DNA of 64,000 nucleotides from Anaeramoeba ignava BMAN. Taxonomy: Eukaryota; Protista; Anaeramoebae. Where the stretch lies: contig JAPDFW010000058.1 in NCBI GenBank assembly GCA_028826165.1, positions 124,001 through 188,000 of the forward strand, read 5' to 3'. Positions 1-64,000 of the stretch are shown piece after piece; the stretch's first letter is position 1; the number at the start of each line of letters is the position of its first letter. The notes under the pieces are model-generated. The model saw only the letters and a list, made by a program, of their open reading frames with translations, was not told where the DNA came from and did not search any database. Made by a program: the position numbers and the translations under genes.

Positions 1-1096
1 TTTCACCTCTTGAAGGGATAAACAATTTTCTAGATTCCAACAAAGGTATCAAAACAGAAAGGATATCAGCGGGAGAAATATCGATATCCTCAATAACAAC
101 CCATCGACCTTCTTGTGCAGCTTTTGCAAGAGGGCCTGATTGCCATTTGAATTCACCTGGCTTGTCTGTGCATATATAACTTCCCAAAAGATCTTTGCTG
201 TCTGTTTGGTCTCCAATTATGATTTTTATCATTGAAGATCTATTTCCTGTTAGATCTGCAAGCCCATCAATAAGTGTTGTTTTTCCAGAGCCAGGAATTC
301 CTTCTAAGAGAATTGGGCGTCCTTGACTAATAGCAAGAGAGACTGAACTTAGATTTTTCAATGTTGTTTGTGTGAGAACAATTTCTGAATTTTTTTGAGT
401 GAATTTTTCATTAATATTTGAAGGAATTTGTTGTGAATGCAATTTTTTTGTTAAAATAACTTGACCAAATTGAACCAATTGATTTTCTAAATTAATATTT
501 TCTAAATCAATATTTTCTAATTTAATATTTTCTAATTGATTTTCCTCATTCAAAAAATTTATATCATTTGTAAATTGTTGTGAATATATTTTTCGATTTC
601 TAACATCTTTGGAACAATATCTTTCAAGCATTTCTCTTCTTTTTAAATCACTTATATTAAATAACTTGCTAATTATAAGAGTTGCATAAAATCTAATTTC
701 AATTTGTTGATGAAAAAGTAAATTGAACAAAAAAGAATAATCCAAAATTGATTGAAATTTTTCAGTTGAAAATGAAAAAAAATTAAACAATGTTTTTGTT
801 ATTAAAAGTGTTTCTCTATCATTTTGTTTTTCTGCTGAAATTGTTTCTAAAATATGTTTTTTGGTTGAAATAAATTGAAGAATAAAAGGAAGTGATTGTG
901 GAATTATTGGAAGTAAAAGACTTAAAATATATAAAATTTTTTGAAGTTTTTTAATTGAAAAATTTGTTTTCGAATTTTTTTGAATAAAACCAACTAAAAG
1001 TTTAAAAAGTTGTTTTTTATCTTTTTTAAGTAAATAATTTGAAAGTTTTAAATTTGAAAATAAACTTTCAAAATTAAAATTTTGTTTTTTTGACAT
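1..1096 (-). CDS. MDN1: Midasin (Rea1/MDN1) AAA ATPase, 5' part; runs off the window start
   Basis: Absent from the ORF track because there is no stop in the window. ATG at 1096 (MSKKQNFNF...) is in frame with PILLEGIPGSGKTTLI (Walker A, ~281-315) and DSKDLLGSYICTDKPGEFKWQSGPLAKAAQEGRWVVIEDID, which is typical of midasin AAA1. Confidence 0.9.
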   Translation of the reverse strand, partial: MSKKQNFNFESLFSNLKLSNYLLKKDKKQLFKLLVGFIQKNSKTNFSIKKLQKILYILSLLLPIIPQSLPFILQFISTKKHILETISAEKQNDRETLLITKTLFNFFSFSTEKFQSILDYSFLFNLLFHQQIEIRFYATLIISKLFNISDLKRREMLERYCSKDVRNRKIYSQQFTNDINFLNEENQLENIKLENIDLENINLENQLVQFGQVILTKKLHSQQIPSNINEKFTQKNSEIVLTQTTLKNLSSVSLAISQGRPILLEGIPGSGKTTLIDGLADLTGNRSSMIKIIIGDQTDSKDLLGSYICTDKPGEFKWQSGPLAKAAQEGRWVVIEDIDISPADILSVLIPLLESRKLFIPSRGE

Positions 1097-1272
1097 TTTT
1101 ATTTATTTTTAAAATTGAAGAAAAAAAAAATGAAAAAAATGAAAAAAATGAAAAAAAATTTTTTTTTAATTTAAAAAAATAAAAAGGAGAAAAAAGAAAA
1201 GAAAAGAAAAGAAGAAAAAACAAAAATTTCATTTTTTTTCTTTTTTAAATTAAATTTTTTAATAATTAAATA

Positions 1273-4200
1273 ATGTTAACTGGTAAAAATATAATTTATA
1301 AAATTAAAAATTAAAATTATAAAAAAATTAAATTAAAAAATAAATAAAAGATAAAGAAATTGAAAATGGATGGATAAAAATAATAAAAAATAATCCACCA
1401 ATTTCTCGTTATGGACAATGTTCAGGTTGTTATATGAATCAACATTTTAGTTTTGGAGGTGATGGAATTTCTGGTTATTTATCAGATTTAATTTGTTTTG
1501 ATTTTATTACTCATGAATGGAAAGAAATTGAATTAACTGGTGATATTCCTGAAAAGAGAACTGGTCATTCTGGTGTTATTGACCATCAAAATGGAATTTT
1601 TTATATTTTTGGAGGGTTTTTATCAATTTCCATATAAATATTTTTAATATTGATTTTAAATATAAATATAATTATAAATATAAATATAAATATAAATATA
1701 AATATAAATATAAATATAAATATAAATATAAATATAAATATAAATATAAATATAAATATAAATATAAATATAAATATAAATATAAATATAAATATAAATA
1801 TAAATATAAATATAAAATATAAATATAAATATAAATATAAATATAAATATAAAATAAACATAAATATAAATATAAATCTAAATATAAATCTAAATATAAA
1901 TATAAATCTAAATATAAATATAAATATAAATATAAATATAAATATAAATATAAATATAAATATATAAATATAAATATAAAATAAATATAAATATAAAAAT
2001 ATAAATATAAATATAAATATAAATATAAATATAAATATAAATATAAATATAAATATAAATATAAATATAAATATAAATATAAATATAAATATAAATATAA
2101 ATATAATTATAAATATAAATATAAATCTAAATCTAAATATAAATATAAATATAAATATAAATATAAATATAAATTAATTTTAATTTTAATTTGAATATTA
2201 ATAAAAAAAAGTATTAAAGATGGAGGTGTATTTTTAAATGATCTTACCGCAATTGATTTAAATAATTTTTCATGCAAATTACTTAAACATTCTTCTACTG
2301 CTTGTGAACCTCGTTCAAGAACAACACCAGTTCTTTATAATAATAAAATTTATCTTTTTGGAGGTTTTTCTTCAAATTATGGTGATTATAATGATATTTG
2401 TTGTTTTGATTTAGAACGATCTAAATGGTCTAAAATTCCAACAAAAGGAAATCCACCATTATCAAGAGGAGGACATGTAACACTTTTACAGGATGATACT
2501 ATGTATATTTTTGGTAAAGAGATTAAAAATTAATTTTAATATTAATTTTGATATTAATTTTATAAATGAATTTTAATTTTAATTTTATAAATGAATTTTA
2601 ATTTTAATTTTAATTTTAATTTTAATTTTAATTTTAATTTTAATTTTAATTTTAATTTTAATTTTAATTTTAATTTTAATTTTAATTTTAATTTTAATTT
2701 TAATTTTAATTTTAATTTTAATTTTAATTTTAATTTTAATTTTAATTTTAAATTTATAAATTAATTTTAATTTTAATTTTAATTTGAATTTTAAATTTAT
2801 AAATTAATTTTAATTTTAATTTGAATTTTAAATTTATAAATTAATTTTAATTTTATAAATGAATTTTAATTGTAATATTAATTTTAATCTCGAAAAGGTG
2901 GATGCGGTGGAAGAAACCCACATCATTACAATGACCTCCATACATACAATATTTCTAAAAACGAATGGAAAAATATCAAAACAAAAGGAAAAAAACCATT
3001 TCCAAGAAGAAATCACTCAGCAGCAATTTTGAATAATAAAATTTATATTTATGGAGGAAAACCAGGAGATGGAACAAAATTTCTTTCAGATCAAAAACAC
3101 ATTTTCCAAGATTTTTGGGTTTATGATATCAAAAAAAATAAATGGGAGGAAATTTTGCCACAATCAGGAATATCAAATGTTCCAACAAAAGAAACCTTTA
3201 AAGGATTACAAAGTAATTTAGGAGGATATATTCCAATTATGCACGCAGAGAATTGGCCATCAGGTCGTGTTGGTCATTCTTTTGCAACTTTAAACAATTC
3301 TATTATTTTGTTTGGAGGAATTTTTGATTTGCAAGGAGATTTCCCTCTTAATGACTTGTTTGTTTATAATGTTTCAGGATTTCCTGAACAAAATCAATTT
3401 AAAGAAATCATGCAATCGGAAAAACTATGTGATAAACAACTCAATTTGTTTGGCTACTCTCTTCTTTGTAATTCCAATTTATTGCAACTTCGATTAAACC
3501 AGTTTGTTTTGCATGATCCAAGAAATGATTCAAGAATTTTGGAATTGAATGTTTTGGAAAATTATTTACTTCATAGTCTTGGAAAGGAAGAAGTTGTTAA
3601 AGCTTTGATTATGTTTTTATATTGCGGAATTTTTGACAATTCATCAATCAAAACGCAAAAATCACTTCTTGAACTCTATCAACTTGCTAAAAATCTTGAT
3701 TTCAAAGAATTAATTTTACTTTGTGAAGGTCGGTTTGTAATTAATGAAGAAAATTCTCATTTGTGGTCAATATCGCAACTTTACAACCAAGAAAACACAA
3801 AAAATTTCACGTTGACAGTTGGAAATGAAACTGTAATGGTTCATAAATTTGTTCTTGCTTTGAGAAGTAAACTTTATTTCGATATGTTTCGAAGTGTTGA
3901 CGATAGCTCAAATGTTGCTCCAGATCTCAGTGGATTATCAGTAAATGCTGTTAAGGAATTGATCAAGTTTTTTTATTTTGGGAAAATTGATGAAAATTTC
4001 GATTTGAAAATTTGTTTAGAACTTTCTGGATTTTCGGATTATTATCAACTTTATATCCCTTTGGAAACCTTTATTACACAAAGAATTAACACTTATTTGG
4101 CTTCAAAGAAAACCCGAAGTTGGTCTGTTGATGATGTTTGTTTGTGGTTGACTGTTATTGGATTTGGTGATTTGATTCCTATTTTTCTTGATTTGAATAT

Positions 4201-4312
4201 TAATGGTTCAAAATTAATGAAAATTAAATTCAATGAATTAAAAACTAAATTTGATATGAATATTGTTGGTCCAAGATTACTATTAAATTCTAAAATTAGA
4301 GCATTGAAATAA
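1273..4312 (+). CDS. Kelch-repeat + BTB + BTB + C-terminal SAM protein (LZTR1-like); exons 1273-1282, 1351-1615, 2212-2513, 2898-4312
   Basis: GT-AG introns give one frame. Kelch motifs (R.GH, YIFGG, NDL..Y, W) are present. BTB: NFTLTVGNETVMVHKFVLALRS. SAM: SWSVDDVCLWL...NINGSKLMK...IVGPRLLL. Confidence 0.85.
1660..2170 (+). repeat. (ATAAAT)n intronic microsatellite
   Basis: Long hexamer run inside intron 2 of the Kelch gene; it generates the spurious IN/IF ORFs. Confidence 0.95.
2590..2750 (+). repeat. (TTTTAA)n intronic microsatellite
   Basis: Hexamer run in intron 3 of the Kelch gene. Confidence 0.9.
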
Positions 4313-4358
4313 AATCAAAATCAAAATTTTTTTTCATTTTTTCTTGTTTTCAAATTTT

Positions 4359-6586
4359 ATGAATTCTTCACAAATTTTTCATTTAAATCAATTTTTAGAA
4401 AATAATAAAAATATTAATTCAAAAGATACTTTGGGTCAAACAAAACTTTTTCAAATTTTAAAAAAAGAAACTCAAATTGAAATTTTAGAAGATTTAAAAA
4501 AATTAGGTTCAGATATTAAAATTAAAGATAAAAATCAACAAACTCCTTTACATATTGCAAGTTATTATCAAAAAGATGTTTCCATTTTCAAATTTTTAAT
4601 AGAATGGGGAGCAGAAATTAATCAAGTACAAAACAAAAACCAGAATTGTCTTCATTTAGCTTGTCTCAGTGAACGTCCATTCCAAATTATCCAATATTTG
4701 ATTCTTATTGGAATTGATCCAAATTTAAAAGATTTTTATGGAAAAACTCCACTTCATTATTCAATTCAATATAATCAAGATCCAAAAATAATTTCTCTTT
4801 TGATAAAACATTCTTCATCAATAAATATTGAGGATGATAATGGACAGATTCCTTTGCATTATTGTGGATTATTTTGTTCAAATTTTGAAATTTTCCAAAT
4901 TTTACTTGAAAATGGATCAAATGTGAATTTTGAAGATCAAACAAAATCAACAACTTTACATTATCTAACAAAGAAATATCAGCCTAATTTAACCCAAATT
5001 ATCAAATTATTTATTGATTCAAATGCAGAATTAAATATTCAAGATAATTCAATGAAAACACCTCTTCATTATGCTTGTCAATATTGTTCGAATGATTTGT
5101 CAAGTATAAAAATATTGATTGAAAATGGAAGTGAAAAAAATATTTTAGATCGAGATGGTCGTCTTCCTTTTCACTATATATGCAATAATAAATCATCACT
5201 TGAGGTTGTGAAAATGGTTCAAAACTCTCTAGATGATGCAAAAATATGGGATCATTATCAACAAATCCCACTTCATTTTGCTTGTGAATTTGATTCAAAA
5301 ATTGAAGTTTTGGAATATCTTCTTGATTTGAACAGCGATATTAATTCACAAGATATACATTTAAAAACTCCCTTGCATCTTATTTGTTCCAAAAGCACAA
5401 GTTGTGAAAAAATACAATTATTATTGCGATATAATGCAAATCCAGATTTACTAGATTTATCAAAAAGAATTCCTCTTCATTATTCTTGTTGGAAATCAAA
5501 TGATTTGCAAATCATCTCAATTTTACTATCAAAAACAACTCAAAGAAATGTTCTTGATAATCAAAACCAAACTCCCTTTCATTTTGCTTGTAAAAGAACA
5601 GATAATCTTGAAGTAATTGAATTTTTGATTCAAAATGGATTTGATTTAAATATTCAAAATTGTGAAGGAAAAACCCCTCTTTATTTCGCTGCTTTAAATT
5701 CAAATTTCCAAGTAGTTAAATTATTACTTAACCACAATGCAATTCTTGGCAATTTTCAATCCAAAAATATTCTTTTCAACAAAGATATTGAAAAACTAAT
5801 ATTTTCTTTCAATTCAATCAATAATGATATGAAAATATTTTTTGATAACCAAGAATTTTGTGATTTGGAGCTTTCTTGTTTAGATCATAAAATCACTCTT
5901 CATAAAATTATTGTGGAATGTAGATTATTTGAAAATCAATTAGATTCAACTGATAAATTTTCAAAAGAAGAAATTTTATCAAAACTTCGTCAAGTTATTC
6001 GAAAAAATACATTCCAAAACTCAAAAATTTTCTTCTCTTTTATTTATTCTGGTTTATTTGATTTGAAAAGTATTTTTATTACTATCAAAAAACAATAATA
6101 TAATATATAATAACAAAATAAAAAAAAAACGAAATAGATCAAACAATTATTGAAGATATTTGTAATGATTTAGGATTTAACGGAAATTGGATTCGATCCA
6201 AAATTGGAAGAAAATCACTAGTTCAAGATTTTGCAAAATTAATTAACTATTCAGATTCAAAAGATTTTGCAATCATTTGTGAATCAAAAAATATTCCAGT
6301 TCATAAAATAATTCTTTGTGCTAGATCAAATATTTATCGGTTTATGTTTTTATCTGTTCAAGATGATTCAAATCAAGTTCATGATTATAGTGGATTATCT
6401 TATAATTCATTTTTACATTTAATAAGATTCTTTTATCTAGATGAGTTTGATTTGATTAGTTCTGAGGATGAAATTGAAGAATTGAAGGATTGTTTGAATT
6501 ATTTTCAATTAAATGAAAACTCTTCCTTTGAAATTAGATTAAAAGAGATTGAGAAAAAATTTGATTTATTAAAAAATTTGAACTGA
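4359..6586 (+). CDS. Ankyrin-repeat (~13 repeats) + BTB + BTB protein; intron ~6070-6137
   Basis: Repeated TPLH.AC...LL..G.D.N units and FCDLELSC...LHKIIVECR. After the intron: KDFAIICESKNIPVHKIILCARS...FFYLD...NYFQL. ATG at 4359. Confidence 0.85.
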
Positions 6587-6645
6587 TGAAAATTAAAATG
6601 AAAATTAAAAAAAAATGTGAGAACTTTTTCCTTTTTCTTTTTCTT

Positions 6646-9600
6646 TTAAAAATATCGATCAGAAGAATCAATCATTCTGGAAATTTTATTTGTAAAACTA
6701 GGATACTCATTAATCAAATCCTCAACTGGAATTTGGATCTGATATTTCCAATGATGATTACGATCAGGAGGGTAATTAATTCTTTCATCTTTTGGATTTT
6801 CTATTCTTAAATCAGGATTAATTGAGAACCAATCTTGAATTGGGATTATGCAAATCATTGAATCACTTTCCAAGTTTTGCTTGATAATCTGAGTGCAAAC
6901 TTGAATATCTGCAATTTTTGGAGGATCTCCAAAATTATGAAGGATTTTATTCCAATAATATTTGCGATTGTCTGTGATTTCCCACCATTCACGAATATTT
7001 TCACTATCATGAGTTGAAGTTGAAGTCATTGACATATAATCAAATTTTTTGGGGTTATCAAAAGGTGATTCACTTGTATTAGAAGACATTCTTTCAATTT
7101 TCATTCCAGGAATTTGCATTTCTTTGAGAATGGGATCTAGACACTGGGGTTTGAATCCCAAGTCTTCTGCAATGATTAGCATCTTTGTTTTTTGAGTTAA
7201 TAAAGGAAGTCTTTTTCTTGCTGTTTGTTTCCATAATGATTCTTGTTTAGAATAGAAATATTCGTTTGATAATTTGAGAAGAACTTTTTGTATGTTAAAA
7301 TCAAGATCTTGGAATGATAATGTTTTTTGCAAATCGTATCTTGGATAAAATCTAAATAAAAGTAAAAGTTTTTTATGAAAATCAAATGAGAAAGAAAAAT
7401 ATTTCTTTTTGTATTTGAATTTGGAAAAATTATTTCATCAAAAATTTACACATCAGAATCAGGATTTCCTAAAAGACAAACTTCACTAATTAATGCAAAT
7501 AGAACTTCTTTCATTTTTTGATCTTCAACTTTCTCATAAATTTTGGATTGTGTATCAAAATCAGGTTTGAATTGAAAATTTCCAAATTGATCCTTTTCCA
7601 AAAAGTCATGAATTTTTTCGAGTTGATCCTTTTCCAAATAGTGTTCTAAAACATGAAAAGATAAATAAGGTTGACAAAGTCTTTGGAAATTTTGGATTCC
7701 CAAATTAATCAATTCTTGACGGTAAATTGGAATAGAAGGATTAAAATGACCCATTAAACCTTGTTTGTAATAATTAGGAATTTCCCAAATACGGAACCAT
7801 CCAATAATATGATCGACTCTGAGAGCCTGGAAATACTTTTCAAGACATGTCAATCTATTTATCCAATATTTATAATTTGATCTTTCCATTTCCATCCAAT
7901 TATAAGTTGGGAAAAACCAGTTTTGGCCTTTCTTTGAAAAATAATCTGGAGGAGCTCCTGCATTGCAATCCAAATTAAAAAGAGAAGGCTGAGTCCATAC
8001 ATCAGCGCTTCTTAAATCCACTCCAATGGGAAGATCTCCCATCAATACAATTCCAAGTCTATTTGCTGTTTTGACGGCTGTGCTTAACTGTTTGTCAAGC
8101 TCAAATTGAATCCAAACATAAAACATTACTCCATCAAAAATATCCGATTTTGCTGTCATTAAAAAATTAATTTCTTCCTGTGTTACTTGGCGGAATTTAT
8201 CCCACAAATTAAAGTCTGATATTCCGTTTTTATCCGCCAAAGCACACAAAACAGAATAAGCTGGTAACCATGAGCTGTTTTCTCTGATAAATTTTGCAAT
8301 TTCTTTTGATTCCTTGATTTTTTCTTTATTGATCAAAAATATTTTCCTTAAAAAATCCATTTTAGTCTTGATAACTTCGGGATAATCAAGTTCTGGATAT
8401 TTAAAAATATTGCGATTTGTTTTTGGATCGCGAACCATTTGGTTCATTTCCTTTTTGACGTTTTCAATTTCCGTTCTAATTTCATCAGAAAGATCAAGAC
8501 TATCAAGATTGATGTAAATAGGATGCAAAGCAATTGAAGAAAGAGCGGAATATGGATAAGAATCATCCCAAGTTCCTGTAATTCTTGTATCATTAATTGG
8601 CAGAATTTGAATAAAACGGAAATGCGCACGACTTGCCCAATCAGCCAATAATTCAATATCATTAAACTCTCCAACTCCAAGACCATTTTTTGATCTTATT
8701 GAGAAAACTGGGATTGAAATTCCTGCAATTCTTGGTTTTATTTGGTTTTGTGATGAACGAAGATTTCCTCCATCCAAAAATATTGCTTGAATATTTGATT
8801 TGAAATTTGATTTTAAATCTAAATTTTTTTCTGTTAATTTTGCTTTTCGATTTCCACCAAATTCATGATCAAATTTTTCTTCTGATATATAGCTTATATT
8901 TTCTTGTCTTGGACACACTATGTATTTATATTCGAATGGAAAATCTTCTTTTTCCATCCATACAACTGTTTTCCATATTGGGAATTCTTTATTTGAAACT
9001 GGAATCGAAAGATAAGGATCCCAATTTCCAAGTTTTTTTGAGCTTCCAGTTAATCTTATTTGAAAATTATCGAATGGATTTGTTGAAATTACTCTAAATT
9101 GAACAGGTATTTTGAGTTCTAAAATATTTTTTTTTCAATATTTAAATATTTATTTTGAATATTATTTTGAATTTTATTTTGAATATTTTTGCTTTGTTCT
9201 TCATCAATACCTTTTGGATCATTTTCCCATAAATTAATAATTTCAAAATCTTCGTCTTCAAAAATAGCAGGTTTGAAAAAAACATCAGTAAAAGGAGATT
9301 TTGTTAAAATAAATTCATGATATTTTAAATTTCCAAAAAAAGAATCAGATATTTCAATAAAACCTCTTTGGATATCACTTGAAAAATTTAATTTTCTTGG
9401 GAGACTTTCAATAATAATTTGATTGTTTGAATCAAATGAATCACTTGATTTAACGACATAACGATATTCAATTGGGTTTCCTTTGTGAATATAAGAAAAG
9501 GAAGCATCACACAACCAATTTTCCAATTCATTTTCCATATAATTCATTTTAATAGCCTTTTCAATATTTCCTTTTCCTAATTCAGGATGATTTCCTGTAA

Positions 9601-9994
9601 TATAAACATTTTGTCCAAAATTTGTATTGTAATGAACTTTAAACCTAATGATAATTTTTCCTTGTGATTTTGTTATTGATTCCCCCCATTCATCTTGAAT
9701 AAATCTTTTTCCTTCAACATTTGAATTAATTTTCAATTTTCGATTCTTTTTTTGTTCAAAAATAAATTTTTCATTTTGTTTTCTTAAATAAGAATATTGG
9801 AAGTAATTTTCTCTTGAAATTAAAGGAATGTTGATTTCAATTTGACTTAATAATGTATTTGAATCAATTTCAGTTTGAATTTTCAGTTTTTTTGCTTTTT
9901 CTAATTCCCAAGAACCTAATTGAGGTAAAGAACCTGTTATCCAATGTTCTGTTTCATTTTTATTATGTAAAAGTTGAAAAATTAATTTTAACAT
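6646..9994 (-). CDS. DPE2: 4-alpha-glucanotransferase (GH77, DPE2-type) with three N-terminal CBM20 domains; introns 9119-9210 and 7352-7449
   Basis: GH77 motifs QILPIND, SYPYSALS, GDLPIGV, GAPPD, and catalytic LRVDH, AEDLG, STHD. CBM20 motifs: ITGSLPQLGSW, ITGNHPELGKG, LTGSSKKLGNW. Confidence 0.92.
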
Positions 9995-10109
9995 TTTTTT
10001 TTTAATTTAAAATAAAAAAGGAAAAAAAGGAAAAAAATGAAAAAAATTTAATTTGGAAAAAGTTAATAAAAAAAAAAAAGAGGAATTCTTTCTTATTTTT
10101 TCTTATTTC

Positions 10110-10360
10110 TTCTTTCATTTTTTATTCCATTTTTTATTTCATTTCTTATTCCATTTTTTATTCCATTTTTTATTTCATTTTTTATTTCATTTTTTATTCC
10201 ATTTTTTATTCCATTTTTTATTCCATTTTTTCTTATTTTTTATTTCATTTTTTATTCCATTTCTTATTCCATTTTTTATTCCATTTTTTATTTCATTTCT
10301 TCTTTTATTTTTTATTTCATTTCTTCTTTTATTTTTTATTCCATTTTTTATTCCATTTTT
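10110..10360 (+). repeat. ~12-bp tandem repeat (TTCCATTTTTTA)n, intergenic
   Basis: Visible periodicity; explains the spurious FHFL ORF. Confidence 0.85.
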
Positions 10361-10362
10361 TC

Positions 10363-11250
10363 TTATTTTTTAGAATTTTGAGTTTCTTCTTTTTCTTTTG
10401 ATAAAAAGTTTCTTAAATTATTTAAACCATCAACAAGAACACTTGGAACAGCTCTATTAACAAGACCATAACTAATATATCCTTTAATATCACTTTGAAC
10501 GATATAACAAACTTTTGTAGCAATAATTTTTTTTTCGTTAATTTGGGTTTGATTTTTATTTTCTTTCTCATTTTCTTTTTCTTGATTGTCATCTTTTTTT
10601 TCAATTTTAATGTCATTCTCCTTTTGTTTTTCTTCTTCTTTTTCTTTTTCTTTTTCTTTATTTTCTTTTTCTTTATTTTCTTGATTGTCATCTTGTTTTT
10701 CAATTTTAATGTCATTCTCCTTTTCTTTTTCTTTATTTTCTTTTTCTTCATAAATTGGAATCATAACAAATCCACTTGGGAAATTATTCCCTAAAACACC
10801 TTTAATTTTCTTTTTTGGAGCAGAAACTGATTTTCCCGAATTAACAATAATTCCATTTTCAAAAGGAATAAAAGAACGAACATCAAAAAAATTTCTAGAA
10901 GAAATTAAACCTTTATAAACTTTATTAGTAATTGTATGACAAAGTTCAGTTTTTGTTTCTTCATCATAACATTTCAAAACTTCAATTGATTTTGTTTCTT
11001 TATCCCATTTAAGTCTTTTTTTAATATCATAAAGTAAATTTCTAATTTCAAGTGGAGTTGTGTTTTCTATTATTGTTAATGCTTTAAATCGATGAACTGG
11101 ATTTTTTTCTATAATTTTTTTAAAAACTGTTGTTTTTGCATCTTTTGATTTTTGTTTTTCCCATTTATCTGATTCATCAAGTGAATCTTGAAGAACTATT
11201 TCTGCTGTTTCTCTTGCCTCTTTAATAATTTTATCATCTGAATCTGTCAT
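10363..11250 (-). CDS. START lipid-transfer domain protein with a K/E-rich internal insertion
   Basis: ATG at 11250 (MTDSDD). START-like motifs: W...VFKK, RLKWDK, LISSRNFFDVR, G.N.PSGFVM.P, KVCYIVQSDIKG. Confidence 0.8.
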   Translation of the reverse strand: MTDSDDKIIKEARETAEIVLQDSLDESDKWEKQKSKDAKTTVFKKIIEKNPVHRFKALTIIENTTPLEIRNLLYDIKKRLKWDKETKSIEVLKCYDEETKTELCHTITNKVYKGLISSRNFFDVRSFIPFENGIIVNSGKSVSAPKKKIKGVLGNNFPSGFVMIPIYEEKENKEKEKENDIKIEKQDDNQENKEKENKEKEKEKEEEKQKENDIKIEKKDDNQEKENEKENKNQTQINEKKIIATKVCYIVQSDIKGYISYGLVNRAVPSVLVDGLNNLRNFLSKEKEETQNSKK

Positions 11251-11310
11251 TTCAAAAAAAAAATGAAAAATGAAAAAATTGAAAAAATTAAAAAAAATTT
11301 TTTTTAACAA

Positions 11311-12690
11311 TCAAAAATAACATTTTCCATTTTTTAATCTTTAATTTAATTTTAAAAATCTAAAATAGCAAATTCCACTTTTTAATTTTTAATTTGATTT
11401 TAAAAATCAAAAATAACAAATTCCACTTTTTAATCTTTAATTTTTAATTTTAAAAATCAAAAACAACATTTTCCACTTTTTAATATTTAATTTAATTTTA
11501 ACAATCTAAAATAACATTTTCTACTTTTTAATATTTAATTTAATTTTAAAAATCTAAAATAACATTATCCACTTTTTAATATTTAATTTTAATTTTAAAA
11601 ATCTAAAATAACAAATTCCAATTTTTAATTTTTAATTTAATTTTAAAAATCAAAAATAACATTTTCTACTTTTTAATATTTAATTTAATTTTAAAAATCT
11701 AAAATAACATTTTTCACTTTTTAATATTTAATTTAATTTTAACAATCTAAAATAACAAATTCCATTTTTTAATTTTTAATTTAATTTTAAAAATCAAAAA
11801 TAACAAATTCCATTTTTTAATATTTAATTTAATTTTAAAAATCAAAAATAACAAATTCCAATTTTTAATTTTTAATTTAATTTTAAAAATCTAAAATAAC
11901 AAATTCCAATTTTTAATTTTTAATTTAATTTTAAAAATCTAAAACAACATTTTTCACTTTTTAATTTTTAATTTAATTTTAAAAATCTAAAATAACAAAT
12001 TCCAATTTTTAATTTTTAATTTAATTTTAAAAATTTAAAATAACATTTTTCACTTTTTAATATTTAATCTTTAATTTAATTTTAAAAATCTAAAATAACA
12101 AATTCCAATTTTTAATATTTAATCTAATTTTAAAAATCTAAAATAATATTTTCCATTTTTTAATATTTAATTTTAATTTTAAAAATCTAAAATAACAAAT
12201 TCCACTTTTTAATTTTTAATTTAATTTTAACAATCTAAAATAACATTTTCTACTTTTTAATATTTAATTTAATTTTAAAAATCTAAAATAACAAATTCCA
12301 TTTTTTAATATTTAATTTAATTTTAACAATCTAAAATAACATTTTCTACTTTTTAATTTTTAATTTAATTTTAAAAATCTAAAATAACATTTTTCACTTT
12401 TTAATCTTTAATTTAATTTTAAAAATCAAAAATAACAAATTCCACTTTTTAATTTTTAATTTAATTTTAAAAATCAAAAATAACAAATTCTAATTTTTAA
12501 TTTTTAATTTAATTTTAAAAATTTAAAATAACATTTTCCAATTTTTAATATTTAATTTAATTTTAAAAATCAAAAATAACAAATTCTACTTTTTAATATT
12601 TAATTTAATTTTAAAAATTTAAAATAACATTATCCACTTTTTAATCTTTAATTTTATTTTAAAAATTTAAAATAACATTATCCACTTTTC
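11311..12690. repeat. ~48-bp minisatellite, ~28 copies (AAAAATCTAAAATAACAAATTCCACTTTTTAATTTTTAATTTAATTTT)
   Basis: The TTCCA core recurs at ~11325, 11373, 11421, 11471 and onward. It fills the space between the divergent START and AAA genes. Confidence 0.9.
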
Positions 12691-12798
12691 TATTTAATTT
12701 TTTAATTTTTTTTTTCCTTTTTAATTGTTAATTTTTTTTCCTTTTTCCTTTTTAATTGTTAATTTTTTTTCATTTTTTTTCTTTTTTTAAATTTTATT

Positions 12799-15700
12799 AT
12801 GACTTCAAAACCTGAATTAAATAATATAAAAAAACAAGAAGAACAAATGCAACAAACAAAAAAAGTAGAAAACATTAATGATAATTCAAAAAGAGGTGTT
12901 AAAGGTTTTTTATATTCGTTATTCGATTATGATAGATACATTCTTTTAAGAGAAGGAATAAATAATGCTTGTCAAAGTCTTTTTGACAAAAATTTACAAA
13001 GATCTTCAGCTCAAATTTTAGTGAGAGTAAAATTACAATTACAACTACAATTATAATTAAAATTAAAATTAAAATTAAAATTTAAATTAAAATTATAATT
13101 ACAATTACAATTAAAATTATAGTTACAATTACAATTAAAATTAAAATTCATTTCAAAATTCATTTCAAAATTATTTCAAAATTTATTTCAAATTAAAATT
13201 ACAATTAAAATTAAAATTAAAATTACAATTAAAATTAAAATTAAAATTAAAATTAAAATTAAAATTACAATTAAAATTAAAATTATAATTTATTTCAAAA
13301 TTTATTTCAATATTTATTTCAAAATTTATTTCAAAATTCATTTCAAAATTTATTTCAAAATTTATTTCAATATTTATTTCAAAATTTATTTCAAAATTTA
13401 TTTCAAATTTATTTAAAAATTTATTTCAAAATTTATTTCAAAATTTATTTCAAAATTTATTTCAATATTTATTTCAATATTTATTTCAAAATTTATTTCA
13501 ATATTTATTTTAAAATTTATTTCAAAATTTATTTCAAAATTTATTTCAAAATTTATTTAAATATTTATTTCAAAATTTATTTCAATATTTATTTCAAAAA
13601 TTTATTTCAAAATTTATTTCAAAATTTATTTCAAAATTTATTTCAAAATTTATTTCAATATTTATTTCAAAATTTATTTTAAAATTTATTTCAAAATTTA
13701 TTTCAAAATTTATTTCAAAATCAAATTTCAAAATTTATTTTAATAATTTAAAACAAGAATTTATTTTAATTTATTTTATTTTTTTCAAATGTTTATTTAA
13801 AAAAAATTTATTTCAATATTTATTTCAAAATTTATTTCAATTTATTTAAAGGTTATTTCGTTTATTCGATATTTTTTGATAGAACATTCTTTTTAAGAAA
13901 GGATTTATTTAAAATTTATTTCAAAATTTATTTCAATATTTATTTTTTTTTCAATATTTATTTCAATATTTATTTCAAAAGCTCATATTTCAATATTTAT
14001 TTTAAAATTTATTTTCAAATTTATTTAAAATTTATTTATTTATTTTAAAATTTAATATTTATTTTAAAAATTTATTTCAAAAATTTCAATATTTATTTTA
14101 AAATTTATTTCAAAATTTTATTTTAAATTTATTTCAAAATTTATTTCAAAATTTATTTAAAATTTATTTCAATATTTATTTCAAAATTTATTTCAAAACT
14201 TATTTCAAAAATTTATTTCAAAATTCATTTCAAATTTATTTCAAAACTTATTTCAAAATTTTATTTCAAAAATTTCAAATTTCAAAATTTATTTCAAAAT
14301 TTATTTCAAAATTTATTTCAAATTTATTTCAAAATTTATTTCAAAATATTTATTTTTCAAAAATTTATTTCAAAATTTATTTCAAAAATTTATTTCAAAA
14401 TTTATTTCAATATTTATTTATTTTATTTCAAAATTTATTTCAAAATTTATTTCCAAAATTTATTTCAAAATTTATTTCAATATTTATTTAAAATTTATTT
14501 CAAAATTTATTTCAAAAATTTATTTCATTATTTTTCAAATTTATTTCAAAATTTATTTCAATATTTATTTAAAAATTTATTTCAAAATTTATTTCAAAAC
14601 TTATTTCAAAATTTATTTCAAAATTTATTTAAAAATTTATTTCAAAATTTATTTCAAATTTATTTCAAAATTTATTTCAAAATTTATTTCAAAATTTATT
14701 TCAAAATTTATTTCAAAATTTATTTTAAAATTTATTTCAATATTTCAAAATTTATTTCAAAATTTATTTCAAAATTTATTTCAAAATTTATTTCAAAATT
14801 TATTTCAAAATTTATTTCAATATTTATTTAAAAATTTATTTCAAAATTTATTTCAATATTTATTTCAAAATTTATTTCAATATTTATTTTCAAAATTTAT
14901 TTCAAAATTTATTTCAATATTTATTTCAAAATTTATTTCAAAATTTATTTTAAAATTTATTTCAAAATTTATTTCAAAATTTATTTCAAAATTTATTTCA
15001 AAATTTATTTCAAAATTTATTTCAAAAATTCATTTCAAATTTATTTCAATATTTATTTCAAAAATTCATTTTAAAATTAAAATTATAAATCATTTCAAAA
15101 TTAGAATACAAAAGCTTATCTTATTTCTCATATTCGTGATGTCCAATTAAACAAAAATTTTATTCAACAAAATACTCATTATGAATTACAAAGTGGAATG
15201 CTTATCCATATTTTAGGCTCTCATAAACATAAATTTTTATATCTTTCTGCTCAAGATTCTTTAAATATGATATTTTCACCAAAAGAAATGAAAGAAAAAA
15301 TAGAAAAAAATAAAAAAGAAACAAAAGAAAAATTTGAAAATGAAAGAAATTTAAAAGGAGATCTCAAAAAAAAATATCATGAAAAATTTCAGAAACTTTT
15401 TATTCCAATTCAAAATAATAATTCTCAACCAAAAATCAAAAATATTATAAAGAAAGAAATCTATGAACAAATGAAATTAATGTGTTCATTCCCATTACAA
15501 GATGATGAATTAGTAAAAAAAACAAGAAGCAAATTTCGAGAAAATATCCTTTTTGTTTCAAAAAAAGGTAAAGAAATAATTAAATAAAGAAAACAAAAAA
15601 TTAATTTAAAACGTATTATATGAATAGGGACTGAAGACATACAATACCAATTATGCAAACATATTGCTAAAGAAAATCAGGCTGGTTTTCTTAAAGTTGA

Positions 15701-18469
15701 TTTTTCAACTTTTTTCCCTGTTATAAAAGAATCCAAAACAAAACAAAATAATGATAACACAAATACATCGGGAAATTTATTTGATTCAGAAAATTCAAAA
15801 AATAAAGAGAATTCAAATGATTTCGATGTTTCAGACGATTTGGATATTCTCGATGATATTGAGGAGGATTCAGACGATTTTGAGCAAAGTAAATACGATG
15901 AGGATCCAAATCAAGACAACGAATTTGAGCCAGGACAACTGATCAAATTTGTTGGAACAACACTCTCACTTGATACTGTGCTTCTTCTTAATGGAACTCA
16001 ACTCGCAACACCCAAATTAGGGCCATTGTTTGGATCAGTTGGGTTTGTTCAAATAACGTTTCCAAATTCAAACTATGTTGGAGTGCAGTTTAACAATAAA
16101 TTATCATCAAGAAACGGGCATACTCTTGGAGGAATTTGCGAGCAAGGAGTGGGAGCATTTGTTAGGAAGAAGGATCTTGAAAAAGCAACAGGATTTGTAA
16201 ATAAGAAAATCCAAATGCTTCTTTTTCTTGATACTTTATTTGAATTTGTGCAAGACCAAAAGAACCAGCCACTTTTGATTTATATTCGAGATCCTGATTT
16301 GATTTTGTTTGACTTCCCCGAGATTTATCATTTTATGCAATTCAAGATGAAAATTGTTGTGAATGTGAAAGCCATTTTTATATTTGCAGTTTCAACAGAC
16401 AAATGGGACTATTTTGTCGAAGTCCCAAATATACAATCAAGCAATATTGTCTCGTTTATAATGCCGAGAATGCTTGAAACAACAAAAATCACGAACTCGG
16501 ATATTTCTGAGACTTCTCGCATTCCGAAATATCTTGATATGGTTCGGAGGAAGTTCCACAAACTTGTTGCAAATTGGATGGATTTTCAGGTTGTTAATTC
16601 GATGAGGAAAATATTCACAATGATTATTCTACTTCCTCCGCCAACACATTTTACTTCTCTTATTGAGTGGAATAACAAGGTTTCCCGATGTTTAGAAAGG
16701 AAAAATGCGATTCATAACCGCAAATTGTTGAATAGTTTGATTTCTGAATGCAATGTTGAATTGGATTTTCATTTGAAGTTTGCCAATTTTGAGAAGAAAT
16801 TGAATCGAAACCAAATCATAAGAATTATAAGGAATGCGATTTCACAAAATTTATTAAGAAATACTTTTGAAAAGCCAAATAATGAAAAAGTTCTGTTATC
16901 AAAACAAGATATTCAACAAGGATATCAACTTTATACACTTTCCAAAAAAAATCATGCAAAAAAAGCAGTTGAAAATGAGGAAGATTTAGATGAATTTGAG
17001 AAGAAATGGATTCCTCACATTATTAAGCCTGATATGACTGGTGTATCTTTTAAAGATGTTGCTGGACTTGAAAATGAAATTTCTGCACTTCAAGAAATTG
17101 TAATACTTCCATTGAAAAGACCTGATTTATTTCAAAGAGGAAATTTAGCGAAGCCACTTCAAGGAGTACTTTTAGTTGGAGCTCCTGGAACAGGAAAAGT
17201 ATATTTTTTTAAAATCAAAATCTATTAAAATTCATTTAATATTAAAATCAAAATCAAAATCTATTAAAATTTATTTAATATTAAAATCAAAATCAAAATC
17301 TATTAAAATTCATTTAATATTAAAATCAAAATCAAAATTCAATTAAAATTCAAATCAAAATTCAATAAAATCAAAATCGGAAAAAAATTTAGACTTTGGT
17401 TGCAAAAGCTTTAGCAACAGAATCTCAAGCTCATTTTATCAATGTATCAATAAATAATATTAGTTCAAAACATTTTGGTGAAGCTGAAAAAAATGTTAGA
17501 GCTTTATTTACTCTTGCTTATAAATTATCACCTTCAGTAATATTTATAGATGATGTTGATTGTTTTTTAAATCAACGTTCTTCTGATCATCAAGAATCTG
17601 AAGGATATAAAATTAAAAACTCTGTAAATTATTTATAAAATTCATTATAAAATTCATTATAAAATTATTTATAAAATTAATTATAAAATTATTTATAAAA
17701 TTAATTATAAAATTATTTATAAAATTAATTATAAAATTATTTATAAAATTATTTATAAAATTATTTATAAAATTATTTATAAAATTATTTATAAAATTAT
17801 TTATAAAATTATTTATAAAATTCTTTATAAAATTATTTATAAAATTATTTATAAAATTATTTATAAAATTATTTATAAAATTATTTATAAAATTATTTAT
17901 AAAATTCATTATAAAATTATTTATAAAATTATTATAAAATTTAAATTTAAAATTAAAATTATAAAATTAAAAATTAAAAGTTCCTTGAATTTTGGGATGG
18001 AATGAAAAGTTCAGAATATGAAAGAGTTATTGTTGTTGCAGCAACAAATAGACCACAAGATTTAGATGATGCAATTTTAAGGAGATTTTCAAGACAAATA
18101 TTTTTAGATATTCCCAACAAAAATGAAAGGGAGAAAATAATAAGATTAATTTTAAAAGATGAAGAACTTGAAGAAAATTTTGATTTTAATAGATTAGCAG
18201 AAGAAACACCAGGTTTTACAGGAAGTGATTTAAGAAATTTATCAGTTTTGGCTGCTCATCAACCAATAAGAGAAATTTTATCAAAAAAATTATCAAAACT
18301 TTCTGATATTTCTTTTAGACCTTTAACTTTATATGATTTTCAAGAATCAATTCCTTTAATTGTTAATTTTATGAATGAAAATCAAGATTCTGAATCTTAT
18401 ACTGAATTATTAAAATGGAGGAAAAAACCTCAAAATTTACAAGAACCTTATGATCAAATGTTTAATTAA
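12799..18469 (+). CDS. AAA ATPase, ATAD1/Msp1-related long form with a degenerate N-terminal AAA-like region; exons 12799-13020, 15105-15567, 15628-17198, 17393-17623, 17981-18469
   Basis: Splicing joins GAPGTGK|TLVAKALA, VIFIDDVD, KIKNS|FLEFWDGM and AATNRPQDLDDAILRRF. Upstream NILFVSKKGTEDIQYQLCKHIAK resembles the first pseudo-AAA region of the long plant/amoebozoan forms. Confidence 0.85.
13290..15060 (+). repeat. 13-bp satellite (AAAATTTATTTCA)n filling a ~2.1-kb intron
   Basis: More than 100 degenerate copies within intron 13021-15104. Confidence 0.92.
17630..17935 (+). repeat. 12-bp intronic repeat (ATAAAATTATTT)n
   Basis: Inside intron 17624-17980; gives the spurious NFIN ORF. Confidence 0.9.
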
Positions 18470-18519
18470 ATTAAATTAAATTAAATTTGATTACAGATTA
18501 CAATTAAAATTAAATTAAA

Positions 18520-19280
18520 TAAAATTGATTAAAATTGATTAAAATTGATTAAAATTGATTAAAAATTTATTAAAAATTTATTAAAAATTTATTAAAAATT
18601 GATTAAAAATTAATTAAAATTGATTAAATTGATTAAAAATTAATTAAAAATTAATTAAAAATTAATTAAAAATTAATTAAAAATTAATTAAAAATTGATT
18701 AAAATTAATTAAAAATTGATTAAAAATTAATTAAAATTGATTAAATTGATTAAAAATTGATTAAAAATTAATTAAAAATTAATTAAAAATTAATTAAAAA
18801 TTAATTAAAATTAATTACAAATTGATTACAAATTGATTAAAATTGATTAAAAATTGATTAAAATTGATTACAAATTAATTAAAAATTAAATAAAATTTAT
18901 TAAAAATTAATTAAAAATTAATTAAAAATTGATTAAAATTGATTAAAAATTAATTAAAATTGATTAAAAATTGATTAAAAATAAATTAAAATTAATTAAA
19001 AATTAATTTAAAAATTAATTACAAATTGATTACAAATTGATTAAAATTGATTAAAAATTGATTAAAAATTGATTACAAATTGATTAAAATTGATTAAAAA
19101 TTAATTAAAAATTGATTAAAAATTGATTAAAAATTAATTAAAAATTAATTAAAAATTAATTAAAAATTAATTAAAAATTGATTTAAAATTGATTAAAAAT
19201 TAATTAAAAATTGATTAAAAATTGATTAAAAATTAATTAAAAATTGATTAAAAATTAATTAAAAATTGATTAAAAATTAA
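18520..19280. repeat. 11-12-bp intergenic satellite (AAAAATT[A/G]ATTA)n
   Basis: Visible periodicity between the AAA and phosphorylase genes. Confidence 0.9.
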
Positions 19281-19420
19281 ATATTTGTTTTATTTTAAAA
19301 TATATTTTGCTTTTTTTTAAATTTATTTTTTTTTAAATAAATCTTTTTTGAAAAATCATTTTTTTTTTTTAAAAAAATTTTTTGAAAGTTTAAAAAAAAT
19401 TAATAAGAGAAAAAAACAAA

Positions 19421-20353
19421 ATGGAAGAAAAAAAATTAGACGGACAAGCAGTAGGAGATTGCAAAGATGTACATTTACCAATGGACGATGAAGGAAGATT
19501 GTATCACATTGGATTAAAAAGGGGGGAATTGGCCAATCGAATAATAACAGTTGGAGATCCTTTAAGAGCAAGATCGATGTCAGAATTACTTGATAAAATT
19601 CTCTTTGAGCATCACTCAAATCGAGGGTACAGCACATACACAGGACTCAGGAATAATGTGCCGATATCGATTATTGCCACAGGAATGGGTCTTCCACTCG
19701 TGGATTTCATGGTAAGAGAGGGTCGAGTCATTGTCGATGGTCCCATGCATATTGTGAGATTCGGGACCTGTGGATGTCTTGATGGTGAGATACCTGTTGG
19801 CCATGTTATTGTGGCTTCAAAAGGCTCTGCGCTAGCCACGAGAGATTATGATGCCGTTGAGGAGAATTTGCAATCAAAAGAGGTCAAGAATAAAATTCCA
19901 TATATCCTGACTAAAGTCATCCCTTCTGATCCTGAGTTGAATAAAGCGATTCTTTCTGAGTTGAAGGAGAAGTTGGGTGAGGAGAAAGTCCATGAAGGTG
20001 TTAATATCACTGCAGATTCTTTTTACTCTTCTCAAGGAAGATTGAATCCTGATTTTAATGATTATAATTCAGATTTAATTGAGGAAATTTTGAGAAAATA
20101 TCCTGATGCTGTTAGTTTTGAAATGGAAACATATCTTTATCTTCATCTTGCTAGATCTTCAGTTTCTAAACCTATTTTTGCTACTGCTGCTTGTATTGCT
20201 CTTGCTCAAAGAAAACAGGACGTTTTTTTGGATACTGAAACTAAACATAAAGTTGAAAAACTTGGTGGTCAAGCTCTTATTGATGCTCTTTCTAAATTGG
20301 TGATTAAAGATGAAATGAATACTGATGAATGTGTTTGGAAAAAACAAAATTAA
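19421..20353 (+). CDS. Uridine phosphorylase / NP-I family nucleoside phosphorylase, intronless
   Basis: LYHIGLKRGELANRIITVGDPLRA, ATGMG, RFGTCG, TADSFYSSQGR, FEMET. Confidence 0.88.
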   Translation: MEEKKLDGQAVGDCKDVHLPMDDEGRLYHIGLKRGELANRIITVGDPLRARSMSELLDKILFEHHSNRGYSTYTGLRNNVPISIIATGMGLPLVDFMVREGRVIVDGPMHIVRFGTCGCLDGEIPVGHVIVASKGSALATRDYDAVEENLQSKEVKNKIPYILTKVIPSDPELNKAILSELKEKLGEEKVHEGVNITADSFYSSQGRLNPDFNDYNSDLIEEILRKYPDAVSFEMETYLYLHLARSSVSKPIFATAACIALAQRKQDVFLDTETKHKVEKLGGQALIDALSKLVIKDEMNTDECVWKKQN

Positions 20354-20439
20354 TTTTCCGTTTTTTTTACTTTTTTTACTTTTTAAAAAAATTTCAAACA
20401 ATAAAATCCAAAAACAACAAATCAATCAATCAATCAATC

Positions 20440-20580
20440 AATTTTGATTTTATTTTTGATTTTAATTTTGATTTTAATTTTAATTTTAATTTTGATTTTA
20501 ATTTTGATTTTAATTTTAATTTTAATTTTAATTTTAATTTTAATTTTAATTTTAATTTTAATTTTAATTTTAATTTTGTT
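20440..20580. repeat. (TTTTAA/TTTTGA)n microsatellite between convergent genes
   Basis: Hexamer run. Confidence 0.85.
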
Positions 20581-20581
20581 T

Positions 20582-23245
20582 TTAAATTTCAATATCTTCA
20601 AATTGAACCAAAGAATTAATACAACTAAATCCAACATATTGTATATTTTTAAAAGGAGAATCATCAACATATTCTAAAATTTTATTTGGTCCAAGTTGCT
20701 CAACATGAAACAATTTCAAAACTGGTGGATCTAAAACAAGTTTATACTCGATATAATTTGATGTGTTATATCCTTTATTAAAAGAATCACAAGTACAAAC
20801 AACTTCAAGATCATCTCCTTTAGGCTTTTGTATATAACTAATCTTCTTGAAATTCTTTTTATCACTTGGAGAATCAATTGCAATAATATAATTCTCTTTT
20901 CCACCAAATGATTTTCCCGATTGAAGCTCATTATAATTACTTAATATCACACGAATATCAACCCCAAGAGCTTTGAAAGTCACATTCATTTTGCCAGATA
21001 CTTTGGATTTTGCTGGAATAAAACAAGGATCCCCATTCTTATTTTCAAGTGTAAAGCAAAATCCTTTGAAATTTTCTCGATTTTCATTTGCATTAAAAAC
21101 AACCTTTTTCGCATTTGAATCATCCAATGAATTTTTTGTTGTTACTAAATCATACTTTAAAGCAAAATCAATTGTATCTTTATAAGAAGAACAAATTTTC
21201 AACCGATTTTTGAAAAGTTCTTTGATCCTCTTTCTTAAAATAACATCCAAAGTCGCGTAGTCTTCAGAATGAATCACAATACTCTCCACAAAAGATAAAG
21301 GAACCAATTGAGGAAGATGAACCTCGAAATACGAATCAACATAGTCTTCCCAATAACTCTTAATATCTGCAAAACTAACTCTTTTCGCAGATTTCTTTCT
21401 TCGACTCATCATTTCTAGTTCGTTTGCTAAAACTTCTGACCATTCAGGTGTTGTTGGATGAAGTTTTGATCGATGAAAAAACTCAACTCCATCTTTCAAA
21501 CCTTGAGAAATTGCCCATGGTCTTGCTAACTTAAGACGAGGAAGCCCAAATGAAGTGCATGCTATTGGAGTGATTGAAGTATCAGGATGAAAAAGAATTT
21601 TTCGATTCAGAATAAAAAGAACATTCCCATAAAATTTTTTCCCTGAATTTGGACCTAATGTTGCAAAAACATGATGATGAGTTCCATAAACAAAATCTGA
21701 TTGAGCACCAATTCCTGTTGGTGAATTAAAATTGATAACCTCATGACAAATTTGGTCGACTCTTTCAATAAGAGAATGAAATGATTCTTTCCCCATTTTT
21801 TGTGTGAATTTTCTTGTTAGTTCTTGATATTTTTGGTTTTTTTCTTTCTCTTTTTGATTTTGATTTTGATTTTGAATTTGATTTTGATTTAAATTTTGAT
21901 TTTGATTTTCTTGAATATTTGAAAGTGTTTTACTATTCTCAAGATGTAGAACAAGTAAAGATCTGATCTGATGAAACTCTAATTTACAATTAGAAAGTAT
22001 CTCAAAAATCCTCAAATCAGCATAACATTCTCGAAGTGCTGCTTCATGAGGTTTTTCATGAAGAAAGAACTGGAAAGCTCTTGAAAAAATTGTTCCATGT
22101 TGAATGATTTTCTCTAAAATACCAACTCTGCATCGGTGACAAGGACGCAGTGATTCAATCCAAAGAGCAGTTTTTTTTGTGTGAAGTAACTGCTCTGAAA
22201 ATTGTTGCAATCCACTTTTCAAAAAAATTGCATTTTCAAGAAAATCAATATCACGATTGAGTCCAAGAACATCGCTTGATATTTCTGACATCGGAGGATG
22301 AGAATACTTCTCACAATGGATTGGATTGTCCATCAATTTACAAAATTTGCCATCTCTACAAGGAATTTTTTGTTGGCGAATATTTGGATGAGAAAAATTA
22401 AGACAATGTTGAGGATCGTTGATAAAAGGACATTTTGATCCTAACTCACACTCACGGATACCTGGATGATAATATTTTAAGCAATGTTGGGGATCGTTTC
22501 TCGATAAAAGAAGACACTTTGTTCCATAACGGCAAGGATGAGATTTTCGGGACAAATGGCGAAGAAATTTCTGTCTCAATTCTTTTCCATTATCAAAAAG
22601 AGCATAAAAAGCAAAATTATTATTTCTAAATTTCTCACAATTTTCTCCTGCTGAACAAGGTGGAAGAAAAGGATGTAAAAAACTCTCAAGATGTGATTTA
22701 TCGTTGAATTTCTGGCAATAATTAAACTCAGGACATGGGACTTGTTTATGCATAAATTTCTTCAAATGTTGGTGATCTGTAACCCATTGAGTGCATTTAT
22801 ATTCAAATGGACATTCTTTTGGATGTGAATATTTCAATCTATGATTTGGATCAACCCAATATTTTTTACATTTTGAACCTTTGATACATTTTGGTTTAAT
22901 TTGGGAATTTTGAATTTCTTGAGTTTTTTGATTATTTTCACTTTCTGATTCAGATTCAGAATTTGTGGATAATTCTGATTCTGAACTTGAATTTGAATCT
23001 GAATTTGAATTTGAATTTAATTCTGAATTTGAATTTGAATTTGAATTTGAATTTGAATTTGAATTTGAATTTGAATTTGAATTTGAATTTGAATTTAATT
23101 CTGAATTTGAATTTGATTTTGATTTTGATTTTGAATTTGAATTTGAATTTGAATTTGATTTTGAATTTGAATTTGAATTTAATTCTGAATTTGAATTTGA
23201 ATTTAATTCTGAATTTGAATTTGATTGATTTCTTAAATTATCCAT
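20582..23245 (-). CDS. 887-aa protein: S/N-rich N-terminus, ~7 PBZ-like CCHH zinc fingers, DarT-like ADP-ribosyltransferase-like domain, C-terminal Methyltransf_FA-like beta domain
   Basis: Intronless ORF with repeated C-x5-C-x6-10-H-x5-H(P) units. HRCRVGILEKIIQHGTIFSR ... HVFATLG ... YFEVHLPQLVPLSFVESIVI follows. The C-terminus is VTFKALGVDIRVILS...ILEYVDDSPFKNIQYVGFS. The ORF is solid; the domain calls are by eye. Confidence 0.7.
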   Translation of the reverse strand: MDNLRNQSNSNSELNSNSNSELNSNSNSKSNSNSNSNSKSKSKSNSNSELNSNSNSNSNSNSNSNSNSNSNSNSELNSNSNSDSNSSSESELSTNSESESESENNQKTQEIQNSQIKPKCIKGSKCKKYWVDPNHRLKYSHPKECPFEYKCTQWVTDHQHLKKFMHKQVPCPEFNYCQKFNDKSHLESFLHPFLPPCSAGENCEKFRNNNFAFYALFDNGKELRQKFLRHLSRKSHPCRYGTKCLLLSRNDPQHCLKYYHPGIRECELGSKCPFINDPQHCLNFSHPNIRQQKIPCRDGKFCKLMDNPIHCEKYSHPPMSEISSDVLGLNRDIDFLENAIFLKSGLQQFSEQLLHTKKTALWIESLRPCHRCRVGILEKIIQHGTIFSRAFQFFLHEKPHEAALRECYADLRIFEILSNCKLEFHQIRSLLVLHLENSKTLSNIQENQNQNLNQNQIQNQNQNQKEKEKNQKYQELTRKFTQKMGKESFHSLIERVDQICHEVINFNSPTGIGAQSDFVYGTHHHVFATLGPNSGKKFYGNVLFILNRKILFHPDTSITPIACTSFGLPRLKLARPWAISQGLKDGVEFFHRSKLHPTTPEWSEVLANELEMMSRRKKSAKRVSFADIKSYWEDYVDSYFEVHLPQLVPLSFVESIVIHSEDYATLDVILRKRIKELFKNRLKICSSYKDTIDFALKYDLVTTKNSLDDSNAKKVVFNANENRENFKGFCFTLENKNGDPCFIPAKSKVSGKMNVTFKALGVDIRVILSNYNELQSGKSFGGKENYIIAIDSPSDKKNFKKISYIQKPKGDDLEVVCTCDSFNKGYNTSNYIEYKLVLDPPVLKLFHVEQLGPNKILEYVDDSPFKNIQYVGFSCINSLVQFEDIEI

Positions 23246-23370
23246 TAAATTTAAAAAAATGAATTTTTATTTTTCTAAAAAAATTTATTTCCTTTCTAAA
23301 AAAAAAAAGTTTTAATCATTTCTTTCAAAATTTAAAAAGATTCATATCAATCCATTATTTAATATTGATT

Positions 23371-26300
23371 TTAAAAATTATCGTTATCATTATCATTATC
23401 ATCACTAAAATCAAGATCTTCCATTTCTTCTTGAACATTTTGAAATGGATCAAACTGTTGATTATTTTTACTTTCAAATGTATCCATTTCTTTTAAGTTA
23501 TCATTCAACAAATCATCCAAATTCAATTCTTTTGCAAATTCTGTAACAATTACTGATTCTGAATCTTCCTTATTTTGTTCTTGAACTGGTGGAATAGAAT
23601 AATAAATGATTTTTCCACGATTCCAATCACGAAGAACAATTCTTGCAGTTGATTCAATATCCAAATGTCCACCCTATTGATATTATTATTAAATATTATT
23701 ATTAAATATTATTATTAAATATTATTAAATATTATTATTATTAAATATTATTATTATTAAATATTATTATTATTATTAAATATTATTATTAAATATTATT
23801 ATTATTAAATAATATTATTATTAAATATTATTATTATTATTATTAAATATTATTAAATATTATTATTAAATATTATTATTAAATATTATTATTATTAAAT
23901 ATTATTATTATTAAATATTATTATTATTAAATATTATTATTAAATATTATTAAATATTATTAAATATTATTAAATATTATTATTATTAAATATTATTATT
24001 AAATATTATTATTAAATATTATTATTATTATTATTAAATATTATTATTAAATATTAAATATTATTATTAAATATTATTATTAAATATTATTATTAAATAT
24101 TATTATTATTATTAAATATTATTATTATTAAATATTATTATTAAATATTATTATTAAATATTATTATTATTAAATATTATTATTAAATATTAAATATTAT
24201 TATTAAATATTATTATTAAATATTATTATTAAATATTATTATTAAATATTATTATTAAATATTATTAAATATTATTATTAAATATTATTATTATTAAATA
24301 TTATTATTAAATATTATTAAATATTATTATTAAATATTATTATTAAATATTATTATTAAATATTATTATTATACAGTTAAAAATTTCTTTCTTCTTTTTG
24401 CTAAAAGTGAAAGAAAATCTTGAGTATCTTGAAATTCTGGAATATCATAAATATCCATTAAACTTTGCATAGTGCATTTATTAAGAATAGAAGTAACTGG
24501 AGTAATAGGATCATCTAATTTTTCAATTTTCACGGCATTATGAAGAACATCTGAATCTTTGTTATCTGCAGGATCATAATATATGATTCCTGGTGTATCA
24601 AGAAGTTTGATATTCTTATCTAAAGAAACATGTTGAATTGATTTTGTTAAACCTGGTGTTGATCCAACTTTGACTGATTTGACTCTTTTTAAACTATTAA
24701 TAACACTACTTTTCCCAACATTTGGTAATCCTATTAATCCAACAGTCATGGATTTCCTATTCCCTCCATAACTTTTACTTTTCATAATATTTTTTAATAG
24801 TGATATTAAAACATCTGCTCCAATTGTTTCATTTCCTTTTATTCTTATTTCGTTTATTTTCTGATTTTCATTTATTTTCTGATTTTCATTTATTTTCTGA
24901 TTTTCATTTGGTTTTGAATTTGTTAATTTTTCATTGATAAATTTGCTTAATTGTGATTTTTGTGATTTTTTCAAGTTTCTTTTTCCTTGTTTAAGATTTG
25001 ATTTTTGATTTTGTGTATTGCTTTTAAATGCAACTGTTGGGAAATAATTTCGAAGATATGAAACCCATTGAACAACTACTTGTTTAGGAACCAAATCTAA
25101 AAACAAAAAGGAATTTTTAATTTGATTTTGATTTTGATTTTAATTTGATTTTGATTTTGATTTTGATTTTGATTTTGAATTTAATTTTGATTTTGAATTT
25201 GAATTTAATTTTGATTTTGATTTTGATTTTGATTTTGAATTTAATTTTGATTTTGAATTTTGATTTTGATTTTGATTTTGATTTTGATTTTGAATTTAAA
25301 TTTGATTTTTAATTTGATTTTGATTTTAATTTTGATTTTGATTTTGATTTTGATTTTGATTTTGATTTTGATTTTGATTTTGATTTGATTTTGATTTTGA
25401 TTTTGATTTTGAATTTGAATTTTGATTTTGATTTTGATTTTGATTTTGATTTTGATTTTGATTTTGAATTTGATTTTGAATTTGATTTTGATTTTGATTT
25501 TGAATTTTGAATTTATAAATACCAATTTTATTTAGTAATAAAACTAAAATTTTAGATCTTTGATTTTGTAAAATTTCATTTTCAATTTTAATATTTCTTG
25601 TTCCAAGTGGATCTCTTGCATCTAAAACTTCAATAATTACATCAGCAATTTCTACAACCTTTAAAAGAAACAAAATTTATTTTAAATTTGATTTTAAATT
25701 TGTTTTTGAATTTTTAATTGAATTTGAAATTGATTTTGATTTTGATTTTTAATTTTTAATTGAATTTGAATTTAAATTTTGAATTTGAATTTAAATTTTG
25801 AATTTGAATTTAAATTTTGAATTTGAATTTAAATTTTGAATTTGAATTTGAATTTTAATTTGATTTGAATTTGAATTTGATTTGATTTTGAATTTTAATT
25901 TTAATTTTGAATTTGAAATTGAATTTAAATTTGATTTTATACTTTCTTAAACTCTTTCATATAAACATTTCTTCTTTTTTCATAATTTTCATTTTTTGTT
26001 AATTGATTTTCATTAAATTTATTAGTTTTTTCTAATGCTTCTTGTGCAAGTTTTTCAATAGAATTTTCAGAATTTTTTTCTGTTTCCATTTCAACATTAA
26101 TTGAATTAGATTTTTTTTTAGAATTTGAATTATTTTTATTTTTTAATTGATTTTCTAATTGATTTTCTAATTCTTTTTGATATTGAGTTAAATTAGGGAT
26201 TCCTAATCCTTTATTTTTCATTTTATAAAACTTTCCAACTATTTTTTATTTTTGAAAAATCAAATAATTTTTAAATTAAAAAAATTTTTTTCTTTTTCTT

Positions 26301-26428
26301 TTTCTTTTTTTAATACTTGAATTTGATTTTTGAAGTTTTAAAACTTTTTTCTTTCTCTTTAAACTGTATTTATTACGGTCTACTTCTTTATATTTTTTTC
26401 TTGTATTTTTATTTTTTCGATTTTTCAT
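23371..26428 (-). CDS. GNL3: Nucleolar circularly permuted GTPase (GNL3/nucleostemin/Nug1); exons 26428-26317, 26238-25943, 25658-25523, 25096-24375, 23673-23371
   Basis: [65 protein letters not shown]. All splice sites are GT-AG and in frame. Confidence 0.9.
23680..24370. repeat. Pure-AT intronic repeat ((TAT)n-TAAA units)
   Basis: Fills GNL3 intron 23674-24374. Confidence 0.9.
25120..25510. repeat. (TTTTGA)n intronic microsatellite
   Basis: GNL3 intron 25097-25522. Confidence 0.9.
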
Positions 26429-26633
26429 AAAAGAATAATTTTTTAAAAAAGAAAAAAATGAAAAAAATTAAAAATAAAAATAAAAATTAAAATAAAAATT
26501 AAAAATTAAAAATTAAATTAAAATTAAATGACGTAAGAAAATTAACAATCAAAATGTTAAAATTTTTCTGTTTATATTTTTTTTGAGGGCAAAAAATGGA
26601 ATTTTAATGGAAAAAAAATTTTTTTTAATTTAA

Positions 26634-28814
26634 TCAATTTTCTTTTGAAAAAAATAATCGATAATTTTCATTTATCCAAGGTTCATCTTTTTGGAAATTA
26701 TAATCATTAGGAGGAAATGTAAAAGGAAGTCCAATCAAACAATTATTCCAATTTTTTTCACTTGAAAAATTATTTAATAAAACTCCTACTTCATAATTAT
26801 TTATTTTGAAGAAAATTTCTTTTTCATTTCTATGAAGTTTTCCCCAAGAATTCTATTTTGAATTTAATTTTGAATTTTAATTTTAATTTTTAATTTTAAT
26901 TTTGATTTTGATTTTAATTTTAATTTTAAATTTTAATTTTAATTTTAATTTTGATTTTAATTTTAATTTTGATTTTAATTTTAATTTTAATTTTAATTTT
27001 AATTTTGATTTTGATTTTAATTTTAATTTTAAATTTAATTTTAATTTTGATTTTAATTTTAATTTTAAATTTAATTTTAATTTTAATTTTAATTTTAATT
27101 TTAATTTTAATTTTGATTTTGATTTTAAATTCAATTTTAATTTTGATTTTAATTTTAATTTTAATTTTAATTTTAATTTTAAATTTCAATTTTAAATTCA
27201 ATTTTAATTTTGATTTTAATTCTTTGAAAAAAATACAAATGTTAAATTATGTGATCCAAGATAAATATATCTCATATCATCAAATGTAGAGATGATAATT
27301 TGTGAATTTAGAAAAGCAGGATCATTTCCTCTTTTTTGAATTGAACAATCACAAAAAATTTTTTTTGGAAAATCTCTATTTTTCCATTTTCCATTAAAAT
27401 ATAAATATTCCCATCCTATTGATTGCATTCCCATTTTTAAAACTGAATCTAATTTGGGATATAAAATCCTGAAAATATCTAATTCTTGTAATTCGTTTAA
27501 AGACTTAATATTTTCAAAAGGAACTGATTGTAAATTTGAAGTTGAATTTTTATTTTGGAAAAGAAATTTATTTCCTGATGAACTTGAAATGAATTCAAGA
27601 ATCCAATTCAGATATGAGAAAGAATCCAGAATAGTGGATTGATAATAAATGAATTGTTCATGAGGAAGAGATTCTTCTTTTTTTTCTTGTATTTCTTCAC
27701 GAATTGGTGAGTTATCTGGAGATACATATTCTTCCTCCATTTTCTTTTTCTTAGATCGAGTTTTTATTTTTCTTTTACTTTTATGATATTCTTTTTTTTC
27801 ATCACTTGTAGTAATATATGATTTTGATTTTCGATTTAATTTCCCACTTTCATTTTGATTTTGATTTTGATTTTGATTTTGATTTTGATTTTGATTTTGA
27901 TTTTCATTTTCATTTTGATTTTGATTTTCATTTTCATTTTGATTTTGATTTTGATTTTGATTTTGATTTTTTTTTGTAATTGATAATATGATTTTCTTGA
28001 GTCTCATATGTCCATAATCCATCAAATGGGGTTCTCTCCAAATGCCAGGAACAGAAATAATAATCTGAGCATTTGCAGTTGAAAAATCAAAAGGGGAAAT
28101 GAATTCATGAATTAGTCTAGTTGCTTCACATTTATAGAGAAATTTGCTTAATTGAGTTTCAAAATCTGTATCTTCTACATCAAAAACATTCTTGTCCTTT
28201 TTCGGCAAGAAATCTTGGAACCAAATAACTTGGCGAATATTATACCAATCATCTTCTGTTAAATTCGCTGATGTTACAATTACTCTCAATTTCCTTTCAT
28301 AAATCAAAAGTATTAAATTTGCATGGAACCATTGATTTTGTTCCAAAGATGGGTGAAAAAAATAAACATTTGGATTCTTTTTCTCTTTCATTTCCCAATA
28401 GCCTTGATATTCAACTCCATTTATCCAGTGTTTAATTATATATATATTTTTGCATTTGGAAAAATTTGAATCAAGTATTTTTGATTCATATTTAAATGTT
28501 GTTATTAAAACCGATTCAAATTGATCGGGAATGATATTGTCCATCCAAATATTATTGTTTGAATAAATCTTCTTGTTCAATAAATTGTTGATAAAAAATG
28601 ATTTCCCTGAAGAATCAAGTAAAGGTCGAAATGGTTTTTTTATTAATTTAGTTTCATTATTTTCTTCATTGTTTTTTTCATTATTTTTTTCATTATTTTC
28701 TTCATTGTTTTTTTCTTCTTTTTGTTCTGTATTTTCTTGCAAATTTGTTTGAAGCGAAAGAAATATCGCTCTTTGTATTTCTAATGCTTCTTGTTCATCA
28801 AGATCTTTACTCAT
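26634..28814 (-). CDS. TDP1: TDP1-like (tyrosyl-DNA phosphodiesterase 1 fold) protein with N-terminal UIM and degenerate catalytic motifs; intron 26853-27236
   Basis: LRVIVTSANL, QVIWFQDF, IIISVPG, YGHMRL, YLGSHNLTF|NSWG, NNYEVGVL, LPFTFPP..Y...DEPW. UIM-like EQEALEIQRAIFLSL. Confidence 0.8.
26860..27220. repeat. (TTTTAA/TTTTGA)n intronic microsatellite
   Basis: Inside the TDP1-like intron. Confidence 0.9.
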
Positions 28815-28825
28815 AATTTTATTTT

Positions 28826-28910
28826 TGAAAAAAAATGAAAAATGAAAAATGAAAAATGAAAAATGAAAAATGAAAAATGAAAAATGAAAAATGAAAAATG
28901 AAAAAAATGA
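28826..28910 (-). promoter_or_regulatory. Tandem (TTTTTCA)n initiator-like motifs immediately upstream of the TDP1-like ATG
   Basis: About 10 copies of AAAAATG on the + strand read TCATTTT on the sense strand. The same motif precedes most genes in the window. Confidence 0.5.
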
Positions 28911-28978
28911 ATTTCCAAAAAATTTGGATTAAAAAATTTGGATTAAAAAAAAACGTATTTTCAAATTTTGATTTCATT

Positions 28979-30474
28979 TCAAAAAATTAAACAATTATTC
29001 TTTTTTTGTTCTTTTTCAATTTCAATTTTTTGAATAATTTGAATTAATCTTTCTGAATTTAATTGGAAATAATCAACACATTCTTTTAATTCTTCATAAA
29101 TTTTTTTCTTTTTGATTTTTGGAATATTATCAGTATAAAAAAAATGAATTAATGATTGAATAGTTTCTGTTTTTTTGTTACTGTATTCATGAACTGAATT
29201 TGATTTATCTTCACTTATATTAAACATTTCTCTAAATAATTCACTTCTGGTTATTAATATTATTTTATGAACTTTGATTTCTTGATTATTTGAAATAATT
29301 TGGAAATCTTTAGTTTCTTCTGAATTCATTAATATTTCTAAATCTTTTAAAAATAATTCAATTCCTATTTTGAATTCAATTTCACAAATATTTGAAAGTT
29401 TATTTTTCCATTCTTTGAAAATTGGTAAATCATCTGGATATAAAAATTTTCCAAAATAAATCCATTTTAATAAAATATCAACTTCTTTTTGAGAATTTTG
29501 AGATAAAATTGAATATAATTCATTTTTAACTTGATTTTCATTAATTTTTAATCTATTTTGAATAATTAATTTATGAACTGGAATTTTGATTTTATTAAGG
29601 GGATTTTTATCATCTTTACATTCAATTTCAAAATCACAAAATTCTTTTCTTTCAAATAATTTTTGGAAATCTTCTTTAATTGAATATTTGATTTGATTTT
29701 CATCTACATCAAGATTTTCCAAACTAATTTCTGTTAAATCTAAAAAAGCATTATCAATATTAAAACCAGTTTTAGCAGAAACTTCATAAAAAGGAATTTT
29801 TAATTTATCAGCAAATTCTTGTCCTTCTTCTTTTGATATAAATCTTTCATCTTCTAAATCACATTTATTTCCAATTAAAATAAATGGAATTTTTTTCTCT
29901 TTTTTTCCTTTTTCCATGAATCTTAAGATATCTTGATAATATCTTTTCATACATGAAAATGAAGGACAACTTGTAACATCATAAATTAATATAATTCCAT
30001 CAACATAGCTTAAATATTCTTAATAAATAAATTGATAAATAAATTGATAAATTAATTGATAAATAAATTGATAAATAAATTGATAAATAAATCAATAAAT
30101 ACTCATCATTGAATATCGATAAGCATACCTATCATCTAAAAAATATGTAAAAAGAATAAAAAGAATATTTAATTTTAAATTTAATTTTGATTTAATTTTA
30201 AATTTTGGAAAATCCAAAAAATTTTGTTTTTTATTTTTTGTTTTTTAAAATGAATAAAACCTTGAAATGGTTTAACAAATCTTAATAAAATTAAATCTCC
30301 TTCAATTTCAATTATTTTATGATTCAATTCATCATTCCAATCAAAAGGAAATGAATATTTAAATTTATCACAAATATATTTTGATAAAATATTTGATCTT
30401 CCAACATTACCACACCCAACTAAAAGAAAGTTTAAAACAAAATCAAATTCTTTTTCTTTTTCTTGTTTTTCCAT
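28979..30474 (-). CDS. Rab-like GTPase-BTB-BTB-CaaX fusion, copy 1 (degenerate G1/G3; ends CLIF)
   Basis: G1 GCGNVGRS, G3 lost, 33-nt microexon at ~30103-30135, NKCD, SAK, two BTB domains. Confidence 0.8.
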
Positions 30475-30609
30475 TTTATTAATTTTGAATTTTTAAAAAA
30501 ATGAAAAATGAAAAATGAAAAAAATAAATTTCCAAAAAATTTGGATTAAAAAATTTGGATTAAAAAATTTGGATTAAAAAAAAACGTATTTTCAAATTTT
30601 GATTTCATT

Positions 30610-32152
30610 TCAAAAAATTAAACAATTATTTTTTTTTTGTTCTTTTTCTTTTTCTTTTTCCTTTTCCTTTTCTTTTTCTTTTTCTTTTTCTTTTTCAATT
30701 TTTTGAATAATTTTAATTAATCTTTCTGAATTTAATTGAAAATAATCAACACATTCTTTTAATTCTTCATAAATTGTTTCATTTTCAATTTTTGGAAGTT
30801 CATCAGTATAAAAAAAATGAATTAATGATTGAATAGTTTTTGTTTTTTTATTACTATATTCATGAACTGAATTTGATTTATCTTGACTCACATTAAACAT
30901 TCCTCTATATAATTCACTTCTTGTTATTAATATTAATTTATGAACTTTGATTTCTTGATTATTTGAAATAATTTGGAAATCTTTGGTTTCTTCTGAATTC
31001 ATTAATATTTCTAAATCTTTTAAAAATGATTCGATTCCTGTTTCAAATTCAATTTCACAAATATTTGAAAGTTTATTTTTCCATTCTTTGAAAATTGGTA
31101 AATCATCTGGATATAAAAATTTTCCAAAATAAATCCATTTTAATAAAATATTAACTTCTTTTTGAGAATTTTGAGATAAAATTGAATATAATTCATTTTT
31201 AACTTGATTTTCATTAATTTTCAATCTGATTTGGATAATTAATTTATGAATTGGAATTTTGATTTTATTAAGAGGATTTTGATCATCTTTACATTCAATT
31301 TCAAAATCACAAAATTCTTTTCTTTCAAATAATTTTTGGAAATCTTCTTGAATTGAATATTTATTTTTGGGTTTTAATTGATTATTTTCATCAAGATTTT
31401 CCATAATATTTCTTGCTAATTCAAAAAAAGCATTATCAACATTAATATTATTTTTAGCAGAAACTTCATAAAAAGGAATTTCTAATTTATCAGCAAATTC
31501 TTGTGCATATTCTTTTGAAATTTGTCTTTTTTCTTCCAAATCACATTTATTTCCAATTAAAATAATTTGAACATTTTCATCTACTTTTTGTTTAATTGTT
31601 TTTATCCATTTTTTGATATTTTGAAAAGAAATTTCATCAGTAATATCATAAACTAAAAGAATTCCATGAGCTCCTCTTAAATAAGCTAAAATATATAATT
31701 TTAATTTTAATTTTAATTTTAATTTTATTTTTAAATTGATTTTTAAATCGAATTTTAATTTAAATTTTAATTTTAATTTTGATTTTAATTTTAATTTTAA
31801 TTTTAATTTTAAATTTAATTTACCTGTAGTAATTGTTTTAAAACGTTCTTTAATTATTTAATAAATAAATAAAAATTAATAAAAATAAAATTAAATAAAG
31901 TTAAATTTAAAATAAATTCAATTAAATTTATTTTAAAAACCTTGACCAGCTGTGTCCCAAATTTGTAATTTCACTTTTTGGTTTTCAATTTCTATTGTTT
32001 TTGTTTTAAAATCAACTCCAAGAGTTGTTATAAAAGAAGGGGAAAATGTATCATCAGCAAATCTTAATAAAATTTGTGATTTTTTTGTTTTGTTCCAGAA
32101 TCTCCAATTAATAACATTTTTAAAAGTAAATCATAATCTTGTTTTTTTCCAT
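30610..32152 (-). CDS. Rab-BTB-BTB-CaaX copy 2 (homopolymer frameshifts in exon 1; ends CLIF)
   Basis: WDTAGQ|ERFKTITT|AYLRGAHG via the 24-nt microexon 31824-31847. A-run indels at ~32085-32150. Confidence 0.75.
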
Positions 32153-32269
32153 TTTATTAATTTTGATTTTTGGAAAATGAAAAATGAAAAATGAAAAATG
32201 AAAAATGAAAAATGAAAAACGAAAAATGAATTTTGTTTTTGAATTAAAAACGTTTTTCAAATTGATTAT

Positions 32270-33720
32270 TCAAAAATTTTGTTCTTCTTTTTCTTCAATT
32301 TTTTGAATAATTTTAATTAATCTTTCTGAATTTAATTGGAAATAATCAACACATTCTTTTAATTCTTCATAAATTGTTTTATTTTCAATTTTTGGAATAT
32401 TATCAGTATAAAAAAAATGAATTAATGATTGAATAGTTTTTGTTTTTTTATTACTATATTCATGAACTGAATTTGATTTATCTTCACTTACATTAAACAT
32501 TCCTCTATATAATTCACTTCTGGTTATTAATATTAATTTATGAACTTTGATAATTTGATTATTTGAAATAATTTGGAAATCTTTGGTTTCTTTTGAATTC
32601 ATTAATATTTCTAAATCTTTTAAAAATGATTTTATTCCTCTTTTAAATTCAATTTTACAAATATTTGAAAGTTTATTTTTCCATTCTTTTAAAATTAATG
32701 AATTTGAATATAAAACTTTTCCAAAATAAATCCATTTTAATAAAATATCAACTTCTTTTTGAGAATTTTGAGATAAAATTGAATATAATTCATTTTCAAT
32801 TTGATTTTCATTAATTTTTAATCTATTTTGAATAATTAATTTATGAATTGGAATTTTGATTTGGGATTCATTTTGATCATCTTTACATTCAATTTCAAAA
32901 TCACAAAATTCTTTTCTTTCAAATAATTGTTTAAAATCATCTTGAATTGTATATTTGATTTGATTTTCATCTACATCAAGATTTTCCAAACTAATTTCTG
33001 TTAAATGAAAAAAAATATTATCAATATTAATATTATCTTTAGTAGAAACTTCATAAAAGGGGATTTGATATTCATCAGCAAATTCTTTTCCTTCTTCTTG
33101 TGATACTTGTCTTTTTTCTTCCAAATCACATTTATTTCCAATTAAAATAATTTGAACATTTTCATTTGTATTTTGTTTAATTTCTTGAATCCAATTTCCA
33201 ATATTTTCAAACGAATTTTCATTAGTAATATCATAAACTAACATAATTCCAACAGCTCCTCTATAATAAGCTAAAATATAAAATTTTAATTTTAATTAAA
33301 TTTTAAATAGTTTTATTAATTTTAATTTTGGAATTAATTTTAATTTTTATCTAAAAATATTTTTAAAAAGAATATAAAGAATATTTAATTAGTTTTTAAT
33401 TTTAATTTTAATTTTAAATTTACCTGAAACAATGTCAAAAATTTTGTTTTAATTTTTTAATAAAAAAAATAAAACCTCCATGAATTAAATTAAATTTAAA
33501 AAATTCAATTAAAATTTTAAATCTCCTTCAATTTCAATTTTTATTTTGATTATTTTCCCTTTTATTTCAATCTTAGGGAAATCAAAACAAAATGCATCTT
33601 AAAATCTTTATCATTACAATATTTTGATAAAATAGTTTTTATTCCAGCATTATAATATCCAACTAAAAGAAAGTTTAAAACAAAATCAAATTCTTCTTTT
33701 TCTTCTTTTTCTTTTTCCAT
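32270..33720 (-). CDS. Rab-BTB-BTB copy 3 (degenerate exon 1, no CaaX; possible pseudogene)
   Basis: Exon 3 is intact (AYYRGAVG...NKCD...STK...BTB). Exon 1 has G1 GYYNAG with indels, and the microexon acceptor is unclear. Confidence 0.65.
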
Positions 33721-33868
33721 TTTATTTAATTTTGAATTTTGAAAAATGAAGAATGAAAAATGAAAAATGAAAAATGAAAAATGAAAAATGAAAAATGAAA
33801 AATGAAAAATGAATGAAAAAAAATGAATGAATTTTGTTTTTTTTTGAATAAATTATTTTTTGGATTGA

Positions 33869-35341
33869 TTATTTTAGATTTTGTTCTTCTTTTTCTTTTT
33901 CAATAATTTTAATTAATCTTTCTGAATTTAATTGGAAATAATCAACACATTCTTTTAATTCTTCATAAATTGTTTCATTTTCAATTTTTGGAATATTATC
34001 AGTATAAAAAAAATGAATTAATGATTCAATAGTTTCTGTTTGTTTATTACTGTATTCATGAACTGAATTTGATGTATCTTGACTCACATTAAACATTCCT
34101 CTAAATAATTCACTTCTTGCTAACAATATTAATTTATGAACTTTGATAATTTGATTATTTGAAATAATTTGGAAATCTTTAGTTTCTTCTGAATTCATTA
34201 ATATTTCTAAATCTTTTAAAAATGATTCGATTCCTGTTTCAAATTCAATTTCACAAATATTTGAAAGTTTATTTTTCCATTCTTGAAAAATTGATAAATC
34301 TGAATATGAAACTTTTCCAAAATAAATCCATTTTAATAAAATATTAACTTCTTTTTGAGAATTTTGAGATAAAATTGAATATAATTCATTTGTAACTTGA
34401 TTTTCATTAATTTTCAATCTATTTTGAATAATTAATTTATGAATTGGAATTTTGATTTGGGATTCAGTTTCATCATCTTTACATTCAATTTCAAAATCAC
34501 AAAATTCTTTTCTTTCAAATAATTGTTTAAAATCATCTTGAATTGAATATTTGGGTTTTGGTTGAGGAATTAATTCCTTGTTTTCATCAAGATTTTCAAG
34601 AATATTGCTTGTTAAAGAATTAAAAATATTATCAATATTAATATTATCTTTAGCAGAAACTTCATAAAAAGGAATTTCTAATTTATCAGCAAATTCTTGT
34701 GCATATTCTTTTGAAATTTGTCTTTTTTCTTCCAAATCACATTTATTTCCAATTAAAATAATTTGAACATTTTCATTTGTATTTTGTTTAATTGTTTTTA
34801 TCCATTTTTCTTCAATATTTTGGAAAGAAGTTTCATTAGTAATATCATAAACTAAAAGAATTCCATAAGAGCCTCTATAATAAGCTAAAATATAAAATAA
34901 AATATAAAAAATAAAGATTTTAAAGAAAAATTTTAATTTTAATTTTAAATTTTTGATTTTTTTTAATTTTGATTTTTTTAATTTTGATTTTTAAGTTTTT
35001 AATTTTTTTTAATTTTAATTTTGCTTTAAAAACGTTCTTTAAATATTTAATTATTTAAAAAGAATAAAAATTAATAAAAAAAAATTCCTAAATTAAAATT
35101 AATTTAAATTTAAATTTAATTTAATTTAAAAACCTTGACCAGCTGTGTCCCAAATTTGTAATTTCACTTTTTGGTTTTCAATTTCAATTGTTTTTATAGC
35201 AAATTCAATTCCAATAGTTGCGACATGAGCATCATAAAATTTTTCATCAATATATCTTGTTAAAATATTTGATTTCCCAACTTTAGAATCTCCAATTAAT
35301 ACATATTTAAAAAGTAAATCATAATTTGATTTATTTTCCAT
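33869..35341 (-). CDS. Rab-BTB-BTB copy 4 (canonical G1-G5, no CaaX; microexon damaged)
   Basis: [27 protein letters not shown]; ends EEQNLK. Confidence 0.75.
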
Positions 35342-35392
35342 TTTATTAATTTTAAATTTTAAAAAAAATGAAAAAATGAAAAAAAATGAATT

Positions 35393-36824
35393 TCATAAAA
35401 TTAAACAAATACTATTTCCATTTGATTCTTTTTCAATTTCTTGTTCATTTTCTTCTTCAATTTTTCAATAATTTGAATTAATCTTTGTGAATTTAATTGA
35501 AAATAATCAACACATTCTTTTAATTCTTCATAAATTGTTTCATTTTCAATTTTTGGAATATTATCAGTATAAAAAAAATGAATTAATGATTGAATAGTTT
35601 CTGTTTGTTTATTACTGTATTCATGAACTGAATTTGATTTATCTTCACTTATATTAAACATTCCTCTATATAATTCACTTCTGGTTATTAATATTATTTT
35701 ATGAACTTTGATTTCTTGATTATTTGAAATAATTTGGAAATCTTTAGTTTCTTCTGAATTCATTAATATTTCTAAATCTTTTAAAAATGATTCAATTTGT
35801 GTTCCAAATTCAATTTTACAAATATTTGAAAGTTTATTTTTCCATTCTTTTAAAATTGATAAATCTTGATATGAAACTTTTCCAAAATAAATCCATTTTA
35901 ATAAAATATCAACTTCTTTTTGAGAATTTTGAGATAAAATTGAATATAATTCATTTTCAATTTGATTTTCATTAATTTTCAATCTATTTTGAATAATTAA
36001 TTTATGAATTGGAATTTTGATTTGGGATTCAGTTTCATCATCTTTACATTCAATTTCAAAATCACAAAATTCTTTTCTTTCAAATAATTGTTTAAAATCA
36101 TCTTGAATTGAATATTTGATTTTATTTTTGGGTTGTAATTGATTATTTTCATCAATATTTTCAAGAATATTCCTTGTTAATTCTAAAAAAGCTTCATCAA
36201 TATTAGTATTATCTTTAGCAGAAACTTCATAAAAAGGAATATCTAAATTATCAGCAAATTGTTTTCCTTTTTCTTTTGATACTTTTCTTTTTTCTTCTAA
36301 ATCAGATTTATTTCCAATTAAAATCATTTGAACATTTTCATCTGCATACTTTTTGGCTTCTTTAATCCAATTTTCAATATTTTGGAAAGATTTTTCATTA
36401 GTGATATCATAAACTAAAACAATTCCATAAGTTCCTCTATAATAAACTAAAATATAAAAATCAATCAATTTTTTAAATTTTTTTGAATTTTTTTTTGGAA
36501 TAAAAGGAAAGAACCTGGAGTAAGTGATCTAAAACGTTCTTTAATGAATAAAATTTCAATTAAAAATTTATTGATAAAATAAATTCAATTAAATTTAATT
36601 TAAAAACCTTGACCAGCTGTGTCCCAAATTTGCAATGTTATTATTTTCCCATTGATTTGAATTTTTTTCACTTTAAAAAATGCTCCAATAGTTGTATTTG
36701 GAGAACTTGTTCCAAAAGTATGACAATATCTTGTTAAAATACTTGTTTTTCCAACAGAAGTGTCTCCAATTATAATAAATTTAAAAAGTAAATCATATTC
36801 TTTTTCTTTTTCTTTATTTTCCAT
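35393..36824 (-). CDS. Rab-BTB-BTB-CaaX copy 5 (CLIL-stop reached after a 1-nt shift near the end)
   Basis: GDTSVGKT and WDTAGQ|ERFRSLTP|VYYRG. TGT TTA ATT TTA TGA at 35407-35393 lies in an alternate frame. Confidence 0.8.
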
Positions 36825-36875
36825 TTTATTTAATTTTGAAATGAAAAATGAAAAAAATGAAAAATAAAAACGTAT

Positions 36876-38286
36876 TCAAAAATTAAAAATTTTCTTATTT
36901 TTTTCTTTTTCCTTTTCTTTTTCAATTTTTGGAATAATTTGAATTAATCTTTCTGAATTTAATTGAAAATAATCAACACATTCTTTTAATTCTTCATAAA
37001 TTGTTTCATTTTCAATTTTTGGAATATTATCAGTATAAAAAAAATGAATTAATGATTGAATAGTTTCTGTTTGTTTATTACTGTATTCATGAACTGAATT
37101 TGATTTATTTTCACTTATAATAAACACTCCTCTATATAATTCACTTCTGGTTATTAATATTATTTTATGAACTTTGATTTCTTGATTATTTGAAATAATT
37201 TGGAAATCTTTAGTTTCTTCTGAATTCATTAATATTTCTAAATCTTTTAAAAATGATTTTATTCCTGTTTCAAATTCAATTTTACAAATATTTGAAAGTT
37301 TATTTTTCCATTCTTTTAAAATTGATAAATCTTTAAATAAAACTTTTCCAAAATAAATCCATTTTAATAAAATATCAACTTCTTTTTGAGAATTTTGAGA
37401 TAAAATTGAATATAATTCATTTGTAATTTGATTTTCATTAATTTTCAATCTATTTTGAATAATTAATTTATGAATTGGAATTTTGATTTTTTTAAGAGGA
37501 TTTTGATCATCTTTACATTCAATTTCAAAATCACAAAATTCTTTTCTTTCAAATAATTTTTGGAAATCATCTTGAATTGAATATTTGATTTTATTTTTGG
37601 TTTTAATTGATTATTTTCATCAAGATTTTCAAGAATATTCGTTGTTAATTCTAAAAAAGCTTCATCAATATTAATAATATTTTTAGCAGAAACTTCATAA
37701 AAAGGAATATTTAATTCATCAGCAAATTCATTTCCTTCTTCTTTTGATATTTTCCTTTCAACTTCTAAATCACATTTATTTCCAATTAAAATAATTTGAA
37801 TATTTTCATCTGAATATTCTTTAATTTCTTGAATCCATTTTTTGATATTTTGGAAAGATTCTTCATTAGTAATATCATAAACTAAAAGAATTCCATGAGC
37901 TCCTCTAAAATAAACTAAAATATAAAATCAATAAATTTAATTAATTTTTGATTTTGATTTTTGAAAAAATAAAATTAAATAAATAAATTGTTCTATCAAA
38001 TTTTTGAATAAATAAAAATTAAAAAATAAAAAAAAATAAAATATTAATTTAATTTAAAAATATTAAAAACCTTAAATTTAGATAAATCCCAAAATTTGTA
38101 ATTTAATTTTCTTTTCATTAATTTCTATTAATTTTTATAAAATTAATTCCAATCGTTTTCTTTGTATTCTTCTTGGAATTCATTTTTATAAAATCTTCTT
38201 AAAATACTTGTTTTCCCAACTTTACAATCTCCAATTAATAAAATTTTAAAAACAAAATCATATTCTTTTCTTCTTTTATTTTCCAT
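36876..38286 (-). pseudogene. Rab-BTB-BTB copy 6 (frameshifts, degenerate G3 and microexon)
   Basis: GDCKVGKT is present; the G3 region reads WDLSKFK. There is a 1-nt deletion at ~37597 relative to copy 5, and the CaaX cysteine is lost. Confidence 0.6.
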
Positions 38287-38329
38287 TTTATTTAATTTTG
38301 AAAAATGAAAAAAATGAAAAAATGAAATT

Positions 38330-39724
38330 TCAAAAATTAAACAATTCTTCTTTTTGGATCAATTTTTTTTCCTTTTCAATTTCTTTTTCAATTTTTTGAA
38401 TAATTTGGATTAATCTTTCTGAATTTAATTGAAAATAATCAACACATTCTTTTAATTCTTCATAAATTGTTTTATTTTCAATTTTTGGAATATCATCAGT
38501 ATAAAAAAAATGAATTAATGATTGAATAGTTTCTGTTTGTTTATTACTGTATTCATGAACTGAATTTGATGTGTCTTGACTCACATTAAACATTCCTCTA
38601 TATAATTCACTTCTGGCCAACAATATTATTTTATGAACTTTGATTTCTTGATTATTTGAAATAATTTGGAAATCTTTAGTTTCTTCTGAATTCATTAATA
38701 TTTCTAAATCTTTTAAAAATGGTTTTATTTCTGTTTCAAATTCAATTTTACAAATATTTGAAAGTTTATTTTTCCATTCTTTAAAAATTGATGAATTTGA
38801 ATATGGAACTTTTCCAGAATAAATCCATTCTAATAAAACATTAACTTCTTTTTGAGAATTTTGAGATAAAATTGAATATAATTCATTTTTAACTTGATTT
38901 TCATTAATTTTCAATCTATTTTGAATAATTAATTTATGAATTGGAATTTTGATTTTTTCAACAGGATTTTTATCATCTTTACATTCAATTTCAAAATCAC
39001 AAAATTCTTTTCTTTCAAATAATTGTTTGAAATCATCTTGAATTGAATATTTAATGAAATTTTCATTTCCATCAGTATTTTCCAGAATATTTCTTGTTAA
39101 ATGAATAAAGGGATCATCAACATTAATATTATCTTTAGTAGAAATTTCATAAAAAGGAATATTTAATTTATCAGCAAGTTCTTTTCCTTTTTCTTTTGAT
39201 ATTTTTCTTTGATATTCTAAATCACATTTATTTCCAACTAAAACAATTGGAACATTTTTATTTCCATATTGCTTAATATCTTTCATCCATTTTTGTTCAA
39301 TACTTTCAAAAGATTTTTCATCAGTAACATCATAAACTAAAAAAACACCTTCAGATCCTCTTAAATAAACTAAAATAAAAAATGAATCAATTTTTTAAAT
39401 GTTTTTGAAAGAAAAAATTTTTCATTTAAAATAAAAGAAATGAAAAATATGAATAATTGTTCTAAAACGTTCTTTAAAAAAAAAATTTAAATCAAAAAAA
39501 TAACAAAATTTGAAAAAAAATATAATTTAATTTTAATTTAAAAACCTTGACCAGCTGTGTCCCAAAATCTTAAATTAATTTCTTTTTTCAATTTCAATTG
39601 TTTTTATTTTAAATTCAATTCCAATAGTTGGAATAAATTCATTTTTACAAAATCTTGATAAAATTCATCATTTTCCAAAAAATCTTTTTAAAATATTTGC
39701 TTTTTCCAACTTCAGATTCTCCAT
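38330..39724 (-). pseudogene. Rab-BTB-BTB copy 7 (5'-truncated exon 1, microexon donor missing)
   Basis: Exon 1 begins at GESEVGK with no upstream beta-1 strand or in-frame ATG. DTAGQ is present and exon 3 is intact. Confidence 0.6.
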
Positions 39725-39862
39725 TTCTTTTTAATGAAAAATGAAAAGAAAATTTAAAAAAAAAAAAATTTTCTTTTAAACAATTATTTTTTTTTTATTT
39801 TTCATTTTTTTAATTTAAAGAATTTAATTGAAAAAATGAAAATTCTTTTGAAAAATGAAATT

Positions 39863-41307
39863 TCAAAAATTAAACAATTATTCTTTTTGTTCTTTTTTTT
39901 TCCTTTTCAATTTCTTTTCTTTTTTTTTCAATTTCAATTTTTGAATAATTTTAATTAATCTTTCTGAATTTAATTGAAAATAATCAACACATTCTTTTAA
40001 TTCTTCATAAATTATTTTCTTTTTGATTTTTGGAATATTATCAGTATAAAAAAAATGAATTAATGATTGAATAGTTTCTGTTTGTTTATTACTGTATTCA
40101 TGAACTGAATTTGATTTATCTTCACTTATATTAAACATTCCTCTAAATAATTCACTTCTGGTTATTAATATTAATTTATGAACTTTGATTTCTTGATTAT
40201 TTGAAATAATTTGGAAATCTTTAGTTTCTTCTGAATTCATTAATATTTCTAAATCTTTTAAAAATGATTTTATTCCTATTTTGAATTCAATTTTACAAAT
40301 ATTTGAAAGTTTATTTTTCCATTCTTTTAAAATTGATAAATCTTGATATGAAACTTTTCCAAAATAAATCCATTTTAATAAAATATCAACTTCTTTTTGA
40401 GAATTTTGAGATAAAATTGAATATAATTCATTTTCAATTTGATTTTCATTAATTTTTAATCTATTTTGAATAATTAATTTATGAATTGGAATTTTGATTT
40501 TATTAAGAGGATTTTGATCATCTTTACATTCAATTTCAAAATCACAAAATTCTTTTCTTTCAAATAATTTTTGGAAATCATTTTGAATTGTATATTTGAT
40601 CATATTTTCATCTTCATCAAGATTTTCAAAAATATTTCTTGTTAATTCAATAAAAATATTATCAATATTAATATTATTTTTAGCAGAAACTTCATAAAAA
40701 GGAATATTTAATTCATCAGCAAGTTCTTTTCCTTTTTCTTTTGATATTTCTCTTTTTTCTTCCAAATCACATTTATTTCCAATTAAAATCATTTCAACAT
40801 TTTCATTTGTATATTCTTTAATTTCTTTCAACCAATAATTATTGATATTTTCAAAAGATTCTTTATTAGTAATATCATAAACTAAAAAAATTCCTTGAGC
40901 TCCTCTATAATACACTTAAATATAAAAATCCATCGATAAATCAATCAATTAATTCTTTTTGGATTTTTTAAATAAATAAAAGATAAAGATACTTGGTGAA
41001 ATTAATCTAAAACGTTCTTTAAATTTGGAAATAAAAATATGAAAATGAATAAATTGAAGCTTAAAATTGAATTTTTAAATTAATTATAAAAACCTGGAAT
41101 TGTTATATCCCAAAGTTGTAATTGAATTCTTGTGGAATCAATTTCTATTGTTTTCATTTTTAAAGCAGCTCCAAGAGTTCGCATATATTCTTCTGTAAAT
41201 TGATTATCACAAAATTTTGATAAAATCTGTGTTTTTCCAACTTCAAAAAAACCAACTAATAAAATTTTAAACAATAAATCATATTCTTTTTCTTCTTCTT
41301 TTTCCAT
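39863..41307 (-). CDS. Rab-BTB-BTB(-CaaX) copy 8 (G3 reads WDITIP)
   Basis: GFFEVGKT, microexon ERFRLISP, MYYRGAQG. NNCLIF is encoded in a shifted frame at the 3' end. Confidence 0.75.
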
Positions 41308-41358
41308 TTTATATAATTTTGAAAAATGAAAAAAATGAAAAAAATGAAAAATGAAATT

Positions 41359-42768
41359 TCAAAAAATTAAACAATTATTCTTTTTTTCTTTTTCCTTTTC
41401 AATTTCTTTTTTAATTTCAATTTTTTGAATAATTTTAATTAATCTTTCTGAATTTAATTGGAAATAATCAACACATTCTTTTAATTCTTCATAAATTTTT
41501 TCATTTTCAATTTTTGGAATATTATCAGTATAAAAAAAATGAATTAATGATTGAATAGTTTCTGTTTGTTTATTACTGTATTCATGAACTGAATTTGATT
41601 TATCTTCACTTATATTAAACATTCCTCTATATAATTCACTTCTGGTTATTAATATTATTTTATGAACTTTGATTTCTTGATTATTTGAAATAATTTGGAA
41701 ATCTTTAGTTTCTTTTGAATTCATTAATATTTCTAAATCTTTTAAAAGTGATTTTATTCCTCTTTTGAATTCAATTTTACAAATATTTGAAAGTTTATTT
41801 TTCCATTCTTTGAAAATTGATAAATCTTGATATAAAACTTTTCCAAAATAAATCCATTTTAATAAAATATTAACTTCTTTTTGAGAATTTTGAGATAAAA
41901 TTGAATATAATTCATTTTTAATTTGATTTTCATTAATTTTCAATCTATTTTGAATAATTAATTTATGAATTGGAATTTTGATTTTATTAAGAGGATTTTT
42001 GATCATCTTTACATTCAATTTCAAAATCACAAAATTCTTTTCTTTCAAATAATTTTTGGAAATCATCTTGAATTGAATAAAGGATTTTGGTTTTGTTATT
42101 TTTGCTATTATTTATTAGATCCATTATTTTCTCGAATATTTCTTGTAATTTCAAAAAAAGTATTATCAATATTAATATTATTTTTAGCAGAAACTTCATA
42201 AAAAGGAATTTTATATTCATCAGCAAATTCTTTTCCTTTTTCTTTTGAAACTTGTCTTTTTTCTTCTAAATCACATTTATTTCCAATTAAAATTGTTTTA
42301 ACATTTTCATTTGCATTTTCTTTAATACTTGTCATCCAATTTTCTTCAATATTTTCAAAAGATTCTTCATTAGTAATATCATAAACTAAAATAATTCCAT
42401 GAGCTCCTCTATAATAGCCTTAAATATAAAATTAAATCAATAAATTTTATTTAAAATGAAACAAAAAGGAAGATTACTATTTGTTATTTTTTTAAAACGT
42501 TCTAAATAAAAATATAAATTAAAAATTAAAAATTAAAAATATATAATTTAAATTCAATTTAAAAACCTTGACCAGATGTATCCCAAATAACTAATTTGAT
42601 TCCTCCTGAATCAATTGTAATTCTTTTTGTGTTAAAATCAACTCCAATAGTTGATAGATATTCATCTGAAAATTCGTTTTCACAAATTCTCCTTAAAATA
42701 CTTGATTTACCAATTTCACAATCTCCAATTAATAAAACATTATAAAGATAATCATATTCTTCTTCCAT
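41359..42768 (-). CDS. Rab-BTB-BTB-CaaX copy 9 (homopolymer frameshifts; ends CLIF)
   Basis: [20 protein letters not shown]|ERFKKITN. The ORF track splits exon 3 into three frames. Confidence 0.7.
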
Positions 42769-42821
42769 TTTATTTATTTATGAAAAAAAATGAAAAAAAT
42801 GAAAAAATGAAAAATGAAATT

Positions 42822-44239
42822 TCAAAAAATTAAACAATTATTCTTTTTTTGTTCTATTATTTCATTTTTAATTTTAATTTCAATTTTTGGAATAATTTGA
42901 ATTAATCTTTCTGAATTTAATTGAAAATAATCAACACATTCTTTTAATTCTTCATAAATTTTTTCATTTTCAATTTTTGGAATATTATCAGTATAAAAAA
43001 AATGAATTAATGATTGAATAGTTTCTGTTTGTTTATTACTGTATTCATGAACTGAATTTGATTTATCTTCACTTATATTAAACATTCCTCTATATAATTC
43101 ACTTCTGGTTATTAATATTATTTTATGAACTTTGATAATTTGATTATTTGAAATAATTTGGAAATCTTTAGTTTCTTCTGAATTCATTAATATTTCTAAA
43201 TCTCTTTAAAAAAGTTCGAATTCCTCTTTTGAATTCAATTTTACAAATATTTGAAAGTTTATTTTTCCATTCTTTGAAAATTGATAAATCTTGATATAAA
43301 ACTTTTCCAAAATAAATCCATTTTAATAAAATATCAACTTCTTTTTGAGAATTTTGAGATAAAATTGAATATAATTCATTTTTAATTTGATTTTCATTAA
43401 TTTTTAATCTATTTTGAATAATTAATTTATGGATTGGAATTTTGATTTTATTAAGAGGATTTTGATCATCTTTACATTCAATTTCAAAATCATAAAATTC
43501 TTTTCTTTCAAATAATTTTTGGAAATCTTCTTGAATTGTATAATTAATTCTTGTTTTTATTTTTGCTATAATATTAGATCCATTATTTTCTCGAATATTT
43601 CTTGTAATTTCAAAAAAAATATTATCAATATTAATATTATTTTTAGCAGAAACTTCATAAAAAGGAATTTGATATTTATCAGCAAATTCTTTTCCTTCTT
43701 CTTTTGATATTTCTCTTTTTTCTTCCAAATCACATTTATTTCCAATTAAAATTGTTTTAACATTTTCATTTGCATTTTCTTTAATACTTGTCATCCAATT
43801 TTCTTCAATATTTTCAAAAGATTCTTCATTAGTAATATCATAAACTAAAACAAGGCCATGAGCTCCTCTATAATAGCCTTAAATATAAAATTAAATCAAT
43901 AAATTTTATTTAAAATGAAATAAAAAGAAAGATTACTATTTGTTATTTTTTTAAAACGTTCTAAATAAAAATATAAATAAAAAATTAAAAATTAAAAATA
44001 TATAATTTAAATTCAATTTAAAAACCTTGACCAGATAAATCCCAAATATGTAATTTGATTCTTTTGGAATCAATTGTAATTCTTTTTGTGTTAAAATCAA
44101 CTCCAATAGTTGATAGATATTCATCTGAAAATTCGTTTTTACAAATTCTCCTTAAAATACTTGATTTACCAATTTCACAATCTCCAAGAATTAAAACATT
44201 ATAAAGATAATCAATATATTCACCTGTTTCAAATGCCAT
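42822..44239 (-). CDS. Rab-BTB-BTB-CaaX copy 10 (one frameshift at ~43205; ends CLIF)
   Basis: [20 protein letters not shown]. Near-duplicate of copy 9, including the introns. Confidence 0.75.
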
Positions 44240-44504
44240 TATTTATAAATGAAAAAAAATGAAAAAAATGAAAAATGAAAAATCGGATAAAAAAAAAACG
44301 TTTTTTTTTATTTTAATTTTAATTAATAAAAAAAGAAGAAAAAAATTTTGTTTTTCCCTTTTTTTTTTTGCTTTTTAATTTTTTTTAATTAAAAAATTTT
44401 TTTTTTTGTTATTTCTTTTTTCATTTTTCTATTCTCTCAATTTTTTTTTTTTAATACAAAAATAATTTAATTTAAGAAAAACTTAAAACTTAAAACATAA
44501 AACA

Positions 44505-46825
44505 ATGAGAGAAATTATTCATGTACAAGTTGGACAATGTGGAAATCAAATTGGATGGAAATTTTGGGAAACAATTTGTCAAGAACATGGAATAAATCCA
44601 GATGGCCAATATGAAGGAGATAATGAATTACAACTTGAAAGAATTGGTGTTTATTTCACAGAAGCAACTGGCGGTAAATGTCAAATGTTTTTCTTTTTTT
44701 TTTTGTCAAAATTAAAAATAACAATTTTTAACAAATATTTTTAATAATTTAAAAATTCTTAATCAAATATAAATCAATCTTATAAAAAGAAATAGCAAAT
44801 TTAAATACAAAAAAAATTTTCTCCTTTTTTTATTATTCTTAAAAAAAAAAAATTTTCTCCTTTTTTCTTTTTCTTTCATTTTCTCACAATAAATTTTAAT
44901 TTCAAATTCATTTATAAAATTCATTTTGATATTAAAATTCATTTTGATATTAAAATTCAAATTCATTTTGATATTAAAATTCAAATTCATTTTGATATTA
45001 AAATTCAAATTCATTTATAAAATTCATTTATAAAATTCAAATTCATTTTGATATTAAATTTCATTTAGAATTAAAATTCATTTAGAATTAAAATTCATTT
45101 TGATATTAAATTTAAAATTAAAATTAAAATTCATTTATAAAATTAAAATTCATTTTGAAATTAAAATTCAAATTAAAATTTTTTTTGATATTAATAGCAA
45201 GATATGTTCCAAGAGCTGTTCTTGTTGATTTAGAACAAGGTGTAATGGATTCAATTAGAGGATCAAAAATGGGCAAATTATTCAAACCAGATACAATGGT
45301 TTATGGACAATCAGGAGCAGGAAACAACTGGGCAAAAGGACATTATACAGAAGGAGCAGAATTAATTGAAAATGTAATGGAAGTTATTCGAAAAGAATCA
45401 GAAAATTGTGATTGTCTTCAAGGATTTCAAATTTCTCATTCTCTTGGAGGTGGAACTGGTTCAGGTCTTGGAACTCTCTTACTTTCTCGCATTCGTGAAG
45501 AGCATCCTGACAGAATGATTGCAACTTTTTCTGTTGTTCCTTCACCAAAAGTCTCTGATACTGTTGTTGAACCCTATAATGCTACTCTTTCTGTTCATCA
45601 ACTTGTTGAAAATGCTGATGAAGTTATGTGTATTGATAATGAAGCTCTTTATAGAATTTCAACTAATACTTTGAATATTCCTAATCCTTCTTATCCTGAT
45701 TTGAATCATTTAGTTTCTTCTGTTATGAGTGGAATTACTTCTACTTTAAGATTTCCAGGTTTGTTTTCAAAAAAATATTTCAAAAAATTTCAAAAACATG
45801 AAATATAAAAAAATCAAAAACATGAAATATAAAATGAAATTAATTAAATTCAAAAAAATATTTCAAAAAATTTCAAAAACATGAAATATAAAAAAATCAA
45901 AAACATGAAATATAAAATGAAATTAATTAAATTCAAAAAAAATATTTCAAAAAATTTCAAAAACATGAAATATAAAATGAAATTAATTAAATTCAAAAAA
46001 ATATTTCAAAAAATGTTAAAAAAATGAAATATAAAATGAAATTAATTAAATTTAAAAAAAATATTCAAAAAATATTAAAAACATGAAATATAAAATGAAA
46101 TTAATTAAATTCAAAAATATTATTTAATAGGTCAACTTAATTCCGATCTTAGAAAATTAGCAGTCAATTTAATCCCATTCCCAAGATTACACTTTTTCTT
46201 AATTGGATTCGCACCCTTAACAAGAAGAGATGCAATTGGATACACAGCATTATCAGTTCCCGAATTAACACAACAAATGTTTTCACCCAAGAACATGATG
46301 GCAGCAGCAGATCCATCACTTGGAAAATACTTAACAGCATCAGCAATGTTCAGAGGAAGAATCCCAACAAAAGAAATTGACGACAACATGCTTTCCTTAC
46401 AGAATAAATATCAAGGACAATTTATTGAATGGATCCCAAATAACATCAAAAGCACAATTTGTGATATTCCACCAAAAGGACATAAAATAAGTGTCACTTT
46501 TATTGGAAATTCAACTTCCATTCAAGAATTATTCAAAAGAATCGAAGGTCAATTCACTAAAATGTTCAGAAGAAGAGCTTTTGTTCATTGGTATCTTGGT
46601 GAAGGAATGGATGAGTCAGAATTTGCTGAATCTCAAAACAATATGAAGGATCTTGTTAAAGAATATCAACAATATCAAGATGCTACTCTTGATGATGTTT
46701 TTGGTGAAGAAGATGAACAAGATGAAGTCGACAGTCAAGAAGAAGTTCAAAGTGGTCAAGAACAAGTAAGTGGAGATGAAGATGATGCTCAAGTTGATGA
46801 TGATGATGGTGAAGATGATGATTAA
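44505..46825 (+). CDS. TUBB: Beta-tubulin, divergent, with a long acidic tail; exons 44505-44673, 45198-45758, 46131-46825
   Basis: [47 protein letters not shown]|[12 protein letters not shown]. Confidence 0.97.
45770..46120 (+). repeat. Intronic tandem repeat (CAAAAACATGAAATATAAAATGAAATTAATTAAATTC-containing units)
   Basis: Several ~60-85-bp units in tubulin intron 2. Confidence 0.8.
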
Positions 46826-47105
46826 ATAAATGATAATGATCTTCTTTTTTTTTTTCTCTTTTTTCTCTTTAATTCTTCTACTTCTACTTCTAATTCTAAT
46901 TCTAATTCTTTTTCTTTTCAAATACACAATTTTTCTTTTCATTTTCTTCTTTAATTCCTTTCTTTCCATTTTTCTTTCTTTTTCTTTCTCTTTCTAATTT
47001 GTTTTTGTGCTTTTGATTTCCATTTTTAAAATAGCATTAAAAGATTAATCAAAAATAATAAAAATTAAAAAAAAAAATTAAAATAAAAAAAAAATAAAAA
47101 AAATA

Positions 47106-47178
47106 TGAGCCTAGAAGGACTTGAACCCTCAACCTTTTGATCTGGAGTCAAACGCACTACCATTTGTGCTATAGGCTC
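47106..47178 (-). tRNA. trnW-CCA: tRNA-Trp (CCA), intronless, 73 nt
   Basis: GAGCCTA/TAGGCTC acceptor stem, GCAC/GTGC D-stem, TTTGA-CTCCAGA-TCAAA anticodon arm and GAGGG-TTCAAGT-CCTTC T-arm, followed by T-runs (Pol III terminator). Confidence 0.97.
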
Positions 47179-50100
47179 TTTATTTAAATTAATTTAATTT
47201 AAATTTTCTTATTTTTATTTTTTAAAAATAATATTTATTTAAATTAAAAATAAAAATATTTTATAAATTTATTTTAATATTTTTAATAATAATATATTAT
47301 AATTTATTTATATTTTAATTTAAAATATAATTTACATAAAATATAATTAAATTAATTAAATTAAATATATATTAAATATTAATATAAAATAATTAAAATA
47401 TTTTATTCCACTTTTTTATTTAATAAATTTATATTAATATTTTTAATAATTTTATATTATTATTTATTTATAAATTTATACCATTTGTGCTATAGGCTCT
47501 TTATTTAATTATTTAAATTTAAATTTTCTTATTTTTATTTTTTAAAAATATTATTTATTTAAATTAAAAATAAAAATATTTAATAAATTTATTTTAATAA
47601 TTTTAATAATAATATATTATAATTTATTTATATTTTAATTTAAAATATAATTTATATAAAATATAATTAAATTAATTAAATTAAATATATATTAAATATT
47701 TATATAAAATAATTAAAAATATTTTATTCCACTTTTTTATTTAATAAATTTATTTTTAATATTTTTAATAATTTTATATTATTATTTATTTATAAATTTA
47801 TACCATTTGTGCTATAGGCTCTTTATTTAAAATTATTTAATTTAAATTTTCTTATTTTTATTTTTAAAAATAATATTTATTTAAATTAAAAATAAAAATA
47901 TTTAATAAATTTATATTAATAATTTTAATAATTATATATTATAATTTATTTATATTTTTATTTAGAATATAATTTATATAAAATATAATTAAATCATTTA
48001 AATTAAATATATATTAAATATTTATATAAAAATAATTAAAATATTTTATTCCACTTTTTATTTAATAAATTTATTTTAATATTTTTAATAATTATATATT
48101 ATTATTTATTTATAAATTTATACCATTTTGTGCTATAGGCTCTTTTATTTAATTATTTAATTTAAATTTTCTTTCTTATTTTTATTTTTAAAAATAATAT
48201 TTATTTAAATTAAAAATAAAAATATTTTATAAATTTATTTTAATATTTTTAATAATAATATATTATAATTTATTTATATTTTAATTTAGAATATAATTTA
48301 TATAAAATATAATTAAATTATTTAAATTAAATATATATTAAATATTTATATAAAATAATTAAAATATTTTATTCCACTTTTTATTTAATAAATTTATTTT
48401 AATATTTTTAATAATATTATATTATTATTTATTTATAAATTTATACCATTTGTGCTATAGGCTCTTTATTTAATTATTTAATTTAAATTTTTCTTATTTT
48501 TATTTTTAAAAATAATATTTATTTAAATTAAAAATAAAAATATTTAATAAATTTATTTTAATATTTTTAATAATAATATATTATAATTTATTTATATTTT
48601 TATTTAAAAATATATTTTATATAAAATATAATTAAATTATTTAAATTAAATATATATTAAATATTTATATAAAATAATTAAAATATTTTATTCCACTTTT
48701 TATTTAATAAATTTATATTAATATTTTTAATAATATTATATTATTATTTATTTATAAATTTATACCATTTGTGCTATAGGCTCTTTATTTAATTATTTAA
48801 TTTAAATTTTTTCTTATTTTTTATTTTTTAAAAAATAATATTTATTTAAATTAAAAATAAAAATATTTAATAAATTTATTTTTAATATTTTTAATAATAA
48901 TATATTATAATTTATTTATATTTTTATTTAAAATATATTTTATATAAAATATAATTAAATTAATTAAATTAAATATATATATTAAATATTAATATAAAAT
49001 AATTAAAATATTTTATTCCACTTTTTATTTTAATAAATTTATTTTAATATTTTTAATAATATTATATTATTATTTATTTATAAATTTATACCATTTGTGC
49101 TATAGGCTCTTTTATTTAAATATTTAATTTAAATTTTCTTATTTTTTTATTTTTAAAAATATTATTTATTTAAATTAAAAATAAAAATATTTTATAAATT
49201 TATTTTTAATATTTTTAATAATAATATATTATAATTTATTTATATTTTAATTTAGAATATAATTTATATAAAATATAATTAAATTATTTAAATTAAATAT
49301 ATATTAAATATTTATATAAAATAATTAAAATATTTTATTCCACTTTTTATTTAATAAATTTATTTTAATATTTTTAATAATATTATATTATTATTTATTT
49401 ATAAATTTATACCATTTGTGCTATAGGCTCTTTTATTTAATTATTTAATTTAAATTTTTCTTATTTTTATTTTTTAAAAATATTATTTATTTAAATTAAA
49501 AATAAAAATATTTAATAAATTTATTTTAATATTTTTAATAATAATATATAATAATTTATTTATATTTTTATTTAAAATATATTTTATATAAAATATAATT
49601 AAATTAATTAAATTAAATATATATTAAATATTTATATAAAATAATTAAAATATTTTATTCCACTTTTTATTTAATAAATTTATTTTAATATTTTTAATAA
49701 TTATATATTATTATTTATTTATAAATTTATACCATTTGTGCTATAGGCTCTTTATTTTAAATTATTTAATTTAAATTTTCTTATTTTTATTTTTAAAAAT
49801 ATTATTTATTTAAATTAAAAATAAAAATATTTAATAAATTTATATTAATAATTTTTAATAATTATATATTATAATTTATTTATATTTTTATTTAAAATAT
49901 AATTAAATTATTTAAATTAAATATATATTAAATATTAATATAAAATAATTAAAATATTTTATTCCACTTTTTATTTAATAAATTTATATTAATATTTTTA
50001 ATAATTTTATATTATTATTTATTTATAAATTTATACCATTTGTGCTATAGGCTCTTTATTTAATTATTTAATTTAAATTTTTCTTATTTTTATTTTTTAA

Positions 50101-50920
50101 AAATATTATTTATTTAAATTAAAAATAAAAATATTTAATAAATTTATTTTAATATTTTTAATAATAATATATTATAATTTATTTATATTTTAATTTAAAA
50201 TATATTTTATATAAAATATAATTAAATTAATTAAATTAAATATATATTAAATATTTATATAAAATAATTAAAAATATTTTATTCCACTTTTTATTTAATA
50301 AATTTATATAAATAATTTTAATAATTTTATATTATTATTTATTTATAAATTTATACCATTTGTGCTATAGGCTCTTTATTTAAATATTTAATTTAAATTT
50401 TCTTATTTTTATTTTTTTAAAAATATTATTTATTTAAATTAAAAATAAAAATATTTAATAAATTTATTTTAATATTTTTAATAATAATATATTATAATTT
50501 ATTTATATTTTTATTTAAAATATATTTTATATAAAATATAATTAAATTATTTAAATTAAATATATATTAAATATTTATATAAAATAAATAAAATATTTTA
50601 TTCCACTTTTTAATAAATTTATATTAATATTTTTAATAATTTTATATTATTATTTATTTATAAATTTATACCATTTGTGCTATAGGCTCTTTATTTAATT
50701 ATTTAATTTAAATTTTCTTATTTTTATTTTTTAAAAATAATATTTATTTAAATTAAAAATAAAAATATTTAATAAATTTATTTTAATATTTTTAATAATA
50801 ATATATAATAATTTATTTATATTTTTATTTGAAATATAATTTATATAAAATATAATTAAATTATTTAAATTAAATATATATTAAATATTTATATAAAATA
50901 AATGAAATATTTTATTCCAC
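47158..50920 (-). repeat. ~320-bp tandem array upstream of tRNA-Trp; each unit is AT-rich flank plus tRNA nt 1-21
   Basis: ccatttgtgctataggctc occurs at 47160 (in the tRNA), 47481, 47803, 48123, 48446, 48765, 49091, 49412, 49732, 50036, 50356 and 50671. Confidence 0.95.
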
Positions 50921-51123
50921 TTTTTTTTTTTAAATTAAATTAAAGAGTTTTTGTTCTTGAATTTATTTTTCCTTGGTTGAAATAAAAAAAAATAAATGAA
51001 AGAAAGAAAAAAATAAATGAAAGAAAATAAATGAAAAGAAAATAAAAGAGATCAAAACTGTTGATAAATTTTTTTGGATTTTGGAAAGTTTGATCAAAAA
51101 AATGAATAGAATTTTTTTGAGAA

Positions 51124-52330
51124 TTAATTTTGAAAATTCATATTAGGATTTGGTTGAAAATTCATATTAGGATCTGGTTGAAAATTCATATTAGGATCTG
51201 GTTGAAAATTCATATTAGGATCTGGTTGAAAATTCATATTAGGATTTGGTTGAAAATTCATATTAGGATCTGGTTGAAAATTCATATTAGGATTTGGTTG
51301 AAAATTCATATTAGGATCTGGTTGAAAATTCATATTAGGATTTGGTTGAAAGTTCATATTAGGATCTGGTTGATAACTTAGATTAGGTTGTTCAATATTA
51401 TAATTAGGTTGATAAAAAGGTTCTTGTGAATTTTCCAGTGTTTCTTCATGGATTTTTGGTGGTTTGATTGTTGTCTTAGTTGTAGTTGTTGTTGATGTTG
51501 ATGTTGGTGGGTTTTCAGTCATTTGAATTTCTTTTTTATTAAATCTTCCATCGTGATAAACAATTTTTGTTTGACCATCTTTCTCTTTAATCCAAACTCT
51601 TGTTCTTCTCCATCCTTTTTTCTAAATAAAGATTCAAAAAGATTATTTTAATTGATATTTATATTGATATTTAGATTTATATTTTACACGTTTTCGAATC
51701 GCAATTATAATTGCAATAATTACGATTAATCCTACAATCGGAAAAGCAATAATAATAGAAATCTGGAAAAAAAAAAAGAAAGTGGAATGAGATGAAAGGA
51801 AATGAAATATATAATATATATTTTTATTAATTTACTGGAACTGATGTACTTGGTGAAGAATAACTAGGACAAGAATTTTCAATGGAAAAATAATTGGAAC
51901 AAGAACCAGAATCACTTTTTTATCAAAAAGAAAAGAAAAGAAAATATTCGTTTTGTTTTTGTTTTTGAAAATTAATTTCAGAAATAAAAATGATCCAAAT
52001 ATGAAAAAAAAAGGAAAAATTATTTTATTTATTAAAAATTACAAAAAATCAATACAACCTCCTGATGTTTCACACCAAACACAACCAGAAGCTCGACAAC
52101 AACTAGTACAAGTAGTAAAAGAACTAAAAAAGAAAAGGAAAGAAAAAAAGAAAGAAAAAAAAATTTTTGTTTTATTATTTTTTATTATTTATTTTTGTTA
52201 GTTCAATTTTTTTTTGTTGACTCGATCAAAAATAAATTAAATTTTTGAATTAGAAATTATTAACAAACGTTTCACAACCATCTGCAAAAGAGAGTGAAAA
52301 TAAACTTAAAAGAATTAAAAAATTAATCAT
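51124..52330 (-). CDS. Type I membrane protein: signal peptide, Cys-rich PSI-like ectodomain, TM helix, cytosolic tail with NMNFQP[D/N]P repeats; exons 52330-52269, 52123-52043, 51914-51836, 51762-51688, 51621-51124
   Basis: The spliced frame reads MINFLILLSLFSLSFA-DGCETSFTTCTSCCRASGCVWCETSGGCID...C...SCP...ISIIIAFPIVGLIVIIAIIIAIRKRKKG. All junctions are GT-AG and in phase. Confidence 0.75.
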
Positions 52331-52423
52331 TTTTATTATTTAAGAAAAATAAAAATAAAATGTGGAAAAATGAAATGGGGAAATGATAAAAATATTTTTT
52401 TCTTTTTATTATTTGTTTATTTA

Positions 52424-53650
52424 TAAATCAATTTAAAATATAATTTATATAAAATATAATTAAATTAATTAAATTAGATATTTATTAAATATTTATATAA
52501 ATTAATTAAAATATTTAATAAATTTATTTTAATATTTTTAATAATAATATATTATTATTTATTTATAAATCAATTTAAAATATAATTTATATAAAATATA
52601 ATTAAATTATTTAAATTAAATATATATTAAATATTTATATAAATTAATTAAAATATTTAATAAATTTATTTTAATATTTTTAATAATAATATATTATTAT
52701 TTATTTATAAATCAATTTAAAATATAATTTATATAAAATATAATTAAATTATTTAAATTAAATATATATTAAATATTTATATAAAATAATAAAAATATTT
52801 AATAAATTTATATTAATATTTTTAATAATAATATATTATTATTTATTTATATTTTAATTTAAAATATAATTTATATAAAATATAATTAAATTATTTAAAT
52901 TAAATATATATTAAATATTTATATAAATTAATTAAAAACATTTAACTAATTTATTTTAATATTTTTAATAATAATATATTATTATTTATTTATATTTTAA
53001 TTTAAAATATAATTTATATGAAATATAATTAAATTATTTAAATTAAATATATATCAAATATTTATATAAAAATAATTAAAATATTTAATAAGTTTATATT
53101 AATATTTTTAATAATAATATATTATTATTTATTTATATTTTAATTTAAAATATAATTTATATAAAATATAATTAAATTATTTTAAATTAAATATATATTA
53201 AATATTAATATAAATTAGTTAAAAATATTTAATAAATTTATTTTAATATTTTTAATAATATTATATTATTATTTATTTATATTTTAATTTAGAATATAAT
53301 TTATATAAAAATATAATTAAATTATTTAAATTAAATATATATTAAATATTTATATAAATTAATTAAAATATTTAATAGGTTTATTTTTAATATTTTTAAT
53401 AATATTATATTATTATTTATTTATATTTTAATTTAAAATATAATTTATATAAAATATAATTAAATTATTTTAAATTAAATATATATTAAATATTAATATA
53501 AATTAGTTAAAATATTTAATAAATTTATTTTAATATTTTTAATAATATTATATTATTATTTATTTATATTTTAATTTAGAATATAATTTATATAAAATAT
53601 AATTAAATTATTTAAATTAAATATATATTAAATATTTATATAAATTAATT
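52424..53650. repeat. ~143-bp AT-rich tandem array (~9 copies), homologous to part of the 320-bp tRNA-flank unit
   Basis: aatataatttatataaaatataattaaatta.ttaaattaaatatatattaaatattt recurs every ~142-144 bp and occurs in each 320-bp unit. Confidence 0.85.
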
Positions 53651-53777
53651 AAAAATTTTTTTTTCTTTTTTAGTAATTATTATTAATTTTTAGTAATTTT
53701 TAATAATTTAAAAAAAAAAAATGAAAAAATAAAATTTTTTTTAAATTTTTTTTTCTTTTTTTTATCGTCTTTTTTAA

Positions 53778-53850
53778 CTCTTCTGAACGGTCAAGTGTTA
53801 GATTTTCTTTCTTTTTAGTAAAAATGAAATACACTTAACAAATCGAAGAG
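53778..53850 (-). ncRNA. Candidate structured RNA hairpin (unassigned)
   Basis: On the minus strand: CTCTTC/GAAGAG, GTTAAGTGT/ACACTTGAC (one G-U pair), TTTC/GAAA and TTTTT/AAAAA stems. It is a GC-richer island in an AT desert. Confidence 0.35.
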
Positions 53851-54014
53851 GAGATTTTTTTTTTAAAATAACACTTAAAATTTAAAATATAAATTGAAAA
53901 AAAGAAAAATTAAATTTTGTTTTGTTTTGATTTATTGATTATTTTTTTTTTTCAATCCACTTTTTTTCTGTTCATTTAATTCAAAATTAAAAAATGAGAA
54001 AAATAAAAAATAAA

Positions 54015-56341
54015 TTATCTTCCAGTTTCTCTTTTTCTTGCTTTAGAAAGAAAATAAACAGAAAAACTCCAAGTTATCAAAATAAAAGCAAGCATAAGAA
54101 GAGCATTTTCCCAATAATTAACATTATAAAAACGGTTCAATTTAAGGAATTGTTCACCAGTAGTAATAGGACAAACGCCTTGAACTAATTCAGATTGAGT
54201 ACAAGTAAATTTAAGTCCAGTAAATTCATTTTTGACAACAACAAAAAAAGAATACTTGATTGGATCAATATATTGAATCCAAGAAAGAGCTTTAGTGATA
54301 TTATCCAAATTAATCATGAATCCACAAAAAATAATCATTGGAACAAGCATAACTGGTGCAATTATAAGTGCTGTTTCAGGAGTTCTTGTTGCAGCAGAAA
54401 CCATCAATCCAAAAGCACTTCCTGCGACTGAGGAAAGAATACAAAACAAAATAAGAATAAACCAATGTTTTGGATTTGTTTGTAATCCTGTTATTGGTGT
54501 AATTATAATTGAGATGATAGTTGGTACAAGGATTGCAAATGGAAGATCTGTTAAAACTTTAGAAATGAAAAAACAAACTGTTGGATATGCTGAATCCATT
54601 GATTCTCGAAGAAAAACTGCTTTTTCTTTTGGTAAAACAAATAATACTGATATTATTGATAATAACATTTGACTCAAAATTGTAAAAAATAAAATTCCCA
54701 TTCTATCCATTAATCCACTTTGCTTGTTTGATATTCCTGAAAAAACCCATCCAACAAAACATGCTAATAATGCAGGTTGAAGAAGTCTTTGAATAACATA
54801 TCTTTTTTGATTTCTCAATCCATAAAATCCTCTTTTGGTTAATATTAATGTTTTCCTGAATAAATTTACTGGTCTTTCCAAATGAAGATCCATTTTTTGT
54901 TTTGGAATTTTCATTGATAATGTTTTTTTCATTAAGTCCGAATCATTATAATATTTAACAAGTGATTTAATAAATTCTAATGTTCCAACTTCTCCTTTAA
55001 TTATTTCATTTGAATTGTTTTGAATAAAATTAGGATTTGCAATTTTAGGAATATCAACATCTTCAAAATCATCTGGAATATCTTGAATTTCTAAATCATC
55101 TTCTTTATCTTTATCAACTTCATTTAAATCAATTTCTTTTTTATCATCTTTTTTATCATCTTTTTCTTCATGAATAATATCTAATTGAATTTCATCTTTT
55201 TGATAAACTGATAATTCTTTACTTAATTTATTAATTGTTTCTTCTTTTTTTAATTCTCCTTCTGAAAGTGAAACTAAATCAATTATCCAATCTGCAAGAT
55301 TTGTATTTCTTGGTGGATAAAAATCAATTGCTGAAAAATAATTTTCAATTTCATTAATAGGTCCAAAATAAACTAATTTTCCATGTGAAAGAAGAACTAA
55401 ATAATCAAATAATTCAAATATTGATTGTCTTGGTTGATGAATTGTTGAAATAATTGTTCTTCCATCTTTGGTTAAATCTTTTAAAATTGATGTGCATAAA
55501 TAAGCTGTTTGTGCATCTAATCCTCTTTTTTTTTGAAAAGAGAAATTAAATATTTTGATTTTGATTTTGATTTTGATTTTGAATTTTGATTTTGATTTTG
55601 ATTTTGAATTTTGATTTTGATTTTAAATTTGATTTTGATTTTAAATTTGATTTTGATTTTGATTTTGATTTTAATTTTGATTTTGATTTTGATTTTAATT
55701 TTGATTTTGATTTTGATTTTAAATTTGATTTTAAATTTACGAAGTTGGTTCATCAACAAGAATAACACTTGGATTTGTAACAAGTCCCATTCCAATATTA
55801 ACTCTTTTCATTTCTCCTCCACTAATTCCTCTTTTTATTCCTGATTCTGGTGATCCAACAATAGTATCAGCACAATGTTCAATTTGTAAACTTTTCAAAA
55901 TATTTTCAACAATTTGATTTTTTTCTTGTTTTTTAATTGTTTTCGGAAGTCTTAAATCAGCAACAAATCTTAAAATTTGACGAGGAGTTAAATTAGTATG
56001 CATTGTATCTTGTTGAGTAACATATGAAAGAATTTTATTAATTCTATTTGAATGAGGTTCATTTCCAAATAAAATTGAACCTTCAGATTTTCCTGAAACT
56101 CTTCCAGCAATTGAATTTAAAAGAGTTGTTTTCCCTTTTGATTTTTTATTTATTAAATCCAAAATCCAAATTTTTAAATTAAAATTAAATTACCAGCACC
56201 AGATGCACCAATTATTGCAACTAAAGAACCTGATGGAATTGATAAATTAATATGATCTAAAATTGTTTTATATCCTTTTTTTGTTTTAACATTAAATGAA
56301 TAATCTCTAACAAATATTGGAATTTTGGTTATTTCACTCAT
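54015..56341 (-). CDS. ABCG (White-like) half transporter, copy A; 2 introns
   Basis: GASGAG|KTTLL, ISGGEMKRV, ILVDEPTS|GLD, STIHQP, NBD-then-TMD order with the EKAVFLRE motif. Confidence 0.92.
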
Positions 56342-56703
56342 TTCTTTTTCTTTTTTAAATTTAATTTAAATTTAAATTTAAATTTTGTTTGATTTTTGTT
56401 TAAAAAAAAATCTAATCAAAAAATAAATGAAAAATTTTTTCAGATTAAAAACTTCTTTTAAATATAGAATTGAAAACGTGTTATTTTGTTTTGTTGACTG
56501 GATTATTTCTGATCAAAAAAGATTAACACGTAATCATTTATTTAAATTTTTTGCTCTTTTTAAAATTCTTCAAATTATTAAGAAAATCTTATTTTTTAAT
56601 TTTAAAAAATAAATTAAAAAATTAAATTTTGTTTTGTTTTGATTTATTTTTTGATTTATTGATTTTAATTCAAAATTAAAAAATGAGAAAAATAAAAAAT
56701 AAA

Positions 56704-59100
56704 TTATCTTCCAGCTTCTCTTTTTCTTGCTTTAGAAAGAAAATAAACAGATAAACCCCAAGAAAGCAAAATAAAAGCAATTATAAAAAGAGCATTTTCC
56801 CAATAATTAACATTATAAAAACCTTTCAATTTAAGGAATTGTTCACCAGTAGTAATAGGACAAACACCTTGAACTAATTCAGATTGAGTACAAGTAAATT
56901 TAAGTCCAGTAAATTCATTTTTGACAATAGAAGCAAAAGAATACTTGAGTGGATCAATATACTTAATCCAAGAAAGAGCTTTAGTGATATTATCCAAATT
57001 AATCACAAATCCACAAAAAATAACCATTGGGATAAGCATAGAAGGAGCAATTAAAAGCGCTGCTTCAGGAGTTCTTGTTCCAGTTGAAATCATCAATCCA
57101 AAAGCACTTCCTGCATTTGCTGAAAGAATACAAAACAAAATTAAAATTAACCAATGTTTTGGATTTGTTTGTAATCCTGTTATTGGTGTAATTATAACTG
57201 CAAATATTGTTGGAACTAAAATTTCAAATGGTAGATCTGTTAAAACTTTGGAAATGAAAAAACAAACTGTTGGATATGCTGAATCCATTGATTCTCGAAG
57301 AAAAACTGCTTTTTCTTTTGGTAAAACAAATAATACTGATATTATTGGGATCATCATTTGACTTAATCCAATAAAGAAAAGTAATCCTATTTTATCACTT
57401 ATACCACTTTGATTGTTTGATATTGCTGAGAAGACCCATGCAACAATACAAGCAGAAATGGCTGGTTCAAGAAGTCTTTGGAGAACATATCTTTTTTGAT
57501 TTCTTAATCCATAAAATCCTCTTTTGGTTAATATTAATGTTTTCCTGAATAAATTTACTGGTCTTTCCAAATGAAGATCCATTCTTTGTTTTGGAATTTT
57601 CATTGATAATGTTTTTTTCATTAAATTTGAATTATTATAATATTTAACAAGTGATTTAATAAATTCTAATGTTCCAACTTCTCCTTTAATTATTCCATTT
57701 GAATTATTTTGAATAAAATTAGGATTTGTGATTTTATCAAGATCAATTTCTTCAAAATCATCTGGAATATCTTGAATTTCTAAATCATCTTCTTTATCTT
57801 TATCAATTTCGTTTAAATCAATTTCGTTTAAATCAATTTCATTTTTATCATGAATAATATCTAATTGAATTTCATCTTTTTGATAAACTGATAATTCTTT
57901 ACTTAATTTATTAATTGTTTCTTCTTTTTTTAATTCTCCTTCTGAAAGAGAAACTAAATCAATTAACCAATCTGCAAGATTTGTATTTCTTGGTGGAAAA
58001 AAATTCATTTTTGCAAAATAATTCTCAATTTCATTAATAGGTCCAAAATAAACTAATTTTCCATGTGAAAGAAGAACTAAATAATCAAATAATTCAAATA
58101 TTGATTGTCTTGGTTGATGAATTGTTGAAATAATTGTTCTTCCATCTTTGGTTAAATCTTTTAAAATTGATGTGCATAAATAAGCTGTTTGTGCATCTAA
58201 TCCTCTTTTTTTTTTGAAAAGAGAAATTAAATATTTTGATTTTAATTTTGATTTTGATTTTAAATTTGATTTTGATTTTGATTTTAATTTTGATTTTGAT
58301 TTTGATTTTAATTTTAATTTTGATTTTGATTTTGATTTTGATTTTGATTTTGATTTTGATTTTGATTTTGATTTTGATTTTGAATTTTGATTTTGATTTT
58401 AATTTTGATTTTGATTTTGATTTTGATTTTGATTTTGATTTTGATTTTAAATTTGATTTTAAATTTACGAAGTTGGTTCATCAACAAGAATAACACTTGG
58501 ATTTGTAACAAGTCCCATTCCAATATTAACTCTTTTCATTTCTCCTCCACTAATTCCTCTTTTTATTCCTGATTCTGGTGATCCAACAATAGTATTAGCA
58601 CAATGTTCAATTTGTAAACTTTTCAAAATATTTTCAACAATTTGATTTTTTTCTTGTTTTTTAATTGTTTTCGGAAGTCTTAAATCAGAAACAAATCTTA
58701 AAATTTGACGAGGAGTTAAATTAGTATGCATTGTATCTTGTTGAGTAACATATGAAAGAATTTTATTAATTCTATTTGAATGAGGCTCATTTCCAAATAA
58801 AATTGAACCTTCGGATTTTCCTGAAACTCTTCCAGCAATTGAATTTAAAAGAGTTGTTTTCCCTTTTGATTTTTTATTTATTAAATCCAAAATTAAAATT
58901 AAAAATAAAATAAAATTAAATTTAAAATAAAATAAAATTTAAATTAAATTACCAGCACCAGATGCACCAATTATTGCAACTAAAGAACCTGATGGAATTG
59001 ATAAATTAATATGATCTAAAATTGTTTTATATCCTTTTTTTGTTTTAACATTAAATGAAAAATCTCTAACAAATATTGGAATTTTGGTTATTTCACTCAT
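56704..59100 (-). CDS. ABCG half transporter, copy B
   Basis: Same motifs and intron positions as copy A; ATG at 59100. Confidence 0.92.
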
Positions 59101-59461
59101 TTCTTTTTCTTTTTTAAATTTAATTTTAATTTAAATTTAAATTTGAATTTTGTTTATTATTTTTGCTAAATGAAAAAAATGAAAAACCATTTCCAAAATT
59201 AAAATTTTAAATTAAAAAGATCTTTTTAATTTTTTTCTCTTTAAAAATTAAAAAGGAAATTGTTAATTGAACAAAAAAGATTAACACGTAATCAATTATT
59301 TAAATTTTTTGCTCTTTTTAAAATTCTTCAAATTATTAAGAAAATCTTATTTTTTAATTTTAAAAAATAAATTAAAAATTTAATTTTGTTTTGCTTTGAT
59401 TTATTGATTGATTTATTGATTTTCAATCCAAAATTAAAAAATGAGAAAAATAAAAAATAAA

Positions 59462-61687
59462 TTATCTTCCAGCTTCTCTTTTTCTTGCTTTAGAAAGAAA
59501 ATAAACAGATAAACCCCAAGAAAGCAAAATAAAAGCAATCATAAAAAGAGCATTTTCCCAATAATTAACATTATAAAAACCTTTAAATTTAAGGAATTGT
59601 TCACCAGTAGTAATAGGACAAACACCTTGAACTAATTCAGATTGAGTACAAGTGAATTTAAGTCCAGTAAATTCATTTTTGACAAGAACAAAAAAAGAAT
59701 ACTTGACTGGATCAATATATTGAATCCAAGAAAGAGTTTTAGTGATATTATTCAGATCAATCATGAATCCACAAAAAATAATCATTGGAACAACCATAAC
59801 TGGCGCCATCGTAAGTGCTATTTCAGGAGTTCTTGTTGCAGCTGAAATCATCAATCCAAAGCCACTTCCTGCATTTGCTGAAAGAATACAAAACAAAATT
59901 AGAATTAAAAGTTGTTTTGGATTTGTTTGTAATCCTGTTATTGGTGTAATTATAACTGCAAATATTGTTGGAACTAAAATCCCAAATGGTAAATCTGTTA
60001 AAACTTTGGAAATGAAAAAACAAACTGTTGGATATGCTGAATCCATTGATTCTCGAAGAAAAACTGCTTTTTCTTTTGGTAAAACAAATAATACTGCCAT
60101 TATTGATAATAAGATTTGACTCAAAAGAATAAAAAACAAAATCCCCAGTCTATCCATTAATCCACTTTGATTACTTGGAATTCCTGAAAAAATCCATCCA
60201 ACAAAACATGCTAATACTGCAGGTTGAAGAAGTCTTTGAATAATATATCTTTTTTGATTTCTTAATCCATAAAATCCTCTTTTGGTTAATATTAATGTTT
60301 TTTTGAATAAATTTACTGGTCTTTCCAAATGAAGATCCATTTTTTGTTTTGGAATTTTCATTGATAATGTTTTTTTCATTAAATTTGAATTATTATAATA
60401 TTTAACAAGTGATTTAATAAATTCTAATGTTCCAACTTCTCCTTTAATTATTCCATTTGAATTATTTTGAATAAAATTAGGATTTGTGATTTTATCAAGA
60501 TCAATTTCTTCAAAATCATCTGGAATATCTTGAATTTCTAAATCATCTTCTTTATCTTTATCAACTTCATTTAAATCAATTTCATTTAAATCAATTTCAT
60601 TTTTATCATGAATAATATCTAATTGAATTTCATCTTTTTGATAAACTGATAATTCTTTACTTAATTTATTAATTGTTTCTTCTTTTTTTAATTCTCCTTC
60701 TGAAAGAGAAACTAAATCAATTAACCAATCTGCAAGATTTGTATTTCTTGGTGGAAAAAAATTCATTTTTGCAAAATAATTCTCAATTTCATTAATAGGT
60801 CCAAAATAAACTAATTTTCCATGTGAAAGAAGAACTAAATAATCAAATAATTCAAATATTGATTGTCTTGGTTGATGAATTGTTGAAATAATTGTTCTTC
60901 CATCTTTGGTTAAATCTTTTAAAATTGATGTGCATAAATAAGCTGTTTGTGCATCTAATCCTCTTTTTTTTTTGAAAAGAGAAATTAAATATTTTGATTT
61001 TGATTTTGATTTTGATTTTGATTTTGATTTTGATTTTGATTTTGATTTTGAATTTACGAAGTTGGTTCATCAACAAGAATAACACTTGGATTTGTAACAA
61101 GTCCCATTCCAATATTAACTCTTTTCATTTCTCCTCCACTAATTCCTCGTTTTATTCCTGATTCTGGTGATCCAACAATAGTATCAGCACAATGTTCAAT
61201 TTGTAAACTTTTCAAAATATTTTCAACAATTTGATTTTTCTCTTGTTTTTTAATTGTTTTTGGAAGTCTTAAATCAGAAACAAATCTTAAAATTTGACGA
61301 GGAGTTAAATTAGTATGCATTGTATCTTGTTGAGTAACATATGAAAGAATTTTATTAATTCTATTTGAATGAGGTTCATTTCCAAATAAAATTGAACCTT
61401 CGGATTTTCCTAAAACTCTTCCAGCGATTGAATTTAAAAGAGTTGTTTTCCCTTTTGATTTTTTATTTATTAAATCCAAAATCCAAATTTTTAAATTAAA
61501 ATTAAATTAAAAATAAAAATAAAATTAAAATTAAATTACCAGCACCAGATGCACCAATTATTGCAACTAAAGAACCTGATGGAATTGATAAATTAATATG
61601 ATCTAAAATTGTTTTATATCCTTTTTTTGTTTTAACATTAAATGAAAAATCTCTAACAAATATTGGAATTTTGTTTATTTCACTCAT
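59462..61687 (-). CDS. ABCG half transporter, copy C
   Basis: Same motifs and intron positions as copy A; ATG at 61687. Confidence 0.92.
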
Positions 61688-62055
61688 TTCTTTTTCTTTA
61701 ATTTAAATTTAATTTAAATTTGAATTTTGTTTATTATTTTTGCTAAATGAAAAAAATGAAAAACCATTTCCAAAATTAAAATTTTAAATTAAAACAACAT
61801 ATTTTGTTTATTATTGAAAAGGATTATTTGCGATCAAAAAGAAAACTATCAAAAAATAATAAAAAAAAATTAACACGTAATCAATTATTTAAATTTTTTG
61901 CTCTTTTTAAAATTCTTCAAATTATTAAGAAAATATTATTTTTTAATTTTAAAAAATAAATTAAAAAATTAAATTTTGTTTTGCTTTGATTTATTGATTG
62001 ATTTTTTGATTTTCAATCCACTTTTTTTATTTGAATTCAAAAAAAATCTAAAAAA

Positions 62056-64000
62056 TTATCTTCCAGTTTCTCTTTTTCTTGCTTTAGAAAGAAAATAAAC
62101 AGATAAACCCCAATAAATCAAAATAAAAGTAACTATAAGAAGAGCATTTTGCCAAAAACTAACATCATAAAAACCTTTCAATTTAAGGAATTGTTCACCA
62201 GTAGTAATAGGACAAACACCTTGAACTAATTCAGATTGAGTACAAGTAAATTTAAGTCCAGTAAATTCATTTTTGACAATAGAAGCAAAAGAATACTTGA
62301 TTGGATCAATATATTGAAACCAAGAAAGAGCTTTAGTGATATTATTCAGATCAATCATGAATCCACAAAAAATAATCATTGGAAGAAGCATAGAAGGACC
62401 AACTAAAAGTGCTATTTCAGGACTTCTTGTTCCAGTTGAAATCGTCATTCCAAAAGCACTTCCTGTGACTGATGAAAGAATACAAAACAAAATAAGAATA
62501 AACCAATTTTTTGGATTTTTTTGTAATCCTGTTATTGGTGTGACTATAACTGCAAATATTGTTGGAACTAAAATTTCAAATGGTAGATCTGTTAAAACTT
62601 TGGAAATGAAAAAACAAACTGTTGGATATGCTGAATCCATTGATTCTCGAAGAAAAACTGCTTTTTCTTTTGGTAAAACATATAATACTGAGACTACTGG
62701 GACTGTCATTTGACTTAATACAATAAAGAAAAGTAATCCTGTTTTATCATTTATCCCACTTTGATTTTTTGATATTGCTGAGAAGATCCATGCAACAAGA
62801 CAAGCAGAAATGGCTGGTTCAAGAAGTCTTTCGATAATATATCTTTTTTGATTTTTCAATCCATAAAATCCTCTTTTGGTTAATATTAATGTTTTCTTGA
62901 ATGAATTTACTGGTTTCTCCAAATGAATATTCATTCTTTGTTTTGGAATTTTCATTGATAATGTTTTTTTCATTAAATTTGAATTATTATAATATTTAAC
63001 AAGTGATTTAATAAATTCTAATGTTCCAACTTCTCCTTTAATTATTTCATTTGAATCGTTTTGAATAAAATCAGAATTTATGATGTTATCAATATCAATT
63101 TCTTCAAATTCATCTGAAGTGTCTTGAATTTCTAAATCAACCTCGTATTTATTCATTTCAATTAAACCAATTCCATCTTTTTTATAAACTGATAATGATT
63201 TACTTAATTTATTAATTGTTTCTTCTTTTTTTAATTCTTCTTCTGAAAGTGAAACTAAATCAATTAACCAATCTGCAAGATTTGTATTTCTTGGTGGAAA
63301 AAAATTCATTTTTGCAAAATAATTCTCAATTTCATTAATAGGTCCAAAATAAACTAATTTTCCATGTGAAAGAAGAACTAAATAATCAAATAATTCAAAT
63401 ATTGATTGTCTTGGTTGATGAATTGTTGAAATAATTGTTCTTCCATCTTTGGTTAAATCTTTTAAAATTGTAGTACATAAATAAGCTGTTTGTGCATCTA
63501 ATCCTCTTTTTTTTTTGAAAAAGAAAAATTAAATATTTTGATTTTGATTTTGATTTTGATTTTAATTTTGATTTTGATTTTAATTTTGATTTTAATTTTG
63601 ATTTTGATTTTGATTTTAATTTTGATTTTAATTTTGATTTTAATTTTGATTTTAATTTTGATTTTGATTTTGATTTTGATTTTTAATTTTGATTTTGATT
63701 TTGATTTTAATTTTGGTTTTAATTTTGATTTTGATTTTGATTTTGATTTTGATTTTGATTTTGATTTTGATTTTAATTTTGATTTTGATTTTTAATTTTG
63801 ATTTTGATTTTGGTTTTAATTTTAATTTTAATTTTGATTTTGATTTTGATTTTGATTTTAATTTTGATTTTAATTTTGATTTTAATTTTGATTTTAATTT
63901 TGATTTTAATTTTGATTTTAATTTTAATTTTGATTTTAATTTTGATTTTGATTTTGATTTTGATTTTAATTTTAATTTTAATTTTGATTTTGATTTTAAT
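62056..64000 (-). CDS. ABCG half transporter, copy D (last exon 62056-~63505; 5' part lies beyond the window)
   Basis: GLDAQTAYL...HQP and a full TMD. The window ends inside the (TTTTGA)n intron. Confidence 0.88.
63535..64000. repeat. (TTTTGA/TTTTAA)n intronic microsatellite
   Basis: Hexamer run in ABCG copy D intron 2; much longer than in copies A-C. Confidence 0.9.

Follow-up and report, generated by a model that had tools for sequence, protein, structure and literature searches.

A decaying tandem array of Rab-type GTPase-BTB-BTB genes in Anaeramoeba ignava, with a predicted role in cullin-3 adaptor function

Introduction

BTB proteins are substrate adaptors for cullin-3 (CUL3), which they contact through a hydrophobic-x-Glu loop following helix alpha3 of the BTB domain; many BTB domains, however, do not bind CUL3. 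To our knowledge, no fusion of a small GTPase to a pair of BTB domains other than RhoBTB has been described so far. RhoBTB proteins (animal RhoBTB1-3 and Dictyostelium RacA; 600-730 aa) are CUL3 adaptors in which a Rho-type G domain, often atypical or inactive, is followed by a proline-rich linker, a bipartite first BTB domain with an insertion, which carries the CUL3 site, a second BTB domain and a BACK-like C-terminus. The RhoBTB G domain interacts with the first BTB and suppresses the binding of CUL3, and one member, RhoBTB3, ends in a CaaX box (PMC4931677). The expanded families of MATH-BTB proteins (SPOP/BPM-type) in grasses and nematodes likewise join a conserved BTB domain to a variable recognition domain and are encoded in tandem arrays, and in rice the 69 MATH-BTB genes are accompanied by 41 pseudogenes (PMC4091423).

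We examined a window of 64,000 nucleotides from Anaeramoeba ignava BMAN (contig JAPDFW010000058.1, positions 124,001 to 188,000) that holds ten repeats, each encoding a small GTPase domain followed by two BTB domains (BTB1 and BTB2). The domain order, the atypical G domains of many members and the predicted role as a CUL3 adaptor are those of RhoBTB. The differences are a Rab1/8-like G domain, a short linker that is not rich in proline, a compact BTB1, no recognised BACK-like C-terminus, a length of ~420 aa and a CUL3 site predicted on BTB2. As in the MATH-BTB families, a conserved BTB part is joined to a variable domain, and tandem gene arrays and many pseudogenes are present; the recognition module would be Rab-like instead of MATH, and there are two BTB domains and a predicted lipid anchor.

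Results

Organization of the array

The units lie in register as head-to-tail direct repeats on the minus strand, from the U1 stop at 28979 to the U10 ATG at 44239, with a unit length and spacing of 1463-1673 bp (Table 1). Each unit was modelled with three exons. Exon 3 contains, in a single open frame, the second half of the G domain (LVYDIT, NKxD and SAK, in that order) and then BTB1 and BTB2; because half of the GTPase and both BTB domains share this frame, the fusion is independent of splicing. Pfam matches to Ras and BTB fall within the long exons, and together with the spacing and the exon-3 frame they bear out the head-to-tail GTPase-BTB-BTB fusion reported in a preliminary description made from the sequence. 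Public annotation already lists the array proteins as "ras family" or "rab8/rab-13". The short T-rich repeats upstream of every unit recur at 28836-28907, upstream of a neighbouring Tdp1-like gene, and may represent a promoter-proximal element.

Table 1. Positions of the repeat units and associated features within the window
Feature	Position	Strand	Description
U1	28979..30474	-	uninterrupted three-exon model, public P0007, 428 aa; ends CLIF
U2	30610..32152	-	exon 3 intact, ends CLIF; P-loop aberrant; two frameshifts in exon 1
U3	32270..33720	-	exon 3 intact, without CaaX; exon 1 decayed
U4	33869..35341	-	exons 1 and 3 intact, canonical G1 and G3; no CaaX
U5	35401..36824	-	sole fully clean copy with canonical G1-G5; public P0001, 428 aa
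U5 exon 1	36608-36824	-	
U5 exon 2	36515-36538	-	
U5 exon 3	35401-36446	-	
U6	36876..38286	-	exon 1 broken (stop; G3 replaced); 1-nt deletion in exon 3 near 37603; no CaaX
U7	38330..39724	-	exon 1 split across three frames; exon 3 intact
U8	39878..41307	-	uninterrupted model, public P0003, 424 aa; no CaaX
U9	41359..42768	-	exons 1 and 2 intact; two +1 frameshifts in exon 3; CLIF in last frame
U10	42822..44239	-	exons 1 and 2 intact; one +1 frameshift in exon 3; CLIF in last frame
Short (T5-7CA)n repeats	28836..44282	-	10-90 nt upstream of the ATG of every unit

Condition of the units

The earlier count of ten genes holds for the repeats, but clean uninterrupted three-exon frames (~425 codons each) are found only in U1, U5 and U8. 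Intactness was judged on the units as assembled, with some indels falling within A-runs of a Nanopore-based assembly; by this reading three or four of the ten are intact, and six have frameshifts or a decayed exon 1, the damage affecting exon 1 in U2, U3, U6 and U7 and exon 3 in U6, U9 and U10. The array is decaying, with the majority of its copies damaged, and none of the ten units has a clean frame together with both a CaaX box and canonical G motifs.

The lesions differ in kind. Both U2 exon 1 frameshifts lie inside A7-A8 runs and could be assembly errors (no public model was seen for this unit), and those in U9 exon 3 are also in A-runs, near 42098 and 41997; the U10 frameshift, near 43204, is not a plain homopolymer change. 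Exon 1 of U3 reaches a stop after 52 codons and has neither a G3 motif nor a donor site. The 24-nt exon 2 of U4 contains an in-frame stop and lacks a donor; public model P0002 omits it, with the frame preserved. U6 is probably a pseudogene, and the CLIF remnant of U7 is out of frame with no stop behind it. The tail of U5 is frameshifted relative to its sister copies, and therefore U5 has no CaaX. U1 is probably a pseudo-GTPase, judging from its sequence, since the P-loop lysine is replaced by arginine (GCGNVGRS) and DxxGQ, and with it G3, is absent. In U8, G3 reads WDITIP, with neither the glycine nor the glutamine.

The GTPase domain

The G domain was proposed to be Rab1/Rab8-like and not Rho, and its sequence identifies it as such: the best 60 PDB matches are all Rabs (Rab1, Rab8, Rab10, Sec4, Ypt1, Rab3, Rab35 or Rab11; E ~1e-56), no Rho is among these 60, the match of the U5 domain to Rab1B extends over the whole length (193 bits), and switch II is the Rab-type ERFRS. 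When the Rab family motifs RabF1-5 were examined, U5 carried [26 protein letters not shown] and LVYDIT. The Rab motifs quoted in the preliminary description are present in the array but absent from some units: IGVDF occurs in U9 and U10 (LGVDF in U2), [10 protein letters not shown] in U2 and U4, YYRGA in U3, U8, U9 and U10, and LVYDIT in most units, and the family motifs are degenerate in U1, U3, U6, U7 and U8. Intact G1-G5 motifs occur in U5 and among the exons of U4, U9 and U10, and are not seen in U1, U8 or the decayed U2, U3, U6 and U7; losses of the P-loop lysine, the DxxG glycine or the catalytic glutamine are common among the copies. The core strands, NKxD and SAK are kept in all ten. 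Rab motifs are common to these proteins and to Rab1, Rab8 and Rab10, whereas the hypervariable Rab tail with its CC/CXC double-prenylation site is absent and BTB-BTB stands in its place.

The BTB domains and the C-terminus

Both domains that follow the GTPase are BTB folds, as had been suggested, with BTB1 divergent. BTB2 is clearly above the Pfam cut-off; BTB1, at 20.1 bits, falls just short of the cut-off of 20.5. When BTB1 was folded by itself and compared with 48,161 chains, 36 of them matched at Z >= 5, and every one of these is a BTB/POZ domain. The BTB-BTB region (pLDDT 91, pTM 0.86) models as an internal BTB pseudo-dimer, the best match being the tethered POZ pair 4u2m (Z 16.2, 207 residues aligned). 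BTB1 is a compact domain of 109 residues, joined to the G domain by a linker of ~15-20 residues with one proline. The region after BTB2 is modelled as one long Lys/Glu-rich helix; neither a BACK nor a 3-box domain was found there (Pfam finds no BACK).

The CaaX ending, and with it the suggested membrane anchor, stands for only part of the array: CLIF and a stop are in frame in U1, U2, U9 and U10, and the CaaX box is lost in the other six. All six copies of a second array, on contig C81, end in CLIF, and well-kept family members have a polybasic, single-cysteine CaaX box that is predicted to be prenylated.

A predicted link to cullin-3

By sequence BTB2 is closest to KBTBD2 and to the MATH-BTB protein SPOP, and in the alignment its I-S-E falls on L-S-E of KBTBD2, at the loop position where the family consensus is V-T-E. 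An A. ignava CUL3 orthologue is encoded on contig C58 (P0179, 736 aa; best PDB match Cullin-3, 4e-127). A complex model that places BTB2 on this protein scored 0.71, compared with 0.00 for the best control. In the calibration of the method, 51 of the 78 pairs with solved structures and 2 of the 108 mismatched ones reached the mark; three runs shared >=66% of contacts, with partner pLDDT >=84. The interface is formed by CUL3 residues 42-55 and 109-121, in helices H2 and H5, and by BTB2 residues 153-162, 170 and 209-212. BTB2 is therefore predicted by the model to bind CUL3 through the canonical BTB surface. This pass may represent memory of solved BTB-CUL3 structures. The earlier proposal of a CUL3 adaptor thus gains an orthologous partner and a passing complex model, with binding itself still a prediction; the protein is probably a membrane-anchored cullin-3 ligase adaptor.

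Origin and spread of the fusion

The BTB-BTB-CaaX cassette, searched at E <= 1e-30, is present in at least 394 clusters of proteins, behind varied N-termini (RCC1, ankyrin, armadillo or Ras), many members ending in CaaX, and the clusters sampled were all from Anaeramoeba. In the A. ignava RCC1- and ankyrin-BTB-BTB proteins (IBtk-like) the cassette is ~38% identical over ~210 residues, with RCC1 or ankyrin in place of the GTPase. Because the cassette is common to other Anaeramoeba families, the sequences indicate that the fusion is a product of local domain shuffling and that it arose independently of RhoBTB, the latter in agreement with the first proposal. A Ras-type GTPase-BTB-BTB-CaaX with the same cassette and domain order is found in A. 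ignava and A. flamelloides; it is encoded in intronless single open frames, its G domain most closely resembles K-Ras and M-Ras, and the two types form separate clades in the cassette tree.

A GTPase is fused to BTB-BTB at ~31 loci in the A. ignava genome, and the six copies on C81 are better kept than those at 28979-44239. The Rab-type fusion was found in A. ignava only, and the Rab-BTB-BTB family has so far not been found outside Anaeramoeba. When the large ESM Atlas clusters nearest to P0001 were compared, RhoBTB was the sole Ras+BTB architecture. No description of a Rab-BTB family was found in the literature searched, in agreement with the earlier statement that no such family had been characterised, the genes themselves being already annotated as GTPases.

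Divergence within and between the arrays

Within the two arrays exon 1 is 23-79% identical in amino acids (23-58% in most pairs; the nearest to U8 exon 1 is copy V6 of C81, at 69%), and nucleotide identity in the G-domain half of exon 3 ranges from 75 to 96%. For BTB-BTB, identity is 92-99% among copies of one array and 90-93% when the two arrays are compared, and this near-uniformity within each array is probably due to gene conversion. In the C81 copies nonsynonymous to synonymous changes were 53:3 in the G-domain half versus 21:8 in BTB-BTB (p = 0.006), those in the G-domain half lying in surface helices; dN/dS for that half varied with the codon model between 0.44 and 2.6, so that a ratio >1 is not robust and positive selection, a point of comparison with MATH-BTB, is not established.

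Discussion

We favour, as the rather probable reading, a birth-and-death tandem array in which a Rab-like domain serves as recognition module of a cullin-3 adaptor. The N-terminal Rab1/Rab8-like domain would have had its own prenylated tail swapped for two BTB domains that pack against each other, BTB2 docking cullin-3 through helix alpha3 and the adjoining I-S-E loop, and the CaaX box would hold the protein on a membrane, bypassing the usual Rab escort/GDI cycle. The variable Rab-like domain would recruit Rab-binding proteins to the ligase, or would itself be the regulated cargo. Within each array the 3' BTB-BTB part is nearly homogeneous, probably through gene conversion; the G-domain exons at the 5' end remain old and divergent, and nucleotide-binding or catalytic residues are missing from many G domains. 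Placement of the proteins on endosomes, phagosomes or symbiont compartments, as first suggested, would be speculative.

A switch of the RhoBTB kind, in which the G domain folds onto the BTB pair and blocks CUL3 until released by ligand or nucleotide, with substrates bound elsewhere, would fit the shared domain order, the inhibition described for RhoBTB, and the loss of catalytic residues in many members, as in atypical GTPases. We consider it somewhat unlikely: these ~420-aa proteins are without any other substrate-binding domain, sister proteins place RCC1, ankyrin or armadillo recognition domains at the position of the G domain, the linker is short, and the CUL3 site is predicted on BTB2, not BTB1.

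The locus could also be a dead relic of untranscribed or non-functional pseudogenes, with family function residing elsewhere, e.g., in the C81 array. The damage in six units, the broken exon 2 of U4, the loss of CaaX in six, a BTB dN/dS within the array of ~0.6-0.9 (simple counting) and the finding of no transcriptome-derived protein clustering with the array genes are consistent with this. Such a relic is nonetheless unlikely, given that U1, U5 and U8 keep their frames, U5 keeps every G motif, the conserved core persists in all units, the upstream T-rich repeats are retained, and some indels in A-runs may be sequencing errors.

A further reading, which we regard as quite improbable, is that the Rab- and Ras-type proteins are membrane-bound decoys. 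Their diversifying GTPase-like baits would catch bacterial effectors, or regulators of the host, directed at Rab or Ras proteins and pass them to cullin-3 for ubiquitination. If true, the amoeba, which lives with bacteria inside its cells, would have here a system of innate defence or of symbiont control; a related species harbours a symbiont of the Legionellales that is equipped with a Dot/Icm secretion system (bioRxiv 10.64898/2026.04.11.717937).

It is very doubtful that the BTB pair is a membrane oligomerisation or scaffolding module independent of cullin-3, forming clustered Rab-like platforms. The CUL3-independence of many BTB domains, the finding of no BACK or 3-box domain and the mutual satisfaction of BTB1 and BTB2 as a pseudo-dimer would suit such a module; BTB2, however, retains the hydrophobic-x-Glu loop and its resemblance to SPOP and KBTBD2, and the complex model passes where controls score zero. 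That the array is a falsely expanded repeat, conceivable for a Nanopore-based assembly, is extremely improbable, as copies differ by 3-8% (BTB-BTB), 4-24% (G-domain half) and up to 77% of amino acids (exon 1), and differ also in length, introns and lesions, and as a second, distinct array lies on C81.

The sequences show that the RhoBTB design has evolved anew with a Rab and, in a separate event, with a Ras, each time through attachment to the BTB-BTB-CaaX cassette. In the genome paper the expansion of Rab and trafficking families is emphasised in connection with the symbiosome, and BTB is never mentioned. The cassette is now widespread, with hundreds of Anaeramoeba proteins carrying it; if these are cullin-3 adaptors, the amoeba would possess an exceptionally large repertoire of ubiquitin-ligase receptors anchored in membranes. 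With G domains from active-looking to degenerate on one scaffold, the family would offer a natural series for testing the role of a GTPase domain in a ligase adaptor.

Layout, gene structure and state of the array

Anaeramoeba ignava is an anaerobic amoeba of the Metamonada. A repeat search of the window, which covers positions 124001–188000 of contig C59 and has a mean G+C content of about 20%, returned ten in-register copies (units U1–U10) at a spacing of 1463–1673 bp with all coding on the minus strand, so that the ten-copy head-to-tail repeat of the preliminary description stands. Each unit has three exons. The structure was read directly from the DNA of U5, where the two introns are of phase 1 and 69 and 68 nt long, and the public protein of this unit (P0001, 428 aa) is identical to the three-exon model. 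U5 was analysed through this protein, and the remaining units were searched one exon at a time. In a single open frame, exon 3 by itself encodes the LVYDIT, NKxD and SAK motifs and, after them, both BTB regions; the claimed GTPase–BTB fusion is thus confirmed at the DNA level, independent of splicing.

Positions of features in the window
Feature	Position	Strand	Remark
Kelch-BTB-SAM open frame, then directly 584-aa ankyrin-repeat open frame	3029-6098	+	
Tdp1-like gene	27216-28814	-	flanks array
U5 exon 3	35401-36446	-	YYRG to stop
U5 exon 2	36515-36538	-	24-nt mini-exon, encodes ERFRSLTP
U5 exon 1	36608-36824	-	ATG to DTAGQ
Split beta-tubulin gene	starts 44505	+	flanks array
tRNA-Trp (CCA)	47106-47178	-	sole Rfam/ARAGORN match in window
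Four tandem open frames with ABC-2 type transporter membrane domains	54015-63309	-	another local gene array
(T5-7CA)n repeats	28836-28907		also at each unit
Further (T5-7CA)n repeats	59171-59186, 61748-61763, 1131-1157		
Low-complexity repeats of 12-nt period	27003-28067, 31609-31931, 44816-45042		intergenic and intron DNA
Tracts of low G+C	12001-14000, 48001-50000, 52001-54000		G+C just 4-10%

The (T5-7CA)n repeats lie 10–90 nt upstream of minus-strand start codons, at unrelated genes as well as in the array, and the motif may be one that A. ignava generally carries close to its promoters. The repeats of 12-nt period translate as Asn-Phe or Lys-Ile runs, and three tracts fall far below the window mean in G+C. 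The Kelch-BTB-SAM and ankyrin-repeat frames may form a single gene.

Among the copies of the window array, nucleotide identity is 92–97% in BTB-BTB and 76–96% in the part of exon 3 that encodes the G-domain half, and amino-acid identity in exon 1 is just 23–58% in most pairs (the U9/U10 pair alone reaches 79%). Because all three parts differ between copies, duplication during assembly is very unlikely as their source. "Ten genes" holds for the family but not unit by unit: most copies are damaged, and as assembled the frame is clean only in U1, U5 and U8. The CaaX box is likewise a property of the family, but in the window array CLIF is in frame in U1, U2, U9 and U10 only.

State of the ten units in the sequence as assembled
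Unit	Frame and exons	G domain	CaaX
U1	clean	GCGNVGRS, no DxxGQ	CLIF
U2	exon 1 with two frameshifts in A7-A8 runs	odd P-loop	CLIF
U3	decayed exon 1	lost	none
U4	exon 2 with stop and without donor; public model skips exon 2 in frame	canonical G1, G3	none
U5	clean	canonical G1-G5	lost, tail shifted by 1-nt change
U6	broken exon 1, frameshift in exon 3	G3 replaced	none
U7	exon 1 split between three frames	lost	out-of-frame remnant
U8	clean	G3 = WDITIP	none
U9	exon 1 intact; exon 3 with two +1 shifts		CLIF in last frame
U10	exon 1 intact; exon 3 with one +1 shift		CLIF in last frame

Several of the lesions are masked in the public annotation by invented introns or truncations (P0004, P0008, P0010, P0011). 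The assembly rests on Nanopore reads that were corrected with Racon and Nanopolish, and with Pilon in two rounds (PMC11550330), and because it is Nanopore-based, the single-base indels in A-runs (U2, near 32150-32070; U6, near 37603; U9, near 42098 and 41997) could be assembly errors. This does not apply to the decayed exon 1 of U3, U6 and U7, to exon 2 of U4 or to the change near 43204 in U10. The window array is mostly decayed.

Identity of the GTPase and BTB domains

The best 60 PDB matches of the U5 G domain were all Rabs (Rab1B, Rab8A, Rab1A, Rab10, Sec4, Ypt1, Rab3, Rab35 and Rab11; E 1e-56 to 1e-48), with no Rho among them and no grouping with Rho, and the domain has a Rab-type switch II and the Rab family motifs. 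The Rab identity proposed for the G domain is therefore well supported. In many G domains of the family the P-loop lysine, the glycine of DxxG or the catalytic glutamine has been lost.

Both BTB domains of the preliminary description were recovered, the second by Pfam and the first by its fold. BTB2 is above the Pfam cut-off and is closest in sequence to KBTBD2 and SPOP, which are CUL3 adaptors. BTB1 scores 20.1 bits, just under the cut-off of 20.5; folded by itself (pLDDT 88.5) and compared without bias to 48,161 chains, counting all matches with Z of at least 5, its best 36 matches were all BTB/POZ domains, led by the BTB of SLX4 (Z 8.1, about 100 residues aligned). Folded together, BTB1 and BTB2 gave a pLDDT of 91 and a pTM of 0.86. 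The best match of the pair was 4u2m/4u2n (Z 16.2, rmsd 4.1, 207 residues, model residues 4–228), which are artificially tethered POZ-domain pairs; the model thus makes BTB1 and BTB2 an internal equivalent of the classic BTB dimer.

Origin of the fusion

The 244-residue BTB-BTB tail of P0001 matches more than 50 RCC1-BTB-BTB proteins of A. ignava along with ankyrin-BTB-BTB proteins, at about 38% identity over about 210 residues, and several of these end KCLIF or CMIL. Among 1.84 billion cluster representatives scored with a profile of this C-terminal cassette, 394 lie at or below E 1e-30 and 924 at or below 1e-10; the ten clusters that were looked up all come from A. ignava or A. flamelloides. 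The N-termini joined to the cassette include armadillo, ankyrin and RCC1 domains. The BTB-BTB cassette, which may end in a polybasic CaaX, closes the proteins of a very large Anaeramoeba superfamily (e.g., P0121, P0124, P0303, P0305).

The G-domain half and BTB-BTB share one exon at about 31 loci of the genome: the ten of the window array, six on contig C81, pairs on C77, C66 and C143, and singletons elsewhere. The C81 array (L001, G000:C81:343500-353499) is better kept than the window array, with six copies that all end CLIF and an uninterrupted exon 3 in three of them. One tail in the C81 array has a long Gln-Asn repeat.

The Rab-type members form one clade on the cassette tree. A second GTPase class, Ras-type and intronless, with GTPase-BTB-BTB-CaaX in one open frame, is placed elsewhere on the tree; its A. 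ignava loci (L007, L009-L013) are on contigs C126, C35, C62, C70, C76 and C1, and it is found in both Anaeramoeba species (P0325 and P0349 in A. flamelloides). The best PDB match of the P0325 G domain is K-Ras (2e-19), and several members of the class have neither the P-loop lysine nor the G3 motif. A single origin of all GTPase fusions was rejected: since the Ras-type class is separate on the cassette tree, small GTPases have been captured by the cassette on at least two occasions. Among the best 120–150 matches listed per search, the Rab-type fusion occurred solely in A. ignava.

RhoBTB is the closest architecture to Rab-BTB-BTB, and in the ESM Atlas RhoBTB accounts for all of the nearest large Ras+BTB clusters. 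RhoBTB has a Rho-type domain, a proline-rich linker, a bipartite first BTB and a BACK-like end, and binds CUL3 through its first BTB (PMC4931677), whereas in the Rab-BTB-BTB proteins the first four of these features were not found, and there are instead a Rab-type domain and a compact BTB1 within about 420 aa. With its Rab-type domain, and a cassette common to other Anaeramoeba N-terminal families, an origin of Rab-BTB-BTB apart from RhoBTB, as first proposed, is well supported. Both the repeat and its domain architecture are thus real. In the literature searched no Rab-BTB, RabBTB or Ras-BTB family was found named, in agreement with the claim that none has been characterised. According to the Anaeramoeba genome paper, A. 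flamelloides has almost 400 Rabs, 75–80% of them unclassified; BTB is not mentioned in that paper or the supplements searched.

Divergence within the arrays

Divergence falls steeply from 5' to 3' in both arrays. By simple Nei-Gojobori counts, synonymous divergence in the window and C81 arrays, respectively, was 0.36 and 0.23 in exon 1, 0.15 and 0.04 in the G-domain half of exon 3, and 0.07 and 0.04 in BTB-BTB. BTB-BTB sequences group strictly by array, whereas U8 has its nearest exon 1 in V6, a copy in the C81 array (69% identity). The pattern is consistent with concerted evolution in the 3' part and with older exon-1 types having been preserved.

In the C81 array, we counted 53 nonsynonymous vs 3 synonymous differences in the G-domain half and 21 vs 8 in BTB-BTB (Fisher p = 0.006). 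The G domain varies where switch II ends and within helices alpha3, alpha4 and alpha5, and is fixed in its core strands and in NKxD and SAK. Positive selection on the G domain was not upheld: Nei-Gojobori dN/dS was 1.3–3.0 in the G-domain half, but the codon models range either side of 1. IQ-TREE gave 0.13–2.6 depending on the codon-frequency model (GY+F3X4 did not optimise successfully on two data sets), and for C81 0.44–2.6 in the G-domain half and 0.11–0.37 in BTB-BTB, all estimates being strongly sensitive to how the extreme A+T bias is treated. The G domain is clearly under weaker or different constraint than BTB-BTB; for the C81 array we claim a higher dN/dS in the G domain than in the BTBs, and not a ratio above 1.

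Cullin-3 and comparison with known adaptors

The cullin family of A. ignava, classed by PDB matching, is enlarged, with genes on contigs C64, C71, C109, C74, C57 and C58. There are at least three CUL4-like cullins (L014, L015, L019; L018 resembles a close copy of L014 and is a possible fourth), one CUL1/2-like gene, two tandem CUL1-like genes, and one CUL3 on C58 (best PDB match Cullin-3, 4e-127). The public protein of the CUL3 gene (P0179, 736 aa, named "cullin-3a-related") is present in a transcriptome set too.

A complex of CUL3 residues 1–385 with BTB-BTB was modelled along with three controls and scored 0.71, vs 0.00 for the best control; over three runs contact agreement was at least 66% and partner pLDDT at least 84. 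In calibration the mark was reached by 51 of 78 solved pairs and by 2 of 108 mismatched pairs. The modelled interface sets CUL3 residues 42–55 and 109–121 against BTB2 residues 153–162, 170 and 209–212, which lie in the canonical contact, made up of helix alpha3 and the I-S-E loop. Because solved BTB–CUL3 complexes exist, this pass shows likeness to them, and for this copy binding is a prediction. The CUL3 adaptor role that had been claimed gains a complex model and a predicted site on BTB2; the function is plausible, on in silico support only. The predicted site on BTB2 would also differ from that of RhoBTB, which uses its first BTB. In evolutionary behaviour the closest proteins are the expanded MATH-BTB adaptors of grasses, which form tandem arrays with many pseudogenes and join a conserved BTB to a variable recognition domain (PMC4091423).
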